Source of the DNA: Octopus bimaculoides
Taxonomy: Eukaryota
Direction: 5' to 3'
Length of the DNA: 64,000 bases
Assembly: GCF_001194135.2 (NCBI RefSeq)
Contig: NC_068989.1
Span: forward strand, 714,057 to 778,056
Below are positions 1 through 64,000 of the stretch, in pieces. Position 1 is the stretch's first letter; each line of letters opens with the position of its first letter. Both the position numbers and the translations under genes were made by a program. The notes under the pieces were generated by a model, which was not told the DNA's origin, made no database searches, and saw nothing but the letters and a program-made list of their open reading frames with translations.

Positions 1-435
1 AGAGCATTGGATGAGGACAGGGGAGTTATTGTTTCATTTGGGTTGGAAAAGAGTTGTGTTGCTGCCAGGGCAGATGCGATTGAGCAGAGCCATGGCCAAG
101 TGACACGGTTTGAACCACAGATTTGTTTCACTTGTTATACTATCAAAGTCTCTGCCTAATGACTACATTGTTGCACACTCTGACATGTATAGAGTGCAGT
201 GTGACAGTCCTGGATATATTGCATTTTCTTCACTAACCAGTCTGTTTTAACATACCTGTAGATTTTGGTGATGGCTACAAAGATGGTATTTCAATGTGAT
301 GTAGTTGGAGGAAATTATTAAATCTGACAACTTAGAATCCATTAATATTAGTCCAGTTTTAGTCTCACTCATCATTACCATCATCATCATCACCATTTTA
401 TGTTCTCACATAAACTTGAGCTTCATCTCTTTTAA

Positions 436-577
436 GGAATGGTTGGTGTTAGGAAGGGCATCCAGTTATAGAAAACTATGCCAAATCAGACTGGAGTTTG
501 GTGCAGCCTTCCAGCTTGCCAGTCTTGGTCAAACTGTCCAACCCATACCAGCATGGACAACGGACATTAAATGATGA
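436..577 (+). mobile_element. SINE/RTE-tail repeat family A, (GAT)n tail
   Basis: tggttgg.gttaggaagggcatccag...catggacaacggacattaaatgatga. Confidence 0.8.
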
Positions 578-1908
578 CAAATCGTGTTATAACCCATTCT
601 GTTACTATCAGAATTTGATGCCTCTTTAGTTGCTTTTTATTTCTCTAGTGCATGTATCTTTTGTCCTTGTGTCAGTTTATCTGTGATACGATATCTATTC
701 ATGATATTATTATTACTAGTCATAGTTCATAGGAAATACCCATCTCCTGTCATAAATACCTGATTAACTGGTGCAGACCTACTTTACTGGATAGTATCAA
801 CTTAGTGACTATCTTTTCTCATAGCTCTGCTATTTTCCTTACATTCATATCCTCAGTGACTTCTTCAACTACATAGGCTGTCAACAGCTGGTTTGTCTGT
901 TGGGTCTATACAAGGAAAACATGCGACAATATGTCCCATTCCAAGAAGCACAACCTGTCTGATCTTGTCAACTATTGTCCTATTGCATTCATTTCTAAAA
1001 CCTCAAAAGTCATGTAGACAGCCATCGACAGCAACTTTCTCTGACAATTTGAATCTCTCTCTCTCTCTCTCTCTTTCTCTTTTATGATCACCATTATAGT
1101 TTTCATAAAACTAGATTTACTGGAAACTTGCTCTCCTGTGTCAATGGACTTCCACCTCAAAGAAACTTGGTGAAAGCATCGTTATTACCTTCAACATTAA
1201 CAAAGCTTCGAGCCAAGCCTGACATGCAAATCTCCTGTCAAAATTACCTGCCTGTAGTCTCCATCCATCTTTCATCTCTTGGATCATCAGCATCTTATCT
1301 GATCACACTTTCAGTGTTTACTGATACGGTTAGCTTCTGTATCCAACACTTTATAACTGTGGTGTGTTTCATGTTCGGTTCTGCCTCCACCCTCTTCCAT
1401 CAATAGCCTACATGTTGCCACCTCCAATAATGCCTTCATTCTTCTCTATCTTTTAGCACTCAAGTGTCATCCACAGACAACCAAATCTGCACTTAATCCA
1501 TAGATACACACCAACATTTAGCTTGCAACCTTTATGGTTTGGGTTCCAATTCCATTGATATTTGCTTAGTTCCTGTTGTCCTGGAGGTTGATTCCGTCAA
1601 TAAGCACCCACTTCTCTCTCTCTCTGCACACATTTTACTTTTATAGTATCAGTGTATTTTGTTGTAGTCAAACATGTTTCGTAATGATGTACTTGTTGAG
1701 AAGCTTGCTTCAAGTAAAACTGCATATTTTGAAATTCTTCTCCAGTTGAAGTTATTGTCAAAATAGACATGACCAATGCTGTGCAGCCTTCTCTTCCTGC
1801 ATTTCATGCCAGCCTATGTGAAGGTCAAAGTTTTCTTAAAATAGTTTATATTTCTGAGTATTTATTTATATTGACTGAAAGGTGAATATTTGTGTTTGTT
1901 GTATTCAG

Positions 1909-2024
1909 AGCAGCACAAAGGAAACATTGAAACCATAGTGACACAAACTGAACAAATGTTATACAGAAGAGGTTCTCAAACTGACAAATACCGGCATCCC
2001 TCTCCACCTCCAAAATATTTGTGA
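1909..2024 (+). CDS. Possible terminal coding exon of an unidentified upstream gene (QHKGNIETIVTQTEQMLYRRGSQTDKYRHPSPPPKYL*)
   Basis: Acceptor gtgtttgttgtattcag, then a 37-codon protein-like open frame to TGA (2022-2024). I do not recognise a homologue. Confidence 0.3.
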
Positions 2025-2149
2025 ATTGACTGTCCCTCCTTTCTCTTTATTAATGGTGTGACAAAATAGACTTTTGTCCAAATAATTCTTCTTCACTATT
2101 TGTATTTGATAAAGTAAAAAAAAAAAAAAAAATGGAAACCTTCCTGGTT

Positions 2150-2519
2150 GTGTGGGTAAGAAACTTGCTTAGCAACCCGGTAGTTTTGGGTACAGTCTCA
2201 CTGTCTTCTATTATAGCCCCAAGCTGATCAATGCCTTGTGAGTGAATTTGATATGTGAAAACTGTGTGGAAGCCCATTATATATACAAATGTGTATCTCG
2301 CTTTGCGTCTGTGTTTGTACTCCCCCACCCCACCATTTGGGAAGTATTGTTGGTTTGTTTATGTCGCAAAGACTTAGTGGTTTGGCTAAAGAGACTGATA
2401 GAATAAGTACCAGACACAACAGAATAAGTGCTGGGATTGATTTGTTCAACTAAAACTCTCCAAGGCTGTGCCTTAGCATGGCCACAGTCCAGTGACTGAA
2501 ACTAGTAAGATAAAAGATA
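2150..2519 (+). mobile_element. tRNA-derived SINE family B
   Basis: gtgtgggtaagaaacttgct... A/B-box-like head, caatgccttgtgagtga, gatagaataagtacc, tgactgaaac 3' end. Partial copies at about 15655-15902, 25435-25585 and 29572-29725. Confidence 0.7.
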
Positions 2520-3144
2520 TCTGTTCACTTTTCAACCCCCAGACACCTCCACCCTTACAGATCGAGCAGGACCACCGACCTGAAGGCAGTTGCGATTTGT
2601 CTGTTAAGACCCTTAGATTCCATGCCTTGCTTCCACACCTGAAATTTTTTCTCTAGGTCAGGTAGTGATTCAACTTTAAGAACAAGATCATCAGAGTAGA
2701 GGTGCTCTCAGGGGCAGCTGGTCTTGAATTCTTCCGTTTAGGTCTGGAGGACTAAGATAAACAAGAGGGGGCTGAGAGCTGAGCCTTGGTGAACTCCTAC
2801 CTGTGCACCATGAAACAGAATCTGAAGACATATTCAGACCCTGCCTGGGTTTAGGAATCATTAAAAAAGAATTTAACTGGAAATTAATAGTTTCTCTTAA
2901 CTTCCGCATTTCTCTGTGCCTNNNNNNNNNNTTTTATCTCTGTTTACAAAGTCTCTCTCTGTATATCCTTATCCTTAACCCTCTTCTTGTATAAGAAACT
3001 TGATTGTAGTATGGTCTCTTTGATTTATTGAGTACTGCTTGTTTTAGGCTAGACAAAATGTCTCCTCCCACATGCAGTATTGATTCCTAATTCAACTCAA
3101 TTGTTGCAGATCTCTAAGAATCCACTGATTTATTCAGTTCTCAA

Positions 3145-3187
<43 letters not shown>

Positions 3188-3785
3188 TCCCCACTCTCTT
3201 TCGTTCATTCACTCATTCTGTCTTTCTCTCTCCTATACCTCTTGTCATGTGTACCATCTCCTCCACCCCACCTTATGTTTTTGCTTTAGTTAAACATCTC
3301 CAATTGAAATACTTCCTCCTCCGCAAAATTATTATTCCCTCCTTTCAACCGCTACTTTCTGCGTTCTGGTACCTTTTCTAACCCCTTTCTCTGTAGACTA
3401 GTGCTTATCTGACTGCTGACTGATTTTATTGATTTTTCTGATAGCCATAACATTTGCTCTAGCAAAAGGAACAGTTTTTATTTTCCTCTTGACTGTTAAA
3501 TTTGGGTAAGAACACCATCTAACCATTATTATTGTTTGTTACTATAATATTAATTAATAACTGCCAAATGGTTGAGAAAACAAAACTGATTAACTCTTCA
3601 ATTTCTGAGTGTTTTGTTGCAGCTTGTGTGTGTGCTGCTACAATTTCCTTCCTATTTATGTTTAGGATTCCTTACTACAGTGTTTCATTCTATCTCACTT
3701 GTTTTTTCTTTTCTCTAGATTAATTTGCTTAATTAATAACTAATATGAACTTGTTTTATGTTTCTTCTTTCCAGACTGGTACACC

Positions 3786-3935
3786 ATGTCTGCCAAAGCA
3801 ATTTCTGAGGCAAAGGGGAAAGAGTTATTAAACCGCCATTTGAAAGATGAGGCTGTGAAGAACCGTGTCGTAACCATTACTGAGGATACTAACTGGGATG
3901 AAGTGGAACAGAATAACCGATGGCTTTTCACTGAG
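3786..3935 (+). CDS. ACLY: ACLY coding exon 1 ([11 protein letters not shown]...RWLFTE)
   Basis: ATG at 3786 follows an acceptor ttccag (3774); donor gtagac; 150 nt. Confidence 0.95.
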
Positions 3936-6900
3936 GTAGACTGTTGTTGATTTATGCAAATGTGTGTGTATGTGTTTATTGTAGGATTGTTTGTAAAAAA
4001 ATAAGAAAAAGGATCAGCCCTTTGCTGAAGGCCTCTCTGTATTGTATCATGTTGTTACCTTTCTTCCAAGTAGTTTGTTTATGTACAATCATTTCAAGGT
4101 TATGTCCTGTTTTTCAAGGTCAATCTTTTATTTATGAGATAATTCTATCTGAATTCTAATATTTCTTTAAACATAAATGTATTTATTATTGGTTACTTTA
4201 GGTAAAAAAATTGAATCACTTTGTCTCTCTTGAAATGAAATAATTTTAATAAGGTACACTATTGAATTTATGTGTATATCTATAGTTAACGGCTACCAGC
4301 ATATTTCAAGAAAAGACTGTTTTTAATTAGATTAAAAATAACTTTTATAGAAGTGTTTGAAAATTTCAAAGGAATTAAATTCTGTTTTCATGGTTTTTCT
4401 CCTCAATAACACAAAAAACAAAAAGGACAAATTATTGTATACTATAAGGATAGTTTTTTTTAATAAAAATGTTACTTTATAGATAATGCATTTTAAGATT
4501 TCTAAATAATTTATTTAAAATGTATGTCTATGTACACTGCAGCCGCTAGTTGCATGTCTTTTTTTGTCTTGTGAACATTAATTCAAATCAAGTTTTAGTC
4601 AAGACTATCTATTAAAAGTTTGATTTTTAAAAAATATTATTCATCTGTGGATTGACTGAATGCCAGTGCCCCAGCATGGCTCTGACCTTTGGGGCTGGAA
4701 ATACATATAGGCATAAAGGAATGTATAGGTAAAAAGCATTAATCTACATTTCAAATCATAAATTGACCAGTATATCTTTTGATCTATCCGAAACCTATTC
4801 TTTATTTAGGTCAGTGATTCTCAAACTAGTTTTTACCTATGGACCCCTTTTGATTCCTGTTTTACTGAAATGGACCCTCACAGCCATTTGATGTTTCAAA
4901 AAAAATCCTCTTATATTTTTATGATTAAATATTATTAGCAATTGTGTTTAAAAAAATGAAAATATTTTGAGTTTTGTAAAAGCTGAGCCAATTTATTGCA
5001 CTTAAATTTGAACAAAATCTTGTTTGGACCTCAAGGATCATATGGATCCTGGCTGAGAACCATTTCTTTAGATAATTTTCCGTTTTAATTGATTTTCAAC
5101 TTTACCTTGTTTGAACCTTGTGGTACTGCAGTGTTTAATCTTCACTTTCTTTTCTTCTCGGTGTTAATTCTTTTGGGAATAATTTCTATTTTTACTAGGT
5201 TGCCCACTCAGTTCAATTAATAATGGAAATATTCAAGAGTTCGGAGGGGGTTTAATAAACTATCTCTAATTTTATGTCGGAATGTATTATTGGCTTTGAT
5301 TTACTAAAATTTCATGCTAACCTTCCTGTTATGATAACATCTTGATAAGAGATTTTGAATTTAAATATAAACATTTTTTTAGCAGGAGGAGGAGGAGTCT
5401 TGGGTGGGTTGGTATTAAAGAGGTTAATCTTGGTTATGCTTGCTCTGTTCAGCTGGGTCAGCTGTTGACCTATCAGCAACCAATGAACTTGTTGCATTTT
5501 ATAGGATGTTTAATATAAATAACTATCAACTTGCTCACCTGACAAAAATTTTGTCTAACCAGTTTTTTTTTTCTTTCTTCTTGCTTTTCTTTTCAACCAT
5601 GTCTCTAAAATAATGTCTCCTCTCTATTACAGTTAATTAACTTCACTCTTTTTCTTAATTACCACCCCCACCTTTTCTCTGGACACCAGTAAATCTCTTG
5701 TTACTTCTTTCCTTCATTAGATCTTCTGCATTCCCTTTTCTCATTCTGTTTCTCCCTCTTCTCCCTACACTGCTCTGTCTTTGGTCCTTTTTTAAGTGTT
5801 TTTCACTTTCCTATTAAGTTAATCTTACATCCATTAGATAATCCTTCTATATTAATCCCTTTCCTCTCTCTCTCTCTCTCTCTCTCTCGTTATTTAGGTC
5901 TTTTCTACCTTCCATTGTGATGGTTTCTTTCCTCTCTCCCCCTTTCAACGTTTTTTTCCCACCCCTTTCCTTATAAACTCTCATCCTACTTCAAGCTCTC
6001 CTGCCTTTTTCACCTTCCTTAAGTCTAAACTCACTTTCTCTTCCCTTACCATAACGCCTCCCCTTTTCATCTTCCTTTGATTTTCCGCTTCCCCCTACTT
6101 TAAATCTTGTGTATTTTTTACTAGGTTTATTCCTTTTTGTTATTTTTTACACCCATGGTGTCCACTTTCCCCCTTATATATATATCTTACTAGCAGAAAT
6201 ACCCGGCGTTGCCCGGGTTAAAGAGAATAATGAAATCTAAAAATGCCGTCTAGACTACGCATCATCTTTATATATAGAGATGTATATACACACACGCACC
6301 CAAACACACGTATATATATGTATATCAATATAAATATATGAAAGTCAATGAAGTTTCGTAAAAGAAGGTGATCATGTACACACTTTCTTGCTGTTGTGAT
6401 TATAACACCTCGTTGTAAACAATGTTCCTTGTTTTCCCTTGTGGAGCATATACAAATAGGTTTTTTTTGCTGCCCACTCTTGAGCAGCCAACATACAGTT
6501 GTCCATGTGAGAAGCNNNNNNNNNNNNNNNNNNNNNNNNNNNNNNNNNNNNNNNNNNNNNNNNNNNNNNNNNNNNNNNNNNNNNNNNNNNNNNNNNNNNN
6601 NNNNNNNNNNNNNNNNNNNNNNNNNNNNNNNNNNNNNNNNNNNNNNNNNNNNNNNNNNNNNNNNNNNNNNNNNNNNNNNNNNNNNNNNNNNNNNNNNNNN
6701 NNNNNNNNNNNNNNNNNNNNNNNNNNNNNNNNNNNNNNNNNNNNNNNNNNNNNNNNNNNNNNNNNNNNNNNNNNNNNNNNNNNNNNNNNNNNNNNNNNNN
6801 NNNNNNNNNNNNNNNNNNNNNNNNNNNNNNNNNNNNNNNNNNNNNNNNNNNNNNNNNNNNNNNNNNNNNNNNNNNNNNNNNNNNNNNNNNNNNNNNNNNN

Positions 6901-9900
6901 NNNNNNNNNNNNNNNNNNNNNNNNNNNNNNNNNNNNNNNNNNNNNNNNNNNNNNNNNNNNNNNNNNNNNNNNNNNNNNNNNNNNNNNNNNNNNNNNNNNN
7001 NNNNNNNNNNNNNNNNNNNNNNNNNNNNNNNNNNNNNNNNNNNNNNNNNNNNNNNNNNNNNNNNNNNNNNNNNNNNNNNNNNNNNNNNNNNNNNNNNNNN
7101 NNNNNNNNNNNNNNNNNNNNNNNNNNNNNNNNNNNNNNNTCATTACAGTATCGAAATGGTGTACATATACATGTATATGTATACATATACATTTCTCTCT
7201 CTCTTTCTGTCTCTCTCTTTCTTTCTTTCTCTTTCTGTGAAAGTATCTGTCATTACAGTATCGAAATGTGATTGTTTCAGTTAGTGGAATAGTTTCATTT
7301 TTAAAGTGAAAGTATTTGACATGAGTGTTTTTGTTTCACTTTTGACACGTAATACTTAAATAGTGGAGATATTATGTTGCCGTGTGCTTGAACTCTGCAA
7401 GAAGTTAAAAAATTTTTTTGACTAAAACACAACTGGAACCCTAAGTAAGGCATGTGTAAAATTTGAATGAAATTGGTTGCGTAGTTCTCGAGTTTTAGGG
7501 ATTCACACAGACAGACAGACACACACATTCTCATTTTTATATATATAGATAACTTCTTGGATCTGGAGAAAAGGACAGTAGCCATGACTTTTACAGACAC
7601 CCTTCCCCACTAGATTAGTGGTGTGGCTGCCATTAATGTTCACCTTGAACCTTTCTAAGTCGATGTTAAATGGCATTAATAATAATATTGCAGACAGTTA
7701 CAGCTTTTCCCCAAATTACCTCTACTCTCCTCTTTTCTGTTCTTTCACTTAAAAAATATTCTATATCTGTATTGCGTATATAAGTGTGTGTATATACTCT
7801 TCTGTAACAGTCGGTATACAGGTATGTGCCTCTGTGTGTGTGTGCCTGTATGCCTTTCAGTGAGGGTGCATGTGTGTGTGTACTTGTAAATGAGAGAGTA
7901 TCATGTATAAGGGCATATGTCTGTGTGTATTTGTAGATGTATTCTTTTCTGGTACGACTAAGGGTTTATAAGTGTATGCAATCCTCTTTACTGGCCAGTT
8001 AATTCACTCATTGTAATTTCAGAGTACTCTACCAGTACTTTGTACTTAGATAGTTTTCTAGGTACTTGCTTTCTTTTGTTTGCTCTACTTGGTTTTTCCT
8101 TCTTTATTTAAACTTCATCTTTTTCTTTTGCCCTACTCTTTCTATCCCCCCACCCCTATTTCCAATTCTAACTCTCTACCTCACCCCCCCCCACTATTCC
8201 TTCACCACCTTTTCTTCTTCCCATTCTTCTGGTTTTTTTTCTTTCAACTTTAATTTCTTCATCATTTACCTGTCCACAGACCAACTTCAATTTCTCTCTC
8301 TTATAACAAATAAACGTATTGAACCCTTTCAAGAATTTCCTTAAATGTTGCCAAAGCCAAAGTGCTGTGGGAAGAAGAGCTATCCGCTTTTAAACAACTG
8401 CCTCTTCATGGGAAAGGAAAGAAATGTTTCATGTGAAAACTAAGAGAGAATATATTGAGACAGGATCAGGAGAAATGGGTTGGACAGGAAGTGGATATAG
8501 GCAGTGTATTAGAGAAAACGAAAAGGAATTAAGTCTGTTTCTTTGTCCTGTAGCTAGAGATTAGTAAATGCAGGCAAAAAAAATTGTGTAAATGGGGGAA
8601 ACTAATTGGCACTGGCATTGGGCATGGTTGATGCCAGTGGCGGCTGACTGGTCCTGTGCTGCTGACACATGAAAAGCACCATTTGAGTGTGGTCATTGCC
8701 AGTGCCACCTGACTGGCTCCTGTGCTGGTGGCACGTAAAAAGCACCATTCAAGCATGGTTGATGCCTGTACTGAATGACTGACCCTAATGCTGGCGGCAC
8801 GTAAAAGCACCTACTACACTCTCAGAGTGGTTGGCATTAGGAAGGGTANNNNNNNNNNACGTAAAAGCACCTACTACACTCTCAGAGTGGTTGGCATTAG
8901 GAAGGGTATCCAGCTGTAGAAACTTTGCCAGATCAGATTGGAGCCTGGTGCAGCCTTCTGGCTCGCCAGTCCTCAGTCAAACCGTCCAACCCATGCCAGC
9001 ATGGAAAGTGGGCATTAAACGATGATGATGATATATTGATTATGAAAGAAGGTGGCTGATAGAACTAGAACCTTTTGTAGTATTTAATTACTTTGTTTTG
9101 AGCTGAAATTCTGTAAGGATTAACTTTTCCATTCATTTGTTCAGAGATTGATAAAATAGATACCAGTCATGTTCTGGGGTTGAATTAATCAACTACAATT
9201 GACCTATTTGACCTGAAAATGTTCATCAGGTCATGGTGTTGAAATTTGATTTTTTTCACTAATTTCATTATTTCTGTTTATCATTTCAGAAACTGGTCGT
9301 TAAACCTGACCAACTGATTAAGAGACGTGGGAAGCTTGGCTTGATTAAAGCTGGTGTTGATTTGAATGGGGCGAAAGCATGGCTGTCAGAAAAGATTAAC
9401 CAAGAAATTGAGGTAGGTACATCTCCATTTTGAATTTTTGTATCAATAGACATCTTGATAATATTTCATTTGCTTTAGTTTGCTCAGTTGAAGGTAGGCA
9501 GCATTTACCTGATGGATTAGCAGAGGAAGATTCAAAGACCTGTTATAAGGAATATTAGAGCTCTAGTGCCATGGAAGTTTTAAAAATAATAAAATCACAA
9601 AATTGCAACATTTTGGGAAGGAAACAATCAACATGATTAAAGCCAAAAAAGATTATTGGAGTTGAGAGTTAAGATTTAGAATCATAGACTGGTAATTCAC
9701 TTAAAATGACATTAAAATGATGATGGGCTTCCATTCAGTTTCTGTCTGCCAATTCCCTTCAAAGGGCATTGATTGGTCAAAAGCGATATTAGAAGAGACT
9801 TGCCCTAAGTGATAAGCAATGTGATATAACCTGAAATGACACACACACACACTCCCCCCCCCCCTATATATGGTGCTGGAACCATGTAAAAGACACTGCT

Positions 9901-11023
9901 GCTGGTACCCTGTAAAAAGCACTAATTGCCAGTGTCACACAAAAGGCACTGATTGCCAGTGTCCTGTAGAAGGCACTTGGTAAAGTGGTTGGCATTAGGA
10001 AGGTCACCCAGCTGTAGAAACTTGGTGTGGCCCCTGACTGTCCAACATCTGCTTTCCATGTTTAGTAGGGGTGGAATATCTCTACAGTTCTTCATTGCCG
10101 TTTTTCTTAATACTGTGTCCCTTCAACATGTGAGGCCAATGACAAGTTTTTATCGTTGATAGAAAATGCCACATCATCCTCAGATTGCACCCTGCTGCTC
10201 TGGAACACATTGAAAGAACACTTGAAGCAATGTAATTCTTTTCCTTTTAATGGCTTAGTTAGGAGGAAGGGCTGCTCCTATGACATTTTCCCAGACCTCT
10301 GTTTCGTTATTAGTGGGATCAACATTAAATGTCCTCCATCCGGTGAGAGATAATTATAATATATATATGTATGCACGTGTCAACATCATCATCATCATTG
10401 TTTAACATCCACTTTCCATGCTGGCATGAGTTGGACAGTTTGACTGAGGACTGGCAAGCCAGGAGGCTGCACCAGGCTCCAATCTGATCTGGCAAAGTTT
10501 CTACAGCTGGATACCCTTTCTAATACCAACCACTCTGAGAGTGTAGTGGGTACTTTTACACGCCACTGGCACGAGGGCCAGTCAGGCGGTTCTAGCAACG
10601 TGTGTGTGTGTGTGTATGTATATATATATCTATCTAGTAAACGAAACTCAGCTTGTGAAGACTTATTGGGGCAAGCGAAAGCGAAATCGGGATGGCACCT
10701 GTGCCCAGCGTCGCCTTTCTGGCACTTGTGCCCGTGACATGTGTAAGAATTTTCAAGCGAGATCGTTGCCAGTGCTCCTGGACTGGCTCTTGTGCGGGTG
10801 GCACATAAAATACACCATTTTGAGCGTGGCCGTTGCCAGTACTGCATTATAATTCAGATTGCCTGAAACATGTATAATGTAGATAACTTTCTAGTTTCTT
10901 GTTTGAAAGCCTTTATTATGCAGATTGAGATGATGTGGAGACATTCTATATTGTTCTGAGTAAGCAGCAGAAAATAATTGGCATTCCTCTTTCATTGGAG
11001 ATATATTCATCAGCAAATATGTT

Positions 11024-11112
<89 letters not shown>

Positions 11113-14100
11113 ACATCATTGTCGTTATTATTTTTATATTTGTTTTCCATACTAACATAGAAAGCAAACAAAATTGAAAATATTAATCATCATGAATTTG
11201 TCTGTGTGTGCAGCTCCTGTGGTTAATCTGCAAAAATGTTTTGTTGGTTTTATTTTGTTTTTATGTTTTCTACGTAATTTTTCTGGTATTTTTCTTTTTG
11301 ATCACAAAGGAAAGTAGGAGCTCAGTCGTAGCCTGAATAATTGTTATTCAGTTATTGGGTTAGATCTTACAATCTTTCTCTCTTATTTTATCTGTGGGAA
11401 ATCCTGTAGCTGTTTCATTCTCCACTGTAACTACTCAGCCATGAAGTAGGAGTGGTGCTTTTATATGAAACACTTCAACTGAGATATGCAGTAAGTACTA
11501 CCTGGTCTCTTTTGAATTCAGGCATGCATCATAATTATGATCCATTCTGGATTATAATGAAGGAAAAACTGATTTTCGGAGGTAGACTTTCAGTCACCAA
11601 CACTCCAATCACAGGAACTCTAGTAGTTTGCTGTTAGCAAGTTCAGAGAGACAGAGGATAAGTCTGTGTGACTCCACTTTAGATCCTTCTTCCTTTTCTG
11701 TGTCATTTCTTGTGTCCTTCTTACCTTATTGTGTCACAATCGTAGCTGAACACTTATTAAGTTGGTGTTAACATATTTAATATCTAGAGCATTGAAAACC
11801 TTGTCATGTGGAAAGAAGTCAGCTGACGAGGAAAAAGAATGCTTGTCAATTATGAAAGTATTTCGTTATTTTGCCTCTCACCTGCCGGTGAGGATAAAGA
11901 ACCAGTCTAGTAATGAGCTTAATGGCTTAATGACTACCCACTGCCTCTCAAAATTGTTGGCCTTGTGCCTAAATTAGAAACCAGTTTTGCAAGTAAGGGG
12001 GGACAACTCAAGACATAGTCTGAACTTGTTTTGACCTTTTTCAGTGAAGAAAAAACCTCTTTGCTTACTGAAAAATCAAAAATAAGAAAATATACAAAAT
12101 AATATATTTATTTATTGATCTGGGTAGAAAAAAAAAAATCAATAATTCTGATTATTAGAGAAGAAATAATCATTCATTACTACTTGATTTCCATGGAATC
12201 TATAGTTTGCCAAAGGGAAGACCAATAAAACAATATTTATCGTTTTCTTCTTACTGTATATTTTTTCTAAATGCTTCATTAAATCATTTAACCTTATTCA
12301 GCTTTTCTCATCTCATAAGCTATGAAATCTAGAAGGACTTTGCATGTTGCTTTTTTTTACTTGTGGATAATAAATAAAACATGTGGTTGGCATTAGGAAG
12401 GGCATCCAGCCATAGAACCCATACAAAAGCTGACACTGGAATTTGGCATAACTCTGCAGCTTGCTAGATCCTGGCTAACCACCAACCCATGATAGCTTGC
12501 AAAACAGACATTTAAATGATGATGATATTCATATGGTTTGTAAATATAGTCACAGACTCTACTTGACCTTTTAAATGATACTTGTTAATATCCGGATTGT
12601 TTTAGTGTTGTGTAGTTGAGTGTATTGAAGAATCTCTTATCAAACACTAGCGGTAACACCTGTCGTTGATCGGGTAATTACGTTTACTGTTTCTTGTGAG
12701 TCACATTCAAAGTATTATTGTATATAGAGATTTACTCCTCCTGCATGTGTGTATTTTATAAGACAAAACATGTAATAATTGAAGTAGAAAAATGATCAAT
12801 GTCATACATGCAAAGTTATTGAAGCATTTATGTTGCATTTAGAGCGAATATTTCTTTATAAACAATGTTTTTTGTTTTATTTTGGGGTGCATAAAAGATT
12901 TGCTTTTGTCCCACATAAGGTTAGCCATGTGAAAAGCAGGGTTCTTCAAGTTGCAACCCAGAAACTTTAAGTGTTTGGCCCTGAGTGTTACTAATGCTCA
13001 TGGCAAAAGAAAGTGGGGTAGGAAACTGTAACCGCTTAAATTGGAATGGGACATTAAATGGTAAAACTGGTATGCGAGGAATGAAGACGGTCTCACCTTT
13101 ACCACAGCCAGTTAGGAATATTTGCCTCAGTGCAGTTCTTCATAAGTTTGTGCATAATTAGTGTTGTATCATTGCATAATTTTGGTTGAGACAAATTAGG
13201 CAATAGCATAATAGCTTCCTCTGAACCAGGTACTTTCATTTTGCCGGAGAAAGAAAGAGACAGAATTTTGATTTTTATATGTATAGAAAATGTATAATAC
13301 TTTCATTTTGCTGGACAAACAAACAAACAAACAGACAGACAGACAGAATCTCTTTATATATATATATATATAATGTATAAATTACTAACTGTCTTTGCTA
13401 TGTCAGTTCCTGTACAGCCTTGTCAAATTTGATATTTTATCAACAGCAACAGTGTTATATGAGGAACACATACATGAGTGTGTCTTGTATGTTTAACTAT
13501 ACATTTGTCCTGTATTTTGGGATCTTTATTACAAGGTGTTTTTGTTATTGACAATTGGTGTATTTATGCCATTGTTTCAGGCTAAATTTTCTGTTGTTGC
13601 CTTTGATCTTTTACCTCCAGAAGCCCTTTTTTTTTTGTCTTTCAACTGTATTATCAAGCATTTTAAATAATTTGAATCCTGTGTAAGTAATTAAAACACA
13701 TGCAATACTATGACAATATATTACCATAGCAACGACATCACATCTGGAAAGGAATTGGTTTATTTGATTTCATTGAGAATTGCTTATTACACCGTTTGCA
13801 ATGTTTGTTCCTGTATTGGTTGTCAAATCATAATCTTTATTAATAGTCTGGAATATCCTTGAAAGCTTGAGTCACTGATTCTACAGTTTGTTCCCTATTG
13901 ATATTTGTGTCATTGTTTATTTGATTTTCCTGAAATTAATATATCCTTGTCGTTCTTAAGTATCACAGCTGGGTTAGATCCCGCTTGAGATATAGGTCTA
14001 CCATTCCCTCTGCTTGATACCAAAATAGTCATCAAATGGATTAAGACATCTTTCTGAGTGAGGGATTATTTGATTAATCATAAGTATGCTGCTCAAATAT

Positions 14101-15985
14101 ATATTAATTGAACTTTTATTCGGTTAATATACTTTTAAACTCATTTTAATTGTTGCAACTATCAGCAATTCCATTTGATTTTAGATAATGTGGAGGTGTT
14201 TTCGTATGTTTCTATTCATACTTAATCTATTGCTGGGAAAGTCACAGCAATTGCCAGACACTGCCTCCAGATCATCATTCCTGCCAAACACAATTCTAAT
14301 TCCTGCCAAACTGTTCTGGTTCTTTATTCCTCACTCTTATACTTTACACATTTCATTAATAAATCCTGTTTCAGTATGTAATTTTTCAGAAGTATTTATA
14401 GTCACAATGGACTGTTACACTATTTCTATTTAGTTTAAATGTTTTAAACTATTTACTATATATTGAGATAGTAAATAGTGTTATTTCAACATTCATTTTA
14501 TGATGTTGCATCAAACAGCCTTGGCCCCTGATTTCTCACACCAAGCTCCAAGAAGGGGATTCATCATCATCATGACCATGATTTAACATCTGTTTTCTGT
14601 GCTGTCATGGGTTGGATGGGTTGACAGGAGCTGGCAAGGCCATGAGCCACATCAGGTCCCATTGTCTGTTTTGGCATGCTTTCTACGGCTGGATGCCCTT
14701 CCTAATGCCAACCACTTTACAGAGTGGATTGGGTGCTTTTTTACATGGCACCAGAATCCAGAGGATCACCAAATACCTTACAAGACAAAAAACCCCTCAA
14801 CTGGGAGAGAGTAGTATTGAGGGTATGTAACTTTGTGCCAGTTGGAGAAATTAAAAGTACAGAGGGACAGAGATAGGGGTCTTGTAGAGTAAGAAAAGAA
14901 AGAGTGGGAGCAATGATGTGTCAGGACATACCCTTGAGGGACATTGGGTGTGGTGAGATTAGGTGAGGCGATACAGAAGTTTGGACTGGGTGAGTGAGTA
15001 GGATTGAGGGGGACTGTAGCAAATGATAGAAAGAAATATATAGGAGAGGGGGTTTGCAGTAGATATCTGAGGACATTGAGGTGTTAATGATGGGGAACAG
15101 GATGGGGGGAAAAGAAAGGTAACTGAGCAGGTCAGGGGATGTAGTACTGTGGTTATTCTGCTCTCAGGTGATGGAGGAAATGATGAGTGTTACTAATTAG
15201 ATGTGTTCATACTTATTCGTAAATGAATGTAGTAAGTCTGTGCAATGATACACATATCCAGTATCTTTACATCTGTACACCCAACCTTCCATATTCTTAC
15301 CCATCTGTTTTTCCTTATATGCATGCATCCATCCTTCAAGTTTTATAGCCATTGGTCCTTTCGGTTCCAACTTGGTCATTCATGCATGTAAATAATGAGA
15401 ATTGAATTTTAAATTAATTTTAAACTATTATCCATTGCTTTGTCTTTCAGATTGGTTCTGCTAAGGGAAAACTGAAGAATTTTGTGATTGAACCCTTTAT
15501 TTCTCACAACCAGGTACATTGTTTTTGATATTTTATAATTTCCTTATTGTTATCACATGTTTGTTTCATTCTAGAAATCGTTACACGACTAATTATGGGA
15601 TTTATTATTAACAACTTTATATTAAACAACTAACTGTTGCTTATTCACAGCCTATCAGCTGTTCCTGGTGGACAAAGTTGATCAAGGGTTGAAAATTATT
15701 GTGTCTGTGTTTGTCCCTAGCACTGCTTGACAACTGGTGTTGGTATGTTTACATCCCTATAACATATCAGCTTGGCAAAAGAGACCAATAGAACAAGTAC
15801 TGGGTTTTAAAAAAAAGGTCAATTCGTTTGACTAAAATTTGTTCAAGGTGGTGCTCCAGCATGGCCACAGTCTGACTGAACCAAGTAAATGATAAAAGAT
15901 ATCTAGATATTTATATGTATGCATTGTGGAATATGGCCCTGGTGGAAAGAAACTGAACTTACAAACTTTTATTTCCCTAGTCCAT

Positions 15986-16024
<39 letters not shown>

Positions 16025-19000
16025 TACATGTTTATTGACTTAAGCAATGCGTAATGTCCTATTTCATTAGAAACAGCCATCTTGACTGAAGTTGGTGCTC
16101 AACTTACAGATTGCTTTCTCAGATAGTGTTATATGGACTTCATCTTTTATTTATTGCTATTTGTTGTGTAGTTGTTTGTTGTCTTTTATGAAACTTAAAT
16201 CTCATTGAACATGGTTGCCGGTTTAACTCTAAACACATTCTGCTTTCTCAGTTTAATTACTTCATTTTTGATTAGAACTTCTCCATGTTTTGGGATTCTG
16301 ATATTCGATAACTTTCATAAAATTAACTTATACAAATAATTCCAGCTAAGAAATATTTACTTATATACATGTTGGGTGTGAAATTATGATGTATAATACG
16401 TTTTCCATGAATAATGAGGCTATTTATTGTCTAAGCGTGAAGTTAGTTTGTGAAATCGAATAACCTTGTGTATCAGTTTACAGGTTTGTGCCATTTAGCC
16501 TCAGACTTCATTGCAATATGACCTGTCAAGGATTTGGACCTCTTTGACACTACCAAGTGTTTGATGGCTATCTCTGAATTAGAGGTCTCTAAATAAATTG
16601 CGACTACTCAATATTAACAAGCATTGTTTATATATTCATGGCAGATTTTTAATTCAGAATTGTGATATAGTGGCAAGGAGTTTAGTTTTGAATGAGAGAT
16701 AGAAATGCAGAATAGAGTTTGCTTTTTCCTTTTGCTACTTTTTTCTGTATCAAGTGACACTGGTCCTATTGTTGAAGTCATTGGAGAAGGGATCAGGCTG
16801 TTACCAAATGGTGATTCCATGAAAATTTTCTTAAAATATGTTTTAAACAATATATTAACTTGTCTTTATTTTTCAGAATTACTCGATATATATTTAGGAT
16901 TTAATTTAATATTTTATTTTAAAGGCTGAAGAATATTATGTGTGCATTTACTCCCAACGCTATGAGAATGTTATCCTATTTCATCATGAAGGTGGTATCG
17001 ATATTGGAGATGTTGATGCTAAGGTAAATGTTCTTTATTGTCAATTATAGTTTGTCACAGTAATGTATCTGTTCGTTACATTTCTGTCCTCTTTCACTGT
17101 AATTCATTGCAATTCTACTATTCTTTGTGAGATGCATATCTTCCTCCCTTATCTCGAACTCACCTCTACTCCTTTGATTAGGTTCTAGTTTCATTCTAAA
17201 AAGTGGAGTTTACACACAAACACAAGCTAGTACTTAAACATCAATGACAAAGCCTTCCACTTTGGTTCTATTTAAATAGATGGGAGATGTTTTCACATTT
17301 GCTCAAACTACTCCAAGCATCAGCAGTTGTTTCATTACCTCTCATCTTGCTTTGAGTGTATTTGTCTCAGTTTACTTTTCTCTGAAGTCATCATCACCAA
17401 AGACCTCAGTGAACACAGAGATGCATTTGGCACTTTCACATCCTGTACCAACATGACTGGTGCATCAGTTCCTTCAACTATTTCTCACTTCTCAACCCAA
17501 CCACTCCATTTTCTTTCTCTAATCCTCTCATCCCTCTCTTACTTTTGAGGCTGAAGATGTTGAATGAGGAGAATGAATGGAATGGTAACCTAGAGGTCAT
17601 CCAGTTGTAGGAGTAGGAGAGGAGGAGGAAGTTGGAGAAGTGGTAAGAGTAATGAAGGGTGGAATTGCAAGAGTTGTGGGAGGATTATGATGGAAGTTGA
17701 AATGTGAAGAAAAGGACAAAGATTTGTAGGGTGTTGGTGAAAGAGGATGCTATTCCTCTCTTCAGATTGGATGGCAAGGATGGCAGTCCCCTGGGTTATG
17801 GCTCGTTTAGAGTAATTAATATATTGGAGCATCAAAATGAAGTTAATGGAAAAGGATAGAACAGAAAGTAATATCAAAGAAATGCAGTTTGGATTTTATG
17901 TCTGGAAGGACAAGAGAGAAAATGAAGAAATTGTTTTGGGGGTCTGTTGATATAGAGAAAGACTTTGGTAAGGTTTCTAGCGAAATGGTGTGTATTGGGA
18001 GAGTTAGCAATGAAGGCCGAGTTGCAAAGGTTGCTCTTTGTTTCTTAAAACCACACCCTCCTCTCTTCAATATTGTGGCATTTACAAGAAATTACTTTAA
18101 AAAAGAAAAGACCTGAAATTTGTGTACACCATTAATGACACTTGTTTTCATTTCAAAATGTTTTGATAAACTCCAGGAAACATTTTATTATATAACTAGG
18201 CAAGACGACTGGAGATGGCCCCTGCCGATCCTATCAAGGCAGACATGGTTGCATCACTACTTGTTCGTGTTCCTGCAGATCTCAAAGAGTAAGTATGGAA
18301 GGATGATTTTCTTTGTAAGAAAATAAAATTGATAATATTGTTTAGATTGACTGACTCCCTTATTATAACCATACCAGAATTTAAGGGTTACTGATAGAGT
18401 TAATGGAGGATACTGGAAGCCTGCAAATCACAAATTGTTTTAGAATTTATGTAGCTATTTTTATCGTGTGTGTGTGTGTGTGTGTGTAAAGCATGCAGAG
18501 TGAAGCCACTTGGTACATATTGACTGTGAACTCTGCTCTGCATGTGCACCATGTTTTAACGTTGTAGCTCACTTCTGCTGTTTACAGCAGTGCTTGGAAG
18601 GAAGGTGTGTAGCGTGTGATCATCGCATTATGCATAACAGAGGAAGTTGAGTAGAGAATTTGCATCAAATTTTGCCAAAAGCTTGGTGATACCTGCTCAG
18701 AGGCCTACATAAAGTTTTCAAAAAGTTCTCATTGTTCTTGACACAATCAAGGAGATCTTGTGCGACTGAAATCCGAGTGTCTTTTTAGTTAGCTAAATGT
18801 AGTTTTGGCACAAACTTGGCAGACACACGTCTCGTACCCAAATCTTCAGTGATAATGGACTGAACTGAACCGTAACTAATCTGCACCTCCTCTGATAACT
18901 CATGGATGGTGATCTGATGATTTCCCCTCACAGCTGCACACACATCTGCAATGTTTTTTCCCCAGTTCTGCTGGTTTCGGGTCTCCCAGAATGTTTGTCA

Positions 19001-22000
19001 ATATCAACATTTTTGCAGCCATCTTGGAAATGTCTGAACCACTCGTACACTTGTGTGCATCTCATACATTCCTCTTCATACACTTTCTGAACAGTTATTG
19101 CCATGACAACTTTCTCTGTCATGGTCAATGTGATGATCACATGCTACACACCTTCCTTCCAAGCACTGCTGTAAACAGCAGAAGTGAGCTAGAATGTTAA
19201 AACTTAGTGCACATGCACAGCAAAGTCAATCTTTGCCAAGCAGCTTCACTCTGTGTACTTTAGCTTCGTTACTATGGCAACAATCTGGATACTTATTCAT
19301 CAAGCCTCATATGAGTGAGAGGGAGAGAGAGATCTACCTTCCCAGTATTTTAGAGTGCACAGTTTAATGGTGGGGCTGAGAGAAAGATTAAAGCAGCAAA
19401 AATAATTGTGAGTGATATTTATTTGAATGAAGTTCTTGTTAGCCTCTAAATTAGTTGGGATTATAATGAAATATTCTAATTAACTCTTAGAGAAACCAGA
19501 GTTATTTATTAGTTTGTTTCAATATAATTACTTTGTTTTTTGTAAATCTCATCTTGAGTGAAGTACTGTTGCTGTTGTCATATTTATTTGTTGATAAACT
19601 TTTCTAAAATTTCTATTCTCTCAGCATCCTCTCTCGTTTCATTTCTGCTCTGTATAACCAGTATCAGGATTTGCATTTCACTTACCTAGAAATCAACCCT
19701 TTGGGTAAGTCTTCTTTCTCTTAATTCTTAAGAGTGAAATCAGAGATTTTAGCAAATAAAAGACGAGACCAATTAGTTTCTGTTGTTGTTTAGCCCCAAG
19801 TCGATCTTGATCATTCAGGCCTAGTTTTTTTTTTTTATTTATTTATTCAGGATGACATTGCTCTACAAGTGCCTTTTGAATAAGGTAGGGTGTGATTTGA
19901 AAGGAACTTGACTATTATTTCTAGCAAGTCAAGTGACCATATAGAGGCTTCCTTATTGGCTGATATGCAGTCTTTTTGATTCAAATACAAAATCTCTGAC
20001 TTTGCTCTTCATTTTCTGGTGGTTCATTAAAATAAATACTATTGATAGCTGAGAATTGGTGGCGCTCAGACACCGTCATCACTGTCTTGAGGAATTTTTA
20101 GTCAAATGAATCGACTCCTTATGGCTGGTTCATAGGGTTACCCAGAGTTTTGTGTCCATAAAGCGCTCAGCTTTACGCACATCTTGTTAGACCCTAATGG
20201 CTGGTGGCCTATAAATTGCAGGGACAAAAGGCCTTGTGGCTAGTTTTCAAAGGTGAAGCACAATGGATTTCTCCCTTAGACCAGTATCCGGAATCCACCC
20301 GGTCAGCTTGCAGGTCCCAGGATTTCAGTAGGAATTGTCTGAAGTGTAAACAAGGTCCAAAGACTTCCGTCCTGGAGTTTAATATGCTCCCCAGGTTGAG
20401 GGAGTTTTTTAATACCCTTGCCTGTTTTGTTATGCACAGCTTGCAGCATTTGCTCTCATTGATGTAGGAACCTGGTTTTCTAGAATTTTCCATGTGATTT
20501 CAGGTGCCACACATGGCTGGCCAAGGACGTGGCATAACTTCTATCCAGATAGTGATCTATGGGAGACAGTCCCTTGCACTTGACCTTTCTTCTTTGTGTT
20601 TAAAAATTAGCCACGAAGCCTTTTCCCCCTTCCAATTTGAAGAGAGGTTATGGGCCACCGGCCATTAGGGTCTGATGATGTGTGTGTAAAGCTAAATACT
20701 TTATGGACACAAAGCCCTGGCTAATCCTATGAACCAGCCATAACTAACATTCTCTAAATACTCTACTGCTCTATAATTTAGAGTGTACTTTTCTTTCGAA
20801 TTTATGTTTTACTGACAATATATATATATATATATATGAAAATAAAGGCATCCATATAGTCTGCATCACAAGGTATTGATTCACCTGAGGCTGCAGTAAA
20901 AGACATTTCTCCAACAAAACAAAAAGTGAATGAAAGCTAAAATTATGTGACTGCCAAGTGAACTCTTCGACCATTCAGCCTGAATACCATAAAAACATGT
21001 ACGAATATTATTAAACAGAAATTATGAGCAAGGAGCCCGGATGACAGTATTTTCTATTACATTAAAAGTTATTTGTAATTATGAAATGCTGTGATGTATT
21101 TTCTCCTCATATATACTTCCTCAGTGATAAAGTTATGTTAATATTAGTATAGATTAATGAGATTTATAGTATAACACTCACCATAAGAAATACAAATGGT
21201 TCGTAGTCTGAAAATGTCTTCATCAAATGAAGTTTTTTTTATATTTTGTTTAGTTGTGACCAATGGCAAAGTTTTCATCCTTGACTTAGCTGCCAAGATT
21301 GATCAGTGTGCAGAATTTTTGTGTAAAGCAAAATGGGGTGATGTAATGGAATTTCCACCCCCTTTTGGCCGGGATGCTTTGCCAGAGGTAAGTTTTTTTT
21401 AAGTTTGGGAAACTCTGAAGTTCCTAGGGAGCTCTACATGGTGCCCACTTTCAATTTCCATTTTATTTCTTTTTTACTATTTCAATTCTTTTATTTCACT
21501 GGTTTTGACCCCAGTTTTTAGTCTAGTACTCATTTTATCTGATGACTATTCCCCGAGAGAATAACAAGGAATTTACACCAATTCACTCAAAAGTACACAT
21601 GCATGCGTTCACATGACAGGCTTTTGCACAGTTTCCATCAACCAAGTTTCAGCCACAAGTTTCCTTTCAAACCAAAACTAAAGTACAAGATATTGACTCA
21701 AGTTTCTGCTGAGTGGAACCAAATGTAGAATTATATAGTTGTGAGGTCAACTTATTAGCCATAGAACCATTGCTAAATTTGAGAACAGCAAAAATAGAAG
21801 ACAACCTGATTTCTCTATTCCCGAAATCCCTCTGAAACTTTGTGTAAATGTGAGGAGCAAGTATTTACTTTTGTGAACAGGTTTATGTTGTTGTACCTAT
21901 TGTACACAACTAAGTGAATTGTGGTATGTTGGATAGTGTTCAACTCAGTGGCTCAGCAAACTACTTGTTGTGGATACCATGGTTCATAACCAAAGAGTAA

Positions 22001-25000
22001 AGTACCTCATGCACTTTGTCATTTTCAACTGTTTAATGTTCTATTTATGCAACAAGGCTATTCTCATTAAATTACATTTTATGACTCCTATTTTTGATAC
22101 AATAAATCTGAATTTTGCAATTATTAGATCAGCTTTTAAAAATTTCTAACCCTAACCCTATCTTTAAAATTAAATTTTGTGATTATGTTGTATTAACTTA
22201 TTGTCATTAACTCCTCTTCAACTCCTAATATGAAAACCTCCCATTTCATGACATTATCTTGCAAATATTTACTGTTTTACACTGGCATCCTCCATTTAAA
22301 ATTGACTCTGATATTTTCTTATTTCTTCTCTTTAGGAAGCTTATATTGCTGATCTTGATGCCAAGAGTGGAGCATCTCTTAAACTAACGATTCTCAATAA
22401 AGTAGGCCGGATTTGGACAATGGTTGCTGGAGGAGGTGCTTCTGTTATCTATGCGTAAGTTATTTGTTGTTTTATGTGATACAGCTTAATGTTTCCAAAC
22501 AAAATTGTTATTATTGTTATAGTCTTATATTTATCATTTTATAGAGATTTACTTAAAAATGAACTGCAGTCTTGAGTTAGGAGTTGTAATTTTCCATCAG
22601 AATGAAATACTGAATGCCTCTTGAAGCAACCGTAAAAAATGCAGATAAGAAATAACAGAAATAGTTTCATGAATAAGAGTTATGGTTTGATCTCCTATTA
22701 AAAAATGCTGATAATCAATTATTAAAAATTAATTGTGATGAAATATATTGTGACTGATATTTTTATAAAACATTACACTAGTTTGATAAAGAATGTGGTA
22801 TTTGCTACAACCAAGAATTGTTGAACTCCTTCTAAATTCCAATTCTATGTTGGACAACTTTTAAATATTTTCTTGATGCTTGCCTTCTTTCAGCGATACT
22901 ATTTGTGATCTGGGAGGAGCATCAGAGCTGGCTAACTATGGAGAATATTCAGGAGCCCCCAGTGAAATGCAAACCTATGAATATGCCAAAACTATTCTTA
23001 GTCTCATGACAGAGACCAAGCATAAAGAGGGTAAGTTCAATGATGCTTCTCTTGTAATCGCATCTATTCAAAGAAACTTTCAAAGTTAAAAGATTTCAAT
23101 AATTTCATAAATGAAAAAATCAGTCACAGTGTCTGCATATAATGTGTTCCTTCAGTTCCTTCATGCTTGAATAATTTTGGAAATTAAACCATAATTGTGT
23201 CTAATGTTGTACAGTAGTAATAACAGCCGAGCTCAGTGATTGAGAGGCTTGTTAAACTATATATTAGACATGAACGAGGGGAGATAACTGGTGCCTGAAT
23301 ATGCCCCACCCAAACAAATTAAAAGCAGACTGACTTGAGAATATTATATGGAATTGGTAATCTAATACCAATATCGCATCAGCACTTCTGTCAGCCACTG
23401 GATGTGTTTGATCGAATTCTTTTTGAGCTGCATCAGAATCTTTTAAACTTTTCAACATTCCATCAATTGTAAGTAATCCATGCCTGTGTTGCAAAAATCA
23501 TTGCTGAAACAATTGGAAATACTTGGCCCAACGCCCAAAGAAACTGGATTTTGATGTGGAGTTTGCCAATTACCGTTATATTGGGAAATCGGTAAAGTGC
23601 CAACTCTAAAGTTTCCGGTAAACTGAACACATCCTCCATTTAGTTAAACCTGAGTTTTTAGAACCAAAACTGTTTCTACTTTAAGGAATACCATAAACTT
23701 TACAGAAGTACTCCAGGTTTAATTTTTCTTGATCAATTGATAATTATTAGTTCTTAATAAATAAGATTAGTACTAGTTAGAGGAAATGCCATAAGTTTAT
23801 ATTGTATCAGAATGTAATTCTACTCTTGACACCAGCATTTAAGATTTATTTAGCAAGTAGTACATATTTTTGAATATTGAAATAGTTACTTTTGTTTAGT
23901 CTGTATCCGTGCTGGAAGACAAAAAATACTAACAGCCGGCTTGTGTGAATTTTCTGAAACTCCTCCCCTCGGCCCTTGGGGAAAAATTTTCCCAACAAAT
24001 TCTGATATTTATCAGAATCCACACTATGTGAAGCATATTTGTAGAAAATTTCATTAAAAGTATCTATTTTTGTGAAAGTGAAGTGAAGTGGGGTGGACAC
24101 ATCTGTGTAGGTATGTTTACCTCTTTGTAACACAATAAAGTGTTTTCCTAACCATTCATTGTGGATAAACATCCGATGGTGAAATGAACAGAACAACAAA
24201 TAGAAACTTGTGTTTATCATAATTTTCTTCTTTATTATTTATAATTATTTTCTTGCAGGCAAAATTCTTATTATTGGTGGTGGTATTGCTAATTTCACTA
24301 ATGTTGCGACAACATTCAAGGTTTGTATCTCAACATTGTTAATTTCATTTGATGATCGTATAAGATATAATTTATTGATTCAGAATTAAAGTTTCAAAAA
24401 TCAATTCTTCAGCAATTTTTGTATAAAATATAAAATTACTTTGCTGTAGTTGTACTGCTGCTATTCATTTTCTGCTATGCATAAAATTGAGATGTGCAAA
24501 TCGAAAAATGTTTCTTTGTTGGGATTTGAATCCAGGCCATGTTTGGGTAAAAGCTATTAAAGACTGAACATTTTCTAATCTTCAGTTGATTTTCAATGAT
24601 GGTTTCAACATAAATTTGTGTGAGTGAAGAGGTGAGAGAATGGGAGAGATTATAACGTAATAAAAACAATCCTGATGACCCTCAGTTGTTTAATCTATTT
24701 TTTTCATTTTATCATAAGCAATCACCAACCTTTTGAGAAACATTTTGTAAGATGTTTTATCTGTATTTCAATGGCAGTTTATATCTTAACACCAATGTTA
24801 TTTGTGGCCATGGCACTTGGCTCTAAACAGCCAAGTCCATGTTTCTCTAAATAGGTGCAGTGAAACAGATTGGTTTATTACTGTTGTGAAGCTGATTCAT
24901 TATCTTGTAGAGCAAAGTTAAATTCTTCCTCTCTGTAATAGATTTCTATTGAAGCCAAACTAAGATTTCTCTTTCTTAATGCCGTAAAGATAAGCATCAG

Positions 25001-28000
25001 CTTTGAAAATTCTTGTGATTCTGGAAAGAATTTGCATTAAAAATGGGGTAAAATGACCAAGAAATGGTTCATTTAATCCTTAAATTCCACCAAATCAGTG
25101 ATTTAGTATAATCATTAATTTGTTCACTTATGATTTTTTAGTCTAAATTGCATTTCTTAATCTTGAATGCTACTTATAAAGTACTAATTTTGCAACCAAC
25201 TTTCGCACCTCATGTGACTAATTTTCTCCATTTTTAACAACATATTAAACTGAACTTTATTGTCTTGACTTTGTAGGGAATTGTACGAGCTCTAAGAGAA
25301 TATCAGCAGAGATTGATCGAACACAATGTCTCCATCTATGTTCGACGTGGTGGACCTAACTACCAGGAAGGGTTGCGTATCATGAAAGAACTTGGCAAGT
25401 TATAACTCTGTACTAGCTCTGTCTTTGAGATGTGTTTTGTGGCTGTATGATTAAGAGGTTCACTTCTCCATCGACCACGTAGCTTCAAGTTCAGTCCTAC
25501 TGAATGGCACCTGGGGCAAGTGACTTCTATGATAGCCTAAGCCTACCAATGCCTTGTGAGGGAAACTGAAAGAAGCTCGTCATGTGTAATATCATTGTCA
25601 TAATCATTTCAAGGATGATTGGAAACAAGGGATGCTTGCTTGAATGAGAGTGATGCTTATTTACAACAATTGTGCAGTATCATGTGTACTCAACACTGGC
25701 CCCCCTCCACTTTCACCAATGGTTTATAGTCATGAGACATAACTTCACTAAATCTACCATTGTATACATAAATACATTTTGTAAATTCTTTTATCTTTTA
25801 ATTTTATTCTTAAGTACAAAAACAAAATTGACTTATTTCTTTAAATTTGTATTATTTTTTTTACAATTCTTTTGTTTCCTTTTTTTTTTTCAAGGTTCCA
25901 CACTTGGGGTTCCGATCCATGTTTATGGTCCTGAAACTCATATGACTGCCATTGTTAGCATGGCACTTGGCAAGAAAGACATTCCAACCACTCCACAACC
26001 TGTGCAAACTACTGCTAACTTTTTACTTCCAGGAGGGACAGTGAGTTTGTCTTTGTTTTTAATGGTTACCAACTATTTTAGTTCTCTTTTCTGTATAGTT
26101 TCCTCAGAGGAGGAAGGACAGCATCCATGAGCCCATGTCAGAGACCTGGACTGCGCTAGTAGATCCTTATGAATTCTTTTCTGAGGTGCCTATAAAAAAA
26201 AGGTACCACGTGATTAAGAACTGTCAAAAGGGTACCATATACTAGATGAGTGTAAAATAGGTACCATATTATACAGAATGGTAAAATGCATACCATGTGA
26301 TAGAGGACTGTAAATAGATTATGTGTAATAGAGATCTGTGAAATATCATCATCATCATCATCTAATATCTGCTTCCCATGCTGGCATGGATTGAATGGTT
26401 TGCCATTGTCTGTGAAGTAGTTGGAAGGGCATCAGGCTGTAGAAACCATGCCAGAACAGAGTGTACTGGGTTCTTTTTATGTTACATGGCACCTGTGTGA
26501 GTCCCAGTTGAGAAAAATGTTTTGAGTAATTTAAAATATGACCATCTGGAATTGTAAGAAAGAACTGTATGGAGAATTAGAATTGATTCTGCATAGCCAT
26601 TACTTAATAGACGTGCAGTATATCATCATCATATGTCCGTTTTTCATGCTGGCATGGGTTGGACGGTTTGACAGGATCTGGCCTGGCTGCATGTCTGTCT
26701 TGGCATGGTTTCTATGGCTAGATGTCCTTCCTAACACCAACCACATTACAGAGTGGACCGGTGCTTTTTATGTGACACTGGCACGGGGCACTTTTACATG
26801 GCACCAGCACCCATGAGCCTGTAAGATTAGGATCACTCAGCTGAAGAAGTATGTAACTTGGAATGCCGAGTTAAAATCCTCCATAACTGTGGTAAAATAT
26901 TTCATTTTAAAAACAAAACAGCTCCAAAACATTTTAGATTTATTAAACAAACAAACTACTACTGCAATTAGATTGTGGGTGATTGAGAACAGCTATGTAA
27001 GCCATGTGTATTTTTATATACATTTTTTCATGTTTGTAAGTATTGTTCCAGACGAATGTATGTTCACAACTTGATTACTGAACCAGTTCCACCTATTAAC
27101 TTTCAAATTTGTTTTAAATGGTTTTATTCCAGCCTCTGATATTTCACTGCCATTATACAATCCCACATCAAACAAATACAAGTCCAACATTATTCTATAT
27201 TTCTCTTTTATTTTTGTATTTTCTATTTGTTTTCATTTTTCAATTAATTATATTTTTGTTTTTCCTTTCAGAACATGCAGGTAATCCTTGCAGCTCCGCC
27301 TTCTCCCCCTCCCCTTTCTTTCTCTATTGGACACAGTAGCAAGCATGATTCCATTGCAATTCTCTTCGTTTCTTTTAGCTTCTGTCTCTCCCATGTTTAT
27401 GCTACTCTGCACTTCTATATTCATGATTGTGTTAGTGGTGTTGATGTTGTGATAAGTATCCCTGGTTTCTCTTCTCCATGGAATATCGATTATACAGAGA
27501 CACTTGACCTGAAGTATTGCGTGCGCACACGTGTGTGTGTGTGTCAGTTGGTAAATGTTCTGACTATTCTAAACACATTAGCTTTGAAAATTAAATAAAA
27601 CTGCTTCAAAGTGGAATGGAAGTCGGTAGATCTGGCTAGCCAGATGCTTATTTTTGTTCTCTACCTCTGATTACCATTTTAAATGGAGCTGTTTGCAGTA
27701 CCTGGGTGTCTCATCATCATCATCATCATCATTCAACGTATGTCTTCCATGCTGGTATGGGTCGGATGATTTAAGAGGAGCTGGAAAGCCTGAGGACTGC
27801 ACCAAACACCACTGTCTGTTTTGGCATAGTTTTTACAGCTGGAATGCCTTTCCTAATGCCAACCACTTTACAGAGTGGACTGTGTGCTTTTTACATGTCA
27901 CCAAGTAACTTGCCAGATCCTTTGAGGGGCAGCCAATTTTTAGCTTATGTTAACTGACAGGTATTAGTAAAAAAACTTATGCAAGACTTCTACACTGCTT

Positions 28001-31000
28001 CTCTGTTCAAAATTCTATGGCTACATGAGGCATTGACCAAGCCAAGTGTATGAGAGCAGAAACTTGCTGAAATGTGAGGTTTGACCATTCCTGAACCTGA
28101 GACTGTTTGTGATAGCAAAATGAATTGCTTAACCTCCTCACAAAGTTGTCTAACCCCAAGTCAGCTCTGGTTGAACCAACCTATGATCAAAAGCATTCCA
28201 ATGGTGACCATTCCATCTTTGTCTTATCTGCATGGAACCCAAGACCACATTAGCCAGTGTGACATAGATGATAGTGTAATTTCTAGGTAGGTATGGCTAC
28301 TCTTTCTAGCAGCTTGACTGACCACATAGAGGGGAAAAAACGTGTTTGTATTTTCAATATGTTTTGACCATCTTTTCCTTAAAAAATGTTGATATTAATT
28401 CATTATGAAATCTGTTAACAAGAACTGGTTTGAACGCTATTAAAACATTTTGCAATTGGTTAAATACTTCATATTTTAGTGCCAAATGGCACAGAAGTCT
28501 TTAGCAATAGATGTCTTTATTAACATATGACTGGCCAAAGGTCTTTCAGCAAACGATGTCTTGTAGTTGCCAGTGATAAGTTATTTCTCTCCAGTAATCT
28601 AGATCTGTCACTTGAGGTTACAGTAATAAATGATTTCTCTGACATTTAATGTAAATTATTTGTCACTTTGAATTTACCTGCCATTGAATACCTAACAGCT
28701 GAGGATCAAGGAATAATCTGTGATTGTTTTTATTGTAATTTCTTATATTTTTTAATGAATGAATTTTCACAAAAGCGTTACAACTAGTCACTTAATGAAG
28801 TAATTACAGCCCATGAAATGAAGGATCTGCAATTTGTATCTTGTAACCAGCTTTGTGCTATATTCCTGGTTCAAAGCAAGTCTAGTTCATCTGACCAAAT
28901 ATAAAGATGATACAATTCCCTGTTGAAATCAAAGAGTAGGAGGAACACCATAGTTGAGGAATGTTGCATTATTTTGTACTGTGAGCTCAAACTCCAACAA
29001 ACTGGTTTGCTATCCAGGAGGATATGACTTATCTGTTCAATTGCAAAGATTAGTATAATCTCTCTCTCAGTAATAGCAGGTGATAAACTAGGATGCTGAT
29101 TATTATTAAGATTAGTGTATTCATGAGTTTTATAATTGTGCTAAGATTATAGTATGAATTAATCTTGAGTTAGCATTTTTTTTTTTTTGTGGCTAATAAC
29201 CTTTGACTAGATTCGGAGCTTGGTTCTCTTTTTTTCCCCATCAACCTTTTAATGCTTTGTTGTCCCAGCATCATGATGCATGTGTAACCTGAATGAACTG
29301 AAGAGTGATATTAACCATTTTATTCCTTCGTTCCCTTATTATTTTCTTTGGAACAAGAGAATAGAAAACTTAAAATTAAAGAAACCAATGTTTTTATTTT
29401 CCCCCCTCAGGGTGGAGGGAGACAGTCAAGGAAATTAATTTGCTGGCTAAATTATAGAATTAATTTTAATTCCACTTGATTTTGAACTAAGATTCTTATG
29501 GGTTGATTATAAATACCTTTCACACAAACATTTACTGTGTATTTAGCAAGAAATTTAATTTTTGTTATTGCCTGGGTGTGGTTAAGAACTTGGTTTCCCA
29601 ACCATGAGACCTTCAGTTCAATCCTGCTACACAACATCTTGAAATTCTTCTACTATAGCCATCAATTGACTAATGGTTTGTGAATGAAATTGGTTGATGG
29701 AAACTGTGTTGAAGCCTATTGTTTGTCTTTACATTAACATCTTTTGAGAAAAGATGGGTCTGTAACTTGGCAATACAATTAAGAGATTGCTAAAGAAAAA
29801 AAGTCCCAGGTTTCAAAATAAGTACGGGGGTGGTGGTGATAGAATTAATTAGTAATTAATAGGTATTTGTTAATCAATGTGGGTGTTATTGACTTCAGAA
29901 GAGGAAGAAATAGAGATTATACCATTCCTATATTTCCCAGCAAAGTAAATGGAAGTTGCCACTGGGAATCAGAATCCAGTTCTGTATTCAGCTCAAGAAT
30001 TTTATACTTTCCAAAGGCCACTTCTATAGAAATCTCAAGCAACATGCATTTCCCCATTTTTCATTATTATACAAAATTATTTTGGAGATTCTAACAACTG
30101 CTTGCACATTTAGTTACTTATATTTAGCTTCCATGTTTGATTATTTCTAATTTTTCTTGTGTTATTTTCTGTTTTGCTTGATATTCATTTTGTGTGTTAA
30201 TTGTTCAATCAATCTTCAATAAGTAGATTTTAAATTGTATACTAATTAACACCTCCCACCCCTGGGTTTTGTTTGTGCCTTTTGATGTTTTTGTTTTGCT
30301 TTTGTTTAAACAAGAGCAATGTTTTTTGCTAAATTTTTGTTGTCAGCATGCATACAAATTTTATATTGTGAACATTTTTTTTTATTCCTAACAAAAGTCT
30401 GTGTACATTGAATGTTTAAGTAAATCATCATCATCAAAACTTTATATACTTATTAATTACTAAATTATTTTAGGCCACTAACCTCTTAGGAACGCATTTA
30501 GTATTTGCACTCATTGACAAATTGATGTGCATAACAGTGCATAAGATTTTATTAGTTTTGCACTTTTATTACATTATTTCACAACAATGTGACCCAATTA
30601 TCATCATCATCATCATCGTTTAACGTCCGCTTTCCATGCTAGCATGGGTTGGACGATTTGACTGAGGACTGGTGGACCAGATAGCTACACCAGGCTCCAA
30701 TCTGATCTGGCAGTTTCTACAGGTTTTTTAAAATCTCTTATCATAGACACAGATTTATATTACGCTTGGTTAATAGAAATATAGAAAAAGTAATGGAGAA
30801 AAGCGCATTCTAATTGTATTCTATAAATATTGGATAACATACCTTGAGGTTTTGAATGCTTCTTCATCCTTTTCTTGTACACTTTTTATCAAGGGTTGCT
30901 TTGGCCAATCTTATGGAAGTGCAGCCTGTTTAACTACTGAGGCAATGCAATAACTACATTCACATAGATCATCATCATCATTATCATCAATGATTAATGT

Positions 31001-32004
31001 CTCTTTCCTATGCTGGCATGTGTTGGACGGTTCGACAAGAGCTGAAGAGCTGCCCAGGCTCCATGTCTGTTTTTGCATGGTTATTATGTGCTCTTGCACA
31101 ACACCAGCACTCATGACCTGCATGATTAGGGTTGCTCAGCTGAAGAGAGATGCAAGGACCACCATGATTTCATGATTTCACTTAGCTTGATGTGTCTTTC
31201 TCAATAAACAGTCAACCACCAGAAGTCTTGCTCCCTTGTCATCCTCTCTGCGAGGCTCAGCGTCTGACAGTTCCTTATTAGACAAATGGTTTTTGTAACT
31301 GATACACTTTCTGTTACTACAGGATTGGGAGCTGCTGGTCAGCTGGGCAGAGTAATGAATCTGGGTCAGAAGTATCAAATTGTTGGATAAGGTGATGAAA
31401 GTCATGGAGAGGGTCATGGCCCAAATAATTGGGGAGAGTTAGCTGAGATGAAATGCAGTTTGGTTTTGTGCCAGGGAGAAGCACCACTGATGCTATATAT
31501 CTGGTAAGGCTGTTGCAGGAGAAATACTTGGCTTTTGTTGACATGGAGGAATCCTTTGACAGGGTCCCCCAATCCCTTATCTGGTGGTCAATGTGGAAAT
31601 TAGGGATAGACGAGTGGTTGGTGAGAGCTGTACAAGCTATGTACAGGGATGCTGTCAGTAAGGTGAGGCTTGGCAATGAGTACAGCGATGAATTGATTTC
31701 CCTCAAGCCAACTGAAATCCTAGTCATGGCTGATACTGGTGTCATGCAAACGGCACCCATGCTAGCAGCAGGCAAAAGCACCTGTCACACCCTTGAAGTG
31801 ACTGGCGTTAGGTGGTGCATCCAGCTCTAGAAGCTATGACAAATCGGACTGAAGTCTGGTGCAGCCCCTCAGCTTGCCAGCTCTAGTCAAACAGTCTAAC
31901 CCATGACAGCATGGACAAATGAACATTAAATGATGATGATGATTATATAGATATGGTGCTCCAGCATGGCCAGAGCCTTTAGGCAGTAACATAAAAATAA
32001 ATAA

Positions 32005-32035
<31 letters not shown>

Positions 32036-35000
32036 TTCATGCCCTATTCAGTTGTTTAGCTTTGCTTTTCAATGAATTGTTTGTTTTACTAACCATACAG
32101 TTACATAATTAATTACCGTACATTTTAATTAAGATATGTTATAAATTTTTGAAATACGGGTTTTGTGTGTGTGTTTTCTTTGGGCTTAAGCTTTTTGTTT
32201 TTAATCCTACATTATTTCAAATTTCTTTTCTTGGTAAATTAGAATTGGATTTACTTAAATTGTTAAATAATTTCTCTATTTCAAATGTGCTGCTTTTTTG
32301 TAAAGAAACTATAAACCAATTTCTGTTGTACCCTTATAGAATATATTGATTCTCACAAACTTGTTGCTTTTGTATCGAAAGTTCATTTTTTTGTTTTGTT
32401 TACCAAAGTTTTTAAAGCTGTGACATTTATAAGACTATTCATAGAAATAATTAAATAAATATTTTTTAAAAAATAGTTTAAAAAATTACTTTCAAATACA
32501 TTAAGTAATTTGTAAATGGATTTGTTTGCTTTATTAGAATCTTGCAAAAAATATTTATATGGAAATGTTTGAATAGAAACTGAAAAAACAAAAAAACTAG
32601 TTTGTGTTCCTGAGAAATAGTTTGAATCGAGGATATTTTCATTCAAGGCACGATTAATTACCAGACAAAAGAGCTGTTCTTGCAACTTGTTTCATAGGAT
32701 GTGTTTTCTGGGTTTTATTTGGTTTTTTTCCATAGTTCTTTTCATATTCTTGTAGCTATTGTGTTCTTGACTCTAAGATTTTCTTAGATTTTAATTCTGC
32801 ACCATAATACCATAGTAACACAACCCACACTACAGGAAAATAGATTACATGACTAAAATGGTTCCTTAAGACAAGAATATCTGATGAACCTTATCAATAC
32901 AGCTATCTACAAGACCCAAAACATTCCAGTGACAACACTGAGAAAAACAAACCAAAATAATAAAAAGGACAAAAATCCCAAAATCCCAAATCTTCAGATC
33001 TGTTTGACAACAAATGCGAGAAAGTTCTCCAAAAAAGTTAACAAGAAAAGAATTTTTTTTTAAAAATTCTCCACACCAAAGTTAAGAAAGAACTTACTAG
33101 ATCTATGAACTAAAATTTATATTATCAAAAAATAAACTAAACTGATTAGAACTACCAGTGAAGTCATTCTTTTCCTTTTTTCAAATATATACATATATAT
33201 ACATATATACACACACACACAGCACCCCTTTACTATTGTAAACTGATACTGTTATTTAACAGATGATCAGCTTGGAAGTACACCAATGATTTCTTTTTGT
33301 TTCTATTAACAGAGTACATTCTGTCAAGCTCAGCTTGGTGTAAGTCAATTTTGTATTTTCTTTCCTTTGCATGATGTAATGACTCTTAGTTGAACTACTA
33401 ATGTTTTTGGTTTGAATCTGGTAGCCTCCAATTAAGCACTGTCTTGTCTCGAAAAGTCTCTGTATTTTGTGTGAAAACCTTCAATCCTTGGCCACTTGAT
33501 GTTGTTGCTTTTTGTTCCTATGTCTGTTGTTTCCAGGTAAGTAGTTTTGTTTGTGGTGGTTCATGTTATGAATAAAAAAACTCCCCTTACACAACAGTGA
33601 TTAAAGAAAGGACTTTCAATCTAGTTCCTGTGTTAAACACACAACACTTTGTAGTGTGTGTCTCCGTCCTTCACTTGTAAACAAACAGCAGCGTAGTTTG
33701 GCTGTTCCCCTCCATCCAAGCACTTTTGACTCCCTTGCCTCTCCTCCACCTCCTCTCATCACCCATGCTTGTGTGTCCAAGTCCCGAGCCTGCACTAACC
33801 TCCATCACCAATCCTTCCTCCTTCCACAGAATCTCAATTGTCTTTCATTTCTTTGTTGCACTTGCTTTTCCTGCAGCCATCGACTTACAGGTGTTTCAAC
33901 AGAATGCCAATGGCATCCGTCTTCTTCTTATTGTTGTTGTTGTTGGAGGGGCTGGGAAGAGGCTGGGCTCAGCTTCTTACTCAAAATAATAATAATAGTA
34001 AAAAGAGAAAAAAAAAACCCCAGACAATTATGGATGCCCCAATCATAATAGTCTCTTTCTGCATGTATATATTTGTGTTTCATATGTATGTGTTTGTGCT
34101 TCTATGAGTATTTGTGTGTGTGTGTGTGTGTGTGTATACATGAAAATAACCCAAAAGTCCACCTGACCTTTTTCTGGAAAACATTTAAATGCTGTGTTGT
34201 GGGACTCTCTCTATATTCACTTTAGATGACTCTGGACATACACATAGGATAGATACAATGTGCAATAATAGAAGACTCTTGCCAAAATGGTGCCATGTAT
34301 CAGGGTGGGACCTAAACCATATGGTTGTTGTATAATGAACTTGTTGATCAGCCATATATAAAACTGGAAATATTGATATCAGTTCTGGACGAACAGATTA
34401 TTTCCAAGGATGAATTATGGAAACATTGAGTTTTACTTAGGAGAAAAATCTTATGTATTTTCTGAAAGCATCAAAAAACTTAAGATCTCTAAGTGGGTGG
34501 CCATGAGAAGGAAGTGGTGATCCTTTTGCCTTTTTTAAGGTCATTTCAATTGAAATTGAGTAACAAATGTTTCAATTTTATGTTGAAATTAAAAACTTTC
34601 ACCACAATTACTTGAATAACTACTTTCAAGTGGAATCTATCAAATGTCATTCTTTCAATTGTTGTTGGACTTTTAGATGCTGTTTTCTTCATTACAGGTT
34701 TGTATTGTGACATAGGCTTCCAAGGAATGTTTGTTTTTATATAATGTGTTTGTGTGGGTGTAGTTTTTATTTGCACTCTGCTTCAGTTTGTATAGTTATA
34801 TGCACACACACAGCTCTCTAGTTGCAATTCATTTTTGCCAACAATGCCATATCGTTTTCCAATCACTGCTTGAATACTGATTATACCTCAGGTTGAACAT
34901 TTAAAATGTATTCTGTTGGTTCCCCAGGTTACAGATAATAGACCATGATTAGTAACTTAGTAACATTGTAATCAGAGATATTTGTAGCACATAAAAGATT

Positions 35001-36236
35001 ATTTACTTTTAATTTCTTGAAGTATGAAATAAATTAATTTGTATTATTCAACCGTTTGTACTATTCTTATTCTCAGGAACTTTAAATTTAACTTTTATCT
35101 TTAGATTCCATGGATTTTTCACTGAAATCAATGAACAAGACATTGGCCCGACTGCATTTGTTGATTCTTGTGTAATCTTACCTGAATTTCCTCCTCAAGT
35201 TCTGCATTCATTAATAGGTATTTTATTTTCTACCTTCTCTTCAGCGTTCACCAATATTGAAGCGAAAATCATCAGGTGATCTAAGCGCCAATTCCAGCAA
35301 TTCCAAGATTGCTCACCATGACATGGCCAATGATGTAGAAACAAAGCAGCAGCATGGTCTCTTCTCCAAACAGACCAAAGCTATTGTATATGGAATGCAG
35401 CAACGGGCTGTACAAGGGATGCTGGACTTTGACTATGTCTGCTCCAGAGATGAGCCTTCAGTTGTTGCTATGATGTACCCCTTTACGTAATTATCTTTTT
35501 TTCAATTCAATTTTTCTTTGTTATTAAGAGTAAGGAAGGTGGTGGGCGAACAGAATCCCAGAATCCTTAGTGGCATTTCTTCTGACTTTATGTTCAGGAA
35601 TTCAAATTCCTGCAAAGTCAGTTTTGTGTTCCATCCTTTCAGGGTCATAAATAAGATAAGAACCAGTCAATCACTGGGGGTTGATGGAAGTGGCTAAACC
35701 CCTTCTGCCAAAAGTTCAGGCCTTCTGTCTATTGTAGAAAGAACAAGTAATGGGATTGCCATCTAATATTTTGTTATAGCCTTTCCTTCTTTCCATCATA
35801 TTCTTGTTCCTTGCACCTTCCCATCCATTCTGGCACTTCTAATATCATTTCTCTCTCTTTTGGTCCCCCCCTCTCAAAAATTTCTCGCTTTGCTGTCATC
35901 ATTGTCCCCTCTCAATGCCCACCTTGGTCTACAAGCTTTGACTACTGACCACTCTTGACACATACCCTGTCCTAGGCGCTTCTCCCACCTACTCTTCCCA
36001 CTGTGAACGGTTTGGTTGAAGAAACAGAGAGTGCTGTGTGGTTGTGGAGTCCCTCTTGTCCCGTTTCTAGTATTGCTACCATGAGAAAATTATCCCAGTA
36101 TATTTTGTAAAGTGGTTGGCAATAGGAAAGGCATGTAACCATAGAAACTAGACCAAATAATATGTACCAGCACCAGTTTATCAGGCTGATCCAACCTGTG
36201 CCAACATGGAAACTGGTTATAAAATGAGAATATGAA

Positions 36237-36267
<31 letters not shown>

Positions 36268-39200
36268 TCTCTCTCATTGCATGCTTGCCTGCCTGGATTA
36301 GATGAAATTGGTGGTTGGAGGCTCTTCTTGTCTTTTTCTAAGCAAGAGTATATTTCCTCATTGTGAGACATGTTTGCAGATTGGAAATGGACACCTCTTG
36401 CATGATGGTTATTTGATGTCAAGGCAAGGAGGCAGTTAGTCTCTCTCACCCACCTCTCTTTCTCTCACTCACACACACACACACACACACACATCAACAG
36501 TATTGTTTTGTTTTTTTTCCAGTGGTGATCACCGACAGAAATTTTATTGGGGCCACAAAGAAATTCTCATTCCTGGTAAGTTCTTTTATAGAAACATATT
36601 CTCAATAAATCCTTAATTGTCAACCTCATCTTCAATAATGAAGCAGTTTTCAATATCTACATTCCACATCTATTTTCATCAATAGGAATTAAGAATTTCA
36701 TTGTGAGAATCATTGAAATATTTGCTTTCTAAATTTTTATCACCAAATGGATGATTTACTATCTTTGATCTGTCTCAACAGAATGGAATGTATTGGATGT
36801 AATTCCGATATCATCATCATCATCATTTAGCATCTGGCAGGAGTTTGACTGGAGACGGTAAACTGGAGAGCTGTGCCAGGCTCCAGTCTGTTTTGGCTTG
36901 GTTTCTATGGCTGGATGACCATTCCACAGAGTGTACTGAGTACCTTTTATGTGTCACTGACACAGGTGCCATTCACGCATCACTGGCACTGGCTGTGACT
37001 ACAGCTTGATATGTCTTCTTAAGCCCAGCAATTTACCATATGTCTCAATTACTCATCATCACTTCCATAAATTAAGTCATTGTCTTTTTTTTTTCTCTTG
37101 CACTTTTTGCTAAATATTTCAAAATATTTTACTATATTATTAAACATTTCTATATATTTAATTTCATTTAATGTTTTTTAGTTTACAAGAATATGGCAGA
37201 TGTCATGAAGAAACATCCTCATGCTGATGTCTTGGTGAATTTTGCATCTCTACGTTCGGCTTATGAAAGTACAATGGAAACTCTCAACTACCCTCAGGTT
37301 CGAATCACATTCGTTTGCTGTACTTTAGTTTTTTTTTGTTTTTTTTTTTATCCTTTGTAATTTTGGAATTTCCTCCTCAGTCACATTTTCCCTAACATCC
37401 ACCCTACAGATGTTCACACTGACCATTTGTCGTTTAGATTTCACCAGGGTTGGAGAGAGCTGACAAATGTCATGAGCTTTGTGTCTCCTAACTTTGAGTC
37501 ATTCATCAAAACAATGGCTATAGCACAGTTTTGGTGAGAAAGTACAAACCATTGTCCCATTAGCTTTGCAAATTAGAAGAAACCTATTGATTCATCTGAC
37601 TTCAATGCTTCACTGAAATTTACTACACACTGTACAGAATATGTCTTTAACTGGAATCACCAGTGTTTGTCTTGGTGAGTGGTGATGTGTACGAGTGACA
37701 CTCAGTACAGTCAAGTAAAGAAATAAAAAATTTTTGGTGAAAAGGAAATATCTGAAGCAGTTTTAGCTTCACTTGTGAATGGCAACTCAAATTCAATGGT
37801 CTTTTCATTCTTCTCATCCATTAGCATAAGTCATTTGCTGCTTCTCTTGGGTATAAATGGTAATCTTAGACTTTTTGAGATTTCTCATTCAACCGTAAAA
37901 TATTTCAGGGTTGAATACTTTGCAAACATTACAGTGAATAAATTTAAGTAGTTAATTAATACAGACTCCAGACGAGCAATTAGTAATTAGAAGCTTAAAG
38001 CTTGTATTTAACAAGAAAGAAAAATATAATTTCAGTAAAATGACCAGCATGGTAGAAAAGCAAGTAATGTAACATAGGGTTAGTAAAGTTATCTCCCCTG
38101 AGAGGGTTGTTACTATTTCACCCCAGGTCGACCGTAACCAAGTAGACTCTAGATCATAATCATTCTAACTGTTATCATCCCATCTCATTTTCAGTCATAA
38201 TGTAACTAGGATTACATTATCAAATGTGTCCTTCCTTTTTTAAGATGGTAGGAGATGACTACAAAGAAATTTGGCTGCCATTTCTAAAATGTCAGCGACC
38301 ATGCACAAGCTTCCTCATTAGTTTGATTTCCCAGCAATTTTCACACGATTTATGTAAATCATAAACACACACACATTTTGTTTTTTCAATTTTTAATATG
38401 TTTATTGTATTTTATTCCTTCTGTTTGTTTTATTCATTAAATTTCATTATAGATACGAACAATTGCAATCATTGCTGAAGGAATCCCTGAAAACCTCACC
38501 AGACAACTAATCATGGAAGCTAACAAGAAAGGTGTCTGCATAATTGGCCCTGCAACGGTACGGGTTTTTCTTTTTTTTCCCCCATTTTTAAAGGAAATTT
38601 TGCAACTGAAATTGGGAAGTTTATGTCTTCTTTGCCAGAGCTTTCCCAACAGTAGTGTTGTGGTGTACCTCTATGTGTGTGTATGTGTGGTTATATGCTC
38701 TTTAATCCAGCCATATCCCGTCCAAATATTCTCCCTGTTTTATGTCAAAACTGACCAGATCCAGCCTCTCACACCTTCCCTACAATGTCACTCTAGTCGT
38801 GGTTGTAGTTTTATTATTTCTTTATGGTATTTCTGTTAGGTGTAATGGGACAAAATATTGACCTGTTTATAATTTTAATGCATTCCCTAGAATTGAGTTA
38901 TAAGTTGCAATAATGAAGTCAATCCAAACAGTGATATTTTGAAATGTCTTAACTGAGGAAGGTCTTACGTAATGGATGGATGTCCCATTACATATATTAT
39001 GCAAGTGTGGCTGTGTGGTAAGAAGCTGGCTTTCCAACCACATTGTTCAGGTTTCAGTCCTGCTGCGTGACACCTTGGACAAGTGTCTTCTACTGTTGCC
39101 TTGGGCTGACCAAAGCCTTGTGAGTGGATTTAGTAGACAGAAACTGAAAGAAGTCCAATGTTGGTGTGTTTCTGCCTCTGTAACTTAGCGGTTTGGCAAA

Positions 39201-42200
39201 GAGACAAACAGAATAAGTACCAGGCTTACAAAGAATGAGTCTAGGGATTGATTTCTTCAACTAAAAGCAATGCTCCAGCATGGCCGCAATCAAATGACTG
39301 AAACAAGTAAAAGAATATTTATTGCACAGACCTGAAACATGTATTAAATGATTTCAAAATATCACTGTCTGGTTTGCAACTTTATATGTGTGTGTGTGTG
39401 TGTGTACATATATACACACACACACACATTGTATGCTGTGTTGTATATGTTTGTTTTTTGCTATTATTTCACCTTTTACCCTCAAACAGGTTGGTGGAGT
39501 AAAACCTGGTTGTTTCAAAATTGGAAACACAGGTGGCATGCTGGATAACATTTTATCTTCAAAACTCTACAGACCTGGCAGGTAAGGCTTAATAATTCCT
39601 TGAAGTGATCAGTTTCGCTGAGATGGCATAATTGCTTAGAGCAGTCTAGGTTTAATTCTAATTTGAAATCCTTTTTCTTTGGTAAAGGCATGAATGTCAC
39701 TAACTCTCATATCATTGTTTATTAATCTAAAGCTCAATGCTCTTCTTATAAATAGTTATTTTATAGTAATTATATTTCATTATGAGGTGACAAAGCTCTC
39801 ATGCCTTTCTTACAGGAATTACAGACTTAAATGAATTAATTGCAACAAAAAAAACTGTGACCTGGTCATGTATTTGGCTTTTTCTTTGTTTTAATGATGT
39901 CCTGTGTAAAAGAATCCTTAATTTTGTTAACCTTTTTATTTTCAGCGTAGCGTATGTATCTCGTTCAGGTGGGATGTCAAATGAATTGAATAATATCATA
40001 GCATTAAACACAAATGGAGTCTACGAAGGTGTTGCTATTGGTGGAGACAGGTGAGAAAATAATCCATGGTTAAATTACTTTTCATTTTTACCCATGCCAG
40101 CATGGAACGATGATGATGATGATGTTGTTTAGAAAATAAAGACAGAAATTCATTCTTTGGTGACAAGATACCTTTCTTTTTGTTTCAGCATGATTTCCTG
40201 ACTGTAGAGGGGTGGAGAACTCTGAAAAAGTTCTTTCTAACGTATTTTAATAAGTCAATCAATGCAACTCAGTTTTTTCTTCTTACAGAGACAACTGATG
40301 CCTTTTATTTGCAAAGTTTCCTTCACATTCTTTGGAATGTGCTGCAACTGTTTCTGTGAAAGGTTGAAAATTGTTGGTACCATATAAAGTTGTTAACGCC
40401 TTAATCGTTTTCATATGATACTAAGAAAGTTAGACTCTTCTTAGCTTAAACTATTAATAGTATAACTTATCAACAAGGACACCTACCAATATTCATCTTG
40501 CACGCACACACACACACACACACACACGTGTATATGTGTTTTGCAGTAATTTAAATCTGATTCTCCATTTGCATCTGAGTTTAATGTCCATCTTTGGAAG
40601 TGGAAATAATTTAAAAACGGTTGTTTAGTTTAGATTAAAATAAATATGATTTTTTTTTTAAAACTAAGAGTGAATTTTTATTTCAAAATATGTCTTTGTT
40701 TAGATATCCTGGCACAACATTCCCTGATTATATAATGCGGTATCAAGAACAAGAAGATGTGAAGATGATAGTTCTTCTGGGAGAGGTAATCTCAAGAGTT
40801 TTAAGGGCTTTTTCTTTTTAAAGATCATTGTAGAGATTGCATGTGTGTGTGTGTGGGGGGGGGGACTTCATGATGTTACCATAAAAGAATGTAGAAATAG
40901 ATGAAAGATCCTGTGATGATAAAGTAGCTGTTGATTAGTGTTATCATCACCAGCTGTTTATTATATTATGTAGTGCAGACTAGCTTTAGTTACTGTTATA
41001 TTTGTCTTGCCTTGGCTCCTCATCTTCTGGTGGAATTGCAAGTGTGCCATCATGGTACATGGTTTGGGTAAATTTTTAGAATTGTCAGAGCCTATCCCTC
41101 TCCAGATCAGACTACAGCAGATTTCTTCAAGAGAGAGAGAAAGAAAAGAATTAGTACCAGTACAGCATTAGTACCCAAAACAACAAAAGGCAAGTTTGTG
41201 TCTGGCAATTTTTGAAGTCAGATCACAGTGAGCCAGAATGGACAGATAACTCTACCGGTTCATCAGCTTGTAGATTGGCACTGCTTACAGTGTTATATTT
41301 ACCAATATCAACTGTAAATGTAACCTTTACAGTATGGAGTATAAATTTGCTCCAATTTAAAATTCTCAATATTATTGTTTCATGTAAAATTTTGAATAAT
41401 ATTTTTACATCCATTTAGTTTAGAAGATAATTATTTTACAAACTATTTACACGTTAAGAGAATTGATTGACATTTAAGAAACTTATGATTTTTTTTTAAC
41501 AATAACTCATATGAGATGTCTAAAAATGTATCGATCTGTGTGTTATGCAAAGCTTTTGTCTCTCCTCAGGTTGGTGGTGTTGAAGAATACAAAGTAATTG
41601 AAGCGATGAAGGCTGGTAAAATCACCAAACCTCTTGTGGCTTGGTGTATTGGCACATGTGCCCGAATGTTTACCTCTGAGGTATTTTAGCTGATTTTATC
41701 TTCATTTCTCTTAAAACACCACTAGTATTCATCATCATCATCATGGTTTAACATCCGTTTTCCATGCTGGCATGGGTTGGACGGTTTGACTGGGGACTGG
41801 CAAGCCAGGAGGCCTAGTGCAGCCTCCTGGCTTGCCAGTCCCCACCACTCTTTTGTATCGTTCACAAATGCAGAACACGTTTACTTTTCCTTCATCTCTA
41901 CACTTGGCTCCCTTTGGCCCCGCCGCCTCACCTACTTTTAAGTGGCCACACTGGACCCTTTGCCTCCCCTCCTGTCCTGCCTGTTACTCTTATTTCTTTT
42001 GTACTCCACAATCTGTGCATTTGTCATCACTCCATCTTATGGATCGCATGGGTTTCCCTTACCTCCCTGTCGTCTCAGTCAGATTGCTTTGAATATAGAA
42101 ATACCAATCTCAGGATGTTGAGTCCTTCTCATCACTGTTGTCTCTGCCTCTGTCACTCCTGCTTCTCACTCGGTAAAAAGAAGCTGGCAAGTAAGCAGAC

Positions 42201-45200
42201 ACATGTGGGGGAACTTTCCTTTTTGTGACACCATGCCCTCAATATGGTTCTGTCTGTCTGTCTCTTGTGTTGGTGGAATCACAAAAACATACCCCTTATA
42301 TTCTGTAAAGGGCTCTTCAACCGTATCAAGGACATGATCCTGGGTCCACAAAAGAAAAGGTATCCAGCATTAGTGGCTGGTGTTACTAAAGGGATCCAGT
42401 CATAGGAACTGAGCCAAAAACGAAACACAAGGTAAAGTTCCCTCCAACCCATTTTATATGAGTGCTACCCCTTGAATACATGTTGTTGATGATGATTGTG
42501 TGTGAATTGAGCCTTCTTTTCTTATATTCAATCATCATCATCATCATCATCATCATCGTTTAACGTCCGCTTTCCATGCTAGCATGGGTTGGACGATTTG
42601 ACTGAGGACTGGTGAAACCGGATGGCAACATCAGGCTCCAATCTGATTTGGCAGAGTTTCTACAGCTGGATGCCCTTCCTAACGCCAACCACTCAGAGAG
42701 TGGAGTGGGTGCTTTTACATGTCACCCGCACGTTGCTGAAGTAGTTTTAAACTGTCATTTTTAATGTGTGTTGGTTGAGTGTTTATATTTAATGAACTCT
42801 TTTAACCTGTTGGTCATTGAAATATCTTCTACAGTTTGATCAGCAGAGATCAATTGCCTACGTTTTGTTCATTGATACATGTTCAGTTGTACTTGATAAA
42901 TAATTAGTTATTCATTCTCTCTAGATATTGTTATTTATTCCTTATGTATTTTTATTAATAGTCTGAGCATTTTCTTGTAAAACTTGTGAAGTTATCTTTT
43001 ATGTTAACCTAAATTGTTTTTTTTCCCCCCCTTTATAGGTTCAATTCGGTCATGCTGGTTCTTGTGCTAATGCTGACCGTGAAACAGCTGTTGCTAAAAA
43101 CAAAGCACTCAGAGAAGCTGGGGCTTATGTTCCTAACAGTTTTGATGGACTTGGGACACTTATAAAGTAAGTGTGATTATATTCTACATTCAGGCTGGAC
43201 ATATTATTATTATTATTATTATTAAAACCCGAAAACCAGCACACCCACGATTGACACATTAACTTATATGTTTCTATATCTTTCTTCAAGGAAAGTCTAT
43301 GAAAATCTTGTTGGCCAAGGTATTATTATTCCAGAGCCAGAACAAGCCCCTCCAACTGTACCAATGGATTATGCATGGGCTAGGGTATGTTAACGATGTT
43401 TCAATCCTACTTTATTGTTTTTCATTATTATTATTTAATCCACTTAAGGCAGAATCGTTAGCTCACTGGATGAAATACTTGGTGGTATTTCACCTATCGC
43501 TATGTTCTGAGTTCAAATTCTGCCAAGGTTGACTTTGCCTTTCATCCTTTTGGGGGTCAATAAGTACCAGTTGAACACTGGGGTCGATGTAATTGACTCA
43601 TCCCCTCTCCCAAAATTGCTGCCCTTGTGACAAAATTTGAAACCCTTATTTAATCTAAGTGGATTAAATAAAGCTTACAGGCTTTGTGGTTTTAATTGTT
43701 GATTAAATAAGTTTCTTGATGATTTTTGTTGAATACAGGTGGGGACAAGTGTTTTAATTGCTTGAAGCACTTCCTACTATTTAGCAAAAAACTGTGATTC
43801 CCCCTCAGATGAGTTGTCATGGATATATCTGTGTAGAAGTCCTATCTCATCACTGGCGCAGTGAACGAATGACTCACTGCCAAAGATACTCCAAAGAATG
43901 GAGTTTTCATTAACTTACTGTCATCAGTTCAATTCCTCCGCTTAAATTACAACAGTTTGGTTTTTCAGTTCAAGAATATTGCCATATTTAAGGCTCAATT
44001 TTTCTTTCCTTATTATAAAAATACTTCTGAGAGGCAAGTAGCAAACAAGAAATACACATAACCTTGTTTCATTAATATCTTCCCAAATATTCCCGCATTT
44101 AATTATGTTTGAATTACAAGAAATAAATGAATGAATTGTAAAATACTTGACATACTGAAGCAAGCAAAGTGGTCTGGGTATAACTTAATGGTAACTATGA
44201 GTATTGAACTCAAGACCATGCAGTTTGCATCCACTGCCTCATTTACACATGACATTTACCTCTGATGGTCCATCAGATTTACTTCTTGGAGAATTATTTC
44301 TTTTGATTTCTTAGTTTGATGAAATGGAATTTGTTTCAAAATACTTAAACTTTGACCATAGTTTTATCACATTCTGGGTGCTTTTTCTCTTCCTTTTCTT
44401 CATCACTTGATCAAGTGATGAAATTTACTTCCTTATCACTGGGTCCTGGGCTCAATTCCACTCTATGATCACATCGGGTGAGATTTTCCTCACTCAATTT
44501 CTTGAGTGAGTTTGGATAGAAGGGAACTGTAGAGGCTCTACCTAGAGGTCATAGGTCACTAACGTTTTTTTCACTAAGTCTGCCTCAAGGTTGCATTCAT
44601 TGACTGAAATATACCCCTAATGACACTGTTAATACAATAAGGCTGTGCTTTGGATTGAATAACTGGAATACTTTGTCAGAGCCACTTATTTCAACATCAT
44701 TATTTCTCTCTCCTTTGTAATTCACTCAGTATTTCGTTGCACTTCCCTTTATTCACTGAGCCCTTCGTTCACACAGCTCTCCACTCCCAGTCCCATACCC
44801 ACAGAAACTACCCACACCCATCAAGCTCCCCACTGACTGAGCCCTCCATTGACCAACTCCTCACTCACCAAAACCCCTACACCCACTGAGCCTTTCACTC
44901 ACTAATCCCCACCCCCTGATCAAGCCCTTCACTTACTGCCATCTGTCGTGAACCTTTATCCCTAGGACTAATTCATTTCTGCTTTTCCTTCACAGGAACT
45001 CGGTTTGATTCGTAAACCTGCATCTTTCATGACCAGCATTTGTGATGAACGAGGTTCAGAGCTACTCTATGCTGGAACTCCAATCACAGATATTTTTAAA
45101 GAAGATTTAGGCATTGGCGGTGTCCTTAGCCTTCTCTGGTTCCAAAGACGGTAACTTAATATTTCAATTATATTCTTTCCATACATTTTTTATTTATTTT

Positions 45201-48200
45201 TGCCTTTGTCAGGAATCAATAAAATAAAAATATTAGTCAAATGGTATTGATTATCTCCACATCTCTCAAATTGATGGCTTTGTGCCTAAATTAGATACAA
45301 TTATTATTGTTATTATTATTATTAAACAAATTTCATTCTGTTTAAAGTATTTCCTATCATTGAATTCCAGTCGACCCACGACTCTCTTTTTCTCCCTCTC
45401 TCCTTCCTCTCTTTCCTCACTCTTCTCCCTCTCTACTTATTCTTTCTTTCACTAATACATGAAAGGTTTTTCTTTCTATTATTCAACTTCCAAGACTTCC
45501 AAAATATGCCACCAAATTCATCGAGATGTGCCTGATGGTGACGGCTGACCACGGACCGGCTGTTTCTGGAGCACACAATGCTATTGTCTGTACACGGGCA
45601 GGCAAAGACTTGGTCTCAGCTCTAGCTTCTGGACTCCTTACTATTGTAAGTATATTCTTACAGTCACACATCATCATCATCATCATCATCAACAACACCA
45701 TCACTCTCGTTATTCTCATCATCATCTTACATTTATCTTTCATTTGTAATTTTTTTTACCCTTTTTCCATTTTATATCTTCCACTTCCTCTAATTTAACA
45801 TCTTTGATATTATTACCTCCATCCATTTCACTAGAAACGAATTCTGACCCATGTTTTGCTTCTTGTGGCAGGGTGATCGCTTTGGTGGGGCACTAGATGC
45901 AGCTGCCAAGCAGTTCAGTGAGGCCTACGACAGTAGCATGATTCCAATGGAGTTTGTTAACTCTATGAGGAAAAAGGGGAAACTTATCATGGGCATTGGA
46001 CACCGTGTGAAATCCGTGAGTAGTCTTGAGTTTTAGTTACATTCATGTGTACATATATTTCGAAATTCTTTACACACACACACACACACACACATGTATA
46101 TAACACAATATAATTATCAGGATACACTCTCGTTTACTGAGATTACATCAGAGGTGTGTAATTCAATCCTCATGTGCATAAACAACATGCAATTATCTTG
46201 CATCAAAATACAAATCAGAACATTTTCTGTTATTGATTGAAGATTGATGAAGGTAGCTTGTGAATATGGTGAGTGAATTACACAACTTTGGTGCAATCTC
46301 ACAAAATGGTACATAGTCTATCTTGGCAATTGCATTATGTTATAATAATTCAACCAAGCTGGCATTGTGTGCTACCATTTATATATATATATATATATGA
46401 AAATACAGAGTGACTCTTAGAGACTGTCGTATTCCTGGGAAATTCATCAGGGAATCTCATCCGTTGCCTGGTTTGGAGTGGTGGAACTAGGCATGAACAA
46501 TCGCAGATCTTCCATGGGGTGGGGGTGGGGGGGAATGGCTTTGTCCAAACCTGCANNNNNNNNNNACTAGGCATGAACAATCGCAGATCTTCCATGGGGT
46601 GGGGGTGGGGGGGAATGGCTTTGTCCAAACCTGCATCTTAAAGAAGTTTCCAGGTGCAGATTTATCATCTCACAACACCTACAAAAGCTGTTCATCTCAT
46701 TGAAATATTTACTAAATTCACGAATACGACGTCTCTGTTTAAATCTTTTCAGTTGAACAACCCTGACATGCGTGTAGTGATCTTAAAAGATTATGTGAAG
46801 CAACACTTCCCTGCAACTCCTCTGCTTGATTACGCATGCGAAGTGGAGAAAATAACCACCTCGAAGGTAAGTTGGATTCTGGATCAAAAGAGATATGCTG
46901 TAGTATAAGGTTTAACTGAGGTCTGGATCAAAAACTTAGGTAATATAAGGATTAACTAAGACTATCCAGGCAGTGAGTAGACAAAATCTCCCAAGGTGTT
47001 TAAAATCCAAGAACAAGCAGGGCAGATAACTTATCAAAATTTTTGAAAAAGACTCTGCAGATTAAAATCGATTTGGTTGTTTGAGAGGTAAGAAGTAAAA
47101 ATCACAAATTTGTTTCAGTTGTATTAAATCTCCTTGGTGAAGTATATTCTTCTCAGCTGGTGATACAAAGTGATTAATATTACATGTATAAATAGAGAGA
47201 GAGAGAGAGAGAGAGTGGGGTGTGTAGTGACACTGATTATGAATATCTACAATCCAGTTTGTATGAATATCTACAATCCAGTTTGTGAGGCAAGTTTCCG
47301 AGATGAATGTCCATTTTCCATGCTGGCATGGGTTGGACGGTTCAACTGGGGGTCTGGGAAGCCAGGAGGCTGCACCAGGCTCCAGTCTGATCTGGCAGTG
47401 TTTCTACAGCTGGATACCCTTCCTAACGCCAACCACTCCGTGAGTGTAGTGGGTGCTTTTTACGTGCCACCGGCACAGGGACCAGAGGAGGCTGGCAATG
47501 GCCACGATTAGTTGGTGCTTTTCATGTGCCACCAGCGCGGAAGCCAGTCAAGGCGACACTGGCATCAGCCACATTCGGATGGTTCTTTTTACGTGCCACC
47601 GGCACGGGGATCACAACTACAATCTCCATTTGATTTTCATTTTGATGTTGATGTACTTGACTCAATAGGTCTCCTCAAGCACAGCAGGTTGCCCTACGAT
47701 CCAAGGTAGTTTTGAATGGGCTGGGGCTGGTTATGTGAAACTGATGTAGGATACAGCCATGAATTCACTTTATTTGCCGGGTCTTCGCAGTCACAGCATA
47801 TCTCCAGAGGTCTCGGTCTTTCGTCATTGTTTCTGCATAACTTTCTACTATTCAAGATGTTAGGAAATTGGAATTGTTTTCTCTCATGTGAGTTCTTTGT
47901 TTTATAAAGATGAGAGGAACATAATTGGTTGGAGTTCTATTCTAATTCTCACATAAAGTGTTATTGTTATGATGATGATGATTGTTCTAGTATTTTCCTT
48001 CAGGGAAATAAATGTTGTTTCTATTTTGATTTCAGAAACCTAACCTAATTTTAAATGTCGACGGCTTCATTGGTGTTGCAATGGTTGATCTTTTCCGGAA
48101 TTGTGGATGTTTCACACGGTGAGTTAACTGTGTGTGTGTGTGTGTGTGTGTGAACATGGGAATAGCAGTTGTCTTCATATGAACATTAGATTCTGCTGAC

Positions 48201-51180
48201 TTTGATGTTGCGACAGTTTTGTTCAGGTGAGAAAAGTCAGGTTAAAGGATGGGTGGACACATTTGCTGGGCTGAAGTTGTTCAATGGAGTTGGAGAGGAT
48301 TGAGATTTCTAGGTTGTGTGTTGGTAGGACGTGGTGGAGGGGGTCGAGACTAGAATAATTTGTGAGAACTGTTCAGTCAGTTGGTTTGGAGTTGGAGTGA
48401 ATGTTTTGATCCTGGAGGTAAACTGTTGCTCATAAGGGACCCCTAACCAGTGTTGATCCTCTATCAATAGCCTTGTCTAATATCAGGTGCCAAAAATGGG
48501 CTTCTCAAAAGTTTGTTCGTACTGGGACACTTGTTGGGGACTGAGGTAGAAGAGAATTCAGGGTATTGAGCCAACTTTGAGGACAACTACCAGAAGTTCA
48601 AGTGTTTGGGGATCCTGTCCTATCTGTGAACCTCAACTGAGAGACTTTCATGACTTGTACACTTTGGTAATCGGTGGCACTTTACGAGAATAGTTGGAAG
48701 CAACTCCTCTTGAAACTGTGTCATCCTTAAACTGGGGACTTTCCTGATCTGAAGACTTGCAACAAAACAAGAGAACTAAAAACATCCAAAGACTGGGTGG
48801 TAGCGTTAAAGCAGGTGACATGTTTAGGCACCAGAAAAATAATGATTGTCTTATGCAAAGTCCTTTCTGTGTTGACATTTGAGAGAAATGGGCCTCATTT
48901 GTAGATGGGAAGTCTCTCTCTCTCTCTTAAAACAGTTCTCTAACAACAGCAGGTAAATTTGCAAGGTTATCAGAAAGATAAGTTTTGCAGGAGAGAAAAA
49001 AATATATCAAATGGGTGGGGGTGGGGTCAAAAGGAGAAGAAAAAAAAGGAGGAAAGATAATTGAATTGTGACTCTTTGTGGTCTTTCAGCTAATTAACTC
49101 CATTAATGGCCCTTGCTATATTTGAATCTCCATTGATATTAAAACTACATGTATCAGGTGACATTCTATATATTATTTCTCATGTTGTCTAATGTGAAGT
49201 AACAAAACTCTCCAACATCGAAGAGACAGTTGTAACTTCATCATTTCTAACTCGAATCCCAGGCAAGAACAGTTTCTTCTCCTTAATTTACCAAAACAGA
49301 AAGCTGCAACCATGGATATGGTGTTAAAAAGTTTGAGGCTGACAAATGCCTTACGAGTGAAGTTCGGGGAGATGGAAACTTTAAGAAGTCACTTGTATAA
49401 GTACGTAATAGCAGTGTAGGATAACTCGGCAGATTCAAACAATACCCAATGGTTACATCCAAATTCATTTGAGTTATCTCCCCTCACGTCGGTATCTACT
49501 CTACATTTAACATTATTGAAGCCAGTAAAACGACCGACAGCTCCTCTAGACCACAAAGATTTACCTACAATTAACTAGCTTCCCCAGCTAACACCTCAGA
49601 CACCATTTTTATATTCCAGTACCATTTAGTGTTCTGCAAGTGACTCTGGTTTCCATTTTATTTATACAAGAATACTATTAGCCAGTTGGATAAATAGCAA
49701 GGAAAACAAAAGGTGATTTAATTTTGAAATAAACTGGTGGAAACGGTGCTCCAATCTGGCCTTTCATATGATGGCATAATCAAAATAAACACCTCAAGAT
49801 GTTATATGGAAGGTAGCTGTCATCAGGAAATTAAATTTTAAGTAATGTTATGAAAGAAAAGGTTTCTTTGCTAGGATGTAATGTTTTTGGAATTCTTTAG
49901 AATGTATTTTATAGGAATTTCAGGTGGTGAGCTGGGAGAACCATTGTGCCTATAAAAGAAAGGATTCATCATCATCATCGTTTAACGTCCGCTTTCCATG
50001 CTAGCATGGGTTGGATGATTTGACTGAGGACTGGTGAAACCGGATGGCAACACCAGGCTCCAATCTAATTTGGCAGAGTTTCTACAGCTGGATGCCCTTC
50101 CTAACGCCAACCACTCAGAGAGTGTAGATTCAGTCTATTGGAATTCATGATTTAGTTTGTGATAATTTCTTTCTTAGGCTCAAGATACTTCGTTGATTGA
50201 TTTGATTTTATTACTTTATTGATCATTTATTGATCAGAGAGCACTAAAAGACAAGATTTGGTTTTGGTATTTGATGTTAGGAAACTAGAAATAGATTCCT
50301 CACTCTCCCTCTGTCAGAATTGATTTAGCTATAATATGATTAATTAATTTAGCTATAATAATAAAACTATAACTATTTATTGCGAATATTTTTCTTTTTT
50401 TATTAATTTCACCAGAGAGGAAGCTCAAGAATATGTGGAAATTGGTGCTCTGAACGGACTCTTTGTGCTTGGTCGTAGCATGGGCTTCATTGGTAAGTTT
50501 TTTGGAAAGTCAACGATAGAGGACATTTGTTTTGAGAAGTTGCAGAATATTTGAATGAACCAGTTTCATGAACCTTACTCTCATCCTCTATATATGTGTG
50601 TGTGTGTGATATATATATATATAATATACCCCGGCAAAGAAAGTGAGATCACAGCTGTAGTCTGCACCAGTGTCGCAAAACCAGCCCATTTAAAAAGTAC
50701 CTTTGAATTGTTGGGTGACATTCCGTGCTTGAGGAAATCTGTTGAGTCAAGTAAATCAAAATCAAATGGAAATTCTAGTTGTGGCCTGCAATAAGCACCA
50801 TTCATGTGTGGGTTGCTACCAGAGCCGCCTGGCTGGAAGCCGTCAGCAACTGTAAAGACTCAGCAGAGAACAACGAGAATTGCTGGTCCTTGCATCTGGC
50901 ACCATGAGGAACCTGTAGTAATGTTGAAGGTGAAGTTATATTCAAAATAATTTCAATTTCCTTCCATAAATTTAGAAAAAACAACTTGTACTATTCTTAG
51001 GTTTTTGATCACATCACTATTTGCCTAACAAATACTTTTTGCATNNNNNNNNNNATATATATAATTGTTTGTATTTTAGGTCATTATTTGGACCAAAAGA
51101 GATTGAAGCAAGGTTTGTATCGTCACCCATGGGATGACATCTCCTACATCTTACCCGAGAGTCTACATGAAAGTCTTTGA
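3786..51180 (+). CDS. ACLY: ATP-citrate lyase (ATP-citrate synthase), whole spliced gene span, 29 coding exons, about 1090 aa
   Basis: The exons below join in frame from MSAKAISE to [11 protein letters not shown]. They include the family motifs [55 protein letters not shown] (phospho-His), [17 protein letters not shown] and LNVDG. Exon lengths sum to 3273 nt, which is divisible by 3. Confidence 0.97.
6190..7549 (-). mobile_element. Helitron, antisense in ACLY intron 1, spanning an N gap
   Basis: Minus-strand 5' end a|TCTATATATATAAAAATGAGAATG..(GTCT)n at 7549. PIF1-type helicase C-terminus [14 protein letters not shown]...[12 protein letters not shown] at 6400-6515. 3' hairpin acccgggcaacgccgggt, then CTAG|t at 6190. 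Confidence 0.85.
6516..7139. other. Assembly gap (N run)
   Basis: N bases. Confidence 1.
8620..9031 (+). mobile_element. Repeat family A copy with internal tandem subunits
   Basis: Repeated gcacgtaaaaagcacc units, then the family A 3' end with a gatgatgatg tail. Confidence 0.85.
9290..9412 (+). CDS. ACLY: ACLY exon 2 ([17 protein letters not shown]...EIE)
   Basis: tttcag / gtaggt; 123 nt; phase 0-0. Confidence 0.96.
10381..10575 (-). mobile_element. Repeat family A copy
   Basis: catcatcatcattgtttaacatccactttccatgctggcatg...; the 5' part resumes at about 10700-10845. Confidence 0.85.
11022..11110. repeat. Long (CT)n microsatellite
   Basis: Directly visible. Many shorter (TA)n, (CA)n, (TAG)n and (CAT)n tracts occur across the window. 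Confidence 0.95.
12381..12527 (+). mobile_element. Repeat family A copy
   Basis: gtggttggcattaggaagggcatccag...aaatgatgatgat. Confidence 0.75.
13040..13372 (-). mobile_element. Degenerate non-autonomous Helitron-like relic
   Basis: (ACAG)n followed by tctttatatata, like the 5' end at 7500-7550. The 3' end is not resolved. Confidence 0.3.
14563..14755 (-). mobile_element. Repeat family A copy
   Basis: catcatcatcat...ggatgcccttcctaatgccaaccac. Confidence 0.75.
15451..15513 (+). CDS. ACLY: ACLY exon 3 ([21 protein letters not shown])
   Basis: tttcag / gtacat; 63 nt. Confidence 0.95.
16925..17023 (+). CDS. ACLY: ACLY exon 4 (AEEYYVCIY...[14 protein letters not shown])
   Basis: ttaaag / gtaaat; 99 nt. 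Confidence 0.95.
18200..18288 (+). CDS. ACLY: ACLY exon 5 ([29 protein letters not shown])
   Basis: aactag / gtaagt; 89 nt. The sequence is divergent, but the phase (0 to 2) fits both neighbours. Confidence 0.88.
18488..19309 (-). mobile_element. Foldback mariner derivative with about 160-bp inverted arms and transposase N-terminal relics on both strands
   Basis: Arms at about 18488-18649 and 19107-19263. Minus strand: [12 protein letters not shown]...SGRPETS and [26 protein letters not shown]. Plus strand: [13 protein letters not shown] flank at 19310. Confidence 0.8.
19625..19704 (+). CDS. ACLY: ACLY exon 6 ([10 protein letters not shown]...FTYLEINPL)
   Basis: ctctcag / gtaagt; 80 nt. Confidence 0.95.
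20122..20740 (-). mobile_element. Penelope-like retroelement 3' fragment enclosed by about 97-bp inverted repeats
   Basis: Arms at 20122-20216 and 20646-20740, with TA on both flanks. Minus-strand relic [45 protein letters not shown] resembles the PLE GIY-YIG C-terminal region. Confidence 0.6.
21254..21387 (+). CDS. ACLY: ACLY exon 7 ([16 protein letters not shown]...[13 protein letters not shown])
   Basis: gtttag / gtaagt; 134 nt. Confidence 0.96.
22336..22454 (+). CDS. ACLY: ACLY exon 8 ([18 protein letters not shown]...[11 protein letters not shown])
   Basis: ctttag / gtaagt; 119 nt. Confidence 0.96.
22894..23030 (+). CDS. ACLY: ACLY exon 9 (DTICDLGG...NYGEYSGAP...KHKE)
   Basis: tttcag / gtaagt; 137 nt. 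Confidence 0.96.
24259..24320 (+). CDS. ACLY: ACLY exon 10 ([20 protein letters not shown])
   Basis: ttgcag / gtttgt; 62 nt. Confidence 0.96.
25277..25394 (+). CDS. ACLY: ACLY exon 11 (GIVRALREY...[17 protein letters not shown]), ends at a GC donor
   Basis: ttgtag / gcaagt; 118 nt. Only the GC donor keeps the frame with exon 12. Confidence 0.92.
25895..26040 (+). CDS. ACLY: ACLY exon 12 ([20 protein letters not shown]...[10 protein letters not shown])
   Basis: ttcaag / gtgagt; 146 nt. Confidence 0.95.
26196..26345. repeat. Degenerate minisatellite with units of about 29 bp
   Basis: Recurring aaa(ag)gtacca....ga..gt units. Confidence 0.6.
26617..26855 (-). mobile_element. Repeat family A copy (another partial copy at about 26345-26470)
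   Basis: catcatcat...catgctggcatgggttggacggtttgac... Confidence 0.75.
27272..27280 (+). CDS. ACLY: Candidate 9-nt ACLY linker micro-exon (NMQ)
   Basis: tatttttgtttttcctttcag|aacatgcag|gtaatc; phase 0-0; about 88 nt upstream contain no AG. Confidence 0.5.
27708..27905 (-). mobile_element. Repeat family A copy
   Basis: Same motif set as the other copies. Confidence 0.75.
30598..31172 (-). mobile_element. Two repeat family A copies (30598-30722, 30967-31172)
   Basis: catcatcatcgtttaacgtccgctttccatgctagcatggg... Confidence 0.8.
31270..31690 (+). mobile_element. RTE-clade LINE reverse transcriptase fragment
   Basis: [60 protein letters not shown]. Confidence 0.9.
31745..31943 (+). mobile_element. 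Repeat family A copy directly downstream of the RTE RT fragment
   Basis: Ends in aaatgatgatgatg. Its position after the RTE RT suggests it shares the LINE 3' tail. Confidence 0.75.
32800..33170 (+). mobile_element. Possible highly decayed Penelope-like RT-to-endonuclease linker fragment
   Basis: Frameshifted [30 protein letters not shown]-like reading with stops. Confidence 0.3.
33313..33339 (+). CDS. ACLY: Candidate 27-nt ACLY linker micro-exon (STFCQAQLG)
   Basis: tttctttttgtttctattaacag|agtacattctgtcaagctcagcttggt|gtaagt; phase 0-0; no stop; TGCATG at 33368-33373. Confidence 0.55.
35245..35486 (+). CDS. ACLY: ACLY exon 13 (linker [11 protein letters not shown]... to [28 protein letters not shown]...YPF)
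   Basis: cttcag / gtaatt; 242 nt. The 3' part is highly conserved; the 5' boundary is inferred from phase 0 and the pyrimidine tract. Confidence 0.9.
36523..36575 (+). CDS. ACLY: ACLY exon 14 ([17 protein letters not shown])
   Basis: ttccag / gtaagt; 53 nt. Confidence 0.95.
36810..37010 (-). mobile_element. Repeat family A copy
   Basis: catcatcatcatttagcatctggcagg... Confidence 0.65.
37182..37297 (+). CDS. ACLY: ACLY exon 15 ([12 protein letters not shown]...NFASLRSAY...YPQ)
   Basis: ttttag / gttcga; 116 nt. Confidence 0.94.
38453..38557 (+). CDS. ACLY: ACLY exon 16 ([13 protein letters not shown]...IIGPAT)
   Basis: ttatag / gtacgg; 105 nt. Confidence 0.95.
39005..39315 (+). mobile_element. 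tRNA-derived SINE family B, near-complete copy
   Basis: gtgtggtaagaagctggct...ggtttcagtcc...aaagccttgtgagtgg...cagcatggccgcaatcaaatgactgaaacaag. Confidence 0.75.
39490..39581 (+). CDS. ACLY: ACLY exon 17 ([17 protein letters not shown]...LYRPG)
   Basis: aaacag / gtaagg; 92 nt. Confidence 0.96.
39946..40050 (+). CDS. ACLY: ACLY exon 18 ([16 protein letters not shown]...EGVAIGGD)
   Basis: tttcag / gtgaga; 105 nt. Confidence 0.96.
40704..40785 (+). CDS. ACLY: ACLY exon 19 (YPGTTFPDY...MIVLLGE)
   Basis: gtttag / gtaatc; 82 nt. Confidence 0.95.
41570..41680 (+). CDS. ACLY: ACLY exon 20 (VGGVEEY...[18 protein letters not shown])
   Basis: cctcag / gtattt; 111 nt. Confidence 0.96.
41730..42732 (-). 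mobile_element. Two repeat family A copies (41730-41812, 42533-42732)
   Basis: The second copy is nearly identical to those at 30598 and 49966. Confidence 0.8.
43039..43166 (+). CDS. ACLY: ACLY exon 21 (VQFGHAG, catalytic phospho-His codon at 43051-43053)
   Basis: ttatag / gtaagt; 128 nt. Confidence 0.96.
43291..43384 (+). CDS. ACLY: ACLY exon 22 (KVYENLV...[12 protein letters not shown])
   Basis: ttcaag / gtatgt; 94 nt. Confidence 0.95.
43447..43645 (+). mobile_element. tRNA-derived SINE family C (another decayed copy at about 35545-35745)
   Basis: ggcagaatcgttagc...gagttcaaattctgcc (B-box-like)...actggggtcgatgtaattgac. Confidence 0.7.
44700..44940. repeat. Degenerate C-rich minisatellite (cactgagccct-like units)
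   Basis: Repeated cac(t)gagccc/caagccc/cactcac motifs ending about 55 nt before the exon 23 acceptor. Confidence 0.6.
44996..45150 (+). CDS. ACLY: ACLY exon 23 ([20 protein letters not shown]...SLLWFQR)
   Basis: tcacag / gtaact; 155 nt. Confidence 0.96.
45495..45645 (+). CDS. ACLY: ACLY exon 24 (LPKYA...[12 protein letters not shown]...SGLLTI)
   Basis: tccaag / gtaagt; 151 nt. Confidence 0.96.
45872..46015 (+). CDS. ACLY: ACLY exon 25 (GDRFGGALD...GIGHRVKS)
   Basis: tggcag / gtgagt; 144 nt. Confidence 0.96.
46753..46866 (+). CDS. ACLY: ACLY exon 26 (LNNPDMRV...VEKITTSK)
   Basis: tttcag / gtaagt; 114 nt. Confidence 0.96.
47305..47790 (-). mobile_element. Repeat family A copy with a longer 5' extension
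   Basis: Family A motifs plus an extension that recurs inverted at about 50630-50820. Confidence 0.75.
48036..48118 (+). CDS. ACLY: ACLY exon 27 ([13 protein letters not shown]...CGCFT)
   Basis: tttcag / gtgagt; 83 nt. Confidence 0.96.
49966..50127 (-). mobile_element. Repeat family A copy (young subfamily)
   Basis: catcatcatcgtttaacgtccgctttccatgctagcatggg... Confidence 0.8.
50416..50492 (+). CDS. ACLY: ACLY exon 28 (EEAQEY...[11 protein letters not shown])
   Basis: caccag / gtaagt; 77 nt. Confidence 0.96.
51080..51180 (+). CDS. ACLY: ACLY last coding exon ([32 protein letters not shown])
   Basis: Acceptor ttttag; TGA at 51178-51180. Confidence 0.96.
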
Positions 51181-51922
51181 AACTGCTCATTGATTGCTGC
51201 TTCCTGTTAAAGAATCTTCTTCTTCCATCTGGTGCTGTTACTTCTGACTGCTGAGATTGTAGATGTTCCTTACAAACGGCTGGTTTAATGTTACCATTTG
51301 GAGATGAGGGAGTCGAACCTGATCACGTATTGTTGCCGACATTATTCCCTAGAAGTTGAGTCTGTTTTGGTAGATTAGCTGTAGGGCTACATCATGTACC
51401 AACTACCTAATGTCTTTTTATCTCTAAGGTAGACATGTATTTATCAAGTGTCCTCTAAAACTACTGTGTAGTCTTCCTCCTTTCTTCTTCCTCTTTCTCT
51501 TCTTCCCTTTGTAATTTATTATTTTCTTTAATTCATGAAAATAATTAAATTATTATTTGGATCATGTGACCAACATATTTTTTATTTTTTATTTACAACC
51601 AATCAAACTTCTTCAATTAAAAAAAATTTTTTTTTTATTTCTTTCACTTTGGGGGAATGGGTGATTTTGTTTCAGGTTTTAATAATGTATCTTTTTTTAA
51701 AAAAATTTATTCAGTGTTTTCACTTCTGTCTCAAATATATTAATGAAAGAGTAGAAGAAAAGCAATGTGGTCCAAGCTGTAAATCTAGTTAAAACTGTGT
51801 CCTGAAGCTATAATTGGATTAAAAGTGTTTATTTCTCTTGCTAACTCAATCAATCACCTATTATTCAATGTCATTCTGGTGGAATAATAGACCAAATAAC
51901 ACTTCATATTTGTTCCTAAAGC

Positions 51923-51996
51923 AATAAAACATTTCAAAGTCACTCAATTTTAGGCATTCTTTCATCTGTTTCTTTAAATTCAAAACCAAAAATAAA
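51923..51996 (+). terminator. Candidate ACLY polyadenylation signals
   Basis: AATAAA at 51923-51928 and 51991-51996, followed by a GT-rich tract (gcctgtgttggtgtggt) near 52020. Confidence 0.4.
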
Positions 51997-52769
51997 AAAA
52001 AAAATTTAATTATTTCCATGGCCTGTGTTGGTGTGGTTATTTATTCGAATTATCAGGTTCTGTTGTTACTCTTATTTTCAGGAATTGGAACAAGTTGAAG
52101 GTCAATTAACTTGAACAAAATGAGATAAATAATGGGAAACTATTTAGAAATAATAAATTCATGTGAAATATAACCCCCCCCCCCCCAAAAAAAAAACATT
52201 TATGATAACACTTTGTGGAGTAAACAGCCAGAAAACATCTGTAATAATAATAGTTACAAGGTCAGCCTAAAATAATAAAGTTGGTGTTAAAATAGGTTAT
52301 GTATGAGCCAAAGAATTTATATTAAACTTACATTTGTGAAGAGAATTAATCACTGATGTTTGTCAAAGCAGGTGAAACAACATCCAAAATTTCAACTAAT
52401 TAAAACAAAGCAGGTAACTAGTACTCTTCGATTTCGTGGAGAGAGGGGGAGAGAGTGAGTGAGGAAAGGTGTGTCATTTATGTATTTCTTTTTTGGCCTG
52501 TACAACATAAATATATCCTATTTATGCACATTTTCAAATAATTTCAGGGAGGTGGGGTTCCAGTTTCCTACCCCATCCTTTTTTTTTTTTTGAAGAAAAA
52601 TAAGGGGTTTGTGGCACATTAGGAGGTCAAGGTAAGGTGATTACACACGAGAATCCGAGGGTTTTTGTTTTATGAACTGCGTGGAGGTGCACTTGTAAAA
52701 GTTTATCCAAATGGTTTCATAAATATGGTGTTGACTATCGTTTCATGATAGAAAAATATTTAAGGGTGA

Positions 52770-53640
52770 TTGAACATCAAGAACCAATTCTTCCGTGTCC
52801 TCAGGAACATGGATACAGTCTTCCAAGTTCCAAAACAAACTTACGAAGTCGGTGAGATGGCTCGTATAAAAAGTAGTCTAACGACATACTCTTTGAGATA
52901 CTTCGGTCTCATTCCGGGAAGAATAATGCACTTTTTCAGGCTTCCCCATAAACACTGATCCAGTCTTCAGCGTGATTAACCTGATAGGTGTGTATAGCCC
53001 ATGCTGCTCAAGTTACTATACGCACGTCAACAGTCAATATAAATTATTGATCCCGGCCTGACGTAACGTCTAATGATAGGAATGAGGGCGTCAGCATCCC
53101 TTCTGTTGCCCTCGCCACATTCGGTCAAAAGTGGGACCATAAAGGCTCTCTTCATCAGACGTTCTTTCAATAGACCAGAACCGTTTCATCGATCTCAGTT
53201 TCAACCCCCATCTCCTCCGATCATATTTTGGTGGTTTTCAGCCTAAAACTGGTAAACCTCAGCACAGAGAGACCGCCAATCTACAGAGGTTTTACGGCAG
53301 AATCCGAGATTTTCCTTGATTAATCTGTACGACCAAGCTGTGCTGAGGAAGTGATTCACGAAAAGCAAAATCTTCCAAGGCGGAACATGGGTGTCTTCCA
53401 GAAAGGAGTTCTTCAATACAGATTCAGAATATCCACACTCCCTTCTGTATTGGCGACGTCTTCGTACCATCCTACGGCAACGGCGCATGATCGTTTTTTC
53501 GTGCAAAATACATGGAAAATGACATGTCGGACAATTGTGGGTAAACGGCAGGACACCGTGTTCCAGGAAAAATGTAATGGCAGTATTATTTTTACCGTGG
53601 AAACGGAGAACTCCTCCATAAAGAATGATATTGCAACAGT
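52770..53640 (-). mobile_element. Merlin (IS1595/ISXO2-like) transposase relic 1
   Basis: CPTC...RCRR...C zinc-ribbon region, TSVDWRSLCAEV, IGGDG/VETEIDET, LIPIIRRYVRPGSIIYIDC*RAY, VNH; contains stops and frameshifts. Confidence 0.85.
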
Positions 53641-54789
53641 TGCATAGGATTTTGTGTGTCTGTGCGCACGTGTGGGAGAGAGATAGTGAGTGAAGGTGAT
53701 GATGGATGTCTTTTAAGGTCCACACTCATGTAGAAAATGGGACGTCATCATGGTCGTCGTATAAAATGTTTACGGTAGATAACTTATGGAAAAGATTATA
53801 ATTTAAAATTTTTGTAATTCAAATATGTCAATGAAAATAAAGTTTAGTTAGTCGTGGAAATAGTACTGAATCTTTTGATACCCCATACATGAAAATCAAC
53901 AACTTGGTTTTGGACTGCATAAGGAATATTTGCACCCTGAAAAACTCCAAAATTGATCCACACACCCGTCTCCCTATTCAACAATAAAGGGTGCGCGAGC
54001 GCAACAATCTTTACAGCTCAGAAAACGAAGGACTAAAAGAAATAAAACAGCATGTTATACATACCTGTTGTATACGTCGGTCTTGTTTTTTCGCTTTAAA
54101 GGTAAGCGATTCTCATAGAAGCAAACATGATATTGAATAATTCTCCGTCATACGTCTATTAAAAACTTTAACAGACTTCCAAAACGGGATTTCATCTATG
54201 TTTATCTCCGTGCGTCAACAAGAAGTTTCCCCAATAAATTCGAAGGGTTAACATCGCACAAGTTCATACATTATTTCCGTAATCTCTAATTGAAATTAAG
54301 AAGCTACCACAACCACCCCATCAGAAACAATCATCATTATCTCCACAATATTTGTACCCTTTAAAAAGAAGCAGCTTTGTTATTTTTCTGAATTTATTTT
54401 ACATTGTGTACACCCAGATTGGAACTTTTACTGTACCTTGCACCAGAGAACATTATAGATTATGTGAAGACAAAACATATTGCCAATGAAAAAAACGTCT
54501 GCTTGCACACATTCGATGAATTTTCAAAATTCTAGTCGTTCTATTGACGGGTTTGTCAATAGAAAGTGCGCTAAATGTTAAAAAAAAAAAAACCTCTTTC
54601 CATCAGGAAAGGTACATTTACGGAAAACTCTAAGCTGCCATTATATGTAATTTTTCATTTAGTGTTTGATTTTATTTTCGATTGACAATATCTGCAAGTA
54701 TGAATTTGCATTGATAAAAAAACTGCCGTTCAGTGATACCAGTTTTGTAGAGATGTCTGTTTGGCAAAACTGCTGCAGGATGAAACTCC

Positions 54790-55085
54790 CATTGGCGGTC
54801 CGGTTCATAATAGTGGAGATAGATGAAAGCTTGTTCTTCAATAGCAAGAACAATGCAGGAAGAATGTGTCGCCCAACTTGGGTTGTCGGATGTTATGACA
54901 CCACAACCAGAAAAGGATTTCTTCTACGTGTACTCGAGAGACGTTGGAGAATGTTATCAGACAAAACGTTCTCCCAGGAACTACTGTTATGACTGACAAT
55001 TTGGCAAGCTATTGTAATCTCCACACACTCGGTTACATTCCCCATACGGTAAATCATTCCCCAAATTTCATAGATCGGTCACCAG
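54790..55085 (+). mobile_element. Merlin (IS1595/ISXO2-like) transposase relic 2
   Basis: IVEIDESLF..K.NAGR...WVVG, then frameshifted IRQNVLPGTTVMTDNLASYCNL..LGY.PHTVNHSPNFID. Confidence 0.88.
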
Positions 55086-55344
55086 GACTTGTACAAATCG
55101 GCAGAGGTAAGGATCATGGACCGCACCCATTTTAGGATATTTGTTTGGTTTTATTTTTACATGAACACACTATATCGAGGGCGGAGATTCCGAATTTGCA
55201 AAAGAAAAAAAATTATCTGCATTTCAAAATTTATATTGTACAGGCAAAAGAAAACCCCACATAAATGACGAAACACACCTTTACTCACTCAGTCTCCCCC
55301 TCCCCTTCTCTCTCTCCACTCTCCCCCCTCTCTCTCTCTCTCTC

Positions 55345-55948
55345 NNNNNNNNNNNNNNNNNNNNNNNNNNNNNNNNNNNNNNNNNNNNNNNNNNNNNNNN
55401 NNNNNNNNNNNNNNNNNNNNNNNNNNNNNNNNNNNNNNNNNNNNNNNNNNNNNNNNNNNNNNNNNNNNNNNNNNNNNNNNNNNNNNNNNNNNNNNNNNNN
55501 NNNNNNNNNNNNNNNNNNNNNNNNNNNNNNNNNNNNNNNNNNNNNNNNNNNNNNNNNNNNNNNNNNNNNNNNNNNNNNNNNNNNNNNNNNNNNNNNNNNN
55601 NNNNNNNNNNNNNNNNNNNNNNNNNNNNNNNNNNNNNNNNNNNNNNNNNNNNNNNNNNNNNNNNNNNNNNNNNNNNNNNNNNNNNNNNNNNNNNNNNNNN
55701 NNNNNNNNNNNNNNNNNNNNNNNNNNNNNNNNNNNNNNNNNNNNNNNNNNNNNNNNNNNNNNNNNNNNNNNNNNNNNNNNNNNNNNNNNNNNNNNNNNNN
55801 NNNNNNNNNNNNNNNNNNNNNNNNNNNNNNNNNNNNNNNNNNNNNNNNNNNNNNNNNNNNNNNNNNNNNNNNNNNNNNNNNNNNNNNNNNNNNNNNNNNN
55901 NNNNNNNNNNNNNNNNNNNNNNNNNNNNNNNNNNNNNNNNNNNNNNNN
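55345..55948. other. Assembly gap (N run)
   Basis: N bases. Confidence 1.
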
Positions 55949-56036
55949 TATATATATATATATATATATATATATGAGTATGTGTGCTTGTATATATGTA
56001 TATGGATGTGTGTATTTATGTATATGTATCTATCTA

Positions 56037-57227
56037 TCTCCATATATATTTAGATAGAAAGAGAGAGTAATAACAAGTGAATGAGAATAGTGACGAAGGG
56101 TTAAAAAAAGCGTAAAAATAATTGGAGATAAAATGAAACAAAAACGAAGCCAAAACATTAAGAATTATTGAAAGTGGGTAGAAAATAACACTTCGTAGTG
56201 TAAGTAGTACTATACTAGGGTATCTGTAGAAAGTTGAATGGGATTTCAGAATATAACTAGGAAAAATTCGGATCTTGTGAATTTTCCAAAGTCCTCTCTC
56301 CCACCCTTTTTGAAAAGATTTTTCCTACAAGTTTCTTTATAATCGTAATGTATTCCGTTTGAAAAGTATTTCTATAAAATTTCATTGAAAAAAAACTCCA
56401 TTTTCCTAAAAGTTACGAGGGAAAAGCTCGGATCTTGTGAATTTTCCGAAGTCCTTTCCCCCAGCTTCCCGTTGCTTCTGGAGCTGTTTTCACATATGAT
56501 CCATCCCATTCTTATAAAAATGATAACTCTGTCCAAATTGGTGTGCTAAACGCAAATTGTCATTTCTGTAGAGCTTTAAAATTTTCAAATGAAACAAATG
56601 GCATGTGCTGCTCAGGCGGTCATGTAACATTGCCATTACTACTAGCTCCTTCTCAACCTCTTATGGATCTTCTGGAAGGCACTTCCATCCAGTCAAAGGA
56701 TTTTCTGAACAATATCAGACAATACAACTCTGCATTTCAAATGACATCGTTTGGTGCATCTAAGAAGATAGATAAACATGAATTTACGCCGACGTCAAAG
56801 TTCAAGGGCAAGTCTATCACTTCATTGGTTCCCTGTTACCCACAAATGAACGACCACAGCTCCTCCAAATTTACTTTATGTTTGGTGTAGAACAACAAAC
56901 CCGAAGGAGGTGTCACAATTTTCAGATGATGGGTCGTGTTAGACACAATGCAGACTGCTGCAAAAGAGTCTATCCACTGACAGCTTTTTGGTACATTAAA
57001 AAAATCACATAACCCCCTACCCCCAATTTTCCATGACAGGTTAGGGCCTGAAATACTCCAAACGGACTCATAGCATGTTACTTAGTCGAATTAGCCCATC
57101 ATTTTCTCCATAAATGCTTTGTTGTCAATGCTGCACTTTCCCATATCAATTGTTTCAACATAACTGTAATATAATATATACAAACTATGCCATTTTAATC
57201 CTGAGCAATGCTGGGTATCTCTGCTAG
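56037..57227 (+). mobile_element. Internally deleted Helitron with a Rep/Hel N-terminal relic
   Basis: 5' end a|TCTCCATATAT. ORF CHFCRALKF...GMCCSGG...NIRQYNSAFQMTSFGA, then frameshifted VQGQVYHFIGSLLP...LQIYF. Degenerate 3' hairpin cctgagcaatgctggg plus CTAG|t. Confidence 0.85.
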
Positions 57228-57253
57228 TGTGTGTATATATGTGTGTGTGTGTG

Positions 57254-57286
<33 letters not shown>

Positions 57287-58379
57287 CTGATAAAGAGGAG
57301 AGTTGAGGAATAAGGAAAGGTTTAATGAAGCAAGAGAAGGTAAAGGGATGGAAGGAAAACCGTTCCTTTAAGCCTGTTATCAGTAAAAGGTGCTGGACTC
57401 GTTCCCCAGATGTAAAGGTGCTGCATATGATGATGTGCAACTAAAGTTCTGAATAATATGATATTGTGACTTTGGCCTAGAAGATGGCTGTTAAAGTAAG
57501 GGCAGATGTTGCATTGTCACAAATGCATTTAAAAGTTCCAGGTTGCTGGTGGCTGAATGCTGAGAAGCTTCTTCTGAGGAGCCTTCCGAGGTTCCTATCT
57601 TCTTTTTTAAAGGTGAAGAGGGGTGATGTGGGAAACAGTTGTTCGGTCAGAAAACAGAATTCAGGTGTTGCAGATAAGTTTATCTTGGAATGGAAGGACA
57701 ATGGACAGGAGGAAGGTGCAGTATGGTCTGTAATTGTGCATAAAGTGGGATGGAAAGCGGTGGTATGGTTGATCACCTTCAATTTCTCTCATACAATTTC
57801 TTCTACAACTTCTTATTTACATATGAAGCCCACATGATTCTGCATTCCTTATTAATTGCAGTCTCAGTTTATCTTTGAGGACATAAAACTCTACTGTCCT
57901 CACTCACTTCATCAGATGTTTGAATGGACTCCTTTTATCAATTCTATTAAATATTACAAGTCTTGTTGATCCAACAGCAACCACTTAGATCATATATACT
58001 CTATACAAGTGTATATAATATTATATATTACAGGGGCAACATAGTAGAGAGGTTGATAAGTTTGTTTCACAAGCACAAAGTCTTGGCTGAATATCATTTT
58101 CTGTAGACTTGACCCAGAGCTTGTGACTGAAAAAAATACAACTTTGTCACACCTATTCTGGCTGAGAATTACATTAAGGGTTCATATGTCCAGGGAATAC
58201 TGTCAATCACTTACACAGTAAGTCAGTCGATCAAATAACTGAAACCTCATCAGACATCCATCAGCTAGGTGATATAATCAATAGACAGGATGCAGTGAAT
58301 AAACTGTCATCGAATTTATGCAAAAAGGAAAATAACACTGACATCTCATTTTAACAGATATATTTACCAAAATTACATA

Positions 58380-59095
58380 AAGATTTCTTGATATACAACC
58401 ACTGCCGCCAGATGACTTTGGCATCTCCTGCAACTCTTCTGGATGTTCTTGTTGAAGTTGGTCAATGCTGCCATAATCCTTGCCTTCAGTTCATCTTTGG
58501 TGTTACAAGGAGTTTTGTTGGTCTGCACCCACACATAATAATCAAGGGGGTTGCAGTGTGAGAAATTAGGTGACCAGATGTTAGGGGTGATGTGGTCACA
58601 GAAATGGTCTGACAGCCATGACTCGGTTCTCCTGCTTGTGTGGCATGGTGCAGAGTCCTGTTGCCAGGCATAGGGTCTAACAGCAGCCACCCCCTTGACC
58701 CAGGGCAGCACCACCTCCTCCAGGCACTTGATGTAGGCCTCTGTGTTGAGTCTGAGGCTGTGTGGGAAGATGAATGGAAGCATAGCATCGCCATCACTAA
58801 TGATCACTCCAAACACCATGATGTTGACTGGATGTTTGATTTTTATCACTCTTGGGACACATTTTGGGGACAGGGCAAGCCAACGGTTGTTCTATCAGAG
58901 CTTCCAGTGCAGATGCCAAGCAGTACAGCATGTTGTTTCCAAATTTCTGGTTGAGTGAGTTGCATCATGGTGCTGTTTTTCTCACAGACAGTGCCCAACT
59001 GACCCTACCATACTATGTAGTCAACGAAATAAAAAACAATGTACATGCACGAAATTAAGAATATAAAATTGTGACAATTTACCCATCACACCGTG
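58380..59095 (-). mobile_element. maT (DD37D) Tc1/mariner-superfamily transposon relic
   Basis: MVFGVI...WQQDSAPCH(..)CNPLDY with 37 residues between the second and third Asp. 5' TIR-like end TA|CACGGTGTGATGGGTAAATTGTCAC at 59095. The other TIR is not seen. Confidence 0.85.
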
Positions 59096-59124
59096 TATAT
59101 GTGGGTGTATACGTGTATATATAG

Positions 59125-59345
59125 CTTGTATTTTGCTTGAAGGGGCCTTGTGTCAGGCCCTGCATCTGATGGTTGGACGTGTTTGGGGGAAGATCTGCAG
59201 AGGCTCAACGTTACCTTGGAGGATGCATGGGACCACCAGCGATAGAGAGCACTGGTGGACCTGGTTGGCTCTACACATGATGATGTCTCTGCGGCCACTA
59301 AACTGGGATGATCCCAGCCCCATCAAGCATGAGGATGAAGCAGAG
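59125..59345 (+). mobile_element. Non-LTR retrotransposon ORF2 C-terminal fragment (RTE-like)
   Basis: GRPCI*WLDV / EDLQRLNVTLEDAWDHQR*RALV, typical of an RTE ORF end. Confidence 0.55.
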
Positions 59346-59520
59346 TGAGCAACATTTACATGTTTGCTGACCCTATTATAAGGGGACGACGTACAACGAC
59401 ATTTTTGGGCATACCTACACAAGTGGGTAAATTTTCAGATTAACACTCGCACGATTTTCACTCGGGTGTTAGGGCTAGGGAATTCCTAACAAGTCTGCCT
59501 TGCCCGACTTCCTTTCCTTA

Positions 59521-59663
59521 TAGCTTCTAGAAAAATGGATATTTTTTAATGAAATTTTCAACTAATACTCTTCAGATGGTGTAGATTGTATCAGAATCTA
59601 CACCATCTGAAGCATATTTGTATAAAAATTTCATTACAAAATATACATTTTGTCTGGAAATTA
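59521..59663. repeat. Imperfect palindrome (about 65-bp arms, perfect 17-bp core), probably MITE-derived
   Basis: ttcagatggtgtagatt-gtatcag-aatctacaccatctgaa at 59571-59611. A related partial copy lies at about 23995-24070. Confidence 0.8.
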
Positions 59664-60078
59664 CGAGAAACAAAGCCGTGGGGGGAGGGGGGCACACTTG
59701 TGTAGAGATGCAATTTTTTTTAAACCTTTTATTGCAAATTCTATCACAAAACGGTAAGATATCTACACCAAAGCAGAGTATGACATTTCGAGATCCTAAA
59801 TTCTATTTGATTTTCATAAGAGAAAGTCATTTTTAGGTTTTGTCCATCGTCATCTCCAACCGAAAGTTTTGACGTTGACGGGAATTAATATTCCAATGGA
59901 CAGGAAAATAGGATAAAAGTAAATGTAGCATGAAATTTCGAAAATCTTATTGAAAATATTTTCAACAATTCAGTATCGTATTTTTATATTCTAAACGTAA
60001 AAACTCTTCTTTTTTTTTTTCGACCGTATTTAAAAGAAATACGAAACTAAGACTAAGAAAAGACGCATTGGTTTAAAG

Positions 60079-61311
60079 ATGGCTCCGAATACTTCGAGGA
60101 AGTTAAACGATGCTGAGAAGGAAATCATTGACAAAATCCCTTCAGCTTCCATTGAAGAAATTAAACAGTTATTGAGTGAACCAGAAGTCCGTATCGACTG
60201 CCTGGATGAGCAAGGAACTACACCATTACAACATGCTGCATTCAAAGGACGAAGCGACTTGTGTGAGTTGTTCTTACAACACGGCGCCGATGTCAACTCC
60301 AATCAACACATCGATGGTTACACCGCCCTCATGTTTGCTGCCCTTTCCGGTAAACCTGCTCTTGTTCGAAAGATGTTATGTGCCGGGGCAAAGACCGACC
60401 CCGTGAACCGTGTCAATCGAACAGCCGCTCAAATGGCAGCCTTTGTTGGCTACCACAAATGTGTTTCAACCATAAATAATTTCATTAGCTTCGATGAAGT
60501 GGAATATTACGCCAAACCACAAGGCCTGGAGAAAGAAGCGAAACTTCCCAAACAATTGGTCGCACCACTGGTAGAACTGCTTAACAACTCTTATCTTCAC
60601 CCGTTAAAGGTTTCTTATTTCTTAGAGGCTAATCCAAGTCTTCTGGAAAATTCGCATAAGGTACAAAACGTTTTAGATATTATGTGCGAAAAAAGTATGA
60701 AAAGTGCTGAGACAAATGATGTGATGGCTATCAAAGTAAATTATTACTCCTTTATGATTCGAAACATCGCCAAATCGTACAATGAAAAAGAAAAATCGCT
60801 AAGTAGTTGGATTAAGAGTTTAGTGAAAGGCAGAGAGAGCGATGGCTTTGCCGAGAAACCCGAAAAGCTTATACGTCAGTCCATGAAAGAATTTATCTAC
60901 GTTGAGTCGGATCTTTTTTTGCAATTTATTCGAACTGTGTCTCCTGTAGCCATCGGAGATTATCCCACGGCTATTTCAGTGCTCACTAACTGTGTCCATG
61001 GACAACAGTTTAAAAACGACAATGTCAGTTGTGAAGCTTGTGGAGAAATCGACTTTACAAAGAAATGCTCTGCTTGTAAAATGGTTTACTATTGTAGCCA
61101 ACGGTGTCAGAAGCTGCGCTACACTACACACAAGAAGTTCTGTGCTCAGCTTCGAAAGCAATTTGAAGAGCTTGAAAAGAAGAACAAAGATGCGGAAGAT
61201 AAAGAGGAATTCTCTGAAGAGAAAAATGGAGAGCAACAGGTAGAAGTGAAGGAAGATAACGGTAAATTAGAAGAGGCTGTGGAGAAAATCGAAATTAAAT
61301 CTGAGGTATAG
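60079..61311 (+). CDS. ANKMY2: Ankyrin repeat and MYND domain-containing protein 2 (DAF-25 family), single-exon ORF, 410 aa
   Basis: N-terminal ankyrin repeats (GTTPLQHAAFKG, GYTALMFAALSG, RTAAQMAAFVG). The MYND finger CEAC...CSAC..YYCSQRCQ...HKKFC has all eight ligands. Acidic/Lys-rich tail. Confidence 0.95.
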   Translation: MAPNTSRKLNDAEKEIIDKIPSASIEEIKQLLSEPEVRIDCLDEQGTTPLQHAAFKGRSDLCELFLQHGADVNSNQHIDGYTALMFAALSGKPALVRKMLCAGAKTDPVNRVNRTAAQMAAFVGYHKCVSTINNFISFDEVEYYAKPQGLEKEAKLPKQLVAPLVELLNNSYLHPLKVSYFLEANPSLLENSHKVQNVLDIMCEKSMKSAETNDVMAIKVNYYSFMIRNIAKSYNEKEKSLSSWIKSLVKGRESDGFAEKPEKLIRQSMKEFIYVESDLFLQFIRTVSPVAIGDYPTAISVLTNCVHGQQFKNDNVSCEACGEIDFTKKCSACKMVYYCSQRCQKLRYTTHKKFCAQLRKQFEELEKKNKDAEDKEEFSEEKNGEQQVEVKEDNGKLEEAVEKIEIKSEV

Positions 61312-62144
61312 TGTGCTTGAGACTTACTGTTTCCTGGTGTTTTAAATGAATGACTGAGGTTTCTTGGCAATTCATTCAAACAATTATAAGATTGAACTAT
61401 ATATTTCAAATGTAATTAACACCTTTACTTTATAAACTATTTTCTGACTAGTTAAGGACGAAACATTTTAGTTCTATTATGAAGTGAAAAAAAAAAAAAG
61501 TTTTCTATTTCTGTTGCTTTTATTTAGTTCGGAAAAGCCAAAATTATTTGACTGTCAAAAAGGATTCTAGAGTAAAATTCTGTGTAAGGTAGGGCGAAGA
61601 AAATGAATTTTAGCTTAGACTGATTGAAATAAAATGAGAATGTTTTACTGAAAGACTTAACATTTATCAACAAAAAAAAACCAAAAGGAGAAACGAACGA
61701 ATATTTTGTTGGTTTCTTTTGCATGTGAAAAATTATCGAATTTTCTCGGCGGTTTTTTTTCTCACATCAGGGGAGATAACGCCTTTCCTATAAACCAGGA
61801 CTGTTCTCGCCCCTGCAGTGTGAAACCGCTTTCTATTCCCTATCATTCATAAAGCATTTTTGTTCATCAGTCATTATTTCCTTATTGTAAAGTTGTAGAA
61901 ATATTATTGAATAAAGTTCCTCTCCCTCATTATTTTCTCTTATTTTTCATCTGATTTGCTTGAGAAGTGTATTAACGTTTTTACAGTTGCCACCGTGAGG
62001 TTATTCTCTTCACACAAGGAGTCCAAGCGTCACTAGAGTTTGGAATTTACCGCCGAAAAAAAAGTGAAACTAAACTGTTCTTAGAAAATGAGAGTATATT
62101 GCGATAGAAACAGAAAGTCTCGTAATTCCATATAATATATATAG

Positions 62145-62305
62145 GGCTATCTTTCGATCTGATGTGAGGAAATGTCAAGTGAAAAGCACATGGGTTTTGT
62201 TTACATCTAATCAGCTAACCCTAACCCTAACCGGCCGATTAGATGTAAACAAAACCCCATGTGCTTTTCACTTGACATTTCCTCACATCAAATCGAAAGA
62301 TAGCC
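62145..62305. repeat. Near-perfect palindrome (68/69-bp arms) with a telomere-type (CTAACC)3 loop
   Basis: Arms at 62145-62212 and 62237-62305 differ by one mismatch and one indel. Confidence 0.9.
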
Positions 62306-62769
62306 AAGACCTTCTGGATAACCCCGATGGCTCCAGAACATAATTACTATATGATGTACCACTATATCCAATTCATATATATATAGTGGTTGAACAAAAC
62401 AATGGAAACACCAAGCATCATGTGAACAAAAGCCAGGTATAGAGGTTTATTTTTGGCTAGATATTTCTCCTGCAGTTGTTTAACCAGGAATATAATAGTA
62501 CCAGTCGTGCTCCTTCCTGGTGCAAATCCAAACTGCATCTCATCTACTACACTAACTCTCTCCCTAATTAATTGACCCTTTCTCTGACTTTCATCACCTG
62601 GCCCACCAATTTGATGCCCTCTGTAATTATTCCTGTCTAAGGCATTACCTTTACCTTTGCAGCAGCTGACTATAATACTGCTACACCAATCATTGAGTGT
62701 GACTCCCTTGTGGACAACGGATGACTAGACTATATACTACTCCCTCAGATATTTTAAGCACCTCAGTAG

Positions 62770-63310
62770 TGATTCCCTGTCTTCATGTCCTTAATTGCTT
62801 TATCTACCAAGCTATTATTGATTTGGATAGCTGGTCTCTCAGTTGGGTCTACATTAGGCAGACTCTCGCACTCATTTTCCACATTTAGGAGCCTTTCATA
62901 TTGGCACCTCCAAGCCTCTTTCTTTTCTGAATCATTAAATGCAAGTGCACCATCATCCATGTGGACACATTTCTCTCTTATGACATTACGATTTTCTTGT
63001 ACACACTATCTTACCACCTGAAATATTTCAAGTCTCTGGTCCTCACAGAACATAGGCAAACTTCTTTTCTGTTTCTCCTCTGGCTTGATATACCTGCCTC
63101 TTAGCTTCCTTTCTGGCTGAGACAGTTTGCTGCTACCCCCACACTTCCAATCCTGTTTCTTTGCTCTAAGGGCCTTGTCTACAGTATCATTCCACCACCA
63201 TGTCACACAAGGTCTGGCTAGGGCTTTGCACCAGACACAGATTTGGTCTGTGGCACTTAGCAAGCTGTCCTGCAGGAATCCCCAGTTGCCCACTAATGTT
63301 ATTAAGTAAT
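62770..63310 (-). mobile_element. RTE-clade LINE fragment (endonuclease-to-RT linker)
   Basis: TWWWNDTVDKALRAKK...; KKEAWRCQYERLLNVENE...LVDKAIKDMKTG. Confidence 0.8.
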
Positions 63311-64000
63311 CCAGTCTCTGTTTGGTACATGCAGTCATGTAGATGAGATTGGTGGTGGGAGGAGCTATGAGAGTCTCCTGGTAGAGGAGAGGCTTTTCAT
63401 ACGAGTGTTGGTGCGGAGGTGGAGCCATGGAGAGGGTTCTGGTGTAGGTGGTAGGGGTGGGTCTAGGTGGGCACATCATGGATAAGTAAAAAGGTCAACT
63501 TCACTAAAGGAAATAGCAGCCAAGACGGAAAGACATACGAAGGGTAGAGAGAGAAAAATTTGAAAAGCTTAATTGCCAGAGAAATCATAGCAAAAGACAT
63601 GGGTTTTGAAACAGGGAGAGAATATTGTGAAAATGAAAGCAAGCAGGTGTTGAGAATTATGAATTTTGAAAATTAGGTTAAATCAGATTACAGACAGGTT
63701 AGTATTACGAAGCAGATGAAAAATGAAATGACAAGAGTTGTTTGTTAAAAACAAAAATAGTTACTCTTTGTACTTTGGTTGGAAATGAATAAATGGCTGT
63801 TAACATTGGACTGGAGTTTTGTGTAAGGATCAGGCAGAGTTATTTCTTTTAGCATGGCTAAACTATCAATTCAGAATTTTTGCATTGTTGCGGACAGAAT
63901 ATAGTAAATACATCTGAAATATGGTATTTGAGTGTAAAACGAAATCAGGCTTTAAACAGGATAAATTAACCTCTCCTGCAGGGAACCTAAATGTAAACTA

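Follow-up and report, generated by a model that had tools for sequence, protein, structure and literature searches.

ACLY gene and candidate exon in intron 12

The window (the whole stretch of DNA analysed in this work, 64,000 nt) harbours a complete ACLY gene, which was rebuilt as 29 coding exons with an uninterrupted 1090-aa ORF. ACLY supplies the cytosolic acetyl-CoA used in lipid synthesis and in protein acetylation, and phosphorylation of the enzyme takes place in its disordered linker. The ATP-grasp, citrate-binding, CoA-binding, CoA-ligase and citrate-synthase-like parts are fused in this single ORF, in which the Pfam domains Citrate_synth_N, Citrate_bind, CoA_binding, Ligase_CoA and Citrate_synt were each detected above their cut-off. 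The linker region matched human ACLY PDB chains (E=4e-69), and the site studied here is located between Citrate_bind (residues 241-417) and CoA_binding (482-587). The complete Pfam architecture and the match to the human structures therefore agree with the preliminary description of this DNA, which had identified the gene as ACLY and placed the site in its inter-domain linker. The features of the region are:

25895-26040, forward strand: ACLY coding exon 12 (E12) of the gene model, ending in phase 0; donor ACA/GTGAGT
26041-35244, forward strand: intron 12, 9204 nt, phase 0, the longest in the ACLY gene
27183-27269, forward strand: AG-free T-rich tract, 87 nt (56 T, 12 C, 16 A, 3 G)
27272-27280, forward strand: candidate micro-exon AAC ATG CAG (Asn-Met-Gln), 9 nt, phase 0-0, no stop codon
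27281-27286, forward strand: donor GTAATC in the context CAG/GTAATC; +5 and +6 non-consensus
27343-27347, forward strand: GCATG in the context aGCATGa, +63 from the exon end; possible Rbfox-type intronic element
33313-33339, forward strand: second candidate exon, 27 nt, STFCQAQLG; acceptor ...ctattaacag, donor GGT/GTAAGT
35245-35486, forward strand: ACLY coding exon 13 (E13) of the gene model, running to MMYPFT

The phase-0 boundary after ...ANFLLPxxx was also present in the related loci L001, L004, L086, L089 and L094. Alignment with the human ACLY structures placed RSP...RKSS of exon 13 against human STP...RTAS, a segment with the Thr447/Ser451/Ser455 phospho-cluster.

The sequence at 27272-27280 reads ...tatatttttgtttttcctttcag/AACATGCAG/gtaatccttgcag (upstream intron/exon/downstream intron). 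The polypyrimidine tract tatatttttgtttttcctttc is inside 27183-27269, the tract ends in tttcag with the acceptor AG at 27270-27271, and the nearest AG upstream of the tract is at 27181-27182. The candidate has the properties of a micro-exon, being no longer than 27 nt, a multiple of three, stop-free and compatible with the phase-0 intron 12. This anatomy had been outlined in the preliminary description, and it was confirmed in the rebuilt gene model: the U-rich AG-free tract (87 nt, given there as about 88 nt) before tttcag, the aacatgcag and the cag/gtaatc donor are present, the 0-0 phase fits E12 and E13, the junction coordinates (26040, 27272, 27280 and 35245) are right, and the GCATG proposed at about 60 nt downstream lies at +63.

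The end of E12 is ...GGAGGGACA and E13 starts with CGTTCACC. Inclusion of the 9-nt exon is predicted to give the mRNA string GGAGGGACAAACATGCAGCGTTCACC (E12, 9 nt, E13), and skipping GGAGGGACACGTTCACC (E12-E13). If the 27-nt candidate were used, AACATGCAG would join AGTACATTC to give AACATGCAGAGTACATTC, and direct splicing of E12 to the 27-nt candidate would give GGAGGGACAAGTACATTC.

A repeat or transposon origin of the site was considered and rejected. Self-BLAST found no other copy of 26900-27650 in the window, and transposon-like fragments flank the site and do not cover it. Rfam at the gathering threshold gave no structured RNA match anywhere in the window.

Splice-site strength and chance expectation

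Splice sites were scored in bits with a matrix (PWM) built from the 28 splice sites of the ACLY gene itself, that is, from one gene, and then used on other species as well; the score thresholds were picked after the data were seen. At 11.5 bits, the acceptor of the 9-nt exon is outscored by only 5 of the gene's 28 real acceptors, and its donor, at 6.4 bits, sits at the median of the real donors. Both sites are thus canonical (AG/GT) and match real exons in strength. The hexamer GTAATC is also the donor of the real exon 19, and G is present at donor +5 in 21/28 real donors.

Intron 12 contains 213 in-frame, stop-free AG..GT candidates of 3-30 nt. The candidate at 27272-27280 (18.0) was the second of them, after 33313-33339 (18.9), and the next one scored 10.1. 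The same two candidates were the top two among the 4380 AG..GT pairs of 1-30 nt in 44 kb of sense introns, 33313-33339 having the highest score over all introns of the gene. No antisense pair was as high as 18.0 (maximum 15.6). In-frame pairs this good had an analytic expectation of about 0.02 for intron 12 and of about 0.09 for all introns together, and dinucleotide shuffling of intron 12 gave at least one such pair in 9 of 400 shuffles (0.0225). Single features alone were weaker evidence than the paired score. AG-free gaps of at least 87 nt numbered 25 among the 2349 gaps in 44 kb of sense introns, three of them within intron 12, and 6 of the 28 real acceptors have one. The density of GCATG was 1.13 per kb of intron, and the chance of one within 63 nt was about 0.07.

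These values bear on the reading of the site as a chance pseudo-exon, that is, an acceptor-like site located 9 nt before a moderate donor-like site in a T-rich intron, and ignored by the spliceosome. The sense introns are indeed T-rich, AG-free gaps of this length are not rare, and the expectation for the whole gene is not negligible for the best case picked from 64 kb. However, two such pairs were found in intron 12 where 0.02 were expected. We consider a chance origin unlikely, also in view of the orthologous introns described below.

Recurrence in orthologous introns

Conservation among related species had been suggested as a check in the preliminary description, and it was found for the position, the 9-nt length and the splice sites, which recur in at least four other animal lineages, but not for the peptide. 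The high-scoring in-frame 9-nt candidates of the orthologous intron are:

L086: CGATCAAAG (RSK), score 22.0 (next best in this intron 12.3)
L004: GCTGCCCAG (AAQ), score 17.1, best in its intron
L089 and L095-97: GTAGTTCAG (VVQ), score 15.5, best in their introns
L094: GCTGTCCAG (AVQ), score 13.3

Every 9-nt candidate sits in the 5' portion of its intron, and its donor has A at both +3 and +4. The base at +5 is not G in any of the five lineages, and the exon 3' end is CAG in all but one of them. Between L004 and L094, the introns could not be aligned except at AGGCTGYCCAGGTAA, the sole co-located match, and the exons are identical at 8/9 positions. Between L089 and L095, intron identity is 82%, with 9/9 identity in the exon. 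Only three 9-nt candidates scoring at least 13 were found in a control of 372 kb (all antisense sequence and the sense strand other than intron 12), two of them on real exon ends, compared to six in 39 kb of intron 12 sequence. The Poisson probability of at least five such candidates in the intron 12 sequence was 2e-5. This value, the length of exactly 9 nt shared by the orthologous-intron candidates of four other lineages, and the near identity of the L004 and L094 exons in otherwise unalignable introns argue further against a chance pseudo-exon.

On the side of chance, the tripeptide differs among the lineages (NMQ, AAQ, AVQ, VVQ and RSK) and some relatives have no candidate. No good 9-nt candidate was found in the complete intron 12 of L001, L087, L088, L030/31 or L033. 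L001 is the closest locus in exon 12 (82%), and its intron 12 has only 417 nt; the closest exon-12 relatives in the searched collections have 79-85% protein identity. The motif AG-AAYATGCAR-GT was absent from all fetched loci, so that the exon has no conservation of its sequence beyond the window. Comparison of the flanking sequences of the window, L004 and L086 revealed only low-complexity T-rich words in common, and pairwise alignment of the window with L004 only CAGGTAAT. Exact look-ups of the exon-12 and exon-13 ORFs in public assemblies gave no match. Searches of the protein collections with the E12-E13 peptide and an exon-12 profile found no ACLY transcripts of the clade; they returned only genomic exon ORFs or distant (at most 52%) insect, vertebrate and protist transcripts.

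Because of the score rank, the chance expectation and the recurrence in orthologous introns, we favour a genuine micro-exon. From the sequence, 27272-27280 is probably a real exon in at least some ACLY mRNAs, and we infer that the spliceosome uses it. We think that it is an evolutionarily recurring micro-exon passed over by ordinary gene models.

The recurrence also bears on two other readings. In the first, 27272-27280 would be a recursive-splicing or intron-subdivision site, serving the stepwise removal of the 9.2-kb intron and absent from the mature mRNA. The site is within the longest intron of the gene, and a strong acceptor is soon followed by a donor. However, the exon begins with AACAUG and not with GURAGU, so the junction with E12 (ACA/AACAUG) regenerates no 5' splice site, and a recursive splice site or RS-exon was rejected on these grounds. 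Moreover, the introns of the counterparts are short (the L086 intron has 2.3 kb, and the L089 candidate follows only about 250 nt after E12) and need no stepwise removal, and the strict 9-nt, stop-free and in-frame property across lineages would be left unexplained. This reading is extremely improbable.

In the second, the exon would be real but constitutive. It would always be included, giving a protein of at least 1093 aa, and only the gene model that skips it would be wrong; it would be neither regulated nor tissue-specific. Both splice sites score in the range of the constitutive sites of the gene, the real exon 19 has the same GTAATC donor, and no convincing tissue-specific enhancer was found (no UGC upstream, and the GCATG is not kept in most lineages). 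By contrast, the donor +5 base is non-G in five of five lineages compared to 25% of the real donors, and a non-G at this position is typical of regulated exons. L001, L087 and L088 have a complete intron 12 without the candidate, and therefore the ACLY protein works without these residues. In addition, 9-nt exons are rarely recognised without help. A constitutive exon is conceivable, somewhat more so than a chance pseudo-exon, and still doubtful. Independently of these readings, an exon of 9 nt normally depends on dedicated enhancers, and none could be identified with confidence, an observation which counts against a real exon.

Predicted inclusion and comparison with known small exons

If the micro-exon is genuine, it would be defined by its strong 3' splice site together with a donor with good exonic pairing (CAG/GUAA), and the long AG-free U-rich tract at the 3' splice site suggests a distant branch point. 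The donor is mismatched at +5 and +6, and the consistently weak +5 base suggests that inclusion is regulated (a cassette exon) rather than constitutive. Splicing of E12 to the micro-exon and to E13 would put Asn-Met-Gln after ...LLPGGT, ahead of the E13 residues. The insert would thus be in the disordered linker and directly precede the Ser-Pro and basic-Ser-Ser motifs (the putative phospho-cluster), and the three added residues may alter the access of kinases or partners to the adjoining sites. Regulated inclusion and an effect on phosphorylation are less certain than the existence of the exon.

A more specific form of regulation would be a neural- or muscle-specific cassette switched on by Rbfox at the downstream GCAUG. 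The preliminary description had suggested a tissue-specific, possibly neural, micro-exon; the neural part found no support in this analysis. As in Rbfox-enhanced cassette exons, an intronic GCAUG is present downstream, at +63 in the window and as UGCAUG at +62 in L004, which is nearly the same distance; the neighbouring 27-nt candidate has TGCATG at +29 to +34, in introns where GCATG is infrequent (see the density above). However, the window has the pentamer only (aGCAUGa, not UGCAUG), and in four of the five other contig sets (L086, L089, L094 and L095-97) the first 120 nt downstream contain no GCATG. Switching by Rbfox is unlikely, about as much as a chance origin of the site.

The SRRM3/SRRM4 (eMIC-domain) neural micro-exons of bilaterians are 3-27 nt long and are defined by a UGC just upstream of the 3' splice site. 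The 9-nt candidate resembles them in its size class, the preserved frame, the strong polypyrimidine tract, the long AG-free zone and the location in a disordered surface region beside regulatory sites. However, no TGC was found in the 100 nt upstream of 27272, and the proximal tracts of L004 and L086 have none either, which argues against an SRRM3/4-type mechanism and against a neural cassette of this type. In most conserved neural micro-exons the encoded peptide is conserved, unlike in the 9-nt candidate.

Taking the argument further, 27272-27280 might be an ancient micro-exon of several invertebrate lineages whose introns do not align elsewhere, and in which selection kept the length, the position and the weak +5 donor, and not the peptide. 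It would be a regulated three-residue spacer that changes the reach of kinases or partners to the Ser-Pro/Arg-Lys-Ser-Ser phospho-cluster, with up to four linker isoforms together with the 27-nt exon. It would parallel the splicing of vertebrate exon 14 by convergence, and Rbfox might drive it in excitable tissues. This combined proposal is speculative, and we rate it as less probable than any of its rivals except recursive splicing.

If the micro-exon is real, it would be the second small exon of the ACLY linker, of independent evolutionary origin, present across distant invertebrates and beside phospho-motifs. Tuning of linker length would then be suggested as a general mode of ACLY regulation, with a new system for testing this idea. 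Automated ACLY gene models would likely miss 3 aa (or 9 aa, or 12 aa). The comparison of PWM-ranked in-frame AG..GT pairs over orthologous introns would also offer a way of finding micro-exons without RNA data. A literature search returned nothing about micro-exons in ACLY or in cephalopods.

Small exons in the ACLY linker are common elsewhere, as seen in termite-gut loci and in human exon 14. Insect-like loci from termite-gut metagenomes have a 30-nt linker exon (LSKGDGE[PS]S[MP]) 125 nt after exon 12. It is in the same intron after ...ANFLLPGG, in-frame, and conserved in L015, L017, L021-23 and L034. Compared to the 9-nt candidate, this exon is longer (30 nt), much nearer to exon 12 and conserved in its peptide, and the insect linker probably contains it constitutively.

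A known analogue is exon 14 of human and mouse ACLY (30 nt, 10 aa), which distinguishes a long and a short isoform and is regulated by ESRP1; in mammals, no difference in function has been found between these isoforms (Supplee et al., J Biol Chem 2024, PMC11260853). Like exon 14, the 9-nt candidate is a small frame-preserving exon of the same gene family, in the same intrinsically disordered linker, and carries or adjoins phosphorylated residues (here putative). Unlike exon 14, the octopus candidate has 9 nt and not 30 nt, and no evidence of ESRP was found for it; moreover, the inclusion of exon 14 was demonstrated experimentally, whereas that of the 9-nt exon is predicted. Exon 14 lies toward the C-terminal end of the vertebrate linker, beside the exon beginning ...KSTTLFSRHTK (vertebrate exon ORFs P0034 and P0047), and the split in the vertebrate linker falls directly ahead of ...TTLFSRHTK, whereas the 9-nt candidate is in the intron directly after ...ANFLLPGGT. 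An orthologue of vertebrate exon 14 was therefore rejected, as both intron position and length differ, and the different intron position indicates that exon 14 and the 9-nt exon are analogous rather than orthologous.

The rebuilt ACLY gene and its 9-nt candidate exon

The ACLY gene was rebuilt complete on the + strand by tblastn, with human ACLY serving solely as a probe and junctions then refined by hand. Its start codon is the ATG at 3786 and its stop lies near 51180; the 29 coding exons between them give an ORF (1090 aa) that runs without interruption and has the full ACLY Pfam architecture. The linker region matched human ACLY structures (E=4e-69). No ACLY intron is longer than intron 12 (9204 nt), which contains no N run; four lie within other ACLY introns. 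Intron 11 (donor 25395, +, TTG/GCAAGT) is an apparent GC-AG intron; this is the sole junction that keeps ...RIMKELG/STLGVPIH... in frame.

Features in the window
25895-26040, +, ACLY exon 12, ending in phase 0
27272-27280, +, 9-nt candidate micro-exon
33313-33339, +, second small candidate exon of intron 12 (27 nt, phase 0-0; acceptor ...tttctattaacag, donor GGT/GTAAGT)
35245, +, start of ACLY exon 13 in the rebuilt gene model
19851-19884, +, intron 6 decoy: the gene's strongest decoy acceptor (tttttttttttatttatttattcag, 16.1 bits), with AAG/gtaggg (8.0 bits) 34 nt on
31453-31830, also 26358-26816, 27654-27908 and 30911-31123, +, transposon debris in intron 12
2922-2931, 6516-7139, 8849-8858, 46556-46565, 51045-51054 and 55345-55948, assembly gaps (N runs)

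The sequence across 27272-27280 reads ...tatatttttgtttttcctttcag/AACATGCAG/gtaatccttgcag. Going upstream, the first AG is met at 27181-27182, which leaves an 87-nt AG-free tract (27183-27269; 56 T and 12 C), and a GCATG lies at 27343-27347, +63 from the exon. The tract, exon, donor and GCATG of the preliminary description were thus all recovered. Because exon 12 ends in phase 0 and the candidate is 9 nt long, it is frame-preserving; the three residues that it would add, Asn-Met-Gln, fall after Citrate_bind (241-417) and before CoA_binding (482-587). The window's GGT and the segment that follows it, at the start of exon 13, aligned to human GST STPAPSRTAS; we take the human STPAPSRTAS segment to be the carrier of Thr447, Ser451 and Ser455. 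We infer inclusion of the candidate, its regulation and an effect on phosphorylation. The first bases of the exon exclude recursive splicing. The candidate region gave neither a repeat copy in the window nor an Rfam match. Elsewhere in intron 12, the transposon debris includes a reverse-transcriptase fragment (RVT_1, E=8e-5, under the Pfam cut-off), and a short repeat is present in several copies, whose spurious ORFs have ...LFWH.FYS.N.F.N.NH.TEWT... in common, as well as runs of Ser/Asp.

Splice-site strength and chance in the window

Log-odds matrices (donor -3 to +6, acceptor -23 to +3) were trained on the gene's own 28 introns against intron composition; they rest on 28 sites of one gene, and score thresholds were set after inspecting the data. 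The candidate acceptor (11.5 bits) was beaten by 5 of 28 real acceptors (leave-one-out), and the donor (6.4 bits) equals the real-donor median; its GTAATC hexamer is also the donor of real exon 19. Among 213 in-frame, stop-free AG..GT pairs of 3-30 nt in intron 12, the 27-nt candidate scored 18.9, the 9-nt exon 18.0 and the third pair 10.1. Across all sense introns (44 kb; 4380 pairs, 1-30 nt) they again take the first two places, the 27-nt candidate being the top-scoring decoy pair of all introns; the best antisense pair reached 15.6. A TGCATG lies at +29 to +34 of the 27-nt candidate. A 34-nt exon at the intron 6 decoy would shift the reading frame, and both TGA and TAA triplets occur in it; this may be either a poison exon or chance.

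The window's 9-nt copy might be a product of pure chance. Taken singly, its features are weak: AG-free gaps of at least 87 nt make up 25 of 2349 gaps and occur at 6 of 28 real acceptors, and the intron background of GCATG is 1.13 per kb. Strong-site densities (7 acceptors and 56 donors equally strong in 44 kb) predict 0.02 equally good in-frame pairs for intron 12 (0.09 for the introns taken together), and 9 of 400 dinucleotide shuffles of intron 12 contained at least one such pair (mean 0.0225). Chance is an unlikely explanation for the window's copy.

Orthologous introns of other animals

The collections searched include no close relative of the species; they do include exon-12 ORFs of other animals, whose contigs served as comparison loci. 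A phase-0 intron after ...ANFLLPxxx was common to all of these contigs. Scanning with the window-trained matrices (one gene, 28 sites, applied across species) revealed an in-frame 9-nt candidate in five further contig sets.

Nine-nt candidates in orthologous introns (contig, position, exon, donor, score)
L086, 1283-1291, CGATCAAAG (RSK), AAG/gtaatg, 22.0; runner-up in the intron 12.3
L004, 1539-1547, GCTGCCCAG (AAQ), CAG/gtaatt, 17.1; the intron's best; TGCATG at +62
L089, 1478-1486, GTAGTTCAG (VVQ), CAG/gtaaaa, 15.5; the intron's best
L095/96/97, 3571-3579 (L095), GTAGTTCAG (VVQ), CAG/gtaaaa, 15.6; related to L089
L094, 11925-11933, GCTGTCCAG (AVQ), CAG/gtaaaa, 13.3; ranked third in the L094 scan

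Between L004 and L094 the intron is unalignable save for a 15-nt island, AGGCTGYCCAGGTAA, which is the micro-exon with its splice sites; between L089 and L095, intron identity is 82% and the exon matches at 9/9 positions. Six 9-nt candidates scored at least 13 in 39 kb of intron 12 sequence, against three, two of them on real exon boundaries, in a 372-kb control (sense strand outside intron 12 and all antisense); the Poisson P(>=5) is 2e-5, with thresholds post hoc. A stricter cut-off (score at least 17, both sites at least 6, any length of 3-30 nt; 168 kb, both strands) left five matches: three 9-nt intron-12 candidates, the window's 27-nt candidate and one artefact at a real acceptor.

The candidates share the 9-nt length and lie within the intron's 5' part. 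In all lineages the donor has A at +3/+4 and a base other than G at +5 (G in 21 of 28 real window donors), and four of five end in CAG. Peptide, flanking motifs, a long AG-free zone and GCATG were not common to the lineages. No candidate was found in the complete 417-nt intron of L001, despite the closest exon 12 (82%), nor in the intron 12 scans of L087, L088, L030/31 and L033; L081-84 and L085 show too little intron to count as presence or absence. The expected conservation across species thus held for a splice-flanked 9-nt candidate, though not for its peptide or in every contig. Second candidates of varying length lie 3' of the 9-nt exon in L004 (30 nt), L086 (27 nt), L094 (21 nt) and L095 (15 nt). 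In L085, one exon is partly duplicated in tandem (18729-18926 and 18946-19083), with an in-frame stop in the second copy, either a pseudo-exon or an assembly artefact.

The most economical reading of these sequences is a genuine micro-exon that would have arisen before these lineages split. What selection seems to maintain is that the exon exists, how long it is and how strong its splice sites are, not the tripeptide, which fits a spacer function in the disordered linker. Two observations suggest a regulated cassette: the +5 donor base is suboptimal throughout, and some relatives lack the exon. It may instead be constitutive. The micro-exon was initially proposed to be tissue-specific and possibly neural. 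A downstream GCAUG is common to the window and L004 only, and the SRRM3/4 signature is missing, since there is no UGC in the 100 nt upstream of the exon. The case for a neural micro-exon is accordingly weak.

Comparison with known ACLY linker exons

No paper in our literature search mentioned an ACLY micro-exon. The mammalian ACLY linker is alternatively spliced at exon 14 (30 nt, 10 aa, phosphosite-bearing, ESRP1-regulated), with no functional difference between the isoforms found yet (PMC11260853). The candidate differs from exon 14 in both intron position and length and is thus analogous, not orthologous, to it. Insect-like ACLY loci from termite-gut metagenomes have, in the same intron as the candidate and about 125 nt beyond exon 12, a conserved in-frame 30-nt exon that encodes LSKGDGE[PS]S[MP] and has the donor gtaaat.

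Insect-like 30-nt exon (contig, position)
L015, 1063-1092
L017, 1916-1945
L021, 2230-2259
L022, 440-469
L023, 4597-4626
L034, 252-281

As these loci share this exon, small linker exons are widespread in this intron, and we would classify the candidate among the frame-preserving micro-exons of disordered regulatory regions.

Follow-up and report, generated by a model that had tools for sequence, protein, structure and literature searches.

ACLY produces acetyl-CoA in the cytosol and the nucleus and is regulated by way of phosphorylation in its disordered linker. In snake ACLY, isoforms X1 and X2 differ by the peptide DTSPSPRPVQ, which stems from a 30-nt exon (locus L007, 20143-20172, phase 1-1) flanked by the phospho-exon (TPAPSRTASFSE...) on one side and the KATTLF exon on the other. 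We take the corresponding peptide of human exon 14 to be QDSVPSPRSL. This vertebrate exon 14 (30 nt, containing S481) is regulated by ESRP1, and its isoforms display no detected functional difference (Supplee et al. 2024, PMC11260853). The human exon encodes 10 amino acids (PMC11260853), in keeping, as is the snake pair, with the short alternatively spliced vertebrate exon that an earlier note on the octopus DNA had named.

Cassette micro-exons of animals span 3-27 nt, are often neural and often have a downstream Rbfox (U)GCAUG enhancer; Rbfox is established to bind (U)GCAUG and to enhance splicing from sites in the downstream intron (PMC10551640). The octopus exon described here matches this class in its length, frame and strong flanking signals, as well as in its disordered site beside a modification motif and its conserved downstream UGCAUG. 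Unlike typical animal micro-exons, it carries no UGC upstream of the acceptor, and inclusion is the main assembled form in whole Sepia larvae.

The window, a stretch of 64,000 nucleotides from Octopus bimaculoides, holds the ACLY gene of this species, with 29 coding exons on the + strand at 3786-51180. Coding exon 12 (25895..26040, + strand) ends in phase 0 at ...FLLPGGT/gtgagt, while coding exon 13 (35245..35486, + strand) starts in phase 0 at ttcag/CGT and opens with a phospho-type motif. Between them lies a phase-0 intron of 9.2 kb (26041..35244, + strand), the longest of octopus ACLY, which in the gene model houses both alternative micro-exons discussed below and is ~ 92% identical to its counterparts in O. 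sinensis and O. vulgaris. This linker intron divides the N-terminal ATP-grasp/citrate-binding half of ACLY from the CoA-binding half. Upon alignment to human ACLY, the insert falls at residues ~ 440-486, within the linker, and the SP...basic-x-S motif of exon 13 matches human TPAPSRTAS(455) in position, just as the whole octopus RSP...KRKSS motif matches the vertebrate T447/S451/S455 phospho-cluster. Exon 13 runs unbroken from the start of this motif to YPFT, with no intron between. For the structure chains 6hxh (one chain), 5tde and 3mwd (B chains of split entries), the match to the query begins only past the linker.

The 27-nt exon lies within this intron at 33313..33339 (+ strand, AGTACATTCTGTCAAGCTCAGCTTGGT). 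It is stop-free, and its codons (AGT ACA TTC TGT CAA GCT CAG CTT GGT) encode STFCQAQLG, which, in the numbering of the 1090-aa form, enters after T440 and before R441. Since the flanks at 26040 and 35245 are both in phase 0, the insert is frame-preserving (phase 0-0), and a length of 27 nt bounded by cag/.../gtaagt fits the micro-exon range and the canonical AG...GT pattern. The 3' splice region (33290..33312, + strand, gatttctttttgtttctattaacag) comprises a pyrimidine tract and a taacag acceptor, whose AG is preceded by 33 nt free of any other AG, and this region is kept in O. sinensis and O. vulgaris. A further AG, two nt downstream at 33313-33314, is a potential competitor of this acceptor. 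The 5' splice site is a consensus gtaagt (33340..33345, + strand), as is the donor in Sepia. Further downstream, TGCATG at 33368..33373 (+ strand, intron +29 to +34) forms a (U)GCAUG Rbfox-type element and a candidate downstream splicing enhancer. A cag/gtaagt sequence at 33536/33537 is in addition a candidate site for recursive splicing. The tract, the taacag, the 27 stop-free nt in phase 0, the gtaagt and the TGCATG 28 nt beyond the exon are all located where the earlier note had placed them.

To score the splice sites, we used position weight matrices built from the introns of this ACLY gene itself (n = 28). The acceptor of the 27-nt exon reaches 10.4 bits, the 82nd percentile of the gene's true acceptors, and its donor 7.0 bits, on a par with the median true donor of the gene. 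A search of 44 kb of introns for frame-preserving, stop-free candidates of up to 60 nt gave two, namely the 27-nt exon and a 9-nt exon encoding NMQ, at matrix thresholds that were chosen post hoc from these two candidates themselves, with matrices resting on 28 sites. At the same thresholds, the minus strand of the 64-kb window gave 0 candidates, and dinucleotide shuffles of the intron gave a mean of 0.02. The feature combination of the 27-nt exon exceeds chance expectation, and the reading as a chance pseudo-exon was rejected. An exonised repeat was likewise rejected, as the region matches the O. sinensis locus once, unlike the neighbouring repeats. Sequence reading alone can thus recover real micro-exons, the filter passing both real ones and no others.

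The companion micro-exon, overlooked by the earlier note, sits in the same intron at 27272..27280 (+ strand) and consists of 9 nt, AACATGCAG, in the context ttcctttcag/.../gtaatcc. Its acceptor scores 13.2 bits and its donor 6.6 bits. NMQ is carried by isoforms P0250, P0251, P0241 and P0245, and a single synonymous difference sets the exon apart from its counterparts in O. sinensis and O. vulgaris. A GCATG (aGCATG) 63 nt downstream of this exon (27343..27347, + strand) is kept in the three Octopus species, conservation that counts as weak because the intron background is 92% identical. Each of the two exons is defined by a strong pyrimidine tract with a CAG acceptor and by a GTAAGT or GTAATC donor.

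Splicing of 33313-33339 between exons 12 and 13 yields a model that equals XP_014784570.1 exactly (1099 aa), and skipping it yields one that equals XP_014784572.1 exactly (1090 aa); each protein derived from the window thus agrees with its O. bimaculoides record at every residue. In Octopus, where the isoforms are computational models (RefSeq models for O. bimaculoides), all four combinations are annotated: neither exon, NMQ, the 27-nt exon, and both, with lengths of 1090/1093/1099/1102 aa in O. bimaculoides and 1089/1092/1098/1101 aa in O. sinensis. The 27-nt exon is found in O. sinensis X1/X2 and O. vulgaris X2 (RefSeq/UniProt), with sister isoforms that do not carry it, and the exon that is present in XP_014784570.1 and absent from XP_014784572.1, annotated likewise among O. 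sinensis X1-X4 and in O. vulgaris UniProt A0AA36B6Q9, is the same as that of the window. The earlier note had proposed a cassette to be sought by comparing mollusc isoforms, and this comparison finds isoforms with and without STFCQAQLG in all three species, contrary to the refuting case named in the note, in which no isoform carries the peptide. The exon already belongs to annotated public protein isoforms, and given its presence in the databases its novelty is low. The database records of octopus ACLY isoforms state no conservation, regulation or function for it, a literature search found no paper describing it, and ACLY goes unmentioned in the text of a 2026 preprint in which tissue-specific splicing is studied with O. 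bimaculoides among the species.

Assembled transcripts extend these observations to other cephalopods. Logan RNA-seq contigs display the junctions GGT-NMQ-ATFCQAQLT-RSP (P0122, P0123), GGT-NMQ-RSP (P0124, P0260) and GGT-RSP (P0125, P0126, P0258), with Sepia esculenta larvae as the source of the runs behind P0123. The Sepia esculenta assemblies comprise three of the four possible forms, with both exons, with NMQ alone and with neither exon, and both inclusion and skipping forms occur there and in a second cephalopod. The double-inclusion form of 1106 aa is represented by 71 Sepia contigs and the 1097-aa and 1094-aa forms by 2 each, counts that are not quantitative; among the assembled contigs of whole larvae, the inclusion form predominates. 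With a 139-aa stretch of the linker as the query, the protein matches were short exon fragments from other animals, 0 of them with the STFCQAQLG insert. A separate search with a 312-aa protein gave a partly spliced Sepia transcript, P0307, as its sole useful match.

Sepia esculenta and the second cephalopod transcriptome carry the orthologous exon as ATFCQAQLT. Between octopus and Sepia, the TFCQAQL core is identical at 7/7 residues, its seven codons differing by 4 synonymous and 0 non-synonymous changes, while the constitutive linker just downstream of the exon is largely unalignable. This pattern suggests protein-level selection on the core. As judged from the sequences, the 27-nt exon is ancient within coleoid cephalopods, and its hydrophobic core has been retained from before the divergence of octopus and cuttlefish. 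The earlier note had listed added Ser, Thr and Cys residues; Thr and Cys belong to the conserved core, but the Ser is not conserved and is replaced with Ala in Sepia. Among the three Octopus species, the exon windows are 95-97% identical, which ranks them roughly between the top quarter and the top tenth of the intron windows; against an intron background of 92% identity, this comparison says little about the exon. Outside cephalopods, none of the loci examined yielded a STFCQAQLG-like exon. Sepia additionally displays a 36-aa insertion of its own, with no significant counterpart in the octopus intron.

O. sinensis and O. vulgaris both retain the TGCATG at 33368-33373, though the 92% background makes this weak evidence. 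Sepia esculenta displays a TGCATG, TTTGCATG, at intron +21 to +26. Elsewhere in the downstream intron, local octopus-Sepia alignments reach at best 21-24, compared with a null of 21.4 ± 2.8, and are not significant. A longer conserved element downstream of the exon was ruled out, as no octopus-Sepia alignment rises above the null, and an apparent TTGGCCAC...TGT block is not significant either (score 21 vs null 21.4). TGCATG is not enriched in the window (42 found vs 41.4 expected, both strands); it occurs at 0.34-0.76 per kb on the + strand, and a match within ~ 30 nt of a given donor is roughly a 1-2% event. With the motif at +29 in octopus and at +21 in Sepia, in an intron that is otherwise unalignable, Rbfox-type enhancement of the 27-nt exon is plausible, the basis being one short motif in two lineages and a chance event of ~ 1-2% in the test lineage. 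A Rbfox-type protein on UGCAUG ~ 20-30 nt into the downstream intron would promote inclusion and, once bound, would help U1 to recognise an exon whose small size hinders normal exon definition. As a lead, the downstream Rbfox motif to which the earlier note had pointed has gained support from its close downstream position in Sepia as well. For the study of Rbfox-type control of micro-exons in a lophotrochozoan, the exon offers a clean and conserved test case.

A substantial minority possibility is that the exon is real and the TGCATG incidental, with inclusion being set by a Srrm/eMIC-type neural programme, ESRP-like factors or splice-site strength. Vertebrate ACLY exon 14 is under ESRP1 and not Rbfox (PMC11260853). 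The frequency of the motif in the window is that expected, the first 300 nt downstream of the 15-nt Physella exon in this intron are free of GCATG, and the nearest downstream GCATG of the Lottia micro-exon lies at +191. Dominant inclusion in whole Sepia larvae, moreover, suits near-constitutive as well as regulated use. The recurrence of the motif within 30 nt of the Sepia donor, in an otherwise non-aligning intron, nevertheless speaks for a role of TGCATG, as does the GCATG at +63 of the 9-nt exon. The signature of SRRM4/eMIC regulation is a UGC-containing enhancer just upstream of the acceptor; TGC is absent from the 40 nt upstream of both acceptors (tacaccaatgatttctttttgtttctattaacag in case of the 27-nt exon), which argues against regulation of that type. 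The exon itself could in principle be low-level splicing noise or a functionless annotation artefact, as the Octopus isoforms are computational models and the flanking intron is well conserved throughout the three species, making their comparison non-discriminating. This reading is improbable in view of the orthologous exon in independently assembled transcripts of two other cephalopods, the predominance of inclusion among assembled Sepia larval forms, and a core kept intact despite four synonymous changes. Still less credible is a 25-nt frameshifting "poison" exon, which would arise from use of the AG at 33313-33314 and lower ACLY output through nonsense-mediated decay. The earlier note had considered that this downstream AG might always be used; it scores -0.6 bits as compared to 10.4 for the upstream CAG, every annotated and assembled isoform uses the 27-nt form, and Sepia, in which the exon starts with GCG, does not have this AG. 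Taken as a whole, the best explanation, in which 33313-33339 is a genuine 27-nt cassette micro-exon of O. bimaculoides ACLY, is highly probable.

Vertebrate exon 14 and the octopus exon are alike in being short in-frame cassettes in the same disordered ACLY linker, near phospho-sites, with long and short forms both expressed. Descent of both from a single cassette of the bilaterian ancestor is, however, the reading to which we assign the least credence. The vertebrate exon resides in a different intron, in phase 1 and C-terminal to the Akt/PKA-type site, whereas the octopus exon is in phase 0 and N-terminal; the snake exon lies past the phospho-exon, at a place where octopus has no intron. The snake intron orthologous to the octopus linker intron (after FLLNASGSSS, phase 0, 390 nt) holds no STFCQAQLG-like exon. 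The peptides are unrelated as well, being Ser/Pro-rich in vertebrates and hydrophobic (TFCQAQL) in octopus, and DTSPSPRPVQ and STFCQAQLG share no sequence similarity. Given the different intron, phase and side of the phospho-motif and the unrelated peptides, the two exons are convergent and not orthologous. The "independent or ancient" regulation put forward in the earlier note accordingly divides: the octopus exon is independent of the vertebrate one, and its age holds within coleoids, without being shared with the vertebrate exon.

Inclusion of STFCQAQLG places an insert in the intrinsically disordered linker, directly N-terminal to the RSP...KRKSS motif, and we infer that this peptide would alter kinase or partner engagement of the adjacent phospho-motif rather than catalysis. 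A hydrophobic 9-residue insert retained beside the phospho-motif in cephalopods, together with independent short cassettes in other molluscs and vertebrates, hints at a functional relevance of tuning the linker through isoforms.

The comparative pattern of ACLY micro-exons is mildly interesting. The orthologous intron of Lottia contains a 9-nt exon, CTGATGCAG (LMQ), and the same phase-0 intron holds 15-nt exons in Physella (IFFPG) and Argopecten (SIMSL). Like that of octopus, these micro-exons are short and mostly hydrophobic and lie in the phase-0 intron, directly before (S/T)P..RRxS; among the exons of this mollusc intron, the 9-nt xMQ alone looks orthologous to cephalopod NMQ. A gastropod-like relative (416-nt orthologous intron) and a bivalve-like 10-kb stretch (loci L001-L004) display no STFCQAQLG-like exon. 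We tentatively propose, as a speculative and rather doubtful generalization, that mollusc ACLY may have a recurrent hot spot for micro-exons in its phase-0 linker intron, with a 9-nt xMQ exon shared by cephalopods and Lottia and lineage-specific hydrophobic exons of 15-27 nt (coleoid TFCQAQL, Physella IFFPG, Argopecten SIMSL), all directly before (S/T)P..RRxS, and with vertebrate exon 14 as a separate case on the other side. Such a pattern might reflect repeated selection for splice-tunable reading of the linker by kinases or partners, acting in cephalopods via a conserved Rbfox-type enhancer. In Lottia and Argopecten, the inclusion form alone was seen.

A complete ACLY gene lies on the forward strand of the window, as found by tblastn with a human ACLY sequence that served purely as a probe. 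After refinement, the model comprises 29 coding exons (3786-51180) and specifies a protein of 1090 aa. Its longest intron, the 9.2-kb linker intron (26041-35244), separates exon 12, which ends in FLLPGGT (26020-26040) followed by gtgagt, from exon 13, whose first ten residues (35245-35274, starting RSP) are preceded by ttcag; both boundaries are in phase 0. Within this intron, on the same strand, a pyrimidine tract and taacag acceptor ending at 33312 precede the 27-nt exon AGT ACA TTC TGT CAA GCT CAG CTT GGT (STFCQAQLG; 33313-33339), which is followed by a gtaagt donor (33340-33345) and a TGCATG (33368-33373), with a second, competing AG at 33313-33314. On sequence inspection, all these elements are exactly as the earlier note described them. 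The same intron also holds a 9-nt micro-exon on the forward strand, NMQ (27272-27280; ttcctttcag, AACATGCAG, gtaatcc). The intron after exon 11 (between 25394 and 25395) appears to be of the GC-AG type (CTTG/gcaagt), and the gastropod-like relative at locus L001 has G/gtaagt at this position.

Annotated Octopus isoforms were retrieved by full-length protein search and cluster listing. When the 27-nt exon is skipped, the model matches O. bimaculoides XP_014784572.1 (1090 aa) at every residue, and when it is included it matches XP_014784570.1 (1099 aa) equally exactly, so the exon is already in RefSeq and UniProt. The prediction of a cassette micro-exon was correct, as annotated isoforms occur both without STFCQAQLG and, answering the question of whether any isoform carries it, with it (XP_014784570.1). 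The isoform sequences also make NMQ evident as a second cassette, and all four combinations of the 9-nt and 27-nt exons are annotated in Octopus, with lengths of 1090, 1093, 1099 and 1102 aa in O. bimaculoides and 1089, 1092, 1098 and 1101 aa in O. sinensis. A 1062-aa O. vulgaris record (P0244) ends in GFIGKFFGK, matching read-through of the exon 28 donor in the window (50493 onward), and is probably a model retaining the intron after exon 28.

Splice-site strength was scored with weight matrices from ACLY's own 28 introns, a small set, giving the 27-nt exon 10.4 bits for its acceptor and 7.0 bits for its donor; for the competing AG, 2 nt further 3', the value is -0.6 bits. At the exon's thresholds, which were set after the fact, only the two real micro-exons pass in 44 kb of introns, the minus strand yields no candidates, and dinucleotide shuffles yield 0.02 per intron.

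Logan RNA-seq assemblies of two other cephalopods contain GGT-NMQ-ATFCQAQLT-RSP, GGT-NMQ-RSP and GGT-RSP. One of the two was assigned to Sepia esculenta from run accessions in the data-availability statements of larval transcriptome papers. Its contigs comprise 71 of the 1106-aa form with both exons, two of 1097 aa and two of 1094 aa, counts that are not PSI. The Sepia 27-nt exon reads GCG ACT TTC TGT CAG GCC CAA CTT ACT; over the seven core codons (TFCQAQL) it differs from that of octopus by four synonymous and no non-synonymous changes, residue changes being confined to the two edge codons. Octopus and cuttlefish diverged roughly 270 million years ago. Most of the constitutive linker after RSP..RKSS cannot be aligned between octopus and Sepia, which makes the 27-nt exon the best-conserved part of the linker. 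Three Octopus species share the exon with one synonymous change and intact signals, which adds little because the whole intron is 92% identical. The anatomy, frame, isoforms and conservation of the exon are established.

In the Sepia esculenta contig P0307 (locus L022, 1390-1737), both micro-exons have been joined to the exons upstream while the intron 3' of the 27-nt exon is still present, a hint from one contig that its excision is the slow or regulated step. In another Sepia contig (P0265), 36 extra residues, DHPVNREATDPAQVQDDGPPPKKIKSLLESDFLKQD, with the basic run PPKKIK among them, are inserted where exons 9 and 10 join; the sole match of this insertion in octopus intron 9 (23031-24258), at 23306-23344, is non-significant and stop-interrupted.

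The 30-nt alternative vertebrate ACLY exon mentioned in the earlier note does exist. In the snake, DTSPSPRPVQ distinguishes isoforms X1 and X2; it is encoded by a 30-nt phase 1 exon (L007 20143-20172) flanked by the phospho-exon (TPAPSRTASFSE...KKAKHTVSS) and by the KATTLF exon. The human counterpart, exon 14, contributes 10 aa, S481 among them, and is under ESRP1 control, with no isoform-specific function found (PMC11260853). The orthologue of the octopus linker intron is the 390-nt snake intron after FLLNASGSSS, in which no STFCQAQLG-like exon was found, and octopus exon 13 is unbroken where the vertebrate cassette sits. The different intron and phase, together with the uninterrupted exon 13, rule out orthology with vertebrate exon 14 and indicate that the cassettes are convergent; of the independent and ancient origins that had been proposed, it is thus the independent one that holds with respect to vertebrates.

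The mollusc survey combined linker comparisons with genomic checks of the same phase-0 intron. Micro-exons were located there in Lottia (9 nt, CTGATGCAG, LMQ; L019 5476-5484), Physella (15 nt, IFFPG; L020 7877-7891) and Argopecten (15 nt, SIMSL; L021 14373-14387), and transcripts of bivalve-like species have VVQ or IVQ at the linker junction. The 9-nt xMQ exons of Lottia and cephalopods are plausible orthologues. Among the loci compared, the 27-nt exon was detected in cephalopods only.

Rbfox proteins bind (U)GCAUG and raise inclusion from the downstream intron (PMC10551640). TGCATG occurs at chance level over the whole window. The partly spliced transcript P0307, which runs from the 27-nt exon into the downstream intron (gtaagtctggtttctttgtTTGCATGttc), places TGCATG at +21 in Sepia versus +29 in octopus, and the remaining downstream intron does not align between the two above the null. 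At observed densities, a Sepia TGCATG this near is roughly a 1-2% event in this test lineage. For the 9-nt exon, a GCATG lies at +63. Against Rbfox-type enhancement stand the Physella 15-nt exon, whose first 300 downstream nt lack GCATG, and Lottia, where the nearest lies at +191. Weighing these motif positions, we consider the chances that the candidate element acts as an Rbfox-type enhancer of the 27-nt exon to be about evenly balanced; if so, downstream binding would offset an exon too short for normal exon definition.

Alignment to human ACLY suggests a position within the disordered linker for the insert; in 6hxh (one solved-structure chain) and in the split entries 5tde and 3mwd (B chains), the match to the query begins only past the linker. 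The insert would directly precede the motif corresponding in position to the T447/S451/S455 cluster, and its hydrophobic TFCQAQL segment could alter kinase or partner access. Coleoid conservation, the similar placement of UGCAUG, and the convergence with vertebrate exon 14 at a position used repeatedly by molluscs make for a modestly interesting comparative picture, which appears unpublished as far as our literature searches go.

Several neighboring features were observed. At 33530-33542, 197 nt 3' of the 27-nt exon, an acceptor runs directly into a consensus donor (tttccag/gtaagt), the arrangement of recursive splice sites. It occurs once in the window, against 0.10 expected, and the 100-nt segment around it ranks among the best conserved between the Octopus species (99%). 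Sepia does not preserve the arrangement, reading aaatgagtag instead. Short interspersed repeats of the linker intron (26622-26788, 27711-27903, 30597-30722 and 31774-31949) each recur several times in other parts of the O. sinensis and O. vulgaris ACLY loci, unlike the region of the 27-nt exon, which is single-copy. A (TATACA)n/(CA)n microsatellite (33186-33222), ~ 90 nt upstream of the exon, differs in length between the three Octopus species. Introns and flanks contain N runs (assembly gaps) at 2922-2931, 6516-7139, 8849-8858, 46556-46565, 51045-51054 and 55345-55948, and AT skew reverses sign at about 52 kb of the window. Downstream of ACLY, an intronless 410-aa ORF on the forward strand (60079-61311) encodes ankyrin repeats and a MYND zinc finger (ANKMY2-like).
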